In this document: positions 1 to 53,339 of the stretch, in pieces
How positions within the stretch are numbered: position 1 is the first letter of the stretch
Layout of the letters: each line of letters begins with the position of its first letter
Virus record (IMG/VR): IMGVR_UViG_3300022921_000024
Coordinates: 1-53,339 of that record
Strand: one strand, 5' to 3'
Length of the DNA stretch: 53,339 nt
Source of the DNA: a virus
Taxonomy: Duplodnaviria > Caudoviricetes
Made by a program: the position numbers and the translations under genes
The notes under the pieces: generated by a model
The model's database searches: none
Told to the model about the DNA's origin: nothing
Seen by the model: only the letters and a program-made list of their open reading frames with translations

Positions 1-1
1 C

Positions 2-1624
2 TCTCAAGGCAGTATGTTCTTTGGTCTAGGTGGTGGTGAAGAATTTGCAGTAGGTACAGATGCGGATTTAAACGGGGTTAATAGTAAGTTTGTAGTAAAA
101 CCCTCAGGCAACGTAGGTATTGGTACTACGAGTCCAGCATACAAGCTTCAAGTAAAAGGCGTGTCTGCAAATGTTAGCGATGGAGACCAGATATTTTCCG
201 TAGGCAACACCACGGGAGGAACTCAATTAGCTTTTGGTAGCTCTGAGAATTCTTATAACTGGCTTAGAAGTTATGAAAGTGGTGCTGGTGGTAGAGACTT
301 AGTTATTGCCACTAATGCAGAGGTGCTTCGCATCACCTCCGCAGGCAACGTAGGTATTGGTACTACGAGTCCGTCCGAGCATCTTTCCATAGAAGGCACA
401 GGAGACCAAGCGCTATCAATATATAGTAGCACTACAGGAGTTCAATCAACAGCTAGAACCTTTATCAAGTTATTTGGTCAAAATACCGCATCTACTAAGC
501 ACGAACAGGTTAGAATAGCATCCGCCCCTGGAGCAAGCGAATCAACAGCAGGACAGTTAATAATCAGCACTAACAATGCATCAGGTAATTTAACTGAGAG
601 ATTAAGGATAGACCAGGTTGGCAACGTAGGTATTGGAATAACCAATCCAGGGTCTTACGACAGTAATGCTGACAATTTAGTTATTGGGAGCGTTGGTGAA
701 AATGATAAAAACGGCATCACAATAGTTGGTGGTGACACCGATGGTAGAGGAGCTATATATTTTGCTGACACGACACAAAACAGTGCGGGATATATAACCT
801 ATAAGCACGTTAACAACTCTATGCTGTTTGGCACTTCTGACTCTACAGCTTTAACCATAGACTCTTCAGGCAACGTCGGCATTGGTACTACTAGTCCGAC
901 TGGTAAGCTACATATTGCTGATGACGGACCAAGTGCTTTAGTTATAGGGTCTGCGCAAATATCTACTATTGGAGAAACCAACAGTGGCGGATATCCGGGT
1001 ATGAAGATTGTCCCTTATAACAGTAATATTCATATCGGAATTAGCTCTACTAATGATAATAAGATAAACTTATGGTATGCAGGAAGTAATTACACTTATT
1101 GGCAACAGCTTTCTACCTATTCTGTAATTAGTAACTACTCAACTAATGCCTTAGTATTACAAGTAAACGGAGGCAACGTTGGTATAGGTACAACTAGTCC
1201 AACAAGCCCATTAGATGTATTAGGTAAGGTCTCAATAAACTCTGATGGAACTATTAACTGGGGAGCGAATAAAGATTACGGAAGGTTAACTTGGGATACT
1301 GGAAAAACTATTGTAAAAGCCTTAGCAAGCAAGGAGCTACATTTAGGAGCTAATAACCAGAACAGTGATTTAGTTATAAACACATCTGGTAACGTAGGTA
1401 TCGGTACTACTAGTCCTTCAGCACTGCTTCACGTTGCTGGAGAAGCACGGATTGACAATACAGGAGCATCTGTATCCAACCAATACACACCAACAGGAAG
1501 CAACAGCGTTGAAAATGTAATTGGCAACAACGAAGACAACAACGTACTTGGAACCCCTGATGTATGGCTTAGAATAAACGTAGACGGTACTAACTATGTA
1601 TTCCCCGGATACACAGAACCATAA
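2..1624 (+). CDS. Tail fibre protein, 5' part probably outside the window
   Basis: Six GNVGIG(T/I)T(S/N)P repeats separate beta-rich modules, typical of Bacteroidota phage fibres. The frame is open from position 2. C-terminus is WLRINVDGTNYVFPGY. Confidence 0.85.
   Translation, partial: SQGSMFFGLGGGEEFAVGTDADLNGVNSKFVVKPSGNVGIGTTSPAYKLQVKGVSANVSDGDQIFSVGNTTGGTQLAFGSSENSYNWLRSYESGAGGRDLVIATNAEVLRITSAGNVGIGTTSPSEHLSIEGTGDQALSIYSSTTGVQSTARTFIKLFGQNTASTKHEQVRIASAPGASESTAGQLIISTNNASGNLTERLRIDQVGNVGIGITNPGSYDSNADNLVIGSVGENDKNGITIVGGDTDGRGAIYFADTTQNSAGYITYKHVNNSMLFGTSDSTALTIDSSGNVGIGTTSPTGKLHIADDGPSALVIGSAQISTIGETNSGGYPGMKIVPYNSNIHIGISSTNDNKINLWYAGSNYTYWQQLSTYSVISNYSTNALVLQVNGGNVGIGTTSPTSPLDVLGKVSINSDGTINWGANKDYGRLTWDTGKTIVKALASKELHLGANNQNSDLVINTSGNVGIGTTSPSALLHVAGEARIDNTGASVSNQYTPTGSNSVENVIGNNEDNNVLGTPDVWLRINVDGTNYVFPGYTEP
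105..372 (+). repeat. Perfect 31-bp direct repeat (105-135 and 342-372) in the tail fibre gene
   Basis: CAGGCAACGTAGGTATTGGTACTACGAGTCC occurs twice, encoding GNVGIGTTS. Degenerate copies lie near 620, 869, 1172 and 1388. Confidence 0.9.
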
Positions 1625-1626
1625 TT

Positions 1627-1743
1627 ATGTTTAAACTCACGGAAGAAATGTTAAACAAAATCAAAGAGAGTGGTGTCCCGATTGTGGACATCACCCTTGA
1701 TGATTTGGCAACCGCCGAGGTGGTTGTACCACAACAAGAATAA
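1627..1743 (+). CDS. Small hypothetical protein (38 aa, MFKLTEEMLNKIKESG...)
   Basis: Read manually. ATG is 2 nt after the fibre stop and the ORF fills the gap. Confidence 0.55.
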   Translation: MFKLTEEMLNKIKESGVPIVDITLDDLATAEVVVPQQE

Positions 1744-1747
1744 TCCT

Positions 1748-1824
1748 TATATTTGCAACTTGGTTATTATTTTTAATAATAAATCACACACACCTTTAAA
1801 TAATGTTTTTTTTTCATATATTTG
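1748..1824 (+). promoter_or_regulatory. Two Bacteroidota -7 promoter elements (TATATTTG at 1748 and 1817)
   Basis: Match the TAnnTTTG consensus in an AT-rich intergenic region upstream of ATG 1846. Confidence 0.65.
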
Positions 1825-1845
1825 TACCTCTAAAAGAAAGTAAAA

Positions 1846-2220
1846 ATGGCTAACACTTATTCTTGGGACTGTAAGACAGTAGACACTTATCCCACACAAG
1901 ATGAATTCTCTGATGTTGTATACAACGTCCACTGGCGCTTGACTGGCACTGACGAGTCTGGCGAACACTCTGCTACCGTTATTGGTACGCAAACGATTAC
2001 TGTAGAAACTCTTGACGCAGAAGGCTTTGTTTCTTTTGAAGACTTGACCCACGAAGATGTTATCGGATGGGTGGAGACTGAGATGGGCGAAGAGCGTGTT
2101 GCTGAACTGCAAGCGTCAGTTGACTCACAGATTGCTGACAAAATTGCACCTAAGTCTGTCACTAAGACGATTGGCGCAGTTGTTGATACTCCTATTGCCG
2201 AAGCTCCTATTGAGGAGTAA
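1846..2220 (+). CDS. Tail-fibre-associated protein (124 aa)
   Basis: YSW...DVVYNVHWR...F.DLT...VIGWV pattern, commonly found next to phage fibre genes. Acidic. Confidence 0.6.
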   Translation: MANTYSWDCKTVDTYPTQDEFSDVVYNVHWRLTGTDESGEHSATVIGTQTITVETLDAEGFVSFEDLTHEDVIGWVETEMGEERVAELQASVDSQIADKIAPKSVTKTIGAVVDTPIAEAPIEE

Positions 2221-2251
2221 TATTTTTTTATAATCTCTAATTTTAATTCAA

Positions 2252-2512
2252 ATGGCTAAAGTCAAAGAAGAAATGCTTGCGCCCGTAAACGATGCACGTC
2301 AGGCTATGCAAGCTATCCAAGTTGAACTAGGTGCACTCGCACTTGCTGAACTACGTAAGGAAGCCTTGTTGGCTGCTTACAAAGAGCAACAGCAGAAGAT
2401 GCAAGAGGCTACTGATGCTATTCAAACCGAATACGGTGATGGCTCTGTGGACTTGGAAAGCGGTGAGTTTACTCCCGGAGAAGCCCCTGCTGCTGAAGTA
2501 GTGGAGGAGTAA
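2252..2512 (+). CDS. Small coiled-coil phage protein (86 aa)
   Basis: Heptad helix ending in EYGDGSVDLESGEF. Followed by a terminator. Confidence 0.7.
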   Translation: MAKVKEEMLAPVNDARQAMQAIQVELGALALAELRKEALLAAYKEQQQKMQEATDAIQTEYGDGSVDLESGEFTPGEAPAAEVVEE

Positions 2513-2556
2513 AAAAGAACAATAGTTAAAGATTAGTAGATTGGTTCTTTACTATG

Positions 2557-2589
2557 GGGGTCGGCTTAACGCCGGCCCCTTTCTTTTTT
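2557..2589 (+). terminator. Rho-independent terminator
   Basis: GGGGTCGGC-TTAAC-GCCGGCCCC stem-loop followed by TTTCTTTTTT. Confidence 0.85.
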
Positions 2590-2592
2590 GCG

Positions 2593-2600
2593 TATCTTTG
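2593..2600 (+). promoter_or_regulatory. -7 promoter element TATCTTTG
   Basis: Lies between the terminator and ATG 2637. Confidence 0.65.
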
Positions 2601-2636
2601 CGCTAGTCATATGCTCAACTCATTAACGTAGAAGAA

Positions 2637-3176
2637 ATGCCAGACCCTAAGAAAAAAACAAACGCTAGTAGCGTTTCAGGAATCGGACTTGGTACTGCCT
2701 TAAAGCAGCAAAACCGTATGACTCGTCAAAAGTATGACGCTATGTCTACTGAAGAAAAAGACGCTTATCACGCTCAAGTAGCTGCTGAAGAAGAGCGAGA
2801 TGCATACAATAGGATGAATTCCATTGACCAAAACGACCCTCGAGCAGTTCGGGCTAGTGAAGATGCAGCAAGAATTGAGCAGCGCAAAAAGAAAAATAAA
2901 ACCTATAAGGATGTTTATGGTGTTGAGCCAGAAAGCGAAGACATAAGTGTTTTGGAAAAACGTGGATATTTCAGAACTGATTTTGGTGATGATGAGTTTA
3001 AGCACGGCGAAGTATACTCAGGTGAGGCTGATACAAGGCGCCGAAGGGAAGAATATTACGCGGGGAAAACAGGAGTCGGTGGAGAAATTAGATATAGAAA
3101 TTATCAAGACAAAATATCAAAAATGGGTGCTGAAATTTTAGCGCGAACAAAGGCTAAGAAAAATGGCCAAGAGTAA
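2637..3176 (+). CDS. Hypothetical charged protein (179 aa, starts MPDPKK)
   Basis: ORF with an upstream promoter motif. Highly charged. Confidence 0.7.
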   Translation: MPDPKKKTNASSVSGIGLGTALKQQNRMTRQKYDAMSTEEKDAYHAQVAAEEERDAYNRMNSIDQNDPRAVRASEDAARIEQRKKKNKTYKDVYGVEPESEDISVLEKRGYFRTDFGDDEFKHGEVYSGEADTRRRREEYYAGKTGVGGEIRYRNYQDKISKMGAEILARTKAKKNGQE

Positions 3177-3423
3177 GACACAAGAGTACTACGACAAGAA
3201 TCCGAAGGCTAAGGCCAAGAAGAAGGCGTACGATACTCAATACAATAAGAAGACCGTTAAGGACCGAGTAGCGCGCAACGCCGCGCGACGTGCCCTAATC
3301 AAGGCTGGACAGGTTAAGGTTGGCGACGGAAAAGACGTTGACCACAAGAACGGGAACCCGCTTGACAACAGGCGTTCTAACCTTTCCGTTATGGGAAAAA
3401 GTAGAAACAGAGCAAAGCATTAA
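3163..3423 (+). CDS. Small HNH endonuclease-domain protein
   Basis: DVDHKNGNPLDNRRSNL is an HNH (ββα-Me) motif. Basic N-terminus. Confidence 0.8.
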   Translation: MAKSKTQEYYDKNPKAKAKKKAYDTQYNKKTVKDRVARNAARRALIKAGQVKVGDGKDVDHKNGNPLDNRRSNLSVMGKSRNRAKH

Positions 3424-3433
3424 TTAAGCAATG

Positions 3434-3464
3434 GGGTCACGTAAATGTGACCCTTTTCTTTTTT
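3434..3464 (+). terminator. Rho-independent terminator, immediately followed by TATCTTTG (3464-3471)
   Basis: GGGTCAC-GTAAAT-GTGACCC stem-loop plus T tract. Confidence 0.75.
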
Positions 3465-3480
3465 ATCTTTGTAGCAATCA

Positions 3481-3753
3481 ATGCTATCGCAATTTAATAT
3501 GAGTATTTTTAAAAATATAAAGAATAAAGCTATGGCTTTTATTGACATCTTTAAGGATAGCAACGAATACAACGAGAAGACCATCATTGGATTTATGTCC
3601 TTTGCTGTTATGGTTTTGGTGATGCTTGCTGACGTAATCACTGGATGGGTCGGGCAAGACCTCGTAATCAACGAAACCATTTACAACAGTTTTGTATTCG
3701 TAACCCTTGGAGCTTTCGGTATTGCCGGCCTTGAAAAATTTGCAAAAAAATGA
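3481..3753 (+). CDS. Holin-like membrane protein (true start may be 3499 or 3532)
   Basis: Two hydrophobic segments and a basic C-terminus. First gene of the cassette that contains the amidase. Confidence 0.6.
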   Translation: MLSQFNMSIFKNIKNKAMAFIDIFKDSNEYNEKTIIGFMSFAVMVLVMLADVITGWVGQDLVINETIYNSFVFVTLGAFGIAGLEKFAKK

Positions 3754-4049
3754 AACTCTACGAGGGCGAAGGTAAGTTTACGGAAGTTAGTGAAGATACT
3801 GTTCTTGGCGTAAGCATTAAGACGCTTATTGCGTTGAGTGTTGGTTTGTCTATCGCCGTTGGTGCATACTATAATTTGCAAGCAGAGATTGATGTCGCAA
3901 AAAAGCTTCCAGAGCCGGCAATCTCTCGAACTGAATTTGACCTCAAAGACAACTTGGTTCGTGAAACCATTATGAACAACGCCAAGAACATTGAGGACAT
4001 CAAGCGTCAGCTTGACAAAATTGAAACTCGTTTATACGAAATAAAATGA
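3750..4049 (+). CDS. Single-TM coiled-coil protein (lysis-cassette accessory)
   Basis: TM segment TLIALSVGLSIAVGAYY and a C-terminal coiled coil. ATGA overlaps at both ends. Confidence 0.65.
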   Translation: MKLYEGEGKFTEVSEDTVLGVSIKTLIALSVGLSIAVGAYYNLQAEIDVAKKLPEPAISRTEFDLKDNLVRETIMNNAKNIEDIKRQLDKIETRLYEIK

Positions 4050-4369
4050 AAGCCCTGTTCGCCTGTGCCTTATTTTTTATGTCTTTCTCTGTAAATAGGC
4101 AGATGATTAACGATAAAATGGTCATAGAATTTAATGCTGGATTCAATAAGTCCAATACCTACGACCAGCTAGGTAGAGTTGATGGAGCAAAGTTATATCG
4201 TGTAGATATTGAACGTAAGCCAGGTATGAAGGACAAGTATAATATTAAATCTGTTCCTACTATTATTTACTTTAACGGCGGTCAAGAGAAGTACCGCTGG
4301 GAGGCTGGACTAGATATGAAGCTCCACATACATCATACAGAGATACAAGAAGTCGTAAATAGATACTAA
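4046..4369 (+). CDS. Secreted thioredoxin-like fold protein lacking CxxC
   Basis: Signal peptide. VIEFNAGFN, YRVDIE and YNIKSVPTIIYF (cis-Pro motif) resemble thioredoxin. Confidence 0.65.
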   Translation: MKALFACALFFMSFSVNRQMINDKMVIEFNAGFNKSNTYDQLGRVDGAKLYRVDIERKPGMKDKYNIKSVPTIIYFNGGQEKYRWEAGLDMKLHIHHTEIQEVVNRY

Positions 4370-4370
4370 T

Positions 4371-5039
4371 ATGAGCTTTTTGAAAGACATTCTGCAAGTA
4401 GAATTTTCTTCTAATGAATATATAAGAGAAGAGTTTCCCAAAAAGCAAATCTATTTACACCATACCGCCGGTAATTCTAGCGGAGTTTCTACGTTTCGCC
4501 AATGGGATGCGGATTCTCGTGGCCGTATTGCCACTTGTGTTTGCGTTAGCGGAAAGGGAGCCAAAGAGGGCGATGGTCGAATTGTACAAGGCTTTAGTTC
4601 AAAGTATTGGGCATACCACCTTGGCGCAAAACAAGAGATATTTAAGGCCTATGACGTTCCGTATATTTCTCTTGATAAAATCAGCATCGGGATTGAAATA
4701 TGTGCCTGGGGCCAATTAGAAGAGAAAAACGGAAAGTACTACAACTACGTTAATCGAGAGGTATCAAAGGAAGATGTATGCACTCTTGATGAGCCATATA
4801 AGAAACACATCCACTTTCATCGCTATACCGATGAGCAAATCCGAAGCGTAGAAAACTTAATTAAGTACTGGAGCGAGAACTACGGAATTCCGTTATCCTA
4901 TAGCGAAGAGGATATGTGGGATGTTTCAACATCCGCGCTGTCTGGCGAACCCGGACTGTATACACACAATTCAGTCCGAAAAGACAAGATTGATATATTC
5001 CCACAACCAGAAATGATTCAAATGCTCAAATCCTTATAA
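4371..5039 (+). CDS. Endolysin, N-acetylmuramoyl-L-alanine amidase (Amidase_2 type)
   Basis: IYLHHTAG, WAYHLG, SIGIEIC and YTHNSVRKDKIDI are Zn-amidase motifs. Confidence 0.9.
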   Translation: MSFLKDILQVEFSSNEYIREEFPKKQIYLHHTAGNSSGVSTFRQWDADSRGRIATCVCVSGKGAKEGDGRIVQGFSSKYWAYHLGAKQEIFKAYDVPYISLDKISIGIEICAWGQLEEKNGKYYNYVNREVSKEDVCTLDEPYKKHIHFHRYTDEQIRSVENLIKYWSENYGIPLSYSEEDMWDVSTSALSGEPGLYTHNSVRKDKIDIFPQPEMIQMLKSL

Positions 5040-5464
5040 TGAAATGTCACTACATCCTGCCTTTTGTCATCCTTATACTTTCTGGGTGCTCAGCCGAATG
5101 GCATCTATCAAAAGCCGTATACAAGAACCCGTCAATACTCAAACCGAAGACGATGATTGTCACGGACACGGTTGTTACCGACCCGATTGTTGTCAGGGAT
5201 ACGGTCACCACCTCGCAAGTGGATACAGTAGAGATAGTAAAGGACAAGTTCCGAGTGAAGATTATGCGGAGCTACGACACCCTTATAATCGATGGCGGTT
5301 GCGATAGCGACACAATTGTTCGCACTGTAAGAGTAGAGGTTCCAGTTGTTGAATACAAGGAAAGAAATGGAATTCTTGATTCAATGCACCGAGGCTCTTT
5401 TTACGTTTTGTTATTTGGGATATTGGTCTTTATCGTAAAAGACTTAATAAACAAACGATTCTAA
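5039..5464 (+). CDS. Putative unimolecular spanin (lipoprotein with C-terminal TM)
   Basis: Lipobox LSGC at the N-terminus, beta-rich DT repeats, C-terminal TM (FYVLLFGILVFIV). Follows the endolysin directly. Confidence 0.6.
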   Translation: MKCHYILPFVILILSGCSAEWHLSKAVYKNPSILKPKTMIVTDTVVTDPIVVRDTVTTSQVDTVEIVKDKFRVKIMRSYDTLIIDGGCDSDTIVRTVRVEVPVVEYKERNGILDSMHRGSFYVLLFGILVFIVKDLINKRF

Positions 5465-5465
5465 A

Positions 5466-5603
5466 ATGGTCAAGAAGATTGGTGACTCATATGAAGTTGT
5501 ATCAAAGAGCGGAAAGCTTTTGGGTAAGTTCGCTACTGAGGCTGCAGCTAAAAAAAGGCTACAGCAAATAGAGTTTTTTAAACGCAAGAAAAAAGGGGCC
5601 TAA
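5466..5603 (+). CDS. Small basic protein (45 aa, MVKKIGDSYEVVSKSGKLLGK...)
   Basis: Read manually. Starts 1 nt after the preceding stop and ends within the bidirectional hairpin. Confidence 0.6.
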   Translation: MVKKIGDSYEVVSKSGKLLGKFATEAAAKKRLQQIEFFKRKKKGA

Positions 5604-5618
5604 GCCCCTTTCTTTTTA
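5586..5618. terminator. Bidirectional terminator between convergent genes
   Basis: AAGAAAAAAGGGGC-CTAA-GCCCCTTTCTTTTT. Confidence 0.85.
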
Positions 5619-5797
5619 ACTTCAGAGTATTCCTCTGACGACATACGAACACCTCGCATATAAGCTCTTAACAGCTTCTTCGTTCCTCTCATTCTTTCTT
5701 TGTAATCTTCAAACGTCTCGTCATCAAATCTCTTTGCGTCCAGAGAAGCCCACCGTTCGGATACTCGATTTGAGTAATCGTTATTTTCCTTGTCCAC
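5600..5797 (-). CDS. Hypothetical protein (65 aa)
   Basis: Charged helix RFDDETFEDYKERMR. Ends at the terminator. Confidence 0.55.
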   Translation of the reverse strand: MDKENNDYSNRVSERWASLDAKRFDDETFEDYKERMRGTKKLLRAYMRGVRMSSEEYSEVKKKGA

Positions 5798-5918
5798 GAT
5801 ACTGTTTCTTATAGTTTGTTGCGTTCTTGCTTTTAGAAGTCTTTGTCTTAGCGTGAACTCCCGGACGGCTAACCTTAGCCTTTGTTTTAGCGCCTATGGC
5901 TTGTTGCAGTTTAGACAT
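5781..5918 (-). CDS. Small basic protein (45 aa) ending NYKKQYRGQGK
   Basis: Read manually. Similar YKKxYRGQG-ending micro-proteins are recurrent in phages. Coupled to the upstream stop (TAATG). Confidence 0.7.
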   Translation of the reverse strand: MSKLQQAIGAKTKAKVSRPGVHAKTKTSKSKNATNYKKQYRGQGK

Positions 5919-6226
5919 TATTCAAATATGTAATAGTAATAAAGTTCTTGGCCGCTACCAGTGTTCAATGTCTTAACTAAGACGCTGGTGTTTCCGTTTT
6001 CATTTTCCTTTTTCCAAGAAAGGCTAATGATTGTTCCTTGTTCGTATGTATCAATCTCGAACTGCTCTGCAGTTTTCATAATGTTCCTAACTCGGAAACT
6101 ATGACCTCGCATAATAATATTACTTTTTTTCACGGCCTCAAATATAACCTTTGGCTCTGTGCTAACATCTTGTCCGTACGCTAAAAGCGTTAAGGACATT
6201 GCGAGGGTTAAGAAAATGTTCTTCAT
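5918..6226 (-). CDS. Secreted/periplasmic hypothetical protein (102 aa)
   Basis: Bacteroidota-style signal peptide MKNIFLTLAMSLTLLAYG followed by Q. Confidence 0.7.
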   Translation of the reverse strand: MKNIFLTLAMSLTLLAYGQDVSTEPKVIFEAVKKSNIIMRGHSFRVRNIMKTAEQFEIDTYEQGTIISLSWKKENENGNTSVLVKTLNTGSGQELYYYYIFE

Positions 6227-6237
6227 AATAGATTGGT

Positions 6238-6289
6238 TACTTAAGTAAGTACGTCTTTACTCGTTGTTCTCGTAAAGACTACTTAAGTA
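6238..6289. promoter_or_regulatory. Paired TACTTAAGTA palindromes with an inner inverted repeat (operator/cruciform candidate)
   Basis: TACTTAAGTA at 6238-6247 and 6280-6289. GTCTTTAC (6253-6260) pairs with GTAAAGAC (6272-6279). Located in a divergent intergenic region. Confidence 0.5.
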
Positions 6290-6309
6290 TATAGTTACTA
6301 TTTTTTACA

Positions 6310-6361
6310 TATCTTTGCAAGGAACTTTATTTATTAATTATAAACAAAGTTTGTATATTTG
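6310..6361 (+). promoter_or_regulatory. Two -7 elements (TATCTTTG 6310, TATATTTG 6354) upstream of the podovirus-type head operon
   Basis: Match the Bacteroidota TAnnTTTG consensus. Confidence 0.65.
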
Positions 6362-6384
6362 CATATTAATCTAATTCAATCGCT

Positions 6385-7545
6385 ATGTCAGAAGACCTAG
6401 AAAACTTGGCTACTAGTCTTGGTTTAAACCTTGTCAATAGCCCTCAGGAATCGGAACAGACTCCCGAACCTGCAGAAGAATCAACTGAGCCAATTGTTGG
6501 CGGCGTTGAAGAAGAGTCTAACGTTCTTGAAAATACATCTGAGGAGGCTGCCGAGGAAACGGTGTCAGAAGAACAGCAAGAAGCTGTTTCTGAAACAACC
6601 GTCCCTGAAACGGAAGCATCCGATGAGCCGCAAACTGTTAGTTTTTCCGATGAGGAAATCATCAAGGCCGTTTCCGAAATGGTTGGGATTGATGGGACCT
6701 TCTCTAAGGAGGAACTAATAGAACTTTTAACCTCTAGTGGTGATGAGGTCCAGCAAGAACTTGACCCAACGGTCAAGGCAATTGCAGACTTTATCTCATC
6801 TACCGGGAAAACGGCAGACGATTGGTTTATGTATCAGTCCTTTAACCCATCCGAAATGGATGATTTGACTGTGTTGAAAACCGACCTTCAGCTGCAATAT
6901 CCGGACTTATCCGAAGAAGATGCGCAACTTCTGATGGAAGCTAAGTACAAGTTAAACTCAGACGAGCATAGTGAGAATGATGTTCGACTGGGTATGCTGC
7001 AACTTAAAATGGATGCAAAAGCTGCTAGAGATGGACTTGAAAAAGTCCGAGAATCATATCGCGTTCCAGAGCGGAAAGAAGTTAAGCAAGATTCGAAAGA
7101 AGATGCTGTATTTCAATCTCCAATTGACGATGCGTGGATTTCAAATATGTCAAAGACTGTTGACTCAATGGAAACATTGAAATTCAACGTTGGAGACAAG
7201 GAATTTAACTTCGGGTTAGATTCAAAGTACAAGAGTTCTTTGAAAAGCAGTAATGCAGATTTAGAAAACTATTTCGTTCAGTATATTTCTGAAGACGGAA
7301 GTTGGGACTTTAATAGGTTATCAACTCACCGCGCAGTAGTTGACAACATCGACGCCATTGTCAAGGCCGTTTACGGTCAGGGCCTTAGTGACGGTCAAAG
7401 CAGTGTTGTAAAAGAGGCCGTAAATCCTTCTAGCACCGCTCCTTCTTCTAGTTCTGTTGACACCGCTTCTGCAGAGGACAAAGTACGAAAGCAAATTCTC
7501 AACGCCTTGAGGGGTGGCGACGATACTCTCTCAATTCGTTTTTAA
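6385..7545 (+). CDS. Capsid scaffolding protein (module 1)
   Basis: Very acidic, disordered N-terminus, helical core and YGQGLSDG motif. Immediately upstream of the capsid gene, as in phi38:1/crAss-like phages. Confidence 0.75.
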   Translation: MSEDLENLATSLGLNLVNSPQESEQTPEPAEESTEPIVGGVEEESNVLENTSEEAAEETVSEEQQEAVSETTVPETEASDEPQTVSFSDEEIIKAVSEMVGIDGTFSKEELIELLTSSGDEVQQELDPTVKAIADFISSTGKTADDWFMYQSFNPSEMDDLTVLKTDLQLQYPDLSEEDAQLLMEAKYKLNSDEHSENDVRLGMLQLKMDAKAARDGLEKVRESYRVPERKEVKQDSKEDAVFQSPIDDAWISNMSKTVDSMETLKFNVGDKEFNFGLDSKYKSSLKSSNADLENYFVQYISEDGSWDFNRLSTHRAVVDNIDAIVKAVYGQGLSDGQSSVVKEAVNPSSTAPSSSSVDTASAEDKVRKQILNALRGGDDTLSIRF

Positions 7546-7572
7546 TGTTCAATCGCCTAATAAATAGAAAAA

Positions 7573-8865
7573 ATGGCTGTTACTGGACCCACGGACTTTA
7601 GTCCTTCAATGATTAAAAACTTGTCTATGGACAAGTACATTTCTCTTGGTGCTTACATCAATGAGATTAATAAGCCCGATAACCGCGACGCCTTGGTTAA
7701 GACCTTTGGCGAGCAGGGAATCACTGGCTTCCTTCAGCTGGTTGGTGCTACCAAGGCACAAGCTGTTGCTGATGAAGTCACCTACTGGGAAGAGACTCGT
7801 TTGCACGCTAAGCAAACTGGTTCTTTCTCTGCTGACGACACTTTCTCTGCTGCTTCCGCTGCCGCTGTTATCGTTCGCGTTAACGACGTAGTATTGGTTG
7901 GTGGCGAGACTCGCGCTTTCGTATCTGCAGTTTCTGGCGCTGACATCACGTTGGTTGCTTTGGATGGCTCTACGTTGGCTAGCACGTTGACCGACACTGC
8001 CCTTCCTGTTATTGGTAACTTGTACGCACAAGGAACCGAGCAGCCTGGTGGTGGTTTTGAGTCTAACGTTGTTAAGCGTACGAACCCATTTATGATTATG
8101 AAAGAGGCCTACAAGGTTTCCGGTTCACAAGCTACCAACATTGGTTGGATTGACTTGGGTAACGGCGACTACCGTTGGTACTTGAAGTCTGAAGGTGATA
8201 CTCGTAAGCGCTTTATGGATAAGCGTGAGATGATGTTGCTTTTGGGCGAGACCACTTCTGCTGTTACTGGCATCGCCGGTTCTGAAGGTTACTTCGCTGC
8301 AGTTGAAGACCGTGGTATCGTTTCTTCTGATGCTTTCACCGATATGGACCACATTGACAACATCGTTAAGGAGTTGGACAAGCAAGGTGGTGCTTCTGAG
8401 TACGCTATGTTCGTTAACCGTACGGTTGACTTGGCTATCGACGACTTGTTGGCTGCTGGTGTTGGAACTTTGACCTCTAACGGTGTTTCTGGTCAGTTCG
8501 GTTCTTTCAACAACGACAAGGAGATGGCTATTCAATTGGGCTTCCGTTCATTCACTCGCGGTGGATACACTTTCCACAAGAAAGATTGGAAGTTGTTGAA
8601 TGACCCTACGTTGTTGGCTGATTCTGCTTTCCGTGGCGCTTGTGTTCCTATGTCTAAGGTTGCTGACCCCAAGACTGGTGACAAGGCTCCTGCTTTGGAA
8701 ATGAACTACAAGGCTGCTAACGGCTACAGCCGCGAAATGGAGCACTGGATGACTGGCTCTATCTTGGGTGCGTCTAACGCAACCGAGGACAGCGTACAGT
8801 TCAACTATCGCTCTGAGTGTAACCTCATCACTCGTGCCGCTAACCGTCACGTATTGTTGAAGTAA
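7573..8865 (+). CDS. Major capsid protein 1 (Cellulophaga phi38:1-like podovirus type, 430 aa)
   Basis: Motifs YWEETRLH, KEAYKVSGS, WYLKSE.DTRKRF, GSEGYFAAVEDRG, LGFRSFTRGGYTFHKKDWKLLND. Strong high-expression codon bias. Terminator follows. Confidence 0.88.
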   Translation: MAVTGPTDFSPSMIKNLSMDKYISLGAYINEINKPDNRDALVKTFGEQGITGFLQLVGATKAQAVADEVTYWEETRLHAKQTGSFSADDTFSAASAAAVIVRVNDVVLVGGETRAFVSAVSGADITLVALDGSTLASTLTDTALPVIGNLYAQGTEQPGGGFESNVVKRTNPFMIMKEAYKVSGSQATNIGWIDLGNGDYRWYLKSEGDTRKRFMDKREMMLLLGETTSAVTGIAGSEGYFAAVEDRGIVSSDAFTDMDHIDNIVKELDKQGGASEYAMFVNRTVDLAIDDLLAAGVGTLTSNGVSGQFGSFNNDKEMAIQLGFRSFTRGGYTFHKKDWKLLNDPTLLADSAFRGACVPMSKVADPKTGDKAPALEMNYKAANGYSREMEHWMTGSILGASNATEDSVQFNYRSECNLITRAANRHVLLK

Positions 8866-8885
8866 TCACTTCACCTGGTTTCAAC

Positions 8886-8907
8886 GAGAGGGGCTTCGGC
8901 CCCTCTC
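8886..8907 (+). terminator. Hairpin after capsid gene 1 (C-UUCG-G tetraloop)
   Basis: GAGAGGGGC-TTCG-GCCCCTCTC, with a T-rich tract about 12 nt downstream. Confidence 0.75.
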
Positions 8908-8952
8908 AATGAACCAACTTTTTATTGGTTTTAATTTTAATTCTATCAAACA

Positions 8953-9765
8953 ATGGCTGAAGAACGCCCAACCTCAAAGCGCCCCGCTGCACAAAAGAAA
9001 GCACCGGCCGCTATCAAAACATCTAGCAGCACGTCAAATAAAAAGCCTGCTGCTCCAAAACCCGTAGTATTTTCAATCCCCAAAGGTGGAGGAATCTGGC
9101 AAAAGATTCGTCAAGATGGTATTGTAATCTTTGATGAATCCGTTGGATATAATCGAGAGATTCGATACTCACCCGGAGAAAAGTCAATCTTTGTTGACGA
9201 ACAGTCAAGCACGGCTCGACGTGAGCAGATTGTGTTCCGAGATAAGACATTGATGGTTAATCAAACGATGCCAAATCTTATTGAATACTTACGAAATCAC
9301 CCAGATAATCAGGTAAATGGAGGAAAGTTATTTATTGAAGTAAATAACGAACACAACGCGGAAGAGGAACTGGAAAAAGAGTTCTTGCTTCACGACGCAA
9401 TTTCTTACATTAAAGAATCTGAGATTGATACACTGCTACCACTTGCTCTTTCTTATGGCATTTCAGCGGATTTGTCAAGCCTAGAGATTAAGCGCTCATT
9501 GATTCAACAAGCAAAAGGAAACCCAAAAACGTTTATGGAAAACGTAAACAGCCCGCTTGTTAAACTTAAGGCGCTGGTAATCACGGCATTAGACTTCCAG
9601 ATTTTAAAGTCTAAGTCTGATGGTATGTACTGGTATGATTCTAATCAGATTATTATCCCAACTCCGGCAGGACAGGATACTAAATCTGTGTTCACCCGAT
9701 TCCTTATGTCAGAACGCGGATACGATGTCCGCGAGGAATTGGAACGACAACTTAATGATATGTAA
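8953..9765 (+). CDS. Conserved post-capsid protein of phi38:1-like phages (270 aa)
   Basis: REIRYS...SIFVDEQ...IVF and YLRNHPDN motifs. Position after the capsid gene. Confidence 0.65.
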   Translation: MAEERPTSKRPAAQKKAPAAIKTSSSTSNKKPAAPKPVVFSIPKGGGIWQKIRQDGIVIFDESVGYNREIRYSPGEKSIFVDEQSSTARREQIVFRDKTLMVNQTMPNLIEYLRNHPDNQVNGGKLFIEVNNEHNAEEELEKEFLLHDAISYIKESEIDTLLPLALSYGISADLSSLEIKRSLIQQAKGNPKTFMENVNSPLVKLKALVITALDFQILKSKSDGMYWYDSNQIIIPTPAGQDTKSVFTRFLMSERGYDVREELERQLNDM

Positions 9766-9787
9766 CGACACATATCAATTAATTAAT

Positions 9788-9819
9788 AAAGCACTCTCTA
9801 ACGGGGGTGCTTTTTTTTT
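9788..9819 (+). terminator. Rho-independent terminator, followed by -7 element TATCTTTG (9822-9829)
   Basis: AAAGCACTC-TCTAACG-GGGGTGCTTT plus T run. Confidence 0.75.
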
Positions 9820-9847
9820 AGTATCTTTGTATCTCAAAGATTAACAG

Positions 9848-10594
9848 ATGGCATCGGTTTACGAAGTATATAGTACGCTAAAAGCTCTTGCGAACAAGGA
9901 CACGAATGGTATGATTACGCCATCTCAGTTCAATAAGTTTGCTGGGGTTGCTCAACAGTGCGTCGTTAATGATTTATTTAACGACCTTGTCGGAACGAAC
10001 CGCTTGGGCGTATATAATTTCTCAGAGACTCGCCCGTCGGACAGCAAGAAAAAAATTCTTGAGGATTTAGCCGTTTTTTCGAAAAGCGCTTTAATATCTG
10101 CTGTTTCGGGAACGTTTCAAAAGCCTGATGATTTATTTAGAATCATTAGTATGTCAACAATGGGAAGCTGGGTTTTAGATAGGCTGACTTCTAACAATAT
10201 TGAACTCATTTATGATGAGGAGAAGTTAGAAAGAATCCTACGAAGCACTTTATCAATTCCTACTGACGACACACCCGTTGCATTAATATCTAATGATATA
10301 CAGGTGTTCCCAACATCTGTAAAAAATATTAAATTACGTTATTACAAAACACCAGAAGGTGTTTCTCCTATTGATGGCTCAAAGACTCCAGCATTACCGT
10401 CTTTCGGATATACTGTTGCGGCAAATGGAACCGAAGTTTATGACCCAACTACATCCGTTGACTTTGAACTCCCAAATCATTATATTGAGCCTCTTGTTAT
10501 TGAGATTGCAGAAATGATGGGGGTAAGTCTTCGCCAGAGTGATTTGTATAATTATGCTCAAACTGAAGAGCAGGAAGATAAGAAACTTAAGTAA
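9848..10594 (+). CDS. Head-tail ring/adaptor protein (podovirus-type, module 1)
   Basis: N-terminal VYEVYSTLKALANKDTNGMITPSQFN, LRYYKTP and DFELP motifs, resembling crAss-like/phi38:1-like ring proteins. Confidence 0.65.
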   Translation: MASVYEVYSTLKALANKDTNGMITPSQFNKFAGVAQQCVVNDLFNDLVGTNRLGVYNFSETRPSDSKKKILEDLAVFSKSALISAVSGTFQKPDDLFRIISMSTMGSWVLDRLTSNNIELIYDEEKLERILRSTLSIPTDDTPVALISNDIQVFPTSVKNIKLRYYKTPEGVSPIDGSKTPALPSFGYTVAANGTEVYDPTTSVDFELPNHYIEPLVIEIAEMMGVSLRQSDLYNYAQTEEQEDKKLK

Positions 10595-11400
10595 TGGCTC
10601 GAAACGTAGTAAGCATTAAAGATATTGTAAATGACTTTATTCTAGGTATGTCTGGCGACGACTACGTCAGCGGTACCCCAGATTATGTCGTTCACAATTT
10701 AGCTCTTCGTGGAGTCAGGGAGATGGGATTTGACTTAATGAAAAAACTTAAGTCAATTAACCTTGATGTAAATAAGGAAAACGCAACAGTAGAGCTGCCT
10801 GACGATTTCGTAGACTTTGTTCGAATTGGGTATGGTGGCTCTGATGGTCTTTTTTATTCTTTTAAAGAGAATAAAAACTTAAACACCTCTATGAAATATG
10901 TCATTGACTCGGGAGGGAATCCAATTGATTCTAACGATGATGGAGTAAATGACCGAGAGGATGACAAAACTGGTATTGCAAATCTTGGAAGTAATGCTGA
11001 AAACTATCCGTACGTACAATATGTATACGAGAATACGGATGGCCGACAGTATGGATATGGTGGAGCCCGTGCTGAGGCTCAATTCCGATTAAACTACGAG
11101 CAAAACAGGATTGAGATTTCTACGGATTATATGCTTGACACCGTCACCATCGAGTACATTGCTGACGAAGCGCGTTCTCAGGACCCTAGTGTGCATATTT
11201 ATTGCGAGGAAGCCCTACGTCAATATGTTTATTATAGACTTGTTGAACGCAAATCTGACGTTCCATATAATGAAAAAGCTAGAGCTCGTCAAGAATACTT
11301 TAATGAATTGCGTCGAGCAAACGCACGTATGAATTCATTCTCAAAAGACGAAGCACTATTTACGATTCGCAAGAACTTCCGTCAAAGCCCTAAATTCTAA
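10594..11400 (+). CDS. Second tail ring / tubular protein (module 1)
   Basis: LPDDFVDFVRIG, IEYIAD and VH.YCEEAL..YV motifs. Translationally coupled to the previous gene. Confidence 0.65.
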   Translation: MARNVVSIKDIVNDFILGMSGDDYVSGTPDYVVHNLALRGVREMGFDLMKKLKSINLDVNKENATVELPDDFVDFVRIGYGGSDGLFYSFKENKNLNTSMKYVIDSGGNPIDSNDDGVNDREDDKTGIANLGSNAENYPYVQYVYENTDGRQYGYGGARAEAQFRLNYEQNRIEISTDYMLDTVTIEYIADEARSQDPSVHIYCEEALRQYVYYRLVERKSDVPYNEKARARQEYFNELRRANARMNSFSKDEALFTIRKNFRQSPKF

Positions 11401-11406
11401 GGCCTT

Positions 11407-14400
11407 ATGGCTATTGATAAACTTACACCGCGTGCCTTGACTTTAGACAAGGACCCTAAAATTACCGCACCTGTTGATTTCACATACGCGAATAATCTTC
11501 GCGTTACTGTTGATGCAAATGGTGACGGTGGTGTAATCAAAAATATACTTAGCGATGCGGCCATCACGTTGGACGAATCGATGCCACTAGGCTCAAATAC
11601 TGTTATCGGATGCTATGCATTCGAGCTAATTAACACTCTGTTTTTTTTCATTTCAAACTCAGAGAGCAATCACACGATTTGGCAATACGTAACAAGTGAA
11701 ACAACTGCGCAAAAGGTAATTGAAAGTTCTTACCTTAATTTTCGCGCTGATGATTTTTATTACGTTGACGGCGTTTTGTTTAACAACGAGCCATATTTGT
11801 ATATGACAAATGGGCGAAATGAGCCAATTAAAATCAACCTAAATTCAGCGTTGAGCACACCAGGGTATCCGGTATCAATTAATGATATTTCTGTAGCAAA
11901 ACGCCCGCCGCTTGCTCCGTATGCAGAGTTTGCAACACACAGTGACCACGGCGGCCACAGCTTGATTGGCGAGTCTTTCCAGTTTGCGGCACAATATGTT
12001 TATAGGGATGGCGAGGAGTCGGCAATTGGGCATTACTCACCGCTTTATGCGTCTCCAAATACTCTAAACGAAACGATTGCAAGCCACGCTTGGGAACTTG
12101 AGTATAATTCACTACTTGTAAGCGTAGAGCCTCTTGACAGTTCTGTAGAGAAAGTTCGTCTTTATTTTAGAAACAACTCTTCTGCGCCATTCTACTTTGT
12201 AGAAGAAAAAGACCACACTGGCTCAGTCGTTGAGTTTGACTTTCACAACGATAAGATATATCCAGTACACCCAGACGTCGAGTCAAACAAAATGTTTGAC
12301 GCCGTTCCTCGTTCGGCATCTGCGCAAGCATATATTGGAGGACGCATTGTTTATGGGAACTACAAGGAGGGATTTGACGTACCAGCGCAGAGCGCTACTA
12401 TAACTCCAGTATACTATGATGCTCCAGGCTTAAACAATTTAGATGTAGAGGTATTACCTACGCACGCATCTAATAGAATGGTTATTCGTGTAAATATTGA
12501 CGACCTCCCAGAGAATGGTGACGCTGGAACATTTATTTTAAATGCGGCTCTAAATAAAGCAGGTGTAACACTAAACCAACCACAGACCGCTGTAATTACG
12601 TTTAAAAACGGCACCACGGCGACTGATACTGTAACTCCAAAGTTTGAGACCGAAAAGTATACTATTAATCAATATGCTGAATATAATCAATACTTAAGCA
12701 AAAGCGATTTTGCATCTCAAATAAACAATTCAATTGCCGGAACGGAAATTGAAATACCAGTATTCACTCAAAACAATTATGTTGAACATATAGATTTAGT
12801 TCAGTATAACATATACTACGGAGGAAGTAGCGTTTGGGAGATAGAATCTGTTACGTATGTTACACCAGCTGTTGGAATTCCATTTAACTTATCTACGGTT
12901 CTTGAGTTTAGGCTTAAGCTTGTTAGCGCTGAGCTTGCATCACATTTAATTCAAATAGATTCATCAGGATTAGACGCGGTTGGCGCCACATCGTTTTTAT
13001 CTATAGACAACAGCGCGGATGCGACAATGACCGGAACCTTTGCTTTAATTGATTCATCTGGAGTTTCAGACGCAATATGCTATACGTCAAACGAAATGGG
13101 AAGTAGAGCCTTTAAAAGCGGGGAAAGCCATACTTTCGGAGTTGTTTTTGAAGATTATTTCGGACGTCAAAGCGGTGTGCAGGAAATAGGTGCAACCTAC
13201 GTAGAATGGACAGGCTCTCCAAAAAGAATTGGTAAAAACGGAAAAGCTGCTATAAAGATTGACTTAACATCATTGATGCCGTCTTGGGCGAATAGGTTCT
13301 TCTTTGTGTATGGTGGCGGTGACAACTATGTTAACTACATTCAGTACGCAGTGACTGAAGCCTTTCATTACGAGCAAGGCTCGCCAAAGGTTATATTGTC
13401 CCTTCGCGGACTACAGGGTAATGACCGCTCCTTGCAAAAAGCAAAGGGCGCGGCGATAAATTATTCTTTTTCCGAAGGTGACAAGGTTCGGGTTGTATCC
13501 TATGTATCAACGGATGGAAATATCGTATATCCATACAACCTTGAGTTTGATGTTGTTGATTTTATAAAAACAACTGACCCATCTGAGTTGCCAACCACAG
13601 CAAGTGGCGGGAACACATCGGACCAAAACGAACGAACGTCAGGAGATTTTGTTGTAATTGACGCCAGAAACATCACAGATTTCGGCTGGAGTTATGTTAA
13701 CGATGATGTAGACCTATGGGCAAATGAATGTGTTGTTGAACTTTTTAATGACGGGAAGAAAACATCACAAAATTCAGCATATTATGCTTGCTCTCCTTCA
13801 TATCCAAGAACTGAATACACTAATGTATTTACTTTGACTGATGGAAACTGCTGGTATAAGCCACGATTAATTCGTGGATTCCAATGGGATTCTTCAAATC
13901 CATATACCCCGGCGGACTCGGCTGAGATGGAGGACTATGTCAAATTTGTTGAAGCTGAAGAGTATACTGATTATGACTCCGACGCTAAGTACTACACAAA
14001 GGGAAAAGTTAACGCTGTAATATACAACGAAAAAGAAAACAATCAGTTTGCGTCAATAACTTGGTCAGAGCCGTTAAATACGGATTCATCTTCCCTTGTG
14101 TTGAGTTCTTTTAACAACTCTCTCGCCAACTGGTTTGACTTTGAAATGTCTCAGGGAAACATTCAGGGGATTGCAAACAAATCCGATTTTGCATTAATTA
14201 TGCAAAAAGACGGAATCGCCATAACAAAACCAAATACTGATTTCCTTCAATCCGGAGACAATCAGCTTGTGTCTATAAATAACAACTTTATATCTGGATA
14301 CGCTTACTTCGACTCTAAGATTGGGCTTCAGTATAGAGGTTCTTTTTCTTCAGTAGAGGGAGCTGTTATAGGTTTAGATGTATACAGGGGTATGCTTTGG

Positions 14401-15414
14401 TCTGCTGGTAATAACGGAATAAAAATCATATCTGAAAATGGTATGAGCAAGTATTTCGCAGATTACTGCCGCGAAATTTCAGATAGAGACCAGCGCGGAA
14501 GTGGAGATGTTATTACGGTTTTAGAACCAGGAGCTGAAATAACAAATATAACAATTGGTTACGACCGAAGAAATAAAGAGGTTTTAATAAATAGAATTGA
14601 TTTAACCTCTGTTATTATACCATCTGGAGGTTCGGAGACCGTATATGGATGGTCAAAAGATTATTCCAATCCATCAATCGTTTACAACACGAAAGAGGAG
14701 GTTTTCACATCGTTTAGAGACCTTTGTGCTGACGGTTTTGGGAGCATAAACAATAGGTTTTTTGCAGTTCGCGCAAGCGGCGGCAGTTATATTTGGGAAC
14801 AGGAAGTTGGACCAACTTATGGAAATCTAATCGGGACAAAGTATAATATGTCATTCGACTGCGTTTCAAGCAAGGGCGTGTCTTCAGTAAAGGCATACAA
14901 TGCTGTTTCCATAGAGGGCAACAAGCCCGCATCCTGTGTGTTCACAACTGAAAAACAAACAGCATCACTGAATAGCGCTCGATTCTCTGAAAAAGAAAAC
15001 TCTTTCTTCTCTGGAATGCCAACAGCATCTGGTACAACTGAGTATACTACGGTAGGAAAGGTTAATTCAGTAAGTGGGAATAATGTTACATTCTACAACT
15101 TTGTGAATCGCATTCCGTTTAGGGTCGGCGGAGACGCCTACCTGCTGTCAGGAACAGCGCTATCTTCACTGTCATCAACTATTGATTCTATTGAAAGCGC
15201 AAAAACGCTTTCATTTAGCGACGCTTCTGGCGTTTCTCAAAATAATATAATTGTTGTCAAATCAGACTCTTCAATTGATGGAGATGCGATTAGAGGTCAT
15301 TGGCTAGAGACTAAGTTTACCTTTGAAAACGGGGACGAACAATACCCAACAAAGATTTACGCAGTTAACTTTAATTACGCTCAAAGCGACATTCATCACG
15401 TTTCTCAAGAGTAA
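11407..15414 (+). CDS. Tail stabilisation / muzzle (nozzle) protein, P22 gp10-like (1335 aa)
   Basis: N-terminal LTLDKDPK...YANNLRV, FQFAAQYVYRDGEESA, VPRSASAQ...GGRIVYGNYKEG, GVVFEDYFGRQS and C-terminal GDAIRGHW, as in short-tailed Bacteroidota phages. Confidence 0.75.
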   Translation: MAIDKLTPRALTLDKDPKITAPVDFTYANNLRVTVDANGDGGVIKNILSDAAITLDESMPLGSNTVIGCYAFELINTLFFFISNSESNHTIWQYVTSETTAQKVIESSYLNFRADDFYYVDGVLFNNEPYLYMTNGRNEPIKINLNSALSTPGYPVSINDISVAKRPPLAPYAEFATHSDHGGHSLIGESFQFAAQYVYRDGEESAIGHYSPLYASPNTLNETIASHAWELEYNSLLVSVEPLDSSVEKVRLYFRNNSSAPFYFVEEKDHTGSVVEFDFHNDKIYPVHPDVESNKMFDAVPRSASAQAYIGGRIVYGNYKEGFDVPAQSATITPVYYDAPGLNNLDVEVLPTHASNRMVIRVNIDDLPENGDAGTFILNAALNKAGVTLNQPQTAVITFKNGTTATDTVTPKFETEKYTINQYAEYNQYLSKSDFASQINNSIAGTEIEIPVFTQNNYVEHIDLVQYNIYYGGSSVWEIESVTYVTPAVGIPFNLSTVLEFRLKLVSAELASHLIQIDSSGLDAVGATSFLSIDNSADATMTGTFALIDSSGVSDAICYTSNEMGSRAFKSGESHTFGVVFEDYFGRQSGVQEIGATYVEWTGSPKRIGKNGKAAIKIDLTSLMPSWANRFFFVYGGGDNYVNYIQYAVTEAFHYEQGSPKVILSLRGLQGNDRSLQKAKGAAINYSFSEGDKVRVVSYVSTDGNIVYPYNLEFDVVDFIKTTDPSELPTTASGGNTSDQNERTSGDFVVIDARNITDFGWSYVNDDVDLWANECVVELFNDGKKTSQNSAYYACSPSYPRTEYTNVFTLTDGNCWYKPRLIRGFQWDSSNPYTPADSAEMEDYVKFVEAEEYTDYDSDAKYYTKGKVNAVIYNEKENNQFASITWSEPLNTDSSSLVLSSFNNSLANWFDFEMSQGNIQGIANKSDFALIMQKDGIAITKPNTDFLQSGDNQLVSINNNFISGYAYFDSKIGLQYRGSFSSVEGAVIGLDVYRGMLWSAGNNGIKIISENGMSKYFADYCREISDRDQRGSGDVITVLEPGAEITNITIGYDRRNKEVLINRIDLTSVIIPSGGSETVYGWSKDYSNPSIVYNTKEEVFTSFRDLCADGFGSINNRFFAVRASGGSYIWEQEVGPTYGNLIGTKYNMSFDCVSSKGVSSVKAYNAVSIEGNKPASCVFTTEKQTASLNSARFSEKENSFFSGMPTASGTTEYTTVGKVNSVSGNNVTFYNFVNRIPFRVGGDAYLLSGTALSSLSSTIDSIESAKTLSFSDASGVSQNNIIVVKSDSSIDGDAIRGHWLETKFTFENGDEQYPTKIYAVNFNYAQSDIHHVSQE

Positions 15415-15427
15415 TCAGTATAATTCG

Positions 15428-15435
15428 TATCTTTG
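15428..15435 (+). promoter_or_regulatory. -7 element TATCTTTG
   Basis: 20 nt upstream of ATG 15456. Confidence 0.65.
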
Positions 15436-15455
15436 TAAATCAAGACAATTGAAAT

Positions 15456-16163
15456 ATGAACATATTACAAAAAGCACTTACTCAATCTTCCGGAGCAATT
15501 ATTGGCGGAGCGGTGCAGGCAGGTCTTGGTGCTTATCAGGTTTATCAAGGAAAGAAAGACCTAGCATCAGCTAAGGCTGAAATTGCGGACCTTCGTGCAA
15601 ATGCGCCGTCATTGGCTGTACCCTCTGCTTTTTCTGATTATTATAATAAAGCTATGGACCGCTCCAACTTGGAGTTCCAGAATCAACAAATTGCACGCCG
15701 ACAGGCTGGCAATGTAGCAGCTCTTTCTAGAGCTGGTGGACGAGCCCTAGTTGGGGGACTTGCTGCCACGGAGCAGTCGGCTGCAGAGTCTCAATTCCAA
15801 GCCTCGCAGCAGCAAATGCAACGAGAGATGCAGGCCGCACAGGTTTATGGCGGAGCCCAGCAACAGGCTCAACAGCTTCAGGAATCCAGATATCGTATGG
15901 ATTTAGGTATGGCTGACCAGCAGCGCCAATCTGCTCAGGCGAATATAGCGTCTGGCCTTGGGGCAATTGCTGGTGGAGTTGTTGGTGCGGGGTCTTCATT
16001 TGCTGACGCATACGCACAGCAGTCACAATACGATTCAGAAAAATCAATTATGGCCGCAGGTGGTTCCGTAACTAGGAACAATTTTAATCTCCCTTCCGGA
16101 CTTGGGTTTGGCCAACAGGGTGGAATTAACCCGCAATATAAATATATTAAACCACAACAATAA
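15456..16163 (+). CDS. Internal virion / DNA ejection protein 1
   Basis: Gly/Ala hydrophobic segments at both ends with a Gln-rich helix between them. Follows the nozzle gene, like P22 gp7 or T7 gp14. Confidence 0.65.
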   Translation: MNILQKALTQSSGAIIGGAVQAGLGAYQVYQGKKDLASAKAEIADLRANAPSLAVPSAFSDYYNKAMDRSNLEFQNQQIARRQAGNVAALSRAGGRALVGGLAATEQSAAESQFQASQQQMQREMQAAQVYGGAQQQAQQLQESRYRMDLGMADQQRQSAQANIASGLGAIAGGVVGAGSSFADAYAQQSQYDSEKSIMAAGGSVTRNNFNLPSGLGFGQQGGINPQYKYIKPQQ

Positions 16164-17566
16164 TGGCTGAGCTAGGAGCATCACCAGTAGCTGATTACAG
16201 CAAAATAGGCCAACAGGGATTCCAAATTTCTCAGCAGGCATCAATGCGCGCTGAAAAACAGCAGAACGAACTCAAGGCAGCTTATGCGGCTACAGAGCAG
16301 CAACGCTCCGCGGCAACTCAGGCTATGCTTATGCTTCCACCAGAGGCTGCTGAAGTTATGTCTCAACAGCTAGAAAAGGTTATGACTGAGCGCTCAAAGG
16401 CAATTATGGGGGGCTCATCTATTGCAACTGGTCAATCTGGTCAGGAATTTCAAGAGCTCGCTATGACCGCGGCAAAGATTGGGCAGGTAAATAAGGACCT
16501 AGTTGACAAGTATCAGCGAATTCGTCAAAGTGAAGAGTATTCTAAAAATAAATTAGCATACGACACCTGGTACAATAGCGCTTCAGAAACCATTGCCGTA
16601 GCGGCAGAGTCTGGGCTAGAAGGAGCCTCTCAACTTGATTTTTTCCAGCCACCTGTTTTGCAGCCAGACGCTGATATTGTACAGAAAAACATCCCATTAT
16701 ATCAAAGGGATTTCAACCCTAATATGTATCAGGTAGTAAAGCAAACTGGTTTGACGGTTACTACTACGTTTGATGAGGCAAGGGCAACGGAAAACGCTAG
16801 GCAGTTTACTGCCGACCAGTATAACGCTGGCCCCGGAAACAGAACCTTCAATGATTTAAACTATCAAACTTCTTTGCGTCTTAATCCAGACTTGGCCAAC
16901 GACCCAGAGGCATTAATGGAGATAGGAAATCAGATGACTGCCCCGGGTGGTTTCGAAGACCAATTGTCAGAAATGGGGGTAAAGACCGCCGCTGAGATTG
17001 ATGCTTTGTCCATCACCGCTTCCGAGAAGCGTCAGCTAAAGGCTACGCTTAAGTGGGTTAGCGAACGAGACAATGTTCAGGAGGACCACGTTTTTCAGTT
17101 AGTTGAATCTGTTCGTTTCAATGACCAACGACGCACAAGTCAGGGCAGCCAAGGTGGACCAAATATTGGAGATTTCCCTCGCTCAAAAGGAGAGGCCAAT
17201 CAAATCAACCTTTCAACTAACACACTCACCTCTGCTGGATATAAGAGCGACCAAAAGTTTGGATTCGCTGGAAACAAGAATGGCACCGCTAAGAAGTTTG
17301 GTTCTGGTGCCCAATCTAAGGCGTTTGACGGCATTATCTACGACGGTACGGGGTACAAGGCAATTACGTATGTTCCCAAGCAATCTTGGATTAATCAAAT
17401 CATTGCTGGAACTGCACAGCCTGGAGATATCGCTAACGATATGTTCGACCCAACCAAGTACGAGCAGACGATTACTGGATTGAGCGTTATTCAGGGGGCG
17501 ATTCCTTCTGAAGACTTAATTCTTATGAAGAAAATCGCAGAAGATGAGTATCTAGACGCCATCTAA
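16163..17566 (+). CDS. Internal virion / DNA ejection protein 2 (467 aa)
   Basis: Q/A-rich helical protein between the small and giant ejection genes. Confidence 0.55.
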   Translation: MAELGASPVADYSKIGQQGFQISQQASMRAEKQQNELKAAYAATEQQRSAATQAMLMLPPEAAEVMSQQLEKVMTERSKAIMGGSSIATGQSGQEFQELAMTAAKIGQVNKDLVDKYQRIRQSEEYSKNKLAYDTWYNSASETIAVAAESGLEGASQLDFFQPPVLQPDADIVQKNIPLYQRDFNPNMYQVVKQTGLTVTTTFDEARATENARQFTADQYNAGPGNRTFNDLNYQTSLRLNPDLANDPEALMEIGNQMTAPGGFEDQLSEMGVKTAAEIDALSITASEKRQLKATLKWVSERDNVQEDHVFQLVESVRFNDQRRTSQGSQGGPNIGDFPRSKGEANQINLSTNTLTSAGYKSDQKFGFAGNKNGTAKKFGSGAQSKAFDGIIYDGTGYKAITYVPKQSWINQIIAGTAQPGDIANDMFDPTKYEQTITGLSVIQGAIPSEDLILMKKIAEDEYLDAI

Positions 17567-17592
17567 TCGTTACATAATATAACATTTTTTCG

Positions 17593-17600
17593 TATATTTG
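17593..17600 (+). promoter_or_regulatory. -7 element TATATTTG
   Basis: Upstream of the probable start ATG 17628. Confidence 0.6.
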
Positions 17601-17627
17601 TTGTGCTCAAACTTCAAGCACGACATT

Positions 17628-20600
17628 ATGGAACCCGAAGAAATTAAAGGAAAAGTAGAAAGATTTCAGGCCGCTGGAGTCGATAAAGAAACCATCACGG
17701 GATGGTTCAAGTCAAAAAACATCGGCGGATGGGAATCTTACTATGACCCAAACTACGGACAGTCGGGAAAAGCAAACGCCGCGTCCGCTGGGTCTGGGGC
17801 GAGCGCGGCTACTACGGGTTCCACGTCGAATAATGGAGGCGGCTCTTTCTTGAGCGCCTATAAGCCACAACAAACACAAATCACTGACCCAACAGAGGGT
17901 GGCCTGTATACCGAAGAGGAAGTGCGGGCAAAGCGCGCGGACAAATTCCAATCTGGAAGCCGCTTGCAGACTATGGAGGCTGCCGGTGACCTTGCTTACA
18001 ACTTAAACACTTTACAGACCACGCTTGGTGATATGCAAGCTATGTTTGAGCGCGGTGCCCAAGCACGCGCCGAAGGTAAGTCTTTTGAAGATGCGTTCCC
18101 GAACTTGACGACGGACTACGTATCTGGCCTAACTGAAGAGCAAAAGGCCCAGAACGCCCTTTCGTCTTCCGCTACATTTAGACAGGAGAAGCCTTTTCAG
18201 GACTATATGCTTGGCTCTTATCAGGCTTTAGAGAGCCTTAATGTAAAGGTGAGTGCGCTTGTTGATGAAAAAGAACAAGACCAAGGCTTTAAAGAAAATA
18301 TGGCGCGGGCTGGCTTCGACGGAAGTATGTCGCTTCAGCAGGCCCTTAATCAATATACACCAAGCATTGTTTCATATACGAATGAAGCAAATTCCGCATT
18401 TGCTGGGGCGGGTGCTAATGAAATTGTTACAGTGGATGAGAATGGCGTAAGCATCAATGAAGATGCCTACAACAACCTTGCTGTAACTATGGATGCATTC
18501 CAGAAGGAACAAGACGAAAGACTTGCTCAAGAGCGCAAAACGCTCGAGGGACACGGTGACTTATGGCAGTTCGGTTATGATATGATGACTGGAGTGAAGA
18601 ACATAAGTATGGACCTGGAGGGTATGTATACTGAGATTGTTGGAACTGATTCCGAAATGGAGAGTTTACAATATGAGCAGTATCTACAGGGTTTCCGCCG
18701 AACGGCTTCTTTGCAATTAGACGGACTTTCCAATGAAGAGATTGAGAAAGGTGTTGTTGAAAATATTTTGGAGGGAAACTTCGACGCTGGATTTTCTATC
18801 CTTACAACCGATTTGGCTCAGACTATGCCGCAACTTGCGGCTCAGGCTGCCATTACATATGGTACTGGCGGCTTTGGAAGCCTTGCCCTACGTGGCGCTG
18901 CAGGGACTGCTGCTCGATTTGGTATGACCGGAACGGCTCGCAGCCTAGCGACGTCTACATTCGCCCGCAATATGTCCTACTGGGCAGGCGCTGGCTTTAT
19001 GGGGTCTACCACCGCTGGAAATACACTCATTAGCACTTACGGGACGATGGAGGACAGTCAGCGTTACCAGATGGCTGTAGGAAACGCCGTTGTCGAAACG
19101 TTGTCTGAGCGACTGTTCGTTGGAGACATTAAGGCTGTGCTTGGCACTGAACTAAAAGGCCTTACTCGACGTGAGATTCGTCAAAGAGTTTTCGGAACTG
19201 GTCTTTTTTCTAGCGAGATGCGTGCCCTATCCGCAGACTTAGCAAAAAAAAGTGGAAAGCAATTCCTAAAAAACGCTGGAGAAGAGGGACTTGAGGAATT
19301 TGTTGCTGGATTGGGTTCTGCTTGGATTGAAGGTTTTGTTACCGGAAAGCCAATGCAAATCAATTACGCTGAACTTGCTGACCAGTTCTTGATTGGCGCT
19401 GCCGCTGGTGGTGCAGCTGGCTCGGTCGGAGCTGCTAAGAGAGGAAACTTTTTAAAGGCTTCTTTTGCCTCTGTTGGCGTTCTAAGTAGCAACTACGTAA
19501 ACATTCGCGCAGAGCGCGTAGCAGCGGAAGAGGCTGTTCGTAACGCTCGTGACGAAGCAGAAGCAAGTCGTCTTCAGGGTCGTGCACAAGCCTTAGCTGC
19601 TGTCGAAGCGCAGACTCGCGGCGAAGAGATTGCCATCTTAGAAAATATGACAGACGAGCAGTTGGGTACTGCTACTACTTTATACCACCGAATTCGTAAC
19701 GCCGCCTTCGTTGCAAACAACGAGAAGGCTACCGAAGAGGAGAAGCAGGCTGCTATCCTAGATGGCAAAAAGGCTAATGCTGAACTAAAGGCCCTAAAAG
19801 AGCAGACCGCTCCCGCTGGACTAGTTGCAGAGAGAGAGCGTGAAGCAGTTGCTAACTTTGACTTCGGGACTGAAGGAACTATTGAGGTTTCCGATAAGAC
19901 GGACGCGCAAGGAAGTTCGTTTGTTGCAGAATTGTCTAAAATTGCCACCGCACTTGGAGGAAACAAGGTATTGCTGCACAAAGATTATGATGCCGCTGCG
20001 GCATCCGCGGGAAAGAATAAGGAAGACCTACTCGGCAGCCGCGGTTTCTACAAGGCTGATGACGGAAGTATTCACATCGTTCTACCGGCAGCGCAGAGCA
20101 ATACTGCATTCCACGAGGCTTATCACGCAATTGCCCGCAACGTAGACCCCAAATACTTAAAGAACTGGTTGGCGGCATCTATGCCTGCCCTAATGGAGTT
20201 GCCCACCGAACTGCAAAACAAGTATGCCGCATACTTCGAGAAGTATGGTAATGACAAGTCTGAGCAGGGTAAGCGTCTACTCGCTGAGGAGATTTGGGCT
20301 GAGATGCGAGCAGACATTGCCACAGGCAAGATTACTGTGGAGAATAGTGGTTCTGCCTTGTCTCACGGAATTGCTGGCGCTATGAACGCCGCCCTACGTG
20401 GACTTGGTCTTAAAATCAACAAATATCAGTCCTTCAAGGACTTTTCCGACTTTATGGATGCAACTACTGAGAGCCTAAAGAAAGGTACTCAGGTTGGTCG
20501 CTTCCAGGAAGAGCGATTTGACGCTCCTACTACAAATAGAGATGTTCTGTCTCAAATGGAGAAAAGCGGTGTCGATGGCTCTATCGACCCACAAACGTTC

Positions 20601-23600
20601 TTATTCACTATTAACTCACAGAACGCACAACAGGCGACTCAGGAGCCAAACAAGCCAGCAGACCCTGCTGTTGTTACTGAAACCGCTTCCACGGCCGTTC
20701 GCCAAGCCGCCAAGGGATTATCTGAGGGTTCATCTATCAACCTAACCAACGAGGGCCCAGCAAACCCCGTTGATGGATATATGGTTGGAGACGGACGGAA
20801 TGAGATTCAAATCTCAAAGTCCGAGATTACAGAGATGACTCCACAGCAGTTGTCTGAAAAGATTTCTTCTATAGTAGAACAATATCAGGGGGATGGGTTT
20901 GCGGAAATGGAAGGTAAGCCTCACCTAGGGGTCTTTGTAGAGGGCGATATGGTTACTATCGACCGCTCACATCAGGTCGCCTCCGTTGAGCGCGGTATGG
21001 ATATCGCTATCACTAATTCAGAGCGCTCCATCTACGACGTCGCTAATGATAAAGTTATTGAAACTCAAGATGTTAAGTCTGACAACTTGATGTTCCAGAT
21101 TGACCCAGCGGCAATTCCCGCTGGCGAGACTATCAAACTAAAGAAGGGTAAGTACGGCTCTTCGGTTATGCGTGCAGGAATTCCTATGAAGAACTTCCAG
21201 CAGGTTGTTGCCGACTTCCGAGCTCAGTACGGAAAGGACCCTGTTATCGCCCTTTGGATGGGAGACCAGTCTGGATACGGAGTGTATACGCTTACTGATG
21301 GAAGCACTACGAACCTTGAGGGCGGCTTAGGCCACCTTATCAACAAGGATAATATGGCTAAGGGTGTTGCGTGGGCCACCAACAAGTCTGATGGCGGAGT
21401 TCAGGGAGTTCTCCAGAACGCTGACATTGTTGCAGAAGTTTCTGGACACCCCGTCAAGTCTTCGCGTTTCTACAAAAAAACTACCGAGGTTATGGCGCGT
21501 GAGTTTGCTATTGCCTGGAAGAAAAGTGCTGGAAAAACTATTAAGCACGGAAAGTATGAAGTTGTTGTACCAAAGATGCCTAAAGGCTCTAATGAGGTAG
21601 ACGCAATCAAGTCATATATGACGTTAGTCATCGAAGCCTACCGTAACGACGGTAAGGCTGCGCCGGCTCAATTTGAAAACATTTTAACCCAAGGGAAGAA
21701 GGTTGGAACTGTTCAGTATATCAACCTTTCTGAGATTGAGAATCTTGAGGACTTAGTAAACAACGAGCGACGAACCTCTCTTATTGCAAACGTCCTTGGC
21801 TCATTCGAGGCTACTAAATCAACCCAAGAGGCACTTGCTGCATTGGGGATGCCTACCGAGGAGCAGATTACTGACCAACTACGTGATGGGTACTTGCTTG
21901 AAAATGAATTCCAAGAGGGAGACATCTACGGATACTATATGCCAAAGCGTGAAAATGGCAGGGTTGTGACTCAGCCGGGAAATCACAGCACATATCAGAC
22001 CGACATAATGGGAGAGATGGTTGCTGTAGCCTCTGAGCGTCAGAACGTATTTGATATGGTCCCAGCCTTCTACCATTTGCGTGAGTTGAAAACAACTGGC
22101 CGCGCCCGAATTAAGGCTGCTCAAGAGCAGGGGCTTACTGACGCGGGAGGAAAGATTACGAAGGACGGTAAAATTGTCCGCCGCATCGAACTTACCATAG
22201 TTGAGCCTGATGTAAATGTAGATGAACTTTCAGACAAGGAGGCAGAATCAATTGTTAAGCGCATCGCTAGAGCTGCTAAGGCTAAATTTGAAAGTGGCGA
22301 GTTAACGCGAGACCAATACGAATTCTTCTACAGCGGAAAGTCTGGACGCGTAAGCACTGATGTTGCTGCCGACTTGCAGCGTATGCGAGTTATGAACTCT
22401 CAAGCGACTATTGTCCAAGCCAACGCTATGTTGGCCACGATGGCCGCTGGTATGACCTGGGAGCAGAAGGTAGATGCAATGAATAAACAAGTTGCTAGGT
22501 TCAAGGATGCTGGATACAAAGCCGCCGACATCTCCACCTTCCTAGATGAGTTCTATGGAGACCTCCGCGACGAGATGGGCGACGTAGGTAAGGCCGGGTA
22601 CCCTCAGTATGGTCACTCACAAACAGGCGAAGGCCTGTTGTTCCAGTCTGGTCTCTATATTGACATCGCCAATATGTTGGCTGGTGGTAAAACCGAGGCT
22701 CAGGTGCGCGCTCAACTTATTGCTGACGGATTCTCCGTGAATGATGCAAAACTCCTTGTTGCTAAAGCTAAGGGCTACAAGATTGGTATGAATGCTGGCC
22801 GCCGCGCTGGACACAAGTCCGCAATGGAGATTCATACTGAGCGTATGAAGGCACAGCGAGAAAAAGAAAAAGACAGTACCAAGGCTTTCCGAAACGAAGC
22901 CAAGGGACGTCTGTTGAATATGAACCAAATCAACGATGAGCTAGTAAATGCTCTTGTTGAGATGGTGGAGAAGTATGGTAATGTAAAACTCACTTCCGCA
23001 CAATTAAAGTCCATCCTTCGTGGAATCTCTGCAACGCAGAAGAAAATCTACAAGAAGGGTATGGCTGACGATGGTAAGTTCGCTCTAACGGTTGTCGCTC
23101 TAGTTGACCGCCTCGCAAACATCATCGAGAAGCAGCATACGGCTAAGCAAATTGCTGAACAGAACGACCTATTGCGTAAGGTGCGAGCCAAGCAAAAGGC
23201 ATTGAAGAATCAGTTGGCTAAGTTGCCTAAGACTTCTCGCTCTCCTTTGATTTCCTACTTTGATGAAGTTAATGAGTTAACTAGCGTTGAGGCGGGGCAC
23301 TTATCAATGGCTTCTTTGAAGGCTCTTGATGGAGGCTTGGATGCACTTAAGGAAACCACTAAGCAGGTAAGTGCAACGACTAATAAGTCTGGACAAGTTG
23401 TTATACGCAATCCATACGTTTTAATCAATGGAAAGCAGATTGACTTCCGCCGTGCAAAGGTTTACTTTAACGAGTTGGTTGCACCACTTACCATTGAGGC
23501 TAACGCCTACGAGCAGGCCCTAATCGCGGCAGACATTCAGAATTATATGGATGCTACTGGTGCTGATTTTGCATCTGCATCAGCCGCTATTATGCAGGCT

Positions 23601-26600
23601 AAGGCTGAAAAGAATATGAAGCAATACGAGAAGGCTCTTAAGCAAATTGCAGACGACCTCGGATTGGATATAACAAACGTACAAGAATTAGAGCTGGCCC
23701 TTGAGGCGATGGCTGAGGAGAAAAACGAACAGCAGGACGCACGCCGTCGTGAGGTTATCAGTCAGGTTATTACGCCAACTGCTGTTATCTGGAGAAACTG
23801 GCTGGCCGCCGAACCAGACTTTGCAGACATCTTTGGGTTGGGTGCTCCAACTTCATCCACTAAGGTCTCTACGTCTCCTTGGATGTTCCTGGGATGGCAG
23901 GGTGGACTGAGTGCAGACGACCTTGCTCAACACATTGAGGCCCGTATGGACCGCTTGTCCTTTGGTCAGCTGCGCCGCGTTGAGTTTGCTATGTTTGACT
24001 ACATTGTAAACGGACGAGCCCTCGGAACAAGGGCTCTTGGAGCAGAGGTGATGGCTAGAAATGAGGGTCGCGACGAAATGGCCGCATTGAATATGACTGC
24101 CAGCGACACCCGTGAAAAAAAGGGCGGAGCAATTCGCAACTGGATTTTCTCAAACCTAGAGACTACCCCTACGTTCTTTCGCCGTATCTTCTTGCTCAAC
24201 AGCGAGACACAGGTTGCTAAGTATATGAACGCCCTTGGATTCTCTTCGCTGCGCTCTAACGCCGCCAAGGCTGACGTTCGACACGCTACGGTTATGGGGT
24301 CTATCAACGAAATGCTACAAGGCTATAAGTTGAACAACGCCTACAGTGAGACCGCACTGCAAATCTACGCTATGGTTATGCAGAAGCCTGCGGGAATGGC
24401 TCCCGCCGAGTGGGCTTTGGCATTGCGTAAGCAGTTTGAAATGGCTGCAGAAAAGGACAACCGATACAACGCAAAGGTAATGGAGCAGAAGAAGAAAGCA
24501 ATTAATGACTTCTTCTTTGGGCCAACTGGCGCGCTACAGCTTGAGCAAATTCAGGCTAAACTTGAGGCTGTTGATAATCTTACTGCCGCCTGGTCCTTTA
24601 TTGGAAACTCATTCCAAGTGCGTGAGCACCTGCTGGCTGACTACGCTGAGGCCTTCTTGGGGCAGCGTTTTGTGTCGGAAGAAAACTACATCCCATTCTC
24701 ATTCCGCCGCGGTGGAGACATTGAGACCTTGCAAAACCAAGTCGACAACGCCAAGACCATCCGCACAATGTTAGACTCTTACAGTCAATCAAAGATGGGC
24801 AAGAGAGCAAGTGCTACATTTGAGCGTAATCCGGACGCCATTAAGACGTCGGGCCGTTACATCGACCTCAACTTCTTCGGAACCATTGACCGCACTCACA
24901 AGGAGAACGAGGTCAAGATTGCAACTTCCGTTGATGTGTCATATATTTCTGAAATGACTTCTGAGAGAAATGATGCATTCACAAAGAGCGTCCCTTCAGA
25001 GGCAGTTCGTTCTGATATACGTCAGAAAGTATACGACCACTTAATTGACCAACGTAAGACGTTTGGTGACGAGGCCCTTAGCCCAACTGCAAAGAAGTGG
25101 ATTACTCAAGGTCGAAGTGCTATGGTTCTTTACTACTTCGGTGCCGTTGTTGACCAGATTGCAAAGCAGTCCGCGCCTATGTGGAATACGCTTGCAGAGA
25201 CTAAGAACTTTGATTCCAAGATGGAATTCCTAGGCTCTTTGGTTGGTCAGTTTAACTCAGAGATTCGAGGAGTCCTTTCTGGAGATATGGACGCCAAACA
25301 GCAGTTGTCAAATAGTTTTGACATTGGAAACCGTAACGTTCGTGACGCTGTTATATCATTTACTGGCGACCGTCCGGCTACTGGAGATAAGACTAGTTTT
25401 GAGAAAGGCGTAGACCTTTCTACAAAGTCACTTGTTGTGACCGATAAGATTGTAGCGGGTGCGTCTTGGTTTGCATACTATAAGGATTGGCATTACCAGA
25501 ATGGAATGAAGCCATCTGAGTGGTCTTGGCAAGAAGCCGCAAAGAGCCCAAACTCTGAGGCCGCTGAATACGCATCTTTGATGGTATCTAAAGACCAGAA
25601 CATTTCTACCGGTCGTGACGCATCTAAGTTCAACCGCTCTACTGGAGGTATTAGTATCGGTTTGGTTAAGTCATTTATGATTCCTTTCGTTGACTTCTTG
25701 ATGAACAAGAAGATGAATATGATGATTGACGCTCAAAAGTTAGCCTTCGGTAGCGCAAAAATTAAAGGAGACGCTATTCGTTCTACTGCCGGAACAGTTG
25801 CGGAGATTGCACATTTCCAGACTATGGCCTGGATGGTATTATCTCCCCTATATGCCGGGTTGGGTGCTATGGTTGCGTCAATCTTTGGAGTTGATGACGA
25901 TGAAGATGACTCTTGGTTCTCTGAGAAGTTCAACCTAGATATGTGGAAGCGCGGTATGATTACTGACCTAAACCCATACGTTATGCCATTCAAACTGATG
26001 GAAGACGGATGGATTGGTATGTGGAATATGGCTAACTACTACACGAGCGACGAGCGCGAGGCATTGGTCGCACAGACTGGAGACGAGCGCAAGGCTTATG
26101 ACATATGGCTCAAGGTTCAGGGAATCCCGTCATTTGGAGGAGTTCGCGATGATGCAGACGCTATGCAGAAGGTTCTTTCGTATACTGGCCCGGCCGGTAG
26201 TATCGTGAGCAATTACACTTACGGTATGAGCAACATAGCGACACTTCAGGAGGATGTTCCATACTACGTTACGTCTAGCGGAACAAAGAAGTTCCTCACC
26301 GAGGACGAGGCTAACAGAATGACCGCAATTGAGGCATTTAAGGTAACGTACCTTACTTTTGGCTTTGCTACCGGATTAATGTTTAAGGAAGTTAACTCAG
26401 CAGTTAAGTCTGCAGAGCGAGGCGTGACAAAGCGAGCGGTTACGAATGAGGACGTCGGCTTGGACCGAGTTATGGCAGAGCGACTGATGAACAAACTAGA
26501 AGGTCAGGAGTTGACTATGGATTTATTCTACGAGGCTATTGTTGAGGAGATTAAAATTAATCCACTTGGCGCAGAGGCTTTTGGTTCAGCGCGAATCAAG

Positions 26601-26957
26601 GGTATGGAGAAGTTCTTTGCGGAGAACATCCTAAAGTCAAATGCAAACTTAGGTCCGGCACTAAAGTCTCATATCGCCACTATTCGCGATGTAGACCGTC
26701 GCTTCAAAGGAAATGTTGAAGTTGCATTTGCCCTTCATCAGGTTCGAGAAACATTGGGTCAGAAAGAGGGTGAGGACTTCGCTATGGCAGCGTTGCTGTA
26801 CTATGGCGCTCACGGAAAGTCTGAGATTCAAAACGCTATCCAACAGCAGATACTGTTCTATGGCGTAAACAATAGCATTCTTGGAGAGATTGCCCCTGAG
26901 TCAGAAGAGGCTCAGTATGATGACAATCACAACTACATAGACCCGAGTTTAAAGTAG
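17628..26957 (+). CDS. Giant internal virion / polyvalent ejection protein (about 3109 aa) with zincin-like HExxH
   Basis: Gly/Ala membrane-like region (aa about 420-630), EEGLEE motif, AFHEAYH...LAEEIWAE zincin pattern, long helical C-terminal part. Start moved from TTG 17598 to ATG 17628. Confidence 0.75.
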   Translation: MEPEEIKGKVERFQAAGVDKETITGWFKSKNIGGWESYYDPNYGQSGKANAASAGSGASAATTGSTSNNGGGSFLSAYKPQQTQITDPTEGGLYTEEEVRAKRADKFQSGSRLQTMEAAGDLAYNLNTLQTTLGDMQAMFERGAQARAEGKSFEDAFPNLTTDYVSGLTEEQKAQNALSSSATFRQEKPFQDYMLGSYQALESLNVKVSALVDEKEQDQGFKENMARAGFDGSMSLQQALNQYTPSIVSYTNEANSAFAGAGANEIVTVDENGVSINEDAYNNLAVTMDAFQKEQDERLAQERKTLEGHGDLWQFGYDMMTGVKNISMDLEGMYTEIVGTDSEMESLQYEQYLQGFRRTASLQLDGLSNEEIEKGVVENILEGNFDAGFSILTTDLAQTMPQLAAQAAITYGTGGFGSLALRGAAGTAARFGMTGTARSLATSTFARNMSYWAGAGFMGSTTAGNTLISTYGTMEDSQRYQMAVGNAVVETLSERLFVGDIKAVLGTELKGLTRREIRQRVFGTGLFSSEMRALSADLAKKSGKQFLKNAGEEGLEEFVAGLGSAWIEGFVTGKPMQINYAELADQFLIGAAAGGAAGSVGAAKRGNFLKASFASVGVLSSNYVNIRAERVAAEEAVRNARDEAEASRLQGRAQALAAVEAQTRGEEIAILENMTDEQLGTATTLYHRIRNAAFVANNEKATEEEKQAAILDGKKANAELKALKEQTAPAGLVAEREREAVANFDFGTEGTIEVSDKTDAQGSSFVAELSKIATALGGNKVLLHKDYDAAAASAGKNKEDLLGSRGFYKADDGSIHIVLPAAQSNTAFHEAYHAIARNVDPKYLKNWLAASMPALMELPTELQNKYAAYFEKYGNDKSEQGKRLLAEEIWAEMRADIATGKITVENSGSALSHGIAGAMNAALRGLGLKINKYQSFKDFSDFMDATTESLKKGTQVGRFQEERFDAPTTNRDVLSQMEKSGVDGSIDPQTFLFTINSQNAQQATQEPNKPADPAVVTETASTAVRQAAKGLSEGSSINLTNEGPANPVDGYMVGDGRNEIQISKSEITEMTPQQLSEKISSIVEQYQGDGFAEMEGKPHLGVFVEGDMVTIDRSHQVASVERGMDIAITNSERSIYDVANDKVIETQDVKSDNLMFQIDPAAIPAGETIKLKKGKYGSSVMRAGIPMKNFQQVVADFRAQYGKDPVIALWMGDQSGYGVYTLTDGSTTNLEGGLGHLINKDNMAKGVAWATNKSDGGVQGVLQNADIVAEVSGHPVKSSRFYKKTTEVMAREFAIAWKKSAGKTIKHGKYEVVVPKMPKGSNEVDAIKSYMTLVIEAYRNDGKAAPAQFENILTQGKKVGTVQYINLSEIENLEDLVNNERRTSLIANVLGSFEATKSTQEALAALGMPTEEQITDQLRDGYLLENEFQEGDIYGYYMPKRENGRVVTQPGNHSTYQTDIMGEMVAVASERQNVFDMVPAFYHLRELKTTGRARIKAAQEQGLTDAGGKITKDGKIVRRIELTIVEPDVNVDELSDKEAESIVKRIARAAKAKFESGELTRDQYEFFYSGKSGRVSTDVAADLQRMRVMNSQATIVQANAMLATMAAGMTWEQKVDAMNKQVARFKDAGYKAADISTFLDEFYGDLRDEMGDVGKAGYPQYGHSQTGEGLLFQSGLYIDIANMLAGGKTEAQVRAQLIADGFSVNDAKLLVAKAKGYKIGMNAGRRAGHKSAMEIHTERMKAQREKEKDSTKAFRNEAKGRLLNMNQINDELVNALVEMVEKYGNVKLTSAQLKSILRGISATQKKIYKKGMADDGKFALTVVALVDRLANIIEKQHTAKQIAEQNDLLRKVRAKQKALKNQLAKLPKTSRSPLISYFDEVNELTSVEAGHLSMASLKALDGGLDALKETTKQVSATTNKSGQVVIRNPYVLINGKQIDFRRAKVYFNELVAPLTIEANAYEQALIAADIQNYMDATGADFASASAAIMQAKAEKNMKQYEKALKQIADDLGLDITNVQELELALEAMAEEKNEQQDARRREVISQVITPTAVIWRNWLAAEPDFADIFGLGAPTSSTKVSTSPWMFLGWQGGLSADDLAQHIEARMDRLSFGQLRRVEFAMFDYIVNGRALGTRALGAEVMARNEGRDEMAALNMTASDTREKKGGAIRNWIFSNLETTPTFFRRIFLLNSETQVAKYMNALGFSSLRSNAAKADVRHATVMGSINEMLQGYKLNNAYSETALQIYAMVMQKPAGMAPAEWALALRKQFEMAAEKDNRYNAKVMEQKKKAINDFFFGPTGALQLEQIQAKLEAVDNLTAAWSFIGNSFQVREHLLADYAEAFLGQRFVSEENYIPFSFRRGGDIETLQNQVDNAKTIRTMLDSYSQSKMGKRASATFERNPDAIKTSGRYIDLNFFGTIDRTHKENEVKIATSVDVSYISEMTSERNDAFTKSVPSEAVRSDIRQKVYDHLIDQRKTFGDEALSPTAKKWITQGRSAMVLYYFGAVVDQIAKQSAPMWNTLAETKNFDSKMEFLGSLVGQFNSEIRGVLSGDMDAKQQLSNSFDIGNRNVRDAVISFTGDRPATGDKTSFEKGVDLSTKSLVVTDKIVAGASWFAYYKDWHYQNGMKPSEWSWQEAAKSPNSEAAEYASLMVSKDQNISTGRDASKFNRSTGGISIGLVKSFMIPFVDFLMNKKMNMMIDAQKLAFGSAKIKGDAIRSTAGTVAEIAHFQTMAWMVLSPLYAGLGAMVASIFGVDDDEDDSWFSEKFNLDMWKRGMITDLNPYVMPFKLMEDGWIGMWNMANYYTSDEREALVAQTGDERKAYDIWLKVQGIPSFGGVRDDADAMQKVLSYTGPAGSIVSNYTYGMSNIATLQEDVPYYVTSSGTKKFLTEDEANRMTAIEAFKVTYLTFGFATGLMFKEVNSAVKSAERGVTKRAVTNEDVGLDRVMAERLMNKLEGQELTMDLFYEAIVEEIKINPLGAEAFGSARIKGMEKFFAENILKSNANLGPALKSHIATIRDVDRRFKGNVEVAFALHQVRETLGQKEGEDFAMAALLYYGAHGKSEIQNAIQQQILFYGVNNSILGEIAPESEEAQYDDNHNYIDPSLK

Positions 26958-27000
26958 TGGTTTGACCATTTTTAATTATTAAAACACATAAACATCCTTA

Positions 27001-27126
27001 ATGAATTACACAAAGGAATTCATATATTGTGAAAAGTACCCAAAGTTAAAATCAGAATGCGATTGTTCGGATTGTCACCCTGAAAGAATGATGCAAAAAA
27101 GAAAGCAAAGACGAGCCAAACAATGA
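27001..27126 (+). CDS. Small Cys-rich protein (41 aa, C...CDCSDCH)
   Basis: Read manually. ATGA overlap with the next gene. Confidence 0.45.
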   Translation: MNYTKEFIYCEKYPKLKSECDCSDCHPERMMQKRKQRRAKQ

Positions 27127-27356
27127 TTTACGCAATACTATCTATACCATTCCTATTTGCCGCAATATACCATTGGGCATCTTGGATGACATCCAAATGT
27201 TTCACTCAACTTATTGAGGATGGGCAGCCCGTTTTACACAATGGGGAACCATTATTTTCTTTTGATTCAGAAAGAGCAGAGAAATATATTAATACAATGA
27301 TTCTATGCTATTACCCGGCTTGGCCCGCGCTTCAATTAGGACGTTTATTTAAATAA
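27123..27356 (+). CDS. Small membrane protein (77 aa)
   Basis: N-terminal hydrophobic helix. Confidence 0.55.
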   Translation: MIYAILSIPFLFAAIYHWASWMTSKCFTQLIEDGQPVLHNGEPLFSFDSERAEKYINTMILCYYPAWPALQLGRLFK

Positions 27357-27370
27357 CTTATCTTTGCACT

Positions 27371-27652
27371 ATGGATAAAGATTCTAGATTAGAACGAACT
27401 GGAGTATCTGGCTACAATAAGCCAAAGCGTACGCCAAACCATCCTAAGAAGTCACACGTTGTTGTGGCTAAAGTAGGAGATAAGGTTAAGGTTATTCGCT
27501 TTGGTCAGCAGGGTGTTTCTGGGTCTCCGAAAAAATCTGGAGAATCTGAATCTTACCGAAAACGTCGGGAGTCCTTCAAGGCTCGTCACTCTAAGAACAT
27601 CGCAAAAGGAAAGATGAGTGCGGCCTACTGGGCTGATAAAGTTAAATGGTAA
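27371..27652 (+). CDS. Conserved basic viral protein (93 aa)
   Basis: KVIRFGQQG...RRESFKARH...SAAYWADKVKW pattern, widespread in dsDNA viruses. -7 element TATCTTTG at 27359. Confidence 0.75.
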   Translation: MDKDSRLERTGVSGYNKPKRTPNHPKKSHVVVAKVGDKVKVIRFGQQGVSGSPKKSGESESYRKRRESFKARHSKNIAKGKMSAAYWADKVKW

Positions 27653-27664
27653 AAACACATCAAG

Positions 27665-27796
27665 ATGCCAGACCCTAAGAAAGAAAGTATGTTTGACAAG
27701 AAGAAGCGCGAAGAGCTTGCTCGTCAAAAAGCAATTACAGAAGCTCGAAAAAAACAGGCTGCTAAAAAACAGTCTGGCAATATGGGCGGATACTGA
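27665..27796 (+). CDS. Small basic protein (43 aa, starts MPDPKK)
   Basis: Read manually. First 18 nt are identical to those of the gene at 2637. Confidence 0.6.
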   Translation: MPDPKKESMFDKKKREELARQKAITEARKKQAAKKQSGNMGGY

Positions 27797-27879
27797 TGCT
27801 ACAGCATAAAGTAAAAAAAAAAGAAGTCTTGAAGATTATTAAAAATCATTTTAAAGACTTAAAAAAACAAGAAATAAAG

Positions 27880-27902
27880 AAGGGGGCATAAGCCCCCTTT
27901 TT
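27880..27902. terminator. Bidirectional terminator separating plus-strand virion genes from minus-strand replication genes
   Basis: AAGGGGGC-ATAA-GCCCCCTT, flanked by A-rich and T-rich tracts. Confidence 0.85.
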
Positions 27903-27947
27903 CATTGCCCCCTACCACAGGGTGATTGTCAAAAAAAAAATAAAAAA

Positions 27948-28070
27948 TCAACTACCGCATCCTTCGCAATCGGGATTATCGATAGAGCAAGCCTTAGGTT
28001 GTGGTTGCGCTTCAAGTTGGTCTACAAAATCTGCAAAGTCTGTTCCGAGGTCAAAGTCATTGATTGCCAT
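27948..28070 (-). CDS. Acidic micro-protein (40 aa) ending CSIDNPDCEGCGS
   Basis: Read manually: MAINDFDLGTDFADFVDQLEAQPQPKACSIDNPDCEGCGS. Confidence 0.7.
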   Translation of the reverse strand: MAINDFDLGTDFADFVDQLEAQPQPKACSIDNPDCEGCGS

Positions 28071-28159
28071 AGTGATACGTTTTTGAGGTTAATAAAGAAA
28101 GAAAATCCCGACCGAAATGGCGATTCGGCCGGGACATTTGTGCGTACAAATATACTAAA

Positions 28160-28384
28160 TTATCTTGTACCTTTTCCGTCAGTAGTTGCTTTTTTTGCAA
28201 CAACTGAAGAATAATCTCCGTCGCTTCCGACGAATTCCCAAACATTTAAGTTAATCTGCTCACCGGTAGACAAATCAAACTCTCGCTTGATTGTGTCTCC
28301 GGTCTCTTGGTCGTAGTCAACATACGTTCGGGTGCGGCCGTACTTCTTAAGTTCGCCCGTTTCTTTGTTTCTAAAATAAGGCAT
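28160..28384 (-). CDS. Hypothetical protein (74 aa)
   Basis: Coupled to the upstream gene (TAATG). Confidence 0.6.
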   Translation of the reverse strand: MPYFRNKETGELKKYGRTRTYVDYDQETGDTIKREFDLSTGEQINLNVWEFVGSDGDYSSVVAKKATTDGKGTR

Positions 28385-28815
28385 TATATAAACTTTTCAT
28401 AAAACCTAGATGCTTGTTCCCAAGGGAGAAAGCCAACACGCTTAGAAACTCTTTTTCCGCCCATAGAGCCAACTTGCGTATGGGCATTACACGTTAAGTG
28501 TTTCCATTTTGGCTCAGGGCATTTGTTTAGGTTGAAAATCCAAACATCTCCTTCGTGCTCGTTCACATATAGTGGCTTGTATCCAAGCTTGTCGGCGCTT
28601 TCTTTAAGCGCCTTCCACTTATTGTGCTCAATGAGAAAGTCTCCATACTCCCTTTTATACTTATCGTCGCGACACTTTAACTCAACAATTAGCCCATTGA
28701 TATCGTCAACGCAGTCCCACTTACTGAATTGGTCTTCTGTTTTATTTAGATTTGGTAGAATCTTTTTTTTCAGTGTCTCGTACAGGATGCGTTCGTTATC
28801 ATTTATATGAGGCAT
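28384..28815 (-). CDS. PD-(D/E)XK nuclease-like protein
   Basis: WDCVD...IVELKCR...LIEHNKW...LYVN restriction-endonuclease-fold pattern. Confidence 0.7.
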   Translation of the reverse strand: MPHINDNERILYETLKKKILPNLNKTEDQFSKWDCVDDINGLIVELKCRDDKYKREYGDFLIEHNKWKALKESADKLGYKPLYVNEHEGDVWIFNLNKCPEPKWKHLTCNAHTQVGSMGGKRVSKRVGFLPWEQASRFYEKFI

Positions 28816-29015
28816 TATTCCTTGTTATACTTCTCAAGCAATATGCTAAGAATTTTATAAGAAGCAAGACCCGCCATAAATGCAATTTCCCTTTGAGCGG
28901 ATTTATCTAATACCGTTGCTAGAATAAAAAAGCATCCAGCAAATATAATCATCATTTCAAAAGCAGTAAATTGCCTAGCTGTAATTCCTTTAATCTTCTT
29001 TAGAAACTGTTTCAT
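28815..29015 (-). CDS. Small two-TM membrane protein
   Basis: Two hydrophobic segments. Coupled ORF. Confidence 0.6.
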   Translation of the reverse strand: MKQFLKKIKGITARQFTAFEMMIIFAGCFFILATVLDKSAQREIAFMAGLASYKILSILLEKYNKE

Positions 29016-29108
29016 AGTTTAGTGTTTTGCAGTTAAAATAATTAGTAAAATCATCTTTTTTTACTGTTGCCGTTTGAACCCATTTTGGTTCGTCATCGTG
29101 GGTAATTG

Positions 29109-29354
29109 TCATTTCTCGTTGGTGTTAAAGGTTTGCGCCTACTTTTATATGTGTGCGCTTATAATTTGATGGATAAGCCCATCTTTATATGCTTAAACAT
29201 ACCTTAATGGTGTAAATAAGCACCATTCAATCGGCTTATTTTACACTTTGAGTGCTTTTCATTTTACACTTTGTCACACTATACCCTTACTTTGTACACT
29301 GCGTTGTAAGGTTATGCCCTTACTTTTTTCATTTCTCTTTGGTGTTAAAGGTTT
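29109..29354 (-). repeat. 26-bp direct repeat with one mismatch (29109-29134 and 29329-29354)
   Basis: Minus strand reads AAACCTTTAACACCAA(C/A)GAGAAATGA, i.e. TFNT(N/K)EK-stop with an overlapping ATG. Confidence 0.85.
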
Positions 29355-29498
29355 CTATTAAAGACACAAAACACTATCGTTCTGTATCATTATTGCATAT
29401 CGCGATTCGCGAATTAAAAATCTTGTCGCTTGACATTTGACTGAGTGGTGGAGACGGCTTCTATCATCCATTAAATCCACCGCCTCCCAACAACCAAC

Positions 29499-29726
29499 TC
29501 ATAGCCAATAGATGTGCTTCCAGTACTTCTCTACTTTAGTCTTGCGAACTCCGTCACTACACCCTATAGCCTTTCGCTTTCTTCTGTAGTCAACGTAGCA
29601 GTCTTTACACTTACCCTTGTAGTACGCGAACACACCGTTCTTTGTCTGTGGCGTGAAGCGGTCTACAGGTTTGTTTTGGTGGCAGGTGTTGCACACCTTG
29701 TACTCAATAGATTCCATCAATGTCAT
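29499..29726 (-). CDS. Zn-finger protein (CxxC...CxxC)
   Basis: KVCNTCHQNKPVDRF...GKCKDC. Confidence 0.7.
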   Translation of the reverse strand: MTLMESIEYKVCNTCHQNKPVDRFTPQTKNGVFAYYKGKCKDCYVDYRRKRKAIGCSDGVRKTKVEKYWKHIYWL

Positions 29727-29856
29727 CTTTATCTAAGATTGGTTTACGGTCTAGCCAAGTGCGGTACATACGTGCCGCTACAGCAATGCGCTGTGGGTAG
29801 AATGGGTAGCTCTTACGCAACCGAGCAAGGGCTATCCTGATAAACTGGTCTCTCAT
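29704..29856 (-). CDS. Small basic protein (50 aa, MRDQFIRIALARLRKSYPFYPQR...)
   Basis: Read manually. TGATG coupling with the helicase stop. Confidence 0.6.
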   Translation of the reverse strand: MRDQFIRIALARLRKSYPFYPQRIAVAARMYRTWLDRKPILDKDDIDGIY

Positions 29857-30815
29857 CAGAATTCAATGTTTTTTTGTTCCATCACCTTGGGTTCGGTATG
29901 CTTTGGGTGACTATAGGTCCGCGTACCAAACTCATCCATCACATAGTACCTGTTGCTCAGTCTATCGTAATACATATACAATGAGCCAACATTACCAACA
30001 GCCTTCGGCTTTGCTTTTACAACACTAATCTTTACCTGATTAGGTTCGTATGGAATACCGTTCTCGTCTTCCAGTCCATATGGGCAACGCCATACGTTTA
30101 TCACCATCATACCCTTGCGTGACCACTGCATACCTCCGGCAATATCGTTCATCGTCGGTACGTCAACATAAGGGATGCCGTTCTTGTACTTCGCCTGTTG
30201 ATGTTTGGTGTGTACGGTAACGATGGTATGGTAATCCTTATCGCTAGAATGTTTACGCACTCGCGTTAATATGTTTCCAATGGCGATATCGTCCCGTACT
30301 CCGGCGTTTATATCTGTCTTTATCTCCGTGAATGGGTCTACCAGACAACCGTCTATCTTAATTCCTCTGTTCTCTATCTGCTCTACGGCAGTATAGAATC
30401 CTTCAATGCTCAGGTCCTTAAGCCCTGAATCAATAACGAAGAAGTGCTCTCTGAGGAACTCTAAGGCATTCTGCGCCTCAACATCTGTAGCGTTAACCTT
30501 ATCATTGAGTAGGTATGGCTTACGAAGGTAGCACCACGCTAACTCGGCATAAACCTCAGCAGGACTTCCTGTCTCTGGAGTGTATACTGCCCACTTCCAT
30601 CCCTCAAACTGGGATAGGTTCATCATAAGTTCAAAGGCGAACTGAGATTTACCTTGGTGTGCTCCTGCGTAGATGTATGTGGTGGAGCCTCTCTTGATGG
30701 AGTACTTTTCAAACAGGGCATCAAAGCCTGTCCATTCGCCCTTCTTTACGCCTGTATGGCGCATATTTTTAAGTTGGGACTCCAACCTATCCAGTGTATA
30801 AATAAATTCCTGCAT
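29856..30815 (-). CDS. SF4 (DnaB/Twinkle-like) replicative helicase domain
   Basis: Walker A-like YAGAHQGKS, catalytic E in YTPE, Walker B LVDPF, VTVHTK, DIAGGMQW, and KAK (Arg-finger region). Confidence 0.85.
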   Translation of the reverse strand: MQEFIYTLDRLESQLKNMRHTGVKKGEWTGFDALFEKYSIKRGSTTYIYAGAHQGKSQFAFELMMNLSQFEGWKWAVYTPETGSPAEVYAELAWCYLRKPYLLNDKVNATDVEAQNALEFLREHFFVIDSGLKDLSIEGFYTAVEQIENRGIKIDGCLVDPFTEIKTDINAGVRDDIAIGNILTRVRKHSSDKDYHTIVTVHTKHQQAKYKNGIPYVDVPTMNDIAGGMQWSRKGMMVINVWRCPYGLEDENGIPYEPNQVKISVVKAKPKAVGNVGSLYMYYDRLSNRYYVMDEFGTRTYSHPKHTEPKVMEQKNIEF

Positions 30816-30835
30816 TTCATTTTGGTTTAAGAGTT

Positions 30836-31081
30836 TTATGTTGCTTGGCCAACCACCTTTGATTCGTACACCTTCATCACTTCTAGACGGACAATCTTCT
30901 TACCCTTAAGCCCTAGCTGCTGTATAGCAAAGGCGTAGTTTACATTGTCCTTTGTGATGTCTTCGGGGGATGTGTAGCGAGAGATTGCGTACCCATTTTT
31001 ATAGTGGTTTATCAATGCGCTTCCGCGCTTTGTGGACCACCGGTACTGAACCTCGTGATGGTAGATGTTCTTGTCTTCCAA
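30836..31081 (-). CDS. Hypothetical protein (81 aa)
   Basis: ORF in the replication operon. Confidence 0.55.
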   Translation of the reverse strand: MEDKNIYHHEVQYRWSTKRGSALINHYKNGYAISRYTSPEDITKDNVNYAFAIQQLGLKGKKIVRLEVMKVYESKVVGQAT

Positions 31082-31143
31082 TTTAAAAAGTGGGGGTTTC
31101 GTGGAATGGTCCTACGCAAACCACTACTCCCCCCTATTTTTAA

Positions 31144-31383
31144 TTAGAACAAGTCATCGTTCGTAGCGTTGGCAGGCTGTGCCTGAGGCGTGTACTGTTG
31201 TGGTACTTCGCCATACCATTCGCCTTCTTTGTTCTTCTTGATGTCAAAGACCATCCAGCCGTTTTGGTTGGTTTCTCCTTTCATCATTTCAAAATCACGG
31301 GGACCCATAGATACCTTGATGATTTCTCCGTACTTGGTAGGAGTTGTCTTGAACTTGCCTACGTATTTGCGCTTGTTTTCCAT
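31144..31383 (-). CDS. Putative single-stranded DNA-binding protein
   Basis: Small beta-rich core, P/Q linker and acidic-aromatic tail NDDLF. Confidence 0.6.
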   Translation of the reverse strand: MENKRKYVGKFKTTPTKYGEIIKVSMGPRDFEMMKGETNQNGWMVFDIKKNKEGEWYGEVPQQYTPQAQPANATNDDLF

Positions 31384-31384
31384 T

Positions 31385-31819
31385 TTAGTCGTTTGTTAAA
31401 AGTTGCTTAATGTGGTTCAGCTGGTCTTTAATTTTCTCAACTGTAACCTTTAGAATCTTGACCTCCTTGTGAAGGTCTTCATACGTAACTCCTACGTTTT
31501 CCAGAGAGTTTGTAACTCTATTGTATAACGCTGAGTATCTTTTGTCTGCCATCCTATTGTCGTGAGACATTACATAGGTATGCGATACCTTTAGGTCAAC
31601 GCCTAGGATATCTGAGATTGATTGGTACGTGTAGCCATTTTCACGTAGAATCACAGAGACGAGGCTTCGCACGTTTAAAACCTCTTTCTTTCTAGAGCCT
31701 CCTAGGAGTTCGTCTATGTGGACCATACCTGCTTCGCAGGATAGTTCAATGACGGACCTAGACAGCTCATCAAAGGAGCTTAATCTCTGCTGCGCGGTAG
31801 GGGTTGAATTCATTTTCAA
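31385..31819 (-). CDS. DnaA domain IV/TrpR-like HTH protein with C-terminal coiled coil
   Basis: LLGGSRKKEVLNVRSLVSVILRENGYTYQSISDILG resembles the start of Bac_DnaA_C. Confidence 0.6.
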   Translation of the reverse strand: MKMNSTPTAQQRLSSFDELSRSVIELSCEAGMVHIDELLGGSRKKEVLNVRSLVSVILRENGYTYQSISDILGVDLKVSHTYVMSHDNRMADKRYSALYNRVTNSLENVGVTYEDLHKEVKILKVTVEKIKDQLNHIKQLLTND

Positions 31820-32507
31820 GAAACAATTGTTTGTATTTAGATATAGCCTCTTGAGCCTTTATGGCCCCTTGGACTATGAACTGAGACGAGCACTCGTAGA
31901 TTCCAATGTCGTATGGGAACGACTTTGTGATGACTACGAAGTAGAACTTCTCAACTCCAAACAGATGGCAGTAAACTGCTGCCTGTTGGTCATAGCCCAT
32001 ATACTTAGCAGAGCGACTAAACTCGGACAACTCACCACCTGTGGTCTTTACGTCTACGAGATAGGCTGGAGCGAAGTCCCTCTCAACAACAAGGTCTGCC
32101 TTGCCTTTGATAGGTATTCCATCCCACTCCCCAATAGCCGGAACTTCTGGGGTGCTATCCGTGTACATAAGGTCACAGGCTTCAGGACACTTCCTTAGAG
32201 CCTCGTTCATCTTGTAAAGGGTATCTGCATCTTTCTGTGTGAGAATAATCTTCTCTGAGTTTTCTTCACAGAACGCGGTATAATCTTTACCTCTACGTGT
32301 TCCTTCAAATCCAACGAAGACTTCCTTGTCCTCCAGTGCAAGGGCGTGGAACGCCTTGCCCATCTCTAGAGCGTTGGAAGAAGAGTCCAAACCCTTCTTA
32401 TTCAACCACATATAGAAAAGCGATGGCGACTTATGTAACAACTTCAATGAAGAGTTAGTTAGGTACTCCCGGTCGGCGTAGTATTCTTCGTCAGATTCAA
32501 ACATCAC
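31770..32507 (-). CDS. RecE/DUF3799-like PD-(D/E)XK exonuclease
   Basis: YYA...LTNSSLK, GKAFHALALE, KGKADL...VDVKTT, YDQQAAVY. Confidence 0.85.
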   Translation of the reverse strand: MMFESDEEYYADREYLTNSSLKLLHKSPSLFYMWLNKKGLDSSSNALEMGKAFHALALEDKEVFVGFEGTRRGKDYTAFCEENSEKIILTQKDADTLYKMNEALRKCPEACDLMYTDSTPEVPAIGEWDGIPIKGKADLVVERDFAPAYLVDVKTTGGELSEFSRSAKYMGYDQQAAVYCHLFGVEKFYFVVITKSFPYDIGIYECSSQFIVQGAIKAQEAISKYKQLFLENEFNPYRAAEIKLL

Positions 32508-33007
32508 AAGCCTAGTTCAGCGATTTGTTCTTTGCTTGCTTCGTACTTCTTTAAGGCTTCACGAACCTTGTCCTCCTTGCCCTCGGATAGCGCGACCTTC
32601 ATCTTATCCATCACCTCCGTAGTGAGAGGTTGTTTGGATGTGGTGAGGTTTTGCTTTCCAATGGCCACTTGAACTTCTTGCGCTGAGGCGATAGATGTCT
32701 CAATGCCGATTCCAAGGTTGGCTAGTGCGCGACCCCAGGCAGAGGTCTCAGCGTTCTCCACATACGAGGTCTTATTGACCATTGATGAGGAGCGGTCTTC
32801 CTGTGCTAGTCCCATCGCCACCACAGCACCTTCGGTGTTGCGGATTGATGCACGAACTACGCAGGAGTTCTCGTCTAACGAGAGGAGTTCTGTTTCAAGC
32901 GCCCAGCCGTCGTACCGGGGTTCAGTACGGAAGTACTTGATTCGCTCGTTGACTTCCACATACTGCTTACCGCGGATGTTGGTTGTCTTGAATTGATAGT
33001 TTGCCAT
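32504..33007 (-). CDS. Single-strand annealing protein candidate (Rad52/Sak-like)
   Basis: GKQYVEVNERI...SYVENAETSAWGRALANLGIG. Adjacent to the exonuclease. -7 element at 33036-33043 on the minus strand. Confidence 0.65.
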   Translation of the reverse strand: MANYQFKTTNIRGKQYVEVNERIKYFRTEPRYDGWALETELLSLDENSCVVRASIRNTEGAVVAMGLAQEDRSSSMVNKTSYVENAETSAWGRALANLGIGIETSIASAQEVQVAIGKQNLTTSKQPLTTEVMDKMKVALSEGKEDKVREALKKYEASKEQIAELGL

Positions 33008-33052
33008 TAGTTGATTGTTTTGGTTAAACTTAAGTCAAATATAATACAAAAT

Positions 33053-33517
33053 TTATATCCCGCAATAACGATTCTGTATTTTTTCAATGATTCCATTAGC
33101 CAGTATCTCTGACTGAACGTGGTCCAAGTCATTTAACTCTATAAAATCTTGGATTTTATCTAGTATGTTAATCTGAAGGGACTCTCTGTTGTCAGTGTTT
33201 ATACCTAGCATCACTTCACAGTAATCTATGATTGACTTGGTGTTTTCATACGCCTTGTGTATGTTGCCCTGAGAACCTTCAAGAAGGCTCTTTCCTCTTC
33301 TACAAGCGTGGATTATCGTTGAGTGATTCTTCTTCATAGCATTGGCTATCGTCTGATACGACATACCGTAATAGTTTCTAAAGAGTAGCGATACGCAGCT
33401 TCTGTAGTCCACATAGGCGGCGTACCTATGTTCAGCTGTTATATCAATTCCAACTCTGGACTGGAGTTCATCTAAAGTTCGTCTAAGTAGGAGTGATGCT
33501 TCTGCTTGTTCAATCAT
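33053..33517 (-). CDS. DnaA domain IV-like HTH protein
   Basis: MSYQTIANAMKKNHSTIIHACRR matches the DnaA C-terminal signature (S...IG......DHSTV.HA). Confidence 0.75.
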   Translation of the reverse strand: MIEQAEASLLLRRTLDELQSRVGIDITAEHRYAAYVDYRSCVSLLFRNYYGMSYQTIANAMKKNHSTIIHACRRGKSLLEGSQGNIHKAYENTKSIIDYCEVMLGINTDNRESLQINILDKIQDFIELNDLDHVQSEILANGIIEKIQNRYCGI

Positions 33518-33587
33518 AATTTCTGGGGTTTTTTAGGTTAGTCGCGGTACGGTGTCCGGTTTGTCCACCGAACGAACACTTCAAAAG

Positions 33588-33710
33588 TGAACACATATAT
33601 AGGGTTGCCCCTTTCACTATATAGGGTAAGAAAACCCCTAAAGGGTTTTCTATACTATATAGAGTATATACTATATAGAGTATATATACTATATAGGGCA
33701 TACTATATAG
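33588..33710. repeat. Left CTATATAG array (5 copies), hairpin and 13-bp terminal repeat
   Basis: TGAACACATATAT at 33588-33600. CTATATAG at 33617, 33655, 33671, 33689 and 33703. Hairpin AGAAAACCC-CTAAA-GGGTTTTCT at 33629-33651. Confidence 0.9.
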
Positions 33711-34101
33711 GGAGGTAGAACTTAAGTCCTTCAAGAGCTTCGTCAAGTCGCAACTTGAGCCTCTCGTTCTCCTCTTGCAATTCTAGGCACTGGCCTCTGG
33801 CTAGTGTTAGGTGTTTGGAGAGTTCAGCATTTTGCTGAACTAAATCGCTGTTCTTTGCAATCACATCCCTATGTTTCGCTCTTGCCTCATCTATCTTCCC
33901 AGATATAGAGGCTATGTCATCCAAACGAAACTTGTACTTGTAGGTGAATTCGGAGAGGCCAAGGTAGGCCTTCTCCAAATCTCCACGTAGAGGGCTGTTT
34001 TCTTTCGTTAGAGAGCGTAACACCCCTGCTAGAGTATCCAAGTATGCGTGAGCGACATTAAGGTCGTTAAACGCAAGGATTTCATATTCGTCCTTAACCA
34101 T
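33703..34101 (-). CDS. Coiled-coil hypothetical protein (probable start MVKDEY at 34101)
   Basis: Long heptad C-terminus. The stop falls inside the repeat array. Confidence 0.65.
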   Translation of the reverse strand: MVKDEYEILAFNDLNVAHAYLDTLAGVLRSLTKENSPLRGDLEKAYLGLSEFTYKYKFRLDDIASISGKIDEARAKHRDVIAKNSDLVQQNAELSKHLTLARGQCLELQEENERLKLRLDEALEGLKFYLPI

Positions 34102-34351
34102 TGAACGAATAGGTCTCGCGGTCAAACACTACCTCCTTAATTGATTCCGGACGTACACTGCGGTATCCATCCTGCATATCAAAGAAGTTCCAGTTCTCGT
34201 TCTTCAGTGTGCTTACGCCACCCTTAACGAACTTGTGTACGCCAAAGCGCCCACGAAGGAAACGCTCCTCACCATCTTTCTTGATGAACCGTACAGAGAA
34301 GAACTGTCCGCTCTTCTGGATTTCTGATTTGAGTTGATTCAGGTTTTTCAT
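34094..34351 (-). CDS. WYL_2/SH3-like beta-barrel protein
   Basis: FFSVRFIKKDGEER...FFDMQDGYRSV pattern. Confidence 0.7.
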   Translation of the reverse strand: MKNLNQLKSEIQKSGQFFSVRFIKKDGEERFLRGRFGVHKFVKGGVSTLKNENWNFFDMQDGYRSVRPESIKEVVFDRETYSFNG

Positions 34352-34429
34352 AGTTCAGTTGTTTTTTGTTTTTGCTAAGTTACAATCGGTTGGTAATCAG
34401 TTCAATCACCATTTTAGGTCAATAAATAT

Positions 34430-34555
34430 TTAAATTGTTTCATCCTGTAGGTCCAGCTGACCAAGGCAATGGTTTAGCTGCTGATTGAGGAACTCGTTCC
34501 GCTGTTCAAGTGATTCAATTCTGTATTGTAAATACTTAATTAAGTTGGCATCCAT
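34430..34555 (-). CDS. Small coiled-coil protein (41 aa, MDANLIKYLQYRIESLEQRNE...)
   Basis: Read manually. Has its own promoter-like leader. Confidence 0.6.
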   Translation of the reverse strand: MDANLIKYLQYRIESLEQRNEFLNQQLNHCLGQLDLQDETI

Positions 34556-34919
34556 AGTTTCTAGTTTTTAAGTTGTTTTTGTTTCTTCTAAATTACAAAG
34601 GCCTGATAACCAAAGCGTAACCATTTTTAGTCAAGATATCTCAAAAATTATTCATTTTCCAAATCACAGAAAAAATATTTCAAAAATCAAAAGTCCAGGA
34701 TTTTTTTCCCTATTCGCGTTAAGCGCTCAAAAGCTTGTAGGCATATGCGCCCGGAGTGTGCAGGAAACAATGACACGTAGCGCCCGCGCTAGGCGTTTTA
34801 TGCTCTTGATGTACCATCCGCCACGTGCACGCGTGCAGGTGCGCACACGGGTACATATAGGGCAGAAATTGACCCGGGGAAATTCCCGGGCCTTTTTCTC
34901 TGTTTTTTTGGGTCATTTT

Positions 34920-35114
34920 TTAGATGAAATTTAAACCCATAACGTAGGAACGGACCCGGTCCAGACTGCCGTCAATTCGCCATACTTTGGCCCAGTTTTG
35001 AAACCCGTTTTCCCGCGTCATATATTCGGCTCGCCAGTGGTCCTGGGCTAACTGAATCAGGACCAATTTTTTGAGCGTATTCGGGGCCTCTTTATATCTT
35101 GATAAATTAGGCAT
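34920..35114 (-). CDS. Hypothetical protein (64 aa)
   Basis: Overlaps the stop of the Gp88-like gene. Confidence 0.55.
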   Translation of the reverse strand: MPNLSRYKEAPNTLKKLVLIQLAQDHWRAEYMTRENGFQNWAKVWRIDGSLDRVRSYVMGLNFI

Positions 35115-35886
35115 ATTTTAAGACGTTTTTAGGGGTTAAAACTGACGAAACAGCGGCCCGCGTTTCACTGATTACGAAGCCCGACCCATCGCGCTTTGCA
35201 TCACCTTTGGCCCGTAGACCTAGGACCACGCCCGAAAAATTCAGCATCTCAATGTCGGAAGCGTCCCCGTCTACCACCCGGAACCCGTGCCAATATTTCG
35301 GCAATTCCTTACCTGCGAAAACGGCGGCAACGTTTACGCCAATTTTTAGCAATTGGAGCGCTTGCGCTTCGTTATCCTCAGAACGTGAAAAGGTGACACA
35401 ATACCGGTGCCCTTGTGAGGTGACCCGGTCCCCTGCTTTTTGTGCGATTTTGGTATAATCGTAAAAAACCACATTTGGCGCTATTTCGTGCCGGTCTGTT
35501 AACATTTCCACTAGTTTGAGGTCGCTCGTCCCGTTCAAACGTATGGCAATGTTTTGCCCGGTTTTTTTGGCCTCTTTTTTGGCTGCCTTGTTTATTTCCT
35601 GCGCTAATTGCAAAAGGAAGCCGGCCCGGTCCCGTAGTAGGTATTCAGTCCTGTTAATTCTGGCCTGCTGGACGTTGTTAAAACGGCCCCGGCCTGCACT
35701 GAAAAGACACGCCGCCCGGCAGCCTTCAGATGACTTTGGGCAAAGGTTACGCCCGGCGCTGTTTTGGCTCGCAGGACTCAGGTACAAAATATACGTTTGA
35801 AGGCTGTTTTTTGCTGTTTTGGCATTGGTGTCACCTGCGCTCAATAATTTGGCAGGGGTTCCGGTGGCTTTGTAGGTAGTTAGCAT
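35107..35886 (-). CDS. Gp88-like protein (radical-SAM-related, Cys triad)
   Basis: NLCPKSSEGCRAACL, RLNGTSD, FYDYTK, TFSRSE, VVDGDASD, GLRAKG. Confidence 0.8.
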   Translation of the reverse strand: MLTTYKATGTPAKLLSAGDTNAKTAKNSLQTYILYLSPASQNSAGRNLCPKSSEGCRAACLFSAGRGRFNNVQQARINRTEYLLRDRAGFLLQLAQEINKAAKKEAKKTGQNIAIRLNGTSDLKLVEMLTDRHEIAPNVVFYDYTKIAQKAGDRVTSQGHRYCVTFSRSEDNEAQALQLLKIGVNVAAVFAGKELPKYWHGFRVVDGDASDIEMLNFSGVVLGLRAKGDAKRDGSGFVISETRAAVSSVLTPKNVLKYA

Positions 35887-35914
35887 TTTTTAAGTTTTAA
35901 GGGGTTTAAAATTA

Positions 35915-36061
35915 TCAGAGAAGGAAAGACCCGACCCAGCCGAAAAAGTGTACCACAATTGAAGCGAAGGCCATAAATAAGACCCCTGCAAGGGTGAGAA
36001 CGAAGGAGCCGGCAATTATTACCGCCCCCTTCTTTATTTGTTTTTTTGCTTCTGTTTTCAT
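35915..36061 (-). CDS. Small membrane protein (48 aa, MKTEAKKQIKKGAVIIAGSFVLTLAGVLF...)
   Basis: Read manually. ATGA overlap with the upstream ORF. Confidence 0.55.
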   Translation of the reverse strand: MKTEAKKQIKKGAVIIAGSFVLTLAGVLFMAFASIVVHFFGWVGSFLL

Positions 36062-36297
36062 TGCTCAAAAAAATTAGATATAATATTTTCCTCAATTGCG
36101 GCCCGCAGGCCATCGGGTAAGCTTAATTCGTGCCCGTTTACCAATAGGCGGAACGGCTCTAAGGTATCAATGTAGGCGAATTCCCGCGTCATATGCTCGG
36201 CCCCTTCAATGCCTCGGCGCTGGGCGTACACCCCTTCTATAGATACCTGAATTCCTAGGCGCTCAGGGTCGCACCCTTCTAAATAAATCTCTTGCAT
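36058..36297 (-). CDS. Hypothetical early protein (probable start MQEIY)
   Basis: TAATG coupling with the upstream ORF. Confidence 0.55.
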   Translation of the reverse strand: MQEIYLEGCDPERLGIQVSIEGVYAQRRGIEGAEHMTREFAYIDTLEPFRLLVNGHELSLPDGLRAAIEENIISNFFEQ

Positions 36298-36428
36298 TAT
36301 TTCCAAAGGTTTAAAGGGTTAACGTTGTGGGCGCTGTTGTCCTGGGCTTGTTGTGCTTCTAATATTTGGCGAAGCGTTGGAGCCGTCAAGGGCTCTGTTG
36401 TGGCTCTCAGTATTTCTTTGAGGTTCAT
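36297..36428 (-). CDS. First early ORF (43 aa, MNLKEILRA...)
   Basis: A-rich leader and -7 element TACATTTG (36458-36465, minus strand). Confidence 0.45.
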   Translation of the reverse strand: MNLKEILRATTEPLTAPTLRQILEAQQAQDNSAHNVNPLNLWK

Positions 36429-36729
36429 CTTTTGGGTTTGTTTTGGTTTAACTGGGCCAAATGTATACACAGACCACGCCCCCCCACAAGTCCCCGGTTC
36501 ACTTTGACTAATTCCGTGCACTATGTGACCAATAAAGCATAATTTCCACCCACTAGGCGCCCAGTACGGACCAAAAGTTGACCAAAAAAGGTATGACCGG
36601 AAATTGAAACCGCAGAAAGGTGGGTAAGCCACTCTGAGCGCGGGGAACTGGCTTTTGGGGAATGACAATTGTGTTCTAACATTGATGTTGTAACATATAT
36701 TCTCCATACTGTATAGTATTTTGTAGATA

Positions 36730-36873
36730 CTATATAGTGTATACTATATAGGGTATACTATATAGTATATATACTATATAGGGGTTTCTCTATATATAGA
36801 GCAATACCCTATATGGGTATTGCTAATACTATATAGGGTGCCCTATATAGTACTGTCCCCATATATGTGTTCA
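36730..36873. repeat. Right CTATATAG array (6 copies), hairpin and inverted 13-bp terminal repeat
   Basis: CTATATAG at 36730, 36744, 36758, 36774, 36829 and 36843. Hairpin AGCAATACCC-TATAT-GGGTATTGCT at 36800-36824. ATATATGTGTTCA at 36861-36873. Confidence 0.9.
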
Positions 36874-36930
36874 GTTTATGGGAAGTGAAGCATTTAGATG
36901 AATGCTCATTCATTTGTTGTATATTTGGAT

Positions 36931-37212
36931 ATGAGCTTTGAAGAGTTGTTACTAGAGTTGCTGAAGACGTCCTTTCCCAAGGGTCCCTTGAAGTCTGAGA
37001 TGTTCAAGAAGCACAATGAGCTGGTAGGCAAGAGTGTCTACATCAAGAAGGCAGAGAGTGAGTACACGATGTGCGGAAGTTGCATTATGCGTGTCAAGAG
37101 CAATCTGTTCAAATACTACCACCACGAGTACGAGCCTAAGTTTGACTCGTTGGTGTTTATGGACAAGTATGTCTTAGATAAGCGTCCAGTGTATGGGGTC
37201 AATAAGAAATAA
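36931..37212 (+). CDS. Hypothetical protein with CGSC motif (probable start MSFEE)
   Basis: -7 element TATATTTG at 36920-36927. First gene of the plus-strand packaging operon. Confidence 0.6.
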   Translation: MSFEELLLELLKTSFPKGPLKSEMFKKHNELVGKSVYIKKAESEYTMCGSCIMRVKSNLFKYYHHEYEPKFDSLVFMDKYVLDKRPVYGVNKK

Positions 37213-37651
37213 GGATGGTGTGGTCGTAAGAGGAATGGGTGCAGAACTCACCCCTATGCAGGAAGAGTTCTTGAACCGTATCCGCGAAGAGGGCATCAAC
37301 AACCAAGGCAAGATTGCCAAGGAACTTAACTACACGAGCTACTATCGTGATAAGTCAAACTACGGTACGGCCTTCCACTTAGCCCTGAGAGACGTTGTAA
37401 GGCTCTCTGAGGAACGAATAGAGGTGGCAAAGGGGAGTAACCTAGACTTACTCGTAAAGATGCGTGACGAGGCATTTTTGAACGGTGACACCAAGACGGC
37501 CCTTGAGACCATTAAGATTATAAATGATATGCAGGGCTACAAGGCACCCGTTAAGGTCCAGCAAACGAAGATTGATGTGAAGGCTACCATTGACCTCACC
37601 AAACAACCTGACGAAGACGAGGGCTTCATAGATATAGATTATGAAGATTAA
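37193..37651 (+). CDS. Terminase small subunit candidate
   Basis: N-terminal HTH-like LTPMQEEFL...GKIAKELNY, helical middle and beta tail. Directly upstream of TerL. Confidence 0.65.
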   Translation: MGSIRNKDGVVVRGMGAELTPMQEEFLNRIREEGINNQGKIAKELNYTSYYRDKSNYGTAFHLALRDVVRLSEERIEVAKGSNLDLLVKMRDEAFLNGDTKTALETIKIINDMQGYKAPVKVQQTKIDVKATIDLTKQPDEDEGFIDIDYED

Positions 37652-38894
37652 CTTATACAATCCCAGCAAACCGCAAAGGGATTTCCTAAAGGTCATCCAC
37701 GATGACAAGCCTTTTGTTACACTTATTGTTGCAGGGCGACAGACAGGCAAGACCTTTATGATGATGAACGACGCAGTAATGCGTGGTCTCAATAAACCCC
37801 GCACTAGGATGTTCTGGGTAAGTCCTATTCAGGACCAAGCCAATAAGGTTATGAAGGACATAGAAGCTGCCTTTATCAATCACCAAGACGTATTCCAGCA
37901 ACTTGTCAAACGCTTTGACAGGAAGAACAATGAGATGTACTTCCATAACGGGAGCTTTGTGAAGTTCCGCTCTGCGGACTCTGGCGACAACCTTCGTGGT
38001 GCGACATTAGACTTTATCTACATTGACGAGGCGGCCTTTATGAAAATTGACTTCATTAACGAGGTTTTGCTTCCTATGGTCACTCGTACCAGCGGGCGGG
38101 TGGTAATGTCTAGTACGTTCAATGGTAAGAACTGGTATTGGGAGTGGTATCAGCGAGGGTTGGTACCTGAGAACAAGGAAGACATCATTTCCATCAAACG
38201 AACCTATCTGGACCTTGACGACCCAGAGGTATCAAAGACGGTATTGGGGATTAAGAAGAATATGACCAAGGCGCAGTTTGACCAAGAGTTCCTCTGTCGT
38301 CCTGTGAGCGCCGATGCGCTCTTCAGCAACATTGAAGATGCTGTCTTCAAGCACCCAAACACCGAAGAATACGAAAGGATTTATATCGGGATGGATATTG
38401 GTGTCGCGCAAGACTATACGGTACTCACCGCTATGAACGAGCGCTACGAGGTGGTTGACATAGACCGTTTCCACTATAAGGAGGATGGTTTAACTTCGGA
38501 AACCTTCAAGCAGCGCATCAAAGACTTCTACTTCAAGCACGACAACAAGCTCGCCGCTGCCTACTTTGAATTAAACAACAACGACCTCCTGTTTGAGGAG
38601 ATAACGGATGACGATAACGTCTACAAGATTATCCCCTTCCAAACAACTGCCCAATCTAAGCCTGAGATTATCAGAAACCTCATCAAGTTGTTTGAGGACA
38701 AGATTATTAAGATACCTGACTACGATGAGCTGGTGAAGGAGTTGTACGACTTCAAAAGCAAGCGTAATCCAATCACCGGAAACTTGCAGTTCAGCAACAC
38801 TGAAGGCAAGCACGACGATATGGTTATGAGTTTAGCCATTTGCGCTTATTGCGCAAGGGAGGAGCAGGATGGTGGCGTAACGATGTTCTTATGA
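37641..38894 (+). CDS. terL: Terminase large subunit
   Basis: Walker A GRQTGKT, LRGATLDFIYIDEAAF (Walker B), SST motif III, nuclease GMDIG..QDYT and HDDMVMSLA. Confidence 0.95.
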   Translation: MKINLYNPSKPQRDFLKVIHDDKPFVTLIVAGRQTGKTFMMMNDAVMRGLNKPRTRMFWVSPIQDQANKVMKDIEAAFINHQDVFQQLVKRFDRKNNEMYFHNGSFVKFRSADSGDNLRGATLDFIYIDEAAFMKIDFINEVLLPMVTRTSGRVVMSSTFNGKNWYWEWYQRGLVPENKEDIISIKRTYLDLDDPEVSKTVLGIKKNMTKAQFDQEFLCRPVSADALFSNIEDAVFKHPNTEEYERIYIGMDIGVAQDYTVLTAMNERYEVVDIDRFHYKEDGLTSETFKQRIKDFYFKHDNKLAAAYFELNNNDLLFEEITDDDNVYKIIPFQTTAQSKPEIIRNLIKLFEDKIIKIPDYDELVKELYDFKSKRNPITGNLQFSNTEGKHDDMVMSLAICAYCAREEQDGGVTMFL

Positions 38895-39619
38895 GGCTAA
38901 GAACCCATATAAAACTTTTTAATGCCATTTCAGACGGAGAGTACGATGACTCTCTGGAGGTATTCTCTGTAAAAGAGCGGCTTGAGATAATAATAGCAAA
39001 GGATAAGATATATCCATTGCCAAAGGCTCCGGAACAAGAAAGGGTAAGGTCTATGTCCGAGAAGTACAACCTTTACACGAACATACTTCATATGAGCCTC
39101 GGTCAGTTTATTATGCTTGAGTCAGAGCTAAAGGCGGAGAATAAGCGTGACGAAATAATAGCATCATTAGTCATACGGCCAAAAGATGAAACAGATTATG
39201 ACAACCAAGACCAAGAAAGGGAAGAGGATATCGTTAACGCATTGCTTGATGAGGACATAAGAGATGTTCATTCCGTAATTAGCGCTATGATGCTAAATAG
39301 GGAATTCACTCTCTTCACAAAGTTTAGTGGCGTCCTATACAACCGCTACGAAAAAGAAGACGAGGAGGAGGAGGAGGAGGAGAATGAAGGCGGAAAGAAT
39401 AAAGAATCCATCGGCGAGGACCAGTTTAGGAGTCAGTGGTTCTGGTATAGCATAGTCAGACAGCTCGCACAAGAGGATATAAGGCGATTTAACGACATTT
39501 ATGACCTTAAGATGAGTGTGGTTATGGTAGAGCTTTCGTTCCTCTCTCAGAGGTCAATTTTAGATGAGGCAAGAATGCGAGCTGAGGAGGCTCGTCAGAA
39601 GGCACTCTATAGAAGGTAA
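38891..39619 (+). CDS. Tail assembly chaperone-like protein (probable start 38891)
   Basis: ATGA overlap with the terL stop. MSLGQFIMLE and QWFWYSIVRQLA motifs. (GAG)7 acidic linker at 39362-39382. Confidence 0.55.
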   Translation: MRLRTHIKLFNAISDGEYDDSLEVFSVKERLEIIIAKDKIYPLPKAPEQERVRSMSEKYNLYTNILHMSLGQFIMLESELKAENKRDEIIASLVIRPKDETDYDNQDQEREEDIVNALLDEDIRDVHSVISAMMLNREFTLFTKFSGVLYNRYEKEDEEEEEEENEGGKNKESIGEDQFRSQWFWYSIVRQLAQEDIRRFNDIYDLKMSVVMVELSFLSQRSILDEARMRAEEARQKALYRR

Positions 39620-39620
39620 T

Positions 39621-39630
39621 TTGTAAATTA
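39621..39630 (+). promoter_or_regulatory. TTGTARATTA motif (also at 41114, 47990, 49561, 51506, 53126)
   Basis: Recurs just upstream of start codons in module 2. Confidence 0.55.
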
Positions 39631-39642
39631 AAAAAACAAAGT

Positions 39643-40392
39643 ATGAACAACCTGCTTCAACTTTACGACATTACTAGCCAGTTCGCAGAGCGCCACCGTA
39701 TGATTTCGGAGTTTGGCGTTCTTGGCTCTGAAGAAGAGATTGGTAGTGTTGAGTTTGAATATCGCAGTATGCAGTTGGTGGTTTCTAGCTCCAACATCTC
39801 TCGTGAGCTGAACAGACCCACTTTCCGGCTTAACTTCTCCCTTATCGTGATGGATAAGACTGTCGCTGGAGACCCTCGCGCTAGATTGCTTTCTACAGAA
39901 GAAAACATCTTTGTTATTGGTCAGTATCAAGATTACCTCCTACAGCAGGACAATGACGTGGAGTTTGAGGATGTTGAGGTTGTCAGCATTGACGACTCAG
40001 ACGATTATGTAATAACAGTCGCATACTGCGACTTTGGCGTCAACTTCTCCCGCAAGGGTTACACCAATGCTATTGCATTGCCAGTGGCTCCAGCAATTAC
40101 TGGAGTTCCCACAATCGGAGGGACCGTTGAAATAGGCGAGGTGCTTACTGCAACGGCGGCGTCAGCCACCGGAGTACCTATTCCTGTTACCGCTTGGCAG
40201 TGGCAGATTAGCGATGACGGTGAGACGGGATGGGCGAACGTCTCAGGTGAGACGAACAGCACATACACCATCGTAGAGGCAGATGCGTCCAAATACCTTC
40301 GGGTTGTTCAAACAGAAACTAATAGCGAAGCAACGGACACAGAGTACAGCGCATCAACAGTGCAAGTACCAGAACCCGTTGTTGAGCCTTAA
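39643..40392 (+). CDS. Tail terminator-like protein with C-terminal Ig-like domain
   Basis: N-terminal alpha/beta domain (FSLIVMD). C-terminal PTIGGTVEIGEVLTA...WQWQ...STYTIVEADASKYLRV is an Ig-like module. Confidence 0.55.
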   Translation: MNNLLQLYDITSQFAERHRMISEFGVLGSEEEIGSVEFEYRSMQLVVSSSNISRELNRPTFRLNFSLIVMDKTVAGDPRARLLSTEENIFVIGQYQDYLLQQDNDVEFEDVEVVSIDDSDDYVITVAYCDFGVNFSRKGYTNAIALPVAPAITGVPTIGGTVEIGEVLTATAASATGVPIPVTAWQWQISDDGETGWANVSGETNSTYTIVEADASKYLRVVQTETNSEATDTEYSASTVQVPEPVVEP

Positions 40393-40402
40393 CATATAAA
40401 TT

Positions 40403-40579
40403 ATGGCACGTAAAAAGAAAGTAGCAACTCCCCAAACAACTTCCGTAGAAGAGGTAGTTGCGCAACCAGAAGTTAAAAAAGCACCGGCAGCAAAGCAGTA
40501 CCGTTGCATTGAGTGTGGCGGAGATGTGGAAAACAAGCGTTGCAAGCGCTGTGGTGGCGCACTTGTGCGTGAGGTATGA
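40403..40579 (+). CDS. Small double-CxxC zinc-ribbon protein (58 aa)
   Basis: Read manually: YRCIECGG...RCKRCGG. ATGA overlap with the next gene. Confidence 0.7.
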   Translation: MARKKKVATPQTTSVEEVVAQPEVKKAPAAKQYRCIECGGDVENKRCKRCGGALVREV

Positions 40580-41175
40580 TATCTCGTCAGAAGCAGATAT
40601 ATGAGTTACGTAAGGCGGTTATTGATGAGTTAGAACTCAGAACCGTCAAAAAGCGTATGATTGCTGTATTGACAAACAAGAAGCAAGTATATAAGGGTAA
40701 CCTTAAGGAGATAATTAATAAAATAAGCTACAGGAAGTCCATTAAGGTAACTAATACTGCCTTTGATGAAACGACGGGCTTTATGTATAGGGCAACGGTA
40801 AACTTTGAGTTTGATTTTGGCGAAAGCGGTTACGCAAAGTTTCTTGACATCGTTCCATATAGTGATATTACCTACAAATCAAGCGGTAGCGGCATAGAAA
40901 ACCTTATGCGATGGATTAAAGACAAGCCGCTTGCCACTTGGAAAAACCCAGTTGGAATTAGCGATATACAACAATCAGAGCAGAAGCGAAGAAGGCTTGC
41001 ATACGCAATTCGCAAGTCTCAAGACAAGAATGGCGGAGTCAAAAATAAAAGTAACTTCATTACGTTTACGCGCAGTAACATAACTACCGCAATCAATAAG
41101 GCCGCCGAAAGGTTTGTAAATTATTTGAGCACTGAACTATATCTGGAACTCAATCGGCAAATATTCTTTAAGTAA
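40576..41175 (+). CDS. Neck / tail-completion protein candidate (basic, HK97 gp10-like position)
   Basis: Basic. LMRWIKDK and LAYAIRKS...GVK motifs. Upstream of the tape measure gene. Confidence 0.55.
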   Translation: MISRQKQIYELRKAVIDELELRTVKKRMIAVLTNKKQVYKGNLKEIINKISYRKSIKVTNTAFDETTGFMYRATVNFEFDFGESGYAKFLDIVPYSDITYKSSGSGIENLMRWIKDKPLATWKNPVGISDIQQSEQKRRRLAYAIRKSQDKNGGVKNKSNFITFTRSNITTAINKAAERFVNYLSTELYLELNRQIFFK

Positions 41176-44100
41176 TGGCTTCAAACACTTCAAAGCTGGC
41201 CCAAGAGGTCTTAGATTACTCAAAACAGATTGCAAAGCTCCGCGAAGAGTTAAACAAGCTGAAGAAGGGTACCGTTGATTATGAGGTAGCCGAAAAAAAA
41301 CTTACGGAGGTAGAAAAGAAGGCCAAGAAGGCTAAAGACGACCTTTTAATCGCCACTGGGAAGCTAAACCGAGAAAACGCCAATCACAAAAAGTCAGTTG
41401 AAAAGTCAACTGAAGCCCTTAAGGAGTACAATAAAACCACAAAGGATACAACTGGCGGCCTTAGTAATATGGCCACAAGCTTCCTTAAGACTATTGCCAC
41501 AGTTGGTAGGTTCTTCATTGCTTATCAAGCACTTAACCTTGTAATTAGCGCTTTTAAAGAACTCGTTATTGGCTCTGTTGAAACGTTTGTTAAGTTTCAA
41601 GACACATTAGGAAAGGTTCAGGCCGTAACAAGCGCTACAGCCTCAGATATGTCCAACATATCAAATGCAATTAAAACTACTGCCGTTGAGACTAGATTTA
41701 CGGCAACTGAGATTGCAGACTTAGCTGTAGCACTAGGAAAGCTCGGAGCTACCTCTCAGGAGATTCCTGACCTGCTTCGTCCAATTTCAACCGCTGCACA
41801 GGCCGTAGGAGAAGATGTTGCAGCAGTTGGTGAGGCTATTTTAAAGACTAATAACCAGTTTGGCATATCGTCAAAGGATTCTGTTATAACTGCCGCAATA
41901 TTCGCAGATGCGATTAATACGAGCGCATTGTCCCTATCTTCATTAAGCACAGCACTTCAGTACGTTGGACCATTAGCTTCTCAGGTCGGCCTGTCTTTAG
42001 CAGATACATCTGCGTATATGAAGGTGCTTGCGGATAATGGATTTACTGCATCAAAGATTGGTACTGGATTACGAAATATTTTTATTGAACTAAAGGAGTC
42101 TGGAAAGCCGTTGATTGAGACTTTAAAAGAGTTAGCAGATGAAAACATATCCTTATCAGAGGCTGTTGAGCTAGTCGGAAAGCGTTCAGCGGGTCAACTT
42201 GCGGTACTCCTTGAGAACATTGACATTATTGAAAAGTCAACCAGTGTCACAAGGGCATTGACACAGGCGCGCGTTGCCGAGGCGGCTCAAATGAAAACCA
42301 CAGCGGCACAAGCTGATGTTTTAAAGGCTATTTACGAGAATCTTCAGTTATCACTTGGAAAATCTATTGCAGATAACGAAGTATTGTTGAATAGTATTGG
42401 CGCACTTGATAGCGGGGCAGAGCAGATGTTGCGTAAGCAAATAGCATTAAGTCAAGTATTTTCACGTCCAGGAGGAACGGAAGCTTACGAGAGAGCCTTG
42501 AAGAAAGTAGCCAATAATGGTGTTAAACCACTTACAGCAACACTAGAACTTCTTGCTCAGGTCGGAATACAATCTTCAAAAAAACTTGAAAAGGAATACA
42601 ACGAGTTAGCTATTGGTATAAATCGTACAGAAAGCGAAGTTGAGTCCTTATTGATTTCTTTAGCACAAACATCAAGGAACTCACAGGAGTTTAAAGAAAA
42701 AATGGTAGAAGCCTTTCGCGCGCAGGGGCAATCACTTAATGACGCAAGATTTTACGCAATTAAATATTTTCGTTCGTTTGATGACATCAAAGAGATAGCA
42801 GACGGAATTCAAGGAATTACTGACGCACTAAATAGAGACTCTAAAGCAGCAAGAGAAAATGACCAAGCTCAAAAGGCTCGTCAAGAAGTAATTGATAAAT
42901 ACGAAGTATCAAAGCAGAGAATAAATAAACTTGAGAAAGAGGGTATTGACCAATCAAAACAAAGAACTGAGCTTGAAAAGCGAATCAAGAAGGACAGAAG
43001 TGATGAAATAAATAATTTAAACGCCCTTAAGTCGGAATACTCTGGCTTAAATCTTCAGGTTGAGCAAAACAGCAGGCTTGGAATACTTGTAACACTAGAA
43101 GAAAAGAAGAGGCTTTCCCAACTTAAAGAGCAAATTGGACTTGGCGAAGCAAGGCTAAAACAGTATAAGGTAGAATTAAATGACGTTGGGACAGTCTCAG
43201 AGGCCGCCAGTGAGGCACACGAACTTAGAAAGCGTGAGCAGCTTGAACGAGTAAGCGAAAGTGCTGAAGAGTTCAAAGACAGACGCGCTAATCTTGAGGA
43301 CGAGGCAAGGGCCATAAGGAAGAAGTATGATGATGAAGTAGCTGACGCTAAAAGACTTTACGACCTTAGAATAGAAGGAAAAGACGATTATGAAACAATT
43401 AAAAATGCTGAAAATGCTTTAAATAAAAGCGTTGCTGAAGCGGAGGAACGCAGACTTGCCGGTATATCTAGTATATACACTGAGATTGGCAACATATACA
43501 GGGATGCAGAGGAGGCAAGAAATAAGTTTGTTCAAGAGGCCGAGTCAAAAGGATTTGATGAAGAGCAAATTGAGAAGATTACTGAAGTATACGATAAGTT
43601 CAAGAAGGGAACTAAGTCTCTTTTTGAGACGCTTATTGAGCTAGAAACTGAACTCAGTAAAGACCAGTTTGACCAAGTAGAGGGACCATTGCGTCAAGCT
43701 GCTGCTTCAGCAGAGCTATTTAACGAAAAGCTCGCAGCCCTTAAAAAAGAGTATGGTGATTCCGCTGCTAAGAGTAAGGTGTTTCAGAAGAGCCAACAGG
43801 AGCTTAGGGATGAGCAGATAGCAAACCTTCAGTCTATCCGAGACAGCCTTGACGTCACAACGGAGGCTGGCGCGGCTGCTGCTGCTATTATTGATAAGCA
43901 GATTGCAAAGACTAAGCAAGCTGGAACTGCAGCCAAGGAAACTACCGGTTTGGTTAAGAGCTTGTTTAAGGATTCATTTCTTGAGGCGGCAAACACAGCC
44001 CTTGAGGTTATTGACAATTTAAATAAAGTAGCATTTGATAACACCATAAAGCGCCTTGAGCAGGAGAAGTCAAAGATACAGGAGCGTGCAGACTTTGAAG

Positions 44101-44804
44101 AGAATATTGTCAAGTCTCAACTTGATTCACAGTTAATATCTCAAGAGGAATACGCTTCTCGTCTTGAGCAAATCAAGAAGAAGGAAGTACAGCGACAAAA
44201 CGCTATTGACAGAAAGATATTTGAAGAGGAAAACAAACGAGACAAGCAAAGCGCAACTAGTGATTATCTATCTGCATTAGCTTCAATCATTCCGAACTTA
44301 ATCATCACAGAGAAGGAAGCCGACCCTGTGAAGTTGTATATCAAGGCGGCTATTTCAGGGGCGCTTGCTACAGCGGCATACACCTCAGAGATTGCAGCAA
44401 TTGGAAAACGTCGGTTCTTCCCAAAGAAGTTTGCTGAGGGTGGTGTAGTATATGGACCTTCGCACGAGCAGGGGGGTATTCCTTTCACCGTTCAAGGAAG
44501 AGGTGGATACGAGATGGAGGGTGGTGAATACATTATCAACAAGAAGGCGGCAACTAAATACAGAAGCCTTCTTGACCAAATCAACCAAACCAAGTTTCAG
44601 CCATCTTATAAATTCGCAACAGGAGGCCCGGTACGTGTAGAGGAAAATATCCAGAAGCAGTTAGAACTCCTTGAAGCCATCGCCGAGGCTACAACTGGAA
44701 CAGCATTAAATACCGGACGCCCAGTACGAGCTTTCGTATCTTCGTCAGACCTTCAGAACGACACTAACGCACGTAGAATAAAAGACAGAAACTCTAATAT
44801 CTAA
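41175..44804 (+). CDS. Tail tape measure protein (TP901-type core, 1209 aa)
   Basis: TRFTATEIADLAVALGKLG, LQYVGPLASQVGLSLADTSA...LADNGFTASKIGTGLRNIF, long coiled coils, KFAEGG...GPSHEQGG...EGGEYIIN. Confidence 0.92.
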   Translation: MASNTSKLAQEVLDYSKQIAKLREELNKLKKGTVDYEVAEKKLTEVEKKAKKAKDDLLIATGKLNRENANHKKSVEKSTEALKEYNKTTKDTTGGLSNMATSFLKTIATVGRFFIAYQALNLVISAFKELVIGSVETFVKFQDTLGKVQAVTSATASDMSNISNAIKTTAVETRFTATEIADLAVALGKLGATSQEIPDLLRPISTAAQAVGEDVAAVGEAILKTNNQFGISSKDSVITAAIFADAINTSALSLSSLSTALQYVGPLASQVGLSLADTSAYMKVLADNGFTASKIGTGLRNIFIELKESGKPLIETLKELADENISLSEAVELVGKRSAGQLAVLLENIDIIEKSTSVTRALTQARVAEAAQMKTTAAQADVLKAIYENLQLSLGKSIADNEVLLNSIGALDSGAEQMLRKQIALSQVFSRPGGTEAYERALKKVANNGVKPLTATLELLAQVGIQSSKKLEKEYNELAIGINRTESEVESLLISLAQTSRNSQEFKEKMVEAFRAQGQSLNDARFYAIKYFRSFDDIKEIADGIQGITDALNRDSKAARENDQAQKARQEVIDKYEVSKQRINKLEKEGIDQSKQRTELEKRIKKDRSDEINNLNALKSEYSGLNLQVEQNSRLGILVTLEEKKRLSQLKEQIGLGEARLKQYKVELNDVGTVSEAASEAHELRKREQLERVSESAEEFKDRRANLEDEARAIRKKYDDEVADAKRLYDLRIEGKDDYETIKNAENALNKSVAEAEERRLAGISSIYTEIGNIYRDAEEARNKFVQEAESKGFDEEQIEKITEVYDKFKKGTKSLFETLIELETELSKDQFDQVEGPLRQAAASAELFNEKLAALKKEYGDSAAKSKVFQKSQQELRDEQIANLQSIRDSLDVTTEAGAAAAAIIDKQIAKTKQAGTAAKETTGLVKSLFKDSFLEAANTALEVIDNLNKVAFDNTIKRLEQEKSKIQERADFEENIVKSQLDSQLISQEEYASRLEQIKKKEVQRQNAIDRKIFEEENKRDKQSATSDYLSALASIIPNLIITEKEADPVKLYIKAAISGALATAAYTSEIAAIGKRRFFPKKFAEGGVVYGPSHEQGGIPFTVQGRGGYEMEGGEYIINKKAATKYRSLLDQINQTKFQPSYKFATGGPVRVEENIQKQLELLEAIAEATTGTALNTGRPVRAFVSSSDLQNDTNARRIKDRNSNI

Positions 44805-45469
44805 TGGCAATATACTTCTATTCGTTCAACTCTTATCCAACCACGGACTTGTCTGTTTATGGGAATATTCAGAGCTATACTGATGATTCAAGCGGTTCTG
44901 TAACTATCAGCACTCCGGAGGACTTTAGTCTAAGTAGCGGTGTTGTTGTTGGCGACGCCATTAAGCTCTATAGTTCAAGCGACACTTCCATTTTTGTCTA
45001 TGGTATAGTAACAGGAAAGGTAGCAAATATTGGAGGTATTGGCGAAGGAGGATGGACTATCAGTATTTCTTATGACAAGAACATTTACTCTGATGCCATC
45101 AGCTCAATGACGAATTTTTTGATTTATTCAAAAAACCTTTTTGAGCCTATACAGCCGTATGACGATTATATAACCGTAAACAGGGATGTGTCGTATTCGT
45201 ACCGAATTAACACGCGCGTTGAGACAGCCGCTTATTCTGAGCAGTACATCCGATACAAGATTAAGACGTATCACGACCTTATATTGGATAGCACACGTAG
45301 ATACTTTTTTGAGGACTTTAGCAACATCGCAACAGCGTCTAATACTATTATGATTGACGATTGTGGAGGACCAAATGGGGTCGCTTACAAGGTTTATATG
45401 CCTGAGACAACCTTTGAGTTGTTTAACAATAAGTTTCGCAAGGATATAACCTTTAGAATTGTAGCCTAA
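44804..45469 (+). CDS. Distal tail protein candidate
   Basis: Beta-rich. Immediately follows the tape measure gene. Confidence 0.5.
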   Translation: MAIYFYSFNSYPTTDLSVYGNIQSYTDDSSGSVTISTPEDFSLSSGVVVGDAIKLYSSSDTSIFVYGIVTGKVANIGGIGEGGWTISISYDKNIYSDAISSMTNFLIYSKNLFEPIQPYDDYITVNRDVSYSYRINTRVETAAYSEQYIRYKIKTYHDLILDSTRRYFFEDFSNIATASNTIMIDDCGGPNGVAYKVYMPETTFELFNNKFRKDITFRIVA

Positions 45470-48000
45470 TGAGCTATCGTGTAGTTATTGGCGGGAATAA
45501 CGTTGACCTTTTCCCAGAGCAGGAGATTGACATCTCTTTGGATTATTACGACAATGAGGACCCGTCTCGTATAAAGATTCCGTTCTCTTTTGAAGACAAG
45601 TTTCCATATACGTCTCACAACAAGAGCGTACTGGAATACAACGCGTCTAATGCGCTTGATATTGGAACAACTACTCGCTGGGATTATACAATCTATAACG
45701 GGACAGCAATCATTTCCAGCGGGAAGGCTAAGATTACGTCTGTTGTCGTAAACAGCTCAGAGCCTTACTTCAATATATCATTCACAGACAGGGCTGCCGA
45801 CTTTGTTAATGACCTTAGAGACTTAACCTTTGCCGACTTATACAATGATACATTTTCTACTACGGTTCGCACACTTAAAACATACCTTGAGGCTAACACC
45901 GACTACAGTGGGCGTGATATTGAGATACCGTTTGTTGATGTAGACAATATTCAGAAAGCTTCCGGGTACGAGTCTCGTCAATTGACTACTTGGGGCATTG
46001 ATGGAAAGAGGTTTGGTTTATTCCCCGCCCTGAAAGTAACCAACTTCCTTGACAGGGTGTTTGACGCATTGTCGTTCAACTATACATCGTCATTTATATC
46101 TGGTACGGCAACGTGGGACGCTAGCGACCTTTATATGCTTTACCCGTCATTTCTTTCAACTGACGAGGCAGACAAACGTAACGCTTTTCTTTTTCCGTTC
46201 CCATACAACGTACCGATTAACCAAGACCAGATTCTTGACCCTACAGAGGTGACAGTTGGTGGACAAACAACAACATACTCTTACGTCAACATTGACAACT
46301 ACTACTTATCAGAAGCAGAGACTTACGAACCTCACGGACCAACAAACTATAAGCCGGAGGCTGCTGAGATTTCATATGACTATGGATTCCAGTACCGGAC
46401 ATCAACTGGTGTTGCGGACTACGGCTCAGAGAACATAGGTTACATTGCCTACGGTAGTGCGTTTGATGCAAAAGTCAACTGGGCCAATACAAATGGTTAT
46501 GTGACTATTTCTGGCCTTAAAACAGCCATTGTTAGTTCGGAGTATGAATTAGGAGGCGTTATACTTCCTGTGGCAGTGCACATAAGCTCATTGAGTGATG
46601 CAAAGTTCACTCCTTATGTATACATATATGGTGGATATACTGGAATTGATGCGGTATCATTTAAGATACCAATGCGAGATTCAAACGGAATTATCCTTTC
46701 TCTGACTCCCTCTGCTAAGGTTTCCCCCGCTACTCAAGACGACATAAACATAACTCTTCCTGTTACACTAAACAATACTCTTGAGTTTAATAGCTTTGAT
46801 GCATACATTGACGACGAGGAAGTTTTCCGATTCTTAGGAGGAACCCGTTACTCCGTATCTATAGGTCTTGAGCTCTCATCTGGCTCTCTTGAAACATCCT
46901 TATACACCACCGTTTCAAATGGTGCCGGAGGATACGCTCCGACCTCCGTTGAAACCTCGTATTCTTTTTCTCAAGTTGACATTAGAAAACAACGCATATA
47001 CGGGTATGACTGGTCAGACTTAGGTCTTAAAGTAACCAATGCCGGAAACATTCCCGCTATTACGGCAACGGATAATTTCACGTTCCAAGATAGCTTTGCC
47101 AACAATGATGCATACACGCCATACGATTTATTTGTAGAGGTTATGCAGAGATTCGGCTTGAGCCTCATTTATGATTATCGTTCTGGCGAGCAAAAATTCA
47201 TACTTGACAATATGAACGATGTTCGTTCCGCTGTTGCTCTTGATATTTCGGGTTATGTTGATGACCTTAAAGAGTATGAAATTAGCGCAGCCCCGGAAAA
47301 GTATAAGAATATTGAACTAAACAATAAAGACTTTGGTGGCGAATATGATAAGTTTGATAACGAGGTTGTTGTCGGAAGTTACCGTGGAGAACTCAATGCA
47401 GATGGTGTTGGTGACTTCAAGCTTGATTTAAAGGGTGGTTTGATTAACCCAATCAACAAAACAGTTTGTGGCCAGTCGTTCTTTAATGACCCAATACTAA
47501 CTCGTGATGGATTGATTTCTACGCCCGAAGCAGGACAGATTAAAAACCAGGTTCCTGAATACGATAAGGTTGGCCTTCGTTTCTTCTATTTACGTTCCAT
47601 AGATAACCTCACAACTCTTCGCTACCCGGTCTTCCGCAGACGTAACGATTACGGTGAAATTATTGACCAGAACGTCTATAAAGTAATTACTACGGTAAAA
47701 TTGCAGGGCAGAACTATCAACGGAGACTTCTCTACTATAGACCTTCGCTTTGCGGGTAAGAATGGAAATACGTTTGCTGCGTATGATTATCTACTAGAGA
47801 CGGAGCGTTTCCGCTCTAACGGACGCGCTAAGATTACCTTCTATGCAGCCTTCCCAAATAGCTACTTTGTCAATGGATATTTCTTCAATAGAAAGTTCAC
47901 CTTATCTACCGGAGAAACTGTAGTAGTTAAATCTTTTAGTGATGCAAAGATGCATAATCAATACATCTACGGAAAGGTAGAAGCAATTTTTGTAGATTAA
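45469..48000 (+). CDS. Tail tip / hub protein (843 aa)
   Basis: N-terminal VDLFPEQEIDISL, FPALKVTNFLDRVF and DLFVEVMQRFGL, as in Bacteroidota siphophage minor tail proteins. Confidence 0.65.
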   Translation: MSYRVVIGGNNVDLFPEQEIDISLDYYDNEDPSRIKIPFSFEDKFPYTSHNKSVLEYNASNALDIGTTTRWDYTIYNGTAIISSGKAKITSVVVNSSEPYFNISFTDRAADFVNDLRDLTFADLYNDTFSTTVRTLKTYLEANTDYSGRDIEIPFVDVDNIQKASGYESRQLTTWGIDGKRFGLFPALKVTNFLDRVFDALSFNYTSSFISGTATWDASDLYMLYPSFLSTDEADKRNAFLFPFPYNVPINQDQILDPTEVTVGGQTTTYSYVNIDNYYLSEAETYEPHGPTNYKPEAAEISYDYGFQYRTSTGVADYGSENIGYIAYGSAFDAKVNWANTNGYVTISGLKTAIVSSEYELGGVILPVAVHISSLSDAKFTPYVYIYGGYTGIDAVSFKIPMRDSNGIILSLTPSAKVSPATQDDINITLPVTLNNTLEFNSFDAYIDDEEVFRFLGGTRYSVSIGLELSSGSLETSLYTTVSNGAGGYAPTSVETSYSFSQVDIRKQRIYGYDWSDLGLKVTNAGNIPAITATDNFTFQDSFANNDAYTPYDLFVEVMQRFGLSLIYDYRSGEQKFILDNMNDVRSAVALDISGYVDDLKEYEISAAPEKYKNIELNNKDFGGEYDKFDNEVVVGSYRGELNADGVGDFKLDLKGGLINPINKTVCGQSFFNDPILTRDGLISTPEAGQIKNQVPEYDKVGLRFFYLRSIDNLTTLRYPVFRRRNDYGEIIDQNVYKVITTVKLQGRTINGDFSTIDLRFAGKNGNTFAAYDYLLETERFRSNGRAKITFYAAFPNSYFVNGYFFNRKFTLSTGETVVVKSFSDAKMHNQYIYGKVEAIFVD

Positions 48001-48004
48001 GTTA

Positions 48005-48556
48005 ATGGCTAAGACTTATAACGATTATCCAATTGCTGCAACCAACAACGCCAAGAAGGCGTTGCGTTGGAAGGAAGAGTATGGAGACGAAGTAAAGGGA
48101 GGCACTATCGTTGGCTGGACAAGAGCTAACCAGCTCGCGTCAAGAGAGAGTTTGTCCGCTACAACCATTGCGCGTATGGCGTCTTTTGCCAGACACCGCA
48201 AGAACTCAGAGGTTGACCCTAAGTATAAGTCTACTCCTTGGAAAGACCGCGGCTATGTAGCTTGGCTTATCTGGGGAGGCACCGCAGGTGTTAACTGGGC
48301 TATCCGAAAGATGGAGCAGATTCGTAAGATGTCTGCACACACGCGCCCACAGGACAAGGAGATGATTGATGGCATCATTGATATGTTATTGCAGATTAAA
48401 GACCTTGAGAACCGCTTAGAGGTGGCTATGAGCCAACTTGAGCAGTTCAAGAGGGATGGCATCCCCGTTAACGAAGAAGAGTTCTTAAAGGCCGTTAAAG
48501 TGTGGTCTCAGGAACTCAAAAAACATAAGGAAGATGAGCAATATCCCACTGTATAA
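48005..48556 (+). CDS. Conserved head-associated protein (domain often fused to prohead proteases)
   Basis: YNDYP..A..NA..AL, GT.VGW.RANQLA, RMASFARH, VAWLIWGG..G..WA. Confidence 0.7.
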   Translation: MAKTYNDYPIAATNNAKKALRWKEEYGDEVKGGTIVGWTRANQLASRESLSATTIARMASFARHRKNSEVDPKYKSTPWKDRGYVAWLIWGGTAGVNWAIRKMEQIRKMSAHTRPQDKEMIDGIIDMLLQIKDLENRLEVAMSQLEQFKRDGIPVNEEEFLKAVKVWSQELKKHKEDEQYPTV

Positions 48557-49556
48557 AGTTGTCCTAGGGGACAGCGAGGAGAGCGGTATGTTCCGCATCT
48601 CCTTAGTAAACCGCCCTGCCATTGAGGAGGGCTTTATCACATTGGCAGAAGACGACAAGCCTAGCTTTAAGTTTGCTAATGAGGAAAAGAAACAGGTAGT
48701 AGGTCCGATTATGATTCCGGATATGCCTATCTACCGTAGCAGCCCATTTATGGGTGAGTATAACATCGTATTCCCTAAGGATACGATTGAAAAGATTATG
48801 TACAAGTACAGCAAGGATGGCTTGTTCAACTCTTTCAACATTGAACACGCACTGGATACTCAGGACGTAACAATGCTTGAGGTCTGGATGAAAGAATCAG
48901 ACCAAGATAAGAGTAACGCATACGGTTTCAACCTTCCGGTTGGAACTGTATTTGTTAAGGCTCAAATTGAGTCTGACGCACTTTGGACTGATATTAAGTC
49001 CAATGAACTTAATGGTTTTTCCATTGAGATTAAATCCGATATCGTTGAACAAAAAATGAGTAGTGAAATGGATTTCAAATTCGCTGTAGAACTTGGTGAG
49101 CGTATTGCCAAGTTGGAGGCTGCTGTTTCCAAAATCGCTGAAGACCACTCTGCTGTTATGGAACTATGGTCCGAGACACAAGAGAAGTTTTCTGCTGTTG
49201 AAGAAAAGCAGGTAGAACAAGTAGCGGAAGAGATGTCTGCTGAGGAGCCAGCCGTAGAGGTTGCTCCAGTAGCTGAGGAAGTTGCTAATGTAGAAGAGCC
49301 TGTTGCCGAGCAAGAGGTTTCTTTGTCAAAGGAGACTCCTGAGGTTGTTGAGAATCAGGAGGCAGAACTTTCTGCTGAAAATCAAGAGTCCGAAGAGAAC
49401 TCTGTTCAAGAAGCTGAATTGGCTTTGTCTGCCGAGCAAGAGGGTGTGGAAGCATCCGCTGAGGAGGTAGCCGAAGACAAGGCACGCAATTTTGAGCGAA
49501 TCACTTCAGATAAAGTAAAGATGATTGACAAATTCTTTGGCAAGCGTTTTTATTGA
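48534..49556 (+). CDS. XkdF-like prohead serine protease with acidic scaffold tail
   Basis: ISLVNRPAIE, GPIMIPDMPIYR, FNIEH, LPVGT, GFSIE. Glu-rich C-terminal 150 aa. Confidence 0.85.
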   Translation: MSNIPLYKVVLGDSEESGMFRISLVNRPAIEEGFITLAEDDKPSFKFANEEKKQVVGPIMIPDMPIYRSSPFMGEYNIVFPKDTIEKIMYKYSKDGLFNSFNIEHALDTQDVTMLEVWMKESDQDKSNAYGFNLPVGTVFVKAQIESDALWTDIKSNELNGFSIEIKSDIVEQKMSSEMDFKFAVELGERIAKLEAAVSKIAEDHSAVMELWSETQEKFSAVEEKQVEQVAEEMSAEEPAVEVAPVAEEVANVEEPVAEQEVSLSKETPEVVENQEAELSAENQESEENSVQEAELALSAEQEGVEASAEEVAEDKARNFERITSDKVKMIDKFFGKRFY

Positions 49557-49598
49557 TTATTTGTAGATTAAACTAATTGATTTAAAATCTGAATTAAA

Positions 49599-50492
49599 AT
49601 GGCAATTTCTGTTGCAACTTTAGACTGGGGCAACCGCACCCCCGACCTCTTCATTGATTCTATGGTGAAGAGCGCCAAAGTGTTGGACCGTTTCCGTCTT
49701 ATTGACGGAGTTAAGTCAAAAGTACAAGTACCCATCTTTGATGCTAGCTTGACTTTCGGCTCTGACCTTTGTACGTTTGATGCTCAATCTTCTGCCTCTA
49801 TTGACGAGAAGGAGATGACTGTATCTACCTACAAATGGGCTTTCTTGAACTGTAAGAACGTTCTTGAGTCTACCTATCGTTCTGTATTGCTTAAGCAAGG
49901 ACAGCACAACGAAGAGACTATGGATGCTCAATTCAAAGATTGGGTATTTGATTACTTCGCTAAGTTGTCTGCTCAGAAGGCTTTGGAATTGGCTGCTACC
50001 GGTTTGACTACCGAAATGGGTTCTGACGCCGCTGTATTGGACTACGACACCAACGCTGCTATCTCTTCTAGCAACATCCTTTCTTTGATGCAAGGTGCTT
50101 ACGAGACTATGAGTGCTGTTATGTTGTCTGCCGTTTACGGAGACGCTGACCGTGCATACCGTCCTGCTTTCTTTATGGGTACTGCCGCTGTTCAAGCTTA
50201 CCAAATCGCTATCGCTGGTTTGTACACCACGACTGCTCAAGGTGTAGTTGAAGGCAATATCCCTGCATACTACGGTATGGAGGTTATCCACTTCCCTTCT
50301 TTGGCTGCTGGTGAGTTCTTCATCTCTGCTCCTGAGAACTTGGTAATGTTGACCGACGAGTACAATGACGTTCGTGCGATTGATATGAAGTGGGAGGCTG
50401 AGTTGTCCTCTGACAAAATCTGGGGTCAGTTCAAGTTGGGCTTCTCTTACCTTAAGGGTGATGAGATTGTCTACGCTAAGAACTTCGCCTAA
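49599..50492 (+). CDS. Major capsid protein 2 (HK97 fold, Flavobacterial siphovirus type, 297 aa)
   Basis: Follows the protease. IDGVKSK, CTFD and ENLVMLTDEYND motifs. Strong codon bias. Terminator follows. Confidence 0.85.
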   Translation: MAISVATLDWGNRTPDLFIDSMVKSAKVLDRFRLIDGVKSKVQVPIFDASLTFGSDLCTFDAQSSASIDEKEMTVSTYKWAFLNCKNVLESTYRSVLLKQGQHNEETMDAQFKDWVFDYFAKLSAQKALELAATGLTTEMGSDAAVLDYDTNAAISSSNILSLMQGAYETMSAVMLSAVYGDADRAYRPAFFMGTAAVQAYQIAIAGLYTTTAQGVVEGNIPAYYGMEVIHFPSLAAGEFFISAPENLVMLTDEYNDVRAIDMKWEAELSSDKIWGQFKLGFSYLKGDEIVYAKNFA

Positions 50493-50503
50493 TATTAATT
50501 AAC

Positions 50504-50528
50504 GGAAGGGGCTTGACCCCTTCCTTTT
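50504..50528 (+). terminator. Rho-independent terminator after capsid gene 2
   Basis: GGAAGGGG-CTTGA-CCCCTTCC-TTTT. Confidence 0.8.
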
Positions 50529-50544
50529 AAAACTTATAGAAAAA

Positions 50545-51105
50545 ATGGCTTGTATTGTAAATTTCACTAACGTAGATGACATCGTTTACTCTTGCGATGA
50601 ATTGTCAACTGGTGGTTTAAAGACCGTTTACCTTTGCGACAAGTCCGACTTGGCCGGAATTGCTAACGGTGTAACTGTTAATGCGGCAGGTGAGGTTACT
50701 GTTATTGCTGGCGGATTGGTTTCTGCAGGACTTGACCTTGTTGGTCTTGGCTTTAACAATAAGGATGGATTCTCTAACTTTACCGACGTTAAGACTCTTA
50801 ACGCTGATGGTTCCGGCTCTGCCGTTCCTACTATTCAGTTGGAGTTCATTCGTATGGGGGCAACTTTGCGCACCACTTTGGAGACTATTGCTCGTCCAGG
50901 TGCTGAGTTGGTTGCTTTTGTTGAGACTGCTGCTGGAACCTACCATATGGTTGGTTATGACTTCGGTTTGTATGCTGGTACTGTAGATGGCGCTTCTGGT
51001 GTTGCTCGTACTGACAAGAACCGTTACCAATTGACTTTGATTGGAGATGAGAACGTATTGGCTTATACGTTGGATACCGCCAACTGGGGTTTGGTTAACG
51101 CCTAA
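50545..51105 (+). CDS. Major tail (tube) protein
   Basis: MAC...C...TGGLKTVY start, G..SG...D.N.Y.LTL.G.E end, high-expression codon bias, terminator follows. Confidence 0.75.
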   Translation: MACIVNFTNVDDIVYSCDELSTGGLKTVYLCDKSDLAGIANGVTVNAAGEVTVIAGGLVSAGLDLVGLGFNNKDGFSNFTDVKTLNADGSGSAVPTIQLEFIRMGATLRTTLETIARPGAELVAFVETAAGTYHMVGYDFGLYAGTVDGASGVARTDKNRYQLTLIGDENVLAYTLDTANWGLVNA

Positions 51106-51124
51106 TAATTAGGTTTCTTAACTC

Positions 51125-51155
51125 AAGGGGGAGGGGGATTCCCCTCCCCTTTTTT
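51125..51155 (+). terminator. Rho-independent terminator
   Basis: AAGGGGGAGGGG-GATT-CCCCTCCCCTT-TTTT. Confidence 0.85.
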
Positions 51156-51166
51156 ATATTTAACAG

Positions 51167-51511
51167 ATGAAGTCTATACGAAACGGTCTTGTAAACTACG
51201 TATCATTCGTTCGCACGTATGATATGCAAGCGGAAGCATACAACGTAAAGCTTGAAAAGGTAGTTGGCTCTGTTGAGTACAACTTTTATGGATTACAAGA
51301 CATCTCTTCGTTTGATGCGTGTAACGACTTTATCACCCTCACCATTGACCTGATTGACACCGATATAGACGGTGGTGAGTATTATCTGACAATCTCTGGC
51401 GCTAGTGGCGACTACGCCAAGTATTTGTGCAACGTAAAGGACCACGAATACGTCAACTCTACAAACGCAAATTCACTGTTAGCAAGTACAGTAAAAATTA
51501 GTAACTTGTAA
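51167..51511 (+). CDS. Hypothetical structural protein (114 aa)
   Basis: Beta-rich (GEYYLTI). Located between the tail tube and portal genes. Confidence 0.6.
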   Translation: MKSIRNGLVNYVSFVRTYDMQAEAYNVKLEKVVGSVEYNFYGLQDISSFDACNDFITLTIDLIDTDIDGGEYYLTISGASGDYAKYLCNVKDHEYVNSTNANSLLASTVKISNL

Positions 51512-51521
51512 ATTATAAGGT

Positions 51522-52763
51522 ATGGGACTTTGGGATAATGTAAAAGACTTTTTCGCGGCCAACACATATGTAGTGGCTACAGAAACAAACGTCTCTACCA
51601 ATCCACTTGAGAAGTCTGTTGAGTCACTCAATGGACGGTACAATGTGGGTATGACTGAGGTTGGTGACTACATAAAGTTCGGCTCTCAGGACGATTTCTC
51701 AATCGTCTTGGAAAAGATGTTTAAACAATCACCTGTGCACTCTGGTATCGTTACCAAGAAGGCTAAGATGGTTGCTGGTAATGACATCAAGTACGACCTT
51801 GAGGCGTACAAGACTCCAGCCAAGCAGGCGGAGATTCGCGCCTTCCTGGCCAACTGCGCAGGAAAATCACAAGGGCTTTACAGCCAGATTGTTCACGCCT
51901 CTTTTCAATACGAGCTTCACGGAGCCTTTGCTTTTTACATTAAATGGAATGGAGACCATAATAAGATTGTTGAATTGCGCTCTTTGGATATCAAAGGAGT
52001 TCGTGCGGCTGAGCCTACTGACGGTAAGGTTAATCATTACATTGTCCGCCGACGGTTTGGTGTCGCTGCTACGTCTATGCAGCACAACACTCCGAAGAAG
52101 TATCCAGCGTTTGACAAGTTCAGCAACGCACGAGAGCAAGTCCTCTATGTAAAGAACCCATACAGCGGAAACCAGTTTTACGGCATTCCCAACTACGTTT
52201 CTGCATTCCACTATATCAATGCCGACTTTGAGTTTGGCAAGCACATCCGAAACTCCGCCGCTAACTCGTTCACGCCCAAAGTATTAGCAACCTTCATTGG
52301 TCGCAATATGAGCAACGAGCAGAAGCGTGAGGAGTACGACAAATTCAAGGCATCCTTCATTGGGTCCGAGGCAGAGCCGGTTGTCGTGTCTTGGGTTAAG
52401 AATAAGGACGAGGCTCCTGAGTTCAAGACTTTGGATGTGAACAATCTTGACAAGACTGTAGATATTTTATCTCGTTTGAACGATGCGAAGATTCTCACCG
52501 CACATAACGTCACCTCGCCCACGCTTTTCGGTGTTATGGTTGCTGGCAAGTTGGGTGGTACGGGTAATGAACTTGTAACCGCCTACCAGATTTTCCGAGC
52601 TACTGAGACACTGCCAAACCGCTACCTACTTATGGATGCTGTAAACCGCATCTTGGGTACTGCCAATTACGACAAGATTGGCCTTGAGGTTGTAGAAGAA
52701 CAAATCAATCTAGAGTCCATTAAGGGCGCTAATCCAACTGATATCCCTGCTCAAAATGGTTAA
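51522..52763 (+). CDS. Portal protein (HK97/PBSX-like, module 2)
   Basis: SPVHSGIV.KK..MVAG, YELHGAFA, FYGIPNY, NSFTPK, ILTAHNVTSPTLFGV. Confidence 0.88.
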   Translation: MGLWDNVKDFFAANTYVVATETNVSTNPLEKSVESLNGRYNVGMTEVGDYIKFGSQDDFSIVLEKMFKQSPVHSGIVTKKAKMVAGNDIKYDLEAYKTPAKQAEIRAFLANCAGKSQGLYSQIVHASFQYELHGAFAFYIKWNGDHNKIVELRSLDIKGVRAAEPTDGKVNHYIVRRRFGVAATSMQHNTPKKYPAFDKFSNAREQVLYVKNPYSGNQFYGIPNYVSAFHYINADFEFGKHIRNSAANSFTPKVLATFIGRNMSNEQKREEYDKFKASFIGSEAEPVVVSWVKNKDEAPEFKTLDVNNLDKTVDILSRLNDAKILTAHNVTSPTLFGVMVAGKLGGTGNELVTAYQIFRATETLPNRYLLMDAVNRILGTANYDKIGLEVVEEQINLESIKGANPTDIPAQNG

Positions 52764-53262
52764 GGTAATTTTTATTGACGACAACTACATCTACCAGAAC
52801 TACCCACTGCCCAACCGTATGGACCGGGCGGCCTTGTTGTCTATTATTACGCTTGAGCAGGTAACGTCTGTTCAGGACTTGTTAGGTACAACCTTGTACG
52901 AAGACCTTGAGCAGAAGGTCTATGATGAAGACTTAACTGAAACGGAGCTTGGATTATTCAAGTTGGTTAAGTACAGCCTATGTCTGTATTCCGTGAAGGC
53001 AGCAGCTACGTTCTTGCGTAGCGCCGTTGCCAAGACCAAGAATGAAGAGAAGTCTACGGACAGCTATTCCTTGGATGCTATCGTTAGCGCTATTGACTCT
53101 AAGATTGAATATATAAATAAAAGGGTTGTAAATTATATCAAGGCTGACGCTACCTTGCTTGCTACGGCACAAGAGAGCGAAAACGACCTCTTTGATGAGA
53201 ATGATGTATATAACTCCTCTGTGTTTTATCCCACACAACCCACAATCAACGAGTGCGAATAA
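52756..53262 (+). CDS. Head-tail adaptor protein
   Basis: VIFID, Q...VQDLLGTTLYEDL pattern. Follows the portal gene. Confidence 0.65.
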   Translation: MVKVIFIDDNYIYQNYPLPNRMDRAALLSIITLEQVTSVQDLLGTTLYEDLEQKVYDEDLTETELGLFKLVKYSLCLYSVKAAATFLRSAVAKTKNEEKSTDSYSLDAIVSAIDSKIEYINKRVVNYIKADATLLATAQESENDLFDENDVYNSSVFYPTQPTINECE

Positions 53263-53284
53263 CCTAACGATTAAATAGCATTTA

Positions 53285-53339
53285 ATGGAGAATCTCTCAA
53301 CCTTTGTACGCACATTAGGGAATCAGTTTATCAAAGGCA
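53285..53339 (+). CDS. Start of the next ORF (truncated by the window edge)
   Basis: ATG 53285 is open to the end of the window (MENLSTFVRTLGNQFIKG). Confidence 0.4.
   Translation, partial: MENLSTFVRTLGNQFIKG

What the first reader, a model, noticed from the sequence alone, without database searches (positions are those of the whole stretch)
5900..8865. Podovirus-type head operon has no adjacent portal or terminase
Seen: the scaffold gene is preceded by a divergent promoter region and small minus-strand genes. The only terminase (37641) and portal (51522) in the window belong to module 2. Established: in phi38:1-like phages the terL-portal-scaffold-capsid genes are usually clustered, with a large portal that docks the ring proteins. 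Inference: either a second portal/terminase lies outside the window, or both heads share one packaging motor, which would be mechanistically new.
Basis: partly seen in the sequence, partly recalled or inferred. Interest (0 to 1): 0.75.

Follow-up and report, generated by a model that had tools for sequence, protein, structure and literature searches.

The report
Two phage fragments joined in assembly
The capsid operon lacks a neighbouring portal and terminase because this record is most likely an assembly join of pieces of two unrelated phages, and the first phage's own portal and terminase lie just beyond the start of the record.

Summary
The literal observation holds. The phi38:1-like head operon (6385-15414) has no portal or terminase beside it. 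The only TerL (37641) and portal (51522) in the 53,339-bp record belong to a second, tape-measure-bearing phage module.

The "shared packaging motor" reading is not supported. The window is the whole record, linear, and cut inside a fibre gene at each end.

- **Left part.** Bases 2528-29113 are 97-98% identical to a podovirus contig (G006). After that point G006 continues with podovirus early genes.
- **Right part.** Bases 44356-53339 are 94% identical overall (98.6% over the last 1.3 kb) to a siphovirus-like contig (L178). L178 continues past the window's last base.
- **The join.** It lies in a 235-nt element (29119-29353) carried by both phage groups. Logan contigs of 4 of 4 runs break there, and the two sides have unequal depth.
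- **The missing genes.** A contig overlapping the G006/G007 lineage at 99.95% carries a 710-aa TerL and an 806-aa portal about 10.5 kb upstream of the position matching the window's start. All 5 relatives searched have the same pair 15-17 kb upstream of the capsid gene.
- **The second module.** Its relatives are 94-100% complete at 35-39 kb and have their own HK97-fold capsid protein.

Verdict: chimeric contig, ordinary biology, low interest.

The parts
2..1624 (+). Tail-fibre gene of the podovirus part, open at the 5' end of the record. It carries 5-6 internal repeat units.
   Evidence: PHROG tail-fibre families 18345 and 9942. The ORF is open from base 2. Internal repeats D2 and D3. It is 36-38% identical to the 604-aa fibre of L212, L002 and L003.
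4371..5039 (+). Amidase_2 endolysin of the lysis cassette upstream of the head operon.
   Evidence: Pfam PF01510 E 9.8e-11; PHROG 1794; 100% identical in G006 and G007.
5918..6226 (-). Small conserved minus-strand ORF (102 aa) between the lysis genes and the scaffold gene.
   Evidence: It is 92% identical in L002 and L003 and 32% in L004. No family hit.
6385..7545 (+). Scaffold-like protein with an acidic N-terminus, homologue of phi38:1 gp092.
   Evidence: tblastn E 5.6e-10; present in 80 of 81 loci searched, phi38:1 included; sequence. The scaffold role is inferred from position and composition only.
7573..8865 (+). Major capsid protein of the phi38:1-like podovirus (gp093 homologue).
   Evidence: PHROG 13704 E 3.9e-124. 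It is 32.8% identical to phi38:1 gp093. The Calle_1 homologue is annotated as major capsid protein.
8953..15414 (+). Four genes homologous to phi38:1 gp094-gp097: 8953-9765, 9848-10594, 10594-11400 (weak match to the SU10 adaptor family) and 11407-15414 (weak match to the crAss muzzle C-terminal domain).
   Evidence: Both Pfam hits are below their curated cut-offs (22.5 against 27 bits; 18 against 27 bits).
17598..26957 (+). 3119-aa ORF at the end of the podovirus structural operon. Function not determined.
   Evidence: Its first 429 residues, all that locus L002 reaches, are 98.6% identical in G006. Window 19942-29113 aligns to G006 at 98.1% DNA identity.
28384..29112 (-). Last three minus-strand genes shared with podovirus contig G006 (143, 66 and 40 aa). 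Similarity to G006 ends at the start codon at 29112.
29119..29353 (.). The join: a 235-nt intergenic element. It is bounded by two copies of a 25-nt leader-plus-ATG motif on the minus strand (29110-29134 and 29330-29354) and is present in both phage lineages.
   Evidence: It is a separate Logan unitig with depth 54.8 in X1 and 89.2 in X3, between long contigs of depth 17.4 and 27.9 (X1) and 13.2 and 47.8 (X3).
29856..30815 (-). DnaB-like helicase, the first clear gene of the siphovirus-like part.
   Evidence: PHROG 5482, 239 and 19. It is 68-85% identical in the 80 IMG/VR loci kept.
37641..38894 (+). Large terminase (417 aa) of the siphovirus-like phage.
   Evidence: PHROG 2 E 6e-45; Pfam Terminase_6N E 2e-16. 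It is 71-77% identical in all 5 relatives searched, G008-G012.
41175..44804 (+). Tape measure protein (1209 aa).
   Evidence: 18 PHROG matches, 13 of them annotated as tape measure; best E 4e-33.
48534..49556 (+). XkdF-like prohead protease (340 aa; possibly fused to a scaffold domain, which was not tested).
   Evidence: Pfam PF14550 E 4.7e-10, above its cut-off.
49599..50492 (+). HK97-fold major capsid protein (297 aa) of the siphovirus-like phage.
   Evidence: Model with mean pLDDT 86.6. The top PDB matches are phage capsid proteins, E about 1e-11 to 1e-10. 4 of 78 relatives match Pfam Phage_capsid.
51522..52763 (+). Small portal (413 aa) of the siphovirus-like phage.
   Evidence: PHROG 11226 E 1e-21, also 33693 and 12. 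No similarity to the 806-aa portal (BLASTP E 1.2).
53285..53339 (+). First 55 bases of the siphovirus-like phage's fibre gene, cut off by the end of the record.
   Evidence: L178 is 98.6% identical up to the last base and continues the ORF for 1.17 kb.

Best explanation
The record is a linear chimeric metagenome contig.

Bases 1 to about 29119-29353 are a fragment of a phi38:1-like podovirus. The fragment runs from tail fibre through lysis genes, scaffold, capsid, adaptor- and muzzle-like proteins and the giant protein to the first early genes.

The remainder, to 53339, is a fragment of an unrelated tape-measure-bearing phage of about 35-39 kb. That phage has its own TerS/TerL, tail genes, protease, HK97 capsid protein and 413-aa portal.

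The two were joined in silico through a 235-nt intergenic element, with a repeated early-gene leader motif, that both phage lineages carry.

The podovirus head operon lacks a neighbouring portal and terminase for two ordinary reasons. First, in this clade TerL and portal sit 12-17 kb upstream of scaffold and capsid, separated by fibre and lysis genes. Second, the contig starts inside a fibre gene, about 10 kb short of them.

Shown: the homologies, the divergence points, the shared repeat, the breaks and unequal depths of independent contigs, and the TerL-portal pair in the overlapping contig. Inferred: that the join was made by the assembler rather than in a cell.
For: 1. The window is the whole one-contig record, classed as linear, with no terminal repeat.
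2. Window 2528-29113 matches G006 (L002 and L093) at 97-98% DNA identity. G006 then runs 10.7 kb further with genes collinear with the early region of podovirus G001. Against the window these give only four weak tblastx pieces (23-71 bits) and no collinear match.
3. The relatives G001-G005 (capsid protein 67-93% identical; 4 of them 100% complete at 61-65 kb) all have a phi38-type portal of 810-827 aa (5 of 5). All have TerL next to it (5 of 5), 15-17 kb upstream of the capsid gene. None has the window's small portal or TerL (0 of 5 each).
4. L212 overlaps G007 over 4007 bp at 99.95% and G006 over 1716 bp at 99.88%. It carries a 710-aa TerL, an 806-aa portal, a 396-aa ORF, a 2032-aa fibre and a 604-aa fibre. 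Its TerL is 35% identical to phi38:1 gp090 (E 2e-121) and its portal 30% identical to gp091 (E 2e-95).
5. Relatives of the right part, G008-G011, are 94-100% complete at 35.0-38.7 kb. All 5 searched (G008-G012) have the window-type TerL (71-77% identical), and 0 of 5 have the phi38-type capsid protein.
6. L178 matches the window up to its very last base (98.6% over 52000-53339). It then continues 1172 nt with a fibre ORF that is shared with L180 and L181 (88%) and absent from the window. The record is therefore not a closed circle.
7. The 25-nt motif occurs only at 29110-29134 and 29330-29354 in the window (0 expected by chance). It occurs in 35 of 80 helicase loci of the siphovirus-like group (50 copies) and in the early regions of G006 and G001, and in 0 of 151 structural-region loci.
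8. In 4 of 4 runs laid, the listed Logan contigs stop inside 29119-29492. None of the listed pieces joins the long left contig to the long right one.
9. Depths left against right are 17.4 and 27.9 (X1), 13.2 and 47.8 (X3), and about 9-11 and 36.5 (X9). The 29119-29353 unitig has depth 54.8 (X1) and 89.2 (X3), at or above the sum of the two sides.
10. In X8 a 355-nt contig covers 29244-29358 and then runs on for 240 nt unlike the window. Its first letters match the G006 gene that follows G006's own motif copy.
11. An exact 53-nt word from the left edge of the junction element (the point where similarity to G006 ends) occurs in no other IMG/VR contig (the window's own record may be left out of that scan).
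Against: - No raw paired or long reads were examined. Only Logan contigs were laid, which by construction break at repeats, so the failure to bridge does not prove that no molecule carries the join.
- 416 further contig pieces were not listed.
- Unequal depth shows that most copies of the two sides are unlinked, not that none is linked.
- The left-hand divergence from G006 falls exactly at a gene start (29112/29113), as natural mosaic boundaries do. A 16.6-kb contig from run X8 crosses that point with 0 mismatches, so that particular boundary is a real strain difference and not the artefact.
- The two lineages share a homologous fibre and lysis cassette (34-64% amino-acid identity) and the regulatory element. 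They therefore probably infect the same hosts and could recombine in nature.
- CheckV rates the record 100% complete. That estimate does not test for chimerism.
Confidence: 0.86

Rival explanations
1. A real recombinant DNA molecule. The podovirus and the siphovirus-like phage, co-infecting one host, recombined at the shared 235-nt leader element. The contig would then report a natural hybrid, probably defective, but with no shared assembly machinery.
For: - The element is shared by both lineages.
- Both carry homologous fibre and lysis genes, so they are likely to meet in one host.
- Seven salt-marsh runs hold 90-96% of the sampled words of 28300-30000. This only shows that both sides are present in those runs.
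Against: - Depth differs across the join in 4 of 4 runs, and no listed contig bridges it.
- No other IMG/VR contig has the junction word.
- Relatives of either side never carry the other side's genes (0 of 5 in each).
- A joint molecule would need at least 53 kb plus the missing about 10 kb on the left and the missing fibre and lysis genes on the right. That exceeds the 35-39 kb genomes of the right-hand lineage.
Confidence: 0.1
2. One phage with two head systems and a single shared motor. The 413-aa portal and 417-aa TerL would serve both the HK97-type 297-aa capsid protein and the phi38:1-type 430-aa capsid protein.
For: Only that the record holds two capsid genes but one TerL and one portal.
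Against: - Everything listed for the best explanation.
- The record is cut inside genes at both ends, so absence from it says nothing about the phage.
- Every relative of the podovirus head operon whose genome was searched has its own large portal and TerL (5 of 5; also L212).
- The two portals show no detectable similarity.
Confidence: 0.02
3. The contig is colinear and real because two prophages, or a phage and another element, lie side by side in a host chromosome.
For: None found, beyond two phage-like modules lying next to each other.
Against: - No integrase-like hit among the ORFs scanned, which were not all ORFs.
- No host genes in the record.
- Relative G002 has direct terminal repeats at 63 kb, as a free phage genome does.
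- Both modules are truncated fragments.
Confidence: 0.02

Closest known systems
Cellulophaga phage phi38:1 (Pervagoviridae, Callevirus) structural module gp090-gp101
   Same: Window 6385-15414 is collinear with gp092-gp097: scaffold-like protein, capsid protein at 32.8% identity, then four virion proteins. Fibre and lysis genes lie upstream in both.
   Different: In phi38:1, TerL (879 aa) and portal (828 aa) directly precede gp092. In the window's clade they lie 12-17 kb upstream, before the fibre and lysis genes. The window's last ORF is 3119 aa, against 1691 aa for gp101. Identities are low (22-32%), so this is a distant relative and not a Callevirus.
IMG/VR podovirus contigs G006/G007 plus L212 (uncultivated, unnamed)
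   Same: 97-98% DNA identity over window 2528-29113. Same gene order from the lysis cassette to the first early genes.
   Different: The fibre gene differs (36-38% amino-acid identity). G006 carries 10.7 kb of podovirus early genes where the window carries the shared element followed by the second phage.
Uncultivated tape-measure-bearing phages of 35-39 kb (G008-G011, L178, L180)
   Same: TerL 74-77% identical and portal 64-100% identical. Same order: tape measure, protease, capsid protein, portal, 168-aa gene, fibre. The helicase operon lies on the other strand.
   Different: The window lacks their fibre and lysis segment, which lies between the 168-aa gene and the helicase operon, and ends 55 nt into the fibre gene.
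Repeat-mediated chimeric contigs in viral metagenome assemblies
   Same: Two unrelated genomes joined at a sequence that both contain, with unequal coverage on the two sides and graph branch points at the repeat.
   Different: The assembler's role was not demonstrated from raw reads. That such artefacts occur is general knowledge. A literature search listed benchmark papers such as PMC4247695 and PMC3901335, of which I saw only the search listing.

Membership tests
phi38:1-like (Pervagoviridae-type) podovirus structural module | Capsid protein homologous to phi38:1 gp093 | tested here: met
   PHROG 13704 E 3.9e-124; tblastn E 9e-52 at 32% identity.
phi38:1-like (Pervagoviridae-type) podovirus structural module | Collinear homologues of gp092 and gp094-gp097 | tested here: met
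   All five were found in order, E 5.6e-10 to 2e-23.
phi38:1-like (Pervagoviridae-type) podovirus structural module | Large portal (about 800 aa) and large TerL (700-880 aa) in the same genome | tested here: not met
   Absent from the record. Present in the overlapping contig L212 of the 97-98% identical lineage and in 5 of 5 relatives. The failure reflects truncation of the record.
Chimeric (mis-joined) contig | The nearest relatives of each part continue differently beyond the join or the ends | tested here: met
   G006 diverges at 29113 into podovirus genes. L178 continues beyond 53339. No near-identical contig of the right-hand phage that crosses the join itself was available.
Chimeric (mis-joined) contig | The join lies in sequence shared by both source genomes | tested here: met
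   The 29119-29353 element and the 25-nt motif occur in both lineages. Exact shared words of 35 nt were found in 6 of 80 loci of the siphovirus-like group.
Chimeric (mis-joined) contig | Different abundance of the two sides within one sample | tested here: met
   Contig depths are 17.4 against 27.9, 13.2 against 47.8, and about 10 against 36.5 in X1, X3 and X9.
Chimeric (mis-joined) contig | No read pair or long read spans the join | not testable with these tools
   Only Logan contigs were available for the runs, and the single read-laying run was used.
HK97-type tailed-phage head module (right-hand part) | TerL, portal, prohead protease and an HK97-fold capsid protein | tested here: met
   TerL and portal; protease PF14550; capsid fold.

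The most novel reading that the evidence does not exclude
The join is real, and a natural hybrid genome carries a phi38:1-type head and tail operon inside a siphovirus-like backbone. The 413-aa portal and 417-aa TerL would then have to serve two unrelated capsid proteins, or the podovirus operon would ride as cargo.
Probability: 0.03. Interest if true: 0.85.

Novelty: not a real feature. Interest (0 to 1): 0.08.

Why it matters
If the join were real, one motor filling two unrelated capsids would be new biology. The evidence says instead that this public viral record, rated 100% complete, joins two phages. That matters in three practical ways:
- The record should not be used as a genome for taxonomy, genome-size or gene-content statistics.
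- Other first-stage findings on this window that rest on "two structural systems in one genome" inherit the same artefact.
- Separation of TerL-portal from scaffold-capsid is the norm among environmental relatives of phi38:1, so non-adjacency alone should not be read as loss.

Tried and rejected
- **First fold of 49599-50492.** A 5-row alignment gave mean pLDDT 35.7, which is unusable. I repeated it with 78 rows.
- **Terminal repeats and circular closure.** No terminal repeat was found. Joining the end to the start would put a stop 10 codons after the join.
- **Motif as a podovirus-only marker.** I first took the 25-nt motif to mark where podovirus sequence ends. I dropped this when the motif turned up in 35 of 80 loci of the siphovirus-like group.
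- **Breakpoint at 29113.** I first placed the artefactual breakpoint where similarity to G006 ends. I dropped this because contigs of X1, X3 and X8 cross that point with 0 mismatches. The ambiguous zone is 29119-29353.
- **Right side in run X8.** It has almost no cover there (0-1.6).
- **Sigma-70 promoter scan of 5300-6500.** It found no more sites than chance.
- **Paper search naming phi38:1.** The search was rejected for a sign in the term and I did not pursue it. No statement here rests on the phi38:1 literature. Supplementary files were not consulted.
- **Co-folding the 413-aa portal with the 9848 and 52756 proteins.** I did not run it, because I do not claim that these proteins bind.
Full report
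**What the window is.** The 53,339-bp window is the entire record: one contig, a virus record that IMG/VR classes as linear. It has no terminal repeat.

The first ORF is open from base 2 and is a tail-fibre gene. The last 55 bases are the start of another fibre gene. The near-identical contig L178 continues that gene for 1.17 kb. L178's continuation has no match in the window, and joining the window's end to its start gives a stop after 10 codons. The record is therefore a linear fragment cut inside genes at both ends. There is no "rest of the contig" to search.

**The observation.**
- Window 6385-15414 is collinear with phi38:1 gp092-gp097.
- 7573-8865 is the capsid protein: PHROG 13704 E 3.9e-124, 32.8% identical to phi38:1 gp093, and the Calle_1 homologue is annotated as major capsid protein.
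- One conserved minus-strand ORF (5918-6226) precedes the scaffold-like gene.
- No phi38-type TerL or portal is found in the record, either with the phi38:1 proteins or with the much closer L212 proteins.
- The only TerL (37641-38894) and the only portal (51522-52763) lie in the second module.

The literal observation is correct. The promoter part of it has no support.

**The premise.** In phi38:1 itself, TerL and portal directly precede gp092. Among IMG/VR relatives of the capsid gene this is not so. Of 45 loci with at least 9.9 kb upstream of the capsid gene, 8 have a phi38-type portal anywhere in that stretch. In all 8 at least 2.8 kb separates the portal match from the scaffold match, so in none of the 45 is the portal directly next to the scaffold gene.

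Five relatives were searched whole: G001, and G002-G005, which are 100% complete at 61-65 kb. All 5 have a portal of 810-827 aa, and all 5 have a TerL immediately upstream of it. The pair lies 15-17 kb upstream of the capsid gene, with fibre and lysis genes in between. Non-adjacency is therefore the clade's normal layout.

**Where this lineage's portal and TerL are.** G006 (39.9 kb) and G007 (14.2 kb) match window 2528-29113 and 2528-9316 at 97-98% DNA identity. Contig L212 overlaps G007 over 4007 bp at 99.95% and G006 over 1716 bp at 99.88%.

L212 carries, in order, a 710-aa TerL, an 806-aa portal, a 396-aa ORF, a 2032-aa fibre, and the 604-aa fibre that corresponds to the window's first gene. 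The TerL is 35% identical to phi38:1 gp090 (E 2e-121), and the portal is 30% identical to gp091 (E 2e-95).

The missing genes therefore lie about 10.5 kb before the position matching the window's first base. This is shown for the G006/G007 strain. For the window's strain, whose fibre gene differs, it is inferred.

**The second module is another phage.**
- Window 29856-53339 encodes a DnaB-like helicase and an exonuclease on the minus strand.
- On the plus strand it encodes TerL, a tape measure protein, an XkdF-like protease, a 297-aa protein, a 413-aa portal and a 168-aa protein.
- The 297-aa protein has the HK97 capsid fold: a model from a 78-row alignment has mean pLDDT 86.6, and its best PDB matches are phage capsid proteins at E about 1e-11 to 1e-10.
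- Relatives G008-G011 are 94-100% complete at 35.0-38.7 kb. All 5 searched (G008-G012) have this TerL at 71-77% identity, and 0 of 5 have the phi38-type capsid protein.
- Conversely, 0 of 5 podovirus relatives have the small portal or the small TerL.
- In relatives of the second module the order is portal, 168-aa gene, fibre genes, lysis genes, then (convergent) the helicase operon. The window lacks that fibre and lysis segment.

**The join.** Similarity to G006 ends at 29113, the start codon of a 40-aa minus-strand gene. G006 then runs 10.7 kb further with genes collinear with podovirus G001 (60-87% identity by tblastx). Against the window these give only four weak tblastx pieces and no collinear match.

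From 29109 onward, short stretches match loci of the siphovirus-like group, for example 94% over 29119-29217 in L109 and 100% over 29326-29360 in L097.

A 25-nt leader-plus-ATG motif on the minus strand occurs in the window only at 29110-29134 and 29330-29354. Elsewhere it is found in 35 of 80 helicase loci of the siphovirus-like group (50 copies) and in the early regions of G006 and G001. It is found in none of the 151 structural-region loci. Contigs G001 and G006 both end within about 100 nt of such motif copies, so this repeat also stops other assemblies.

**Independent contigs from reads.** Logan contigs of four runs from four studies were laid on 27000-32000.
- In X1 and X3 a long contig (24.0 and 8.1 kb) covers 27000-29148 with 0 mismatches and ends there.
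- A separate 235-nt unitig covers 29119-29353.
- Short pieces cover 29327-29492.
- Another long contig begins at 29466 (X1) or 29515 (X3).
- None of the listed pieces joins the two long contigs. A further 416 pieces were not listed.
- Depths left against right are 17.4 and 27.9 (X1), 13.2 and 47.8 (X3), and about 9-11 and 36.5 (X9).
- The 235-nt unitig has depth 54.8 (X1) and 89.2 (X3), at or above the sum of the two sides, as expected if both genomes contain it.
- In X8 a 16.6-kb contig runs through 29266 with 0 mismatches. A 355-nt contig covers 29244-29358 and then continues for 240 nt unlike the window. Its first 30 letters correspond to the G006 gene that follows G006's own motif copy.
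- An exact 53-nt word from the left edge of the junction element, where similarity to G006 ends, is in no other IMG/VR contig. The window's own record may be left out of that scan.

**Reading.** The simplest account is an assembly path that entered the shared 235-nt element from the podovirus and left it into the other phage. I put this at about 0.86. What remains open is whether some real molecules carry the join, as natural recombinants at the same element (about 0.10). Contigs cannot exclude that.

The shared-motor idea needs the join to be real, the hybrid to be viable, and a 413-aa portal to nucleate a capsid whose every searched relative uses a portal of about 810 aa with no detectable similarity to it. 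I put it at 0.02-0.03.

**Limits.**
- No raw reads or read pairs were seen.
- Depth figures are one value per contig.
- The 97-98% identical lineage, not the window's exact strain, supplies the TerL-portal contig.
- Functional labels for gp092 and gp094-gp097 homologues rest on PHROG and GenBank "structural protein" annotations and on two Pfam hits below their cut-offs.
- The papers were seen as a search listing only.

Noticed in passing
window 29109-29395; also L093 19560-19850, L095 about 11980-12395, and many of L097-L176: A 235-nt intergenic element with a 25-nt leader-plus-ATG motif is shared by two otherwise unrelated phage lineages. It is multi-copy in their early regions (35 of 80 helicase loci) and has very high depth in metagenomes (259-706 in some bins). 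It may be a common early promoter or translation leader tuned to one host, and a hotspot for both natural and in-silico recombination.
   Followed up: partly
window 33638-33731 and 36711-36871: Two clusters of an ATACTATATAG-type repeat of about 14-16 nt, seven copies in all, lie in inverted orientation about 3 kb apart and flank the early genes of the siphovirus-like part. They look like iterons or operator arrays.
   Followed up: no
window 37641-53262; L178, L180, L189: The siphovirus-like lineage has an unusual but conserved order: TerL, tail genes with tape measure, protease, capsid protein, portal, fibre. The portal lies about 13 kb downstream of TerL, not next to it.
   Followed up: partly
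window 1846-5464 and 28384-28815; L100-L102, L191: The two lineages share homologues of several small fibre- and lysis-cassette genes (34-64% amino-acid identity). They also share a 143-aa gene at the end of the early operon (27-33% identity, found in 36 of 101 loci). This suggests a common host and module exchange.
   Followed up: partly
window 27371-27652: A 93-aa ORF is conserved in 71 of the 81 loci searched. In relatives it lies about 4-5 kb upstream of the capsid gene, while in the window and G006 it lies downstream of the giant gene. This is a rearrangement within the clade.
   Followed up: no
window 17598-26957: A 3119-aa ORF with a TTG start is nearly twice the length of phi38:1 gp101 (1691 aa). 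It lies in a stretch of higher G+C (0.47-0.48 against 0.40-0.44 elsewhere). No homology to gp098-gp101 was detected.
   Followed up: no
G004:C1:47095-49404 and G005:C1:55148-57604 (L198, L201): The TerL matches in two complete relatives contain in-frame stops: 1 TAA in G004, and 1 TAG plus 2 TAA in G005. These may come from an N-terminal extension read through upstream stops, a split gene or an insertion.
   Followed up: no
whole record (G000): CheckV's completeness for this record is given as 100%, although it lacks essential genes of both source phages. Such estimates do not flag chimeras.
   Followed up: no

What the first reader, a model, noticed from the sequence alone, without database searches (positions are those of the whole stretch)
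33577..36887. Mirror-image CTATATAG arrays with a 13-bp inverted repeat enclose the 3-kb early region
Seen: the left element reads TGAACACATATAT (33588), one CTATATAG, a 9-bp CCC/GGG hairpin, then four CTATATAG spaced 14-18 bp apart. The right element is the mirror: four CTATATAG spaced 14-16 bp, a 10-bp CCC/GGG hairpin, two CTATATAG, then ATATATGTGTTCA (36861), the exact reverse complement of the left 13-mer. An outer CACTTC/GAAGTG pair extends the symmetry. The right element sits at the divergence between the early genes and the terminase operon. Inference: these could be paired iteron origins, two packaging-initiation sites (possibly one per virion type), or ends of an invertible segment. 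No recombinase is visible in the window.
Basis: partly seen in the sequence, partly recalled or inferred. Interest (0 to 1): 0.8.

Follow-up and report, generated by a model that had tools for sequence, protein, structure and literature searches.

The report
Paired binding-site arrays in uncultured phage
Two clusters of a repeated short DNA word bracket the early genes of an uncultured phage, the same layout recurs in its relatives with different words, and they are most likely docking sites for a phage protein that starts DNA replication or switches gene expression.

Summary
All 11 exact CTATATAG copies in the 53-kb genome lie in two clusters (0.64 expected by chance). Each cluster has a perfect 9-10-bp-stem palindrome in its middle and a 13-mer inverted repeat on its outer side.

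The "mirror image" holds only for the gross layout. The extended unit ACTATATAGNG points the same way in 9 of 10 copies.

The layout is conserved. In 30 of 33 related uncultured phages with enough upstream sequence, a second cluster 4-7 kb away shares the repeat words of the cluster in front of the terminase operon. The word itself differs between sub-lineages.

In all 30 relatives the distal cluster abuts the start of an operon that opens with, or carries as second gene, a small protein homologous to DnaA domain IV. Recombination genes and a DnaB-like helicase follow.

No recombinase is encoded, so an invertible segment is rejected. The putative small terminase has the same DNA-reading helix in lineages with different words, so packaging sites are unlikely.

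Best reading (about 0.4): iteron arrays of a two-part, SPP1 oriL/oriR-like replication origin. Close rival (about 0.3): operator arrays of a temporal transcription switch. Read-level tests could not be run.

The parts
33588..33600 (+). Left outer 13-mer TGAACACATATAT. It overlaps a degenerate site, ATATATAG, at 33595-33602.
   Evidence: 21-nt inverted repeat with 36857-36877 (I20)
33617..33624 (+). Left array, single CTATATAG site outside the hairpin
33629..33651 (.). Left palindrome/hairpin AGAAAACCC-CTAAA-GGGTTTTCT
   Evidence: A CCCTAAAGGG-type centre recurs in the left hairpins of classes F and H.
33655..33710 (+). Left array, four tandem units ATACTATATAG(G/A)G at 33655, 33671, 33689 and 33703. 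The last unit overlaps the stop codon region of the upstream gene Rg.
   Evidence: (D3)
33053..33517 (-). dnaAC1: a 154-aa protein with an N-terminal DnaA-domain-IV-like helix-turn-helix and a helical C-terminal part. It is the first gene downstream of the left array.
   Evidence: Pfam PF08299 E 7.4e-9, 36.0 bits against a cut-off of 31.5. Family profile against PDB 1J1V E 3.4e-10. AF2 model pLDDT 84.5. The top Foldseek hits are DnaA.
33703..34125 (-). Rg: a 140-aa coiled-coil protein whose 3' end runs into the left array. Conserved in relatives.
36709..36799 (+). Right array, inner part: a degenerate CTGTATAG (36709), four exact units (36730, 36744, 36758, 36774) and CTATATATAG (36790-36799)
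36800..36824 (.). Right palindrome/hairpin AGCAATACCC-TATAT-GGGTATTGCT. Its centre, CTATATGG, is itself a one-mismatch site.
36829..36850 (.). Right array, outer pair: TACTATATAGGG-TG-CCCTATATAGTA, two units in inverted orientation
   Evidence: (I6/I8)
36861..36873 (-). Right outer 13-mer, the reverse complement of the left one
36593..36647 (+). Class-independent conserved non-coding boxes beside the right array: TGACCG (36593-98) and CCACTCTGAGCGCGGGGAA (36629-47)
   Evidence: Alignments. A regex found the pair in 26 of 48 relatives. No consensus RNA fold on either strand.
36898..36927 (+). Conserved ATGAAT..ATTCAT palindrome plus TTGTATATTTG just before the first gene of the terminase operon. 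Candidate late promoter.
   Evidence: inference
37193..38894 (+). Putative small terminase (37193-37651, named by position only) and large terminase (37641-38894)
   Evidence: TerL: Pfam and PHROG hits. TerS: no family hit; conserved helix-turn-helix-like stretch.
29856..33007 (-). Rest of the operon headed by dnaAC1: p167 (32504-33007), PD-(D/E)XK exonuclease (31770-32507), second DnaA-domain-IV paralogue dnaAC2 (31385-31819), two small ORFs, and a DnaB-like helicase (29856-30815)

Best explanation
The two elements are lineage-specific arrays of protein-binding sites (iterons). They are most probably read by the small DnaA-domain-IV-like protein encoded directly behind the left array, and together they form a two-part replication origin of the SPP1 oriL/oriR type.

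The left array sits at the 5' end of the operon that carries the initiator-like gene, an exonuclease, a probable annealing protein and the helicase. It would be the site where the protein assembles, opens the AT-rich repeats and brings in the helicase. Because the sites reach the start of the gene, the same binding would also limit the protein's own expression.

The right array sits in the longest non-coding stretch, between the early genes and the terminase operon. It would be a second high-affinity platform: either a second origin or enhancer, or, as proposed for SPP1 oriR, a bound barrier that stalls forks and triggers the recombination-dependent switch to concatemer synthesis.

Shown: the arrays, their conservation, their restriction to two places per genome, the gene order, and the DnaA-IV homology. 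Inferred: which protein binds, and every step of replication.
For: (1) Arrays are non-random and unique. All 11 exact copies lie in two clusters, and these are the strongest tandem arrays in the genome. No other iteron-like array lies in or near the replication module.

(2) The pairing is conserved. In 30 of 33 TerL relatives with at least 4.5 kb upstream, a distal 150-bp cluster shares at least 9 8-mer positions with the terminase-proximal region. The 3 misses have only 5.3-6.2 kb of flank. The real score exceeded every control reference window in 29 of 29 relatives with at least 7 kb upstream. Median real score 21.5 (30 rows, the window's own included) against a median control maximum of 4.

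(3) The word differs by sub-lineage, with about 7 classes. None of the 80 relatives carries CTATATAG arrays. In 5 complete or near-complete relatives the class word occurs only at the two arrays. This is the pattern of co-evolving protein/site pairs.

(4) The distal array abuts the start of a minus-strand gene in 30 of 30 relatives and in the window. A DnaA_C-type ORF is the first gene, or the second gene in class F, in 30 of 30.

(5) That protein family is a DnaA domain IV homologue. Pfam PF08299 is above its cut-off. The profile matches PDB 1J1V at E 3.4e-10, with the basic-loop arginine and the DHxTVxH signature aligned. The fold agrees. Related proteins of cultured Pelagibacter and Cellulophaga phages are annotated as replication initiation/DnaA by their depositors, on domain similarity alone.

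(6) Downstream genes are an exonuclease, a second DnaA_C paralogue and a DnaB-like helicase. No polymerase was found among the ORFs scanned, so host replisome recruitment at an origin is needed.

(7) Precedent, read in passages of PMC6316719. SPP1 has oriL inside the initiator gene and oriR in a long intergenic region of the late genes. Both consist of direct repeats plus an AT-rich element and both are bound by gp38. Fork stalling at oriR is proposed to switch replication to concatemers with the phage exonuclease and annealing protein.
Against: No experiment or read data bear on replication.

GC skew gives no independent signal. Its only switches coincide with changes of coding strand, and the long + strand block shows no second switch.

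Unit spacing of 14-18 bp is irregular and shorter than classical 19-22-bp iterons (recalled). Most sites are palindromic, as in operators.

The protein lacks the AAA+ and helicase-loading domains of DnaA.

The second paralogue dnaAC2 lies nearer the helicase and could be the true initiator, leaving dnaAC1 as a regulator.

In class F a sigma-70 region-4-like gene is inserted directly at the array, which hints at transcription.

The right array keeps a fairly constant distance to a conserved promoter-like motif (78-134 bp), as upstream regulatory sites do.

Overall identity of dnaAC1 does not track site class: 23% between classes H and F, which share sites, and 24% between A and B, which differ. 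Binder identity therefore rests on position and fold only.

Two cultured phages with DnaA_C proteins showed no tandem arrays of comparable score (at most 61, against 76-91 here) in the 10-kb stretches inspected.
Confidence: 0.4

Rival explanations
1. Operator arrays of a phage transcription regulator (dnaAC1 or another lineage-specific protein). The arrays sit at the two ends of the early cassette and time the programme. At the right array the protein shuts off or insulates the leftward early promoter and/or activates the rightward terminase/structural operon. At the left array it gates read-through into, and autoregulates, the recombination/replication operon. The two arrays may loop together as lambda OL and OR do.
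For: Both arrays lie exactly at operon boundaries: the only divergent region, and the junction between the early cassette and the dnaAC1 operon. In most classes the sites are palindromes of 8-17 bp, typical of dimeric regulators. In relatives the sites run up to the start codon of the downstream gene. Class F has a sigma-70 region-4-like gene inserted at the array. The right hairpin keeps 78-134 bp to a conserved promoter-like motif, ATTCA..TTGTATAT, and 108-128 bp to a conserved G-run box. DnaA itself also acts as a transcription factor (recalled).
Against: Five to ten sites per array is many for an operator (recalled). The candidate divergent promoters, TAnnTTTG-like at about 36459-36466 (-) and 36920-36927 (+), lie outside the right array rather than under it (inference). 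The only family assignment of the adjacent protein is an initiator DNA-binding domain. No expression data could be obtained.
Confidence: 0.3
2. Packaging signals. The arrays are small-terminase binding sites (cosB/pac-like). In a variant of this reading, the two elements mark the two boundaries of a 3.3-kb direct terminal repeat that carries the early genes, as in T5 or SPO1.
For: The right array lies 60-210 bp upstream of the terminase operon, next to a class-independent G-rich box. This layout resembles lambda cosN-cosB-Nu1 (recalled). The sites-centre-sites order resembles P1 pac (recalled). An unrelated phage group has a single TACTATATAGTA array directly upstream of a 257-aa gene plus TerL. 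Fifteen of 60 relatives' contigs that end upstream of TerL end within 700-1300 bp of it.
Against: The putative TerS helix-turn-helix-like stretch KIAKELNYTSYYRD is the same in classes A, B, C, D and G, whose arrays differ. TerS therefore fits the conserved boxes better than the arrays. The left array has no terminase context and always abuts the dnaAC1 operon. Contig ends scatter through the array region instead of piling at one base, as repeat-induced assembly breaks would. Two relatives flagged as terminally repeated have only 28- and 120-bp overlaps far from the arrays.
Confidence: 0.08
3. Ends of an invertible or otherwise mobile 3.3-kb segment.
For: A 21-nt, 90% inverted repeat lies at the outer edges. 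The gene content between the arrays varies between relatives, with the arrays 3.2 kb apart in the window and about 4.1-7 kb apart in relatives.
Against: No tyrosine or serine recombinase is present in the genome, and no transposase was seen among the scanned ORFs. Extended units are direct: 9 against 1. The outer inverted repeat has no room in relatives whose arrays touch the start codon. Rg and wyl85 keep one orientation wherever tblastn found them among the 33 long-flank relatives (wyl85 in 32). The relative orientation of the arrays is not conserved: 12 direct, 13 inverted, 6 ties.
Confidence: 0.02

Closest known systems
Bacillus phage SPP1 oriL / oriR bound by the origin-binding protein gp38
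   Same: Two separate arrays of direct repeats in one phage genome. One is at the initiator gene and the other in a long intergenic region beside late genes. A DnaB-type helicase, an exonuclease and an annealing protein are encoded nearby (SPP1 facts from passages of PMC6316719).
   Different: gp38 is not a DnaA-domain-IV protein (recalled). SPP1 oriL lies inside the gene and the two origins are about 13 kb apart. Here the array is upstream of the gene and the pair, 3-7 kb apart, brackets the early cassette. Each array has a central perfect palindrome. Nothing here has been tested.
Bipartite chromosomal origins (Helicobacter pylori oriC1-dnaA-oriC2; Bacillus subtilis)
   Same: Two clusters of sites for a DnaA-domain-IV DNA-binding fold separated by coding sequence. 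The cluster upstream of the binder's own gene can also autoregulate it (H. pylori: search listing and abstract of PMC3479198; B. subtilis and autoregulation recalled).
   Different: The phage protein is domain IV plus a short helical tail, with no AAA+ module. No host-type DnaA boxes are enriched: 2 found against 6.1 expected. The sites are AT-rich palindromes, not 9-mer DnaA boxes. The enclosed genes are early genes, not the binder's gene.
Lambda ori iterons / O protein and lambdoid ori-specificity types (recalled)
   Same: Four or so tandem units, each with internal dyad symmetry. The unit sequence and the initiator co-vary between related phages. The origin lies in a transcribed region next to or within the initiator gene.
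   Different: Lambda has a single array inside gene O, units of about 19 bp and a different protein fold.
Lambda OL/OR operators flanking the immunity region (recalled)
   Same: Two arrays of the same palindromic site a few kb apart. They flank a cassette and sit at the starts of outward operons.
   Different: Lambda has three sites per array, a CI/Cro fold and a temperate lifestyle with integrase. Here there are 5-10 sites per array, no integrase and no prophage copies found.
Lambda cosN-cosB-Nu1 and the lambda/21 cosB specificity pair (recalled)
   Same: The order: conserved box, then variable protein-binding sites around a central element, then terminase genes.
   Different: The TerS reading helix does not vary with the arrays. 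A second array lies far from the terminase genes.

Membership tests
Iteron-type replication origin | Several tandem copies of one protein-binding unit, confined to the origin region(s) | tested here: met
   5 and 6 exact units (up to 10 with one-mismatch copies in the right array), found nowhere else in the genome. The same holds in 5 complete or near-complete relatives.
Iteron-type replication origin | A cognate initiator gene next to the iterons, co-varying with them | tested here: inconclusive
   A DnaA_C-type gene is next to the left array in 30 of 30 relatives. Arrays vary by lineage. Overall identity of the protein does not discriminate same-site from different-site pairs.
Iteron-type replication origin | An AT-rich unwinding element and actual initiation of DNA synthesis | not testable with these tools
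   The arrays themselves are AT-rich. No replication data exist, and the skew is confounded by strand of transcription.
DnaA domain IV (PF08299) DNA-binding fold, for the protein at 33053-33517 | Sequence match above the curated cut-off, including the basic loop and the DHxTVxH signature helix | tested here: met
   36.0 bits against a cut-off of 31.5. Profile against 1J1V E 3.4e-10. Aligned signature NHSTIIH in the window protein.
DnaA domain IV (PF08299) DNA-binding fold, for the protein at 33053-33517 | Same three-dimensional fold | tested here: met
   AF2 pLDDT is 90-97 over residues 11-100. The top Foldseek hits are DnaA: probability 1.00 and TM 0.70-0.72 to isolated domain IV, although E is only 0.04-0.06.
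Full-length DnaA initiator | AAA+ ATPase domain III and helicase-interacting domain I | tested here: not met
   The protein is 154 aa. Only domain IV matches, and the rest is three helices. It is not a DnaA orthologue.
Repressor operator arrays (lambda OL/OR type) | Sites overlap the -35/-10 of the regulated promoters | tested here: inconclusive
   The sigma-70 consensus scan is not enriched: 11 found against 8.0 +/- 3.5 expected. Candidate TAnnTTTG-type promoters lie outside the right array. The host promoter type is unknown.
cos/pac terminase recognition site | Site specificity tracks the small-terminase DNA-binding helix | tested here: not met
   The TerS helix stretch is the same in five array classes.
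cos/pac terminase recognition site | Defined DNA ends or read-start pile-up at the site | not testable with these tools
Contig ends scatter.
Site-specific invertible segment | An invertase/recombinase and inverted recombination sites | tested here: not met
   No PF00589 or PF00239 match in the genome. Units are mostly direct.

The most novel reading that the evidence does not exclude
A clade of uncultured aquatic phages uses a minimal "domain-IV-only DnaA" as its initiator. Its two lineage-specific iteron arrays are deliberately placed at both ends of the early-gene cassette. Loading of this one protein would then start replication at the left array. It would also wall off or loop out the early genes and prime the neighbouring late (terminase) operon at the right array. 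In this way replication onset, early shut-off and the theta-to-concatemer switch would be coupled through a single nucleoprotein complex.
Probability: 0.15. Interest if true: 0.75.

Novelty: new variant of a known kind. Interest (0 to 1): 0.55.

Why it matters
The clade is abundant in public data: 206 confirmed TerL relatives in IMG/VR. Its closest cultured TerL is only 27% identical, so nothing is known about how these phages replicate or time their genes.

The arrays provide three things:
- A clean, testable cis element.
- A single best candidate trans factor.
- About seven natural specificity variants for swap experiments.

If the origin reading holds, it would define a new initiator type built on DnaA domain IV alone. 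It would also give a second example, after SPP1, of a two-site phage origin. If the operator reading holds, it would define the master switch of the clade.

Tried and rejected
- Read-level test of inversion, termini and coverage. 
- Homodimer prediction for dnaAC1 gave no verdict. It counts neither for nor against dimer binding.
- DNA similarity to cultured phages: none.
- Prophage or host search in GTDB genomes. There was one close hit, on an 11.9-kb MAG contig that again ends near the right array, and no prophage context. The host remains unknown.
- Rfam, E up to 1, over 33000-37300: only a chance-level lncRNA hit. No tRNAs.
- RNAalifold on the conserved boxes, both strands: no structure.
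- Identifying the binder by covariation. Pairwise identities of nine proteins do not separate same-site from different-site lineage pairs.
- Host DnaA boxes: not enriched.
- A T7-like promoter reading of ACTATA(TA)GGG. Rejected because no single-subunit RNA polymerase was found among the large ORFs, and the 3119-aa ORF has no family hit.
- Terminator reading of the hairpins. They did not meet the terminator scan, unlike the canonical terminator at about 27876-27900.
- Profile-based search for distant dnaAC1 loci failed because the alignment was too diverged. Cultured phages with DnaA_C proteins showed no tandem arrays of comparable score in two 10-kb stretches.
- Literature searches for phage DnaA-domain-IV proteins and paired phage iterons returned nothing on this clade. 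Supplements were not consulted.

Full report
**What the window is**

The window is one complete IMG/VR virus record: 53,339 bp, no end repeats, CheckV completeness 100%. Genes on the + strand run from 36.9 kb to the end and on from 1 to about 27.7 kb. They encode the terminase, portal, virion proteins, tail proteins and a 3119-aa ORF. A minus-strand block runs from about 36.4 kb down to 28 kb. The right element therefore lies in the only divergent region. The left element lies inside the minus-strand block.

No DNA similarity to cultured phages was found. The best cultured TerL is 27% identical, from Thermus phage P74-26.

All 11 exact CTATATAG copies fall into two clusters. Shuffles give a mean of 0.64 and never more than 3. 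Tandem Repeats Finder ranks these two arrays far above everything else in the genome: scores of 76-91 against at most 46.

Two refinements matter.
- The conserved unit is longer than the palindrome, ATACTATATAG followed by G/A/T then G. It points the same way in 9 of 10 copies (D3, 15). Only the outermost right copy is inverted, giving the local palindrome TACTATATAGGG-TG-CCCTATATAGTA.
- One-mismatch copies fill the gaps, including the centre of the right hairpin. The right element is thus a nearly continuous run of up to ten sites over about 150 bp.

The CACTTC/GAAGTG pair is present but unevenly spaced, and the left hexamer pairs locally. I give it no weight.

**Relatives**

The large terminase retrieved 206 confirmed relatives from IMG/VR, of which 80 loci were returned at 70-92% identity. 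None has CTATATAG arrays.

I then asked, for each locus, which 8-mers recur in the 600 bp in front of the terminase operon and where else they cluster. In 30 of 33 loci with at least 4.5 kb of upstream flank a single distal cluster appears. The three misses have only 5.3-6.2 kb of flank.

As a control I used other 600-bp reference windows. The best distal cluster then scores 0-8, against 9-52 for the real reference. The real score exceeds every control in 29 of 29 relatives with at least 7 kb upstream. The window's own control windows contain its left array, so they are not a valid control.

The shared word differs by sub-lineage:

| Class | Word |
|---|---|
| A (window only) | ATACTATATAGTAT |
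| B | TACTATTATAGTA |
| C | AGTATACT |
| D | AAGTATATACTT |
| E | ACTAATATATTAGT |
| F and H | ATACTATTATTATAA |
| G | TATAATGTAATTACATTA |

In five complete or near-complete relatives the class word occurs only at the two arrays.

A perfect palindrome with a stem of 6-17 bp and a loop of 3-7 nt was found in the left array region in 30 of 31 genomes and in the right in 30 of 31. A few of the picks are doubtful because my right-hand search window was fixed. Stems differ between classes while staying complementary.

The relative orientation of the two arrays is not conserved: the best direct match wins in 12 genomes, the best inverted match in 13, and 6 tie. "Mirror image" therefore describes this genome, not the family.

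**Context is conserved**

Gene order in relatives, written left to right as on the + strand, is:

helicase ... dnaAC2 - exonuclease - p167 - dnaAC1 | left array | Rg - wyl85 - variable early genes - conserved non-coding boxes | right array | conserved promoter-like motif - o104 - TerS - TerL.

The left array touches, or lies within about 50 nt of, the start codon of a minus-strand gene in all 30 relatives. In the window the gap is about 70 nt.

That gene is of two kinds.
- A 143-179-aa type in 19 relatives and the window. Pfam finds the DnaA C-terminal helix-turn-helix in 4 of the 5 relatives tested and in the window protein.
- A 231-244-aa type in 11 class-F relatives. It shows a sigma-70 region-4 match in 3 of 5 tested.

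A profile built from the short type shows that class-F genomes carry a short-type gene immediately behind the long one. A DnaA_C-type gene is therefore at or next to the left array in 30 of 30 relatives. Most genomes also have the second paralogue, dnaAC2.

The family profile matches the E. coli DnaA domain IV-DNA complex (1J1V) at E 3.4e-10. The match spans the basic loop and the signature helix. The AF2 model is confident over that domain, and its best structural neighbours are DnaA. The remaining 50-90 residues are helical and very variable.

**Who binds**

I could not settle this by covariation. dnaAC1 is the fastest-evolving protein of the region everywhere, at 17-35% identity. It is no more conserved between classes H and F, which share sites, than between A and B, which do not.

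Two observations still point to it.

First, the putative small terminase and o104 have essentially the same candidate DNA-reading stretches in classes with different arrays. This argues against them as binders. It fits TerS better to the class-independent boxes TGACCG ... CTCnGAGCGGGGGGAA. Those boxes lie 108-128 bp from the right hairpin centre in classes B, F and H, and only about 24 bp away in class D.

Second, the classes share a pentamer, TACTA/TAGTA, arranged with different spacings and orientations. The dnaAC1 signature helix is largely conserved, while its presumed oligomerisation tail is not. This second point is my reading of the sequences, not a test.

**What it does**

Inversion is rejected, for four reasons.
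- No integrase or resolvase is encoded.
- The units are direct.
- Rg and wyl85 keep one orientation in the relatives where they were found.
- There is no room for an outer inverted repeat in relatives.

Packaging is unlikely for the arrays themselves, and the left array has no terminase context. Contigs do tend to end near the right array: 15 of 60 truncated loci end 700-1300 bp upstream of TerL. But the ends scatter within the repeats, as assembler breaks do. Two relatives labelled as terminally repeated have 28- and 120-bp overlaps elsewhere, so their maps are circular. A collapsed multi-kb terminal repeat between the arrays cannot be excluded without reads.

Two readings remain.

*For an origin:*
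- The arrays are the only iteron-like repeats in the genome.
- The adjacent protein carries the DNA-binding domain of the bacterial initiator.
- The operon it heads contains an exonuclease, a probable annealing protein (assigned by position and a recalled Rad52-like motif only; there is no family hit, and no similarity to the HTVC035P annealing protein) and a DnaB-like helicase.
- No polymerase was seen, so the phage must recruit the host replisome at a defined site.
- A well-studied phage has the same two-site arrangement. In SPP1, oriL lies in the initiator gene and oriR in a long intergenic region of the late genes. Both consist of direct repeats plus an AT-rich element and both are bound by gp38. 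Fork stalling at gp38-oriR is proposed to trigger the recombination-dependent switch to concatemers (PMC6316719, passages read).

*For operators:*
- The positions are exactly at operon borders.
- The sites are palindromic.
- The sites reach the start codon of the downstream gene.
- A sigma-r4-like gene is inserted at the array in class F.
- The distance from the right array to a conserved ATTCA..TTGTATAT motif in front of the terminase operon is fairly constant. The related word TTGTAKATT also precedes three other + strand genes.

Candidate TAnnTTTG-type promoters for the first early ORF (about 36459-36466, minus strand) and for the late operon (36920-36927) lie outside the right array. That leaves about 450 bp of probably untranscribed DNA holding the boxes and the array. 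This looks more like an origin or enhancer region than like promoter occlusion. However, the promoter assignments are my inference and the host is unknown.

GC skew cannot help. Its switches coincide with the coding-strand switches, and the 44-kb + strand block shows no second switch.

I put the origin reading, with autoregulation as a side effect, at about 0.4 and the pure transcription reading at about 0.3. They are not exclusive, since DnaA boxes do both.

**Novelty and score**

Iteron arrays, operator pairs and two-site origins are all known, so this is a new variant rather than a new kind. The new elements are these:
- The binder candidate, a stand-alone DnaA domain IV.
- The strict placement of the pair around the variable early cassette.
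- The central palindromes.
- The clean series of natural specificity classes in a large, uncultured clade.

Interest is moderate (0.55). It would be higher if the coupling of replication onset, early shut-off and late activation through one complex were shown.

Noticed in passing
window 36593-36647; relatives at about -1090 to -940 from TerL: Two class-independent non-coding boxes, TGACCG and (C/T)CnCTCnGAGCGGGGGGAA, about 30 nt apart. Many relatives have a second G-run. The pair lies 108-128 bp left of the right hairpin in classes B, F and H. A regex found it in 26 of 48 relatives. No conserved RNA fold on either strand. Because TerS and TerL are conserved across array classes, this is a candidate pac/cos or other conserved DNA signal.
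   Followed up: partly
window 36898-36927, and 6351, 47990, 49561: TTGTA(T/G)ATT occurs 6 times against 1.4 expected. Four copies are on the + strand, 6-29 nt before + strand gene starts. The copy before the terminase operon follows a conserved ATGAAT..ATTCAT palindrome and reads TATATTTG, like a Bacteroidota -7 box (recalled). Possible late promoter and a hint to the host.
   Followed up: partly
class-F relatives, e.g. L075:2492-3211(-), L091:2791-3525(-): A 231-244-aa gene with a sigma-70 region-4-like helix-turn-helix is inserted between the left array and the DnaA_C-type gene in 11 relatives. It is absent from the window.
   Followed up: partly
window 17598-26957 (+): A 3119-aa ORF with no Pfam or PHROG hit. 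Homologues of 2.7-3.6 kaa exist in metagenomes, and some carry PF18838.
   Followed up: partly
window 34343-34443 and 34557-34655: Two roughly 100-nt units, 70-76% alike and 213 nt apart, in the early cassette. Each precedes a small minus-strand ORF and contains TTGTAA(C/T)TTAG on the minus strand. This looks like a duplicated promoter-leader module.
   Followed up: no
window 29106-29354: Repeats downstream of the helicase gene in a stretch without long ORFs: a 29-nt unit twice, 220 nt apart, and ATTTTACACTTTG twice, 23 nt apart. Relatives have TTAAAGGTT recurring every 200-280 nt in the same place.
   Followed up: no
L014, L015, L021, L023, L024, L026, L028, L031, L032, L034 (unrelated IMG/VR contigs): A different phage group has one array of 3-4 perfect 16-bp palindromes, ATTACTATATAGTAAT, at 17-18-bp spacing. 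The array follows a terminator-like hairpin and lies directly before a 257-aa gene and a large terminase. There is only one array in the complete 47.5-kb genome.
   Followed up: partly
L013:5450-5533 and 6324-7262; window 35107-35886 (-): Another unrelated contig has five 19-bp iterons, GATCTATATAGGGCTTTGG, about 1 kb from a GP88-family (PF17338) gene. The window carries a GP88 gene inside the enclosed cassette. Among relatives GP88 is present in only some, and on either strand.
   Followed up: no
window 27876-27900 and 28100-28136: Canonical GC-stem plus T-run terminators at the convergent junction of the two gene blocks. They contrast with the array hairpins, which lack T-runs.
   Followed up: no
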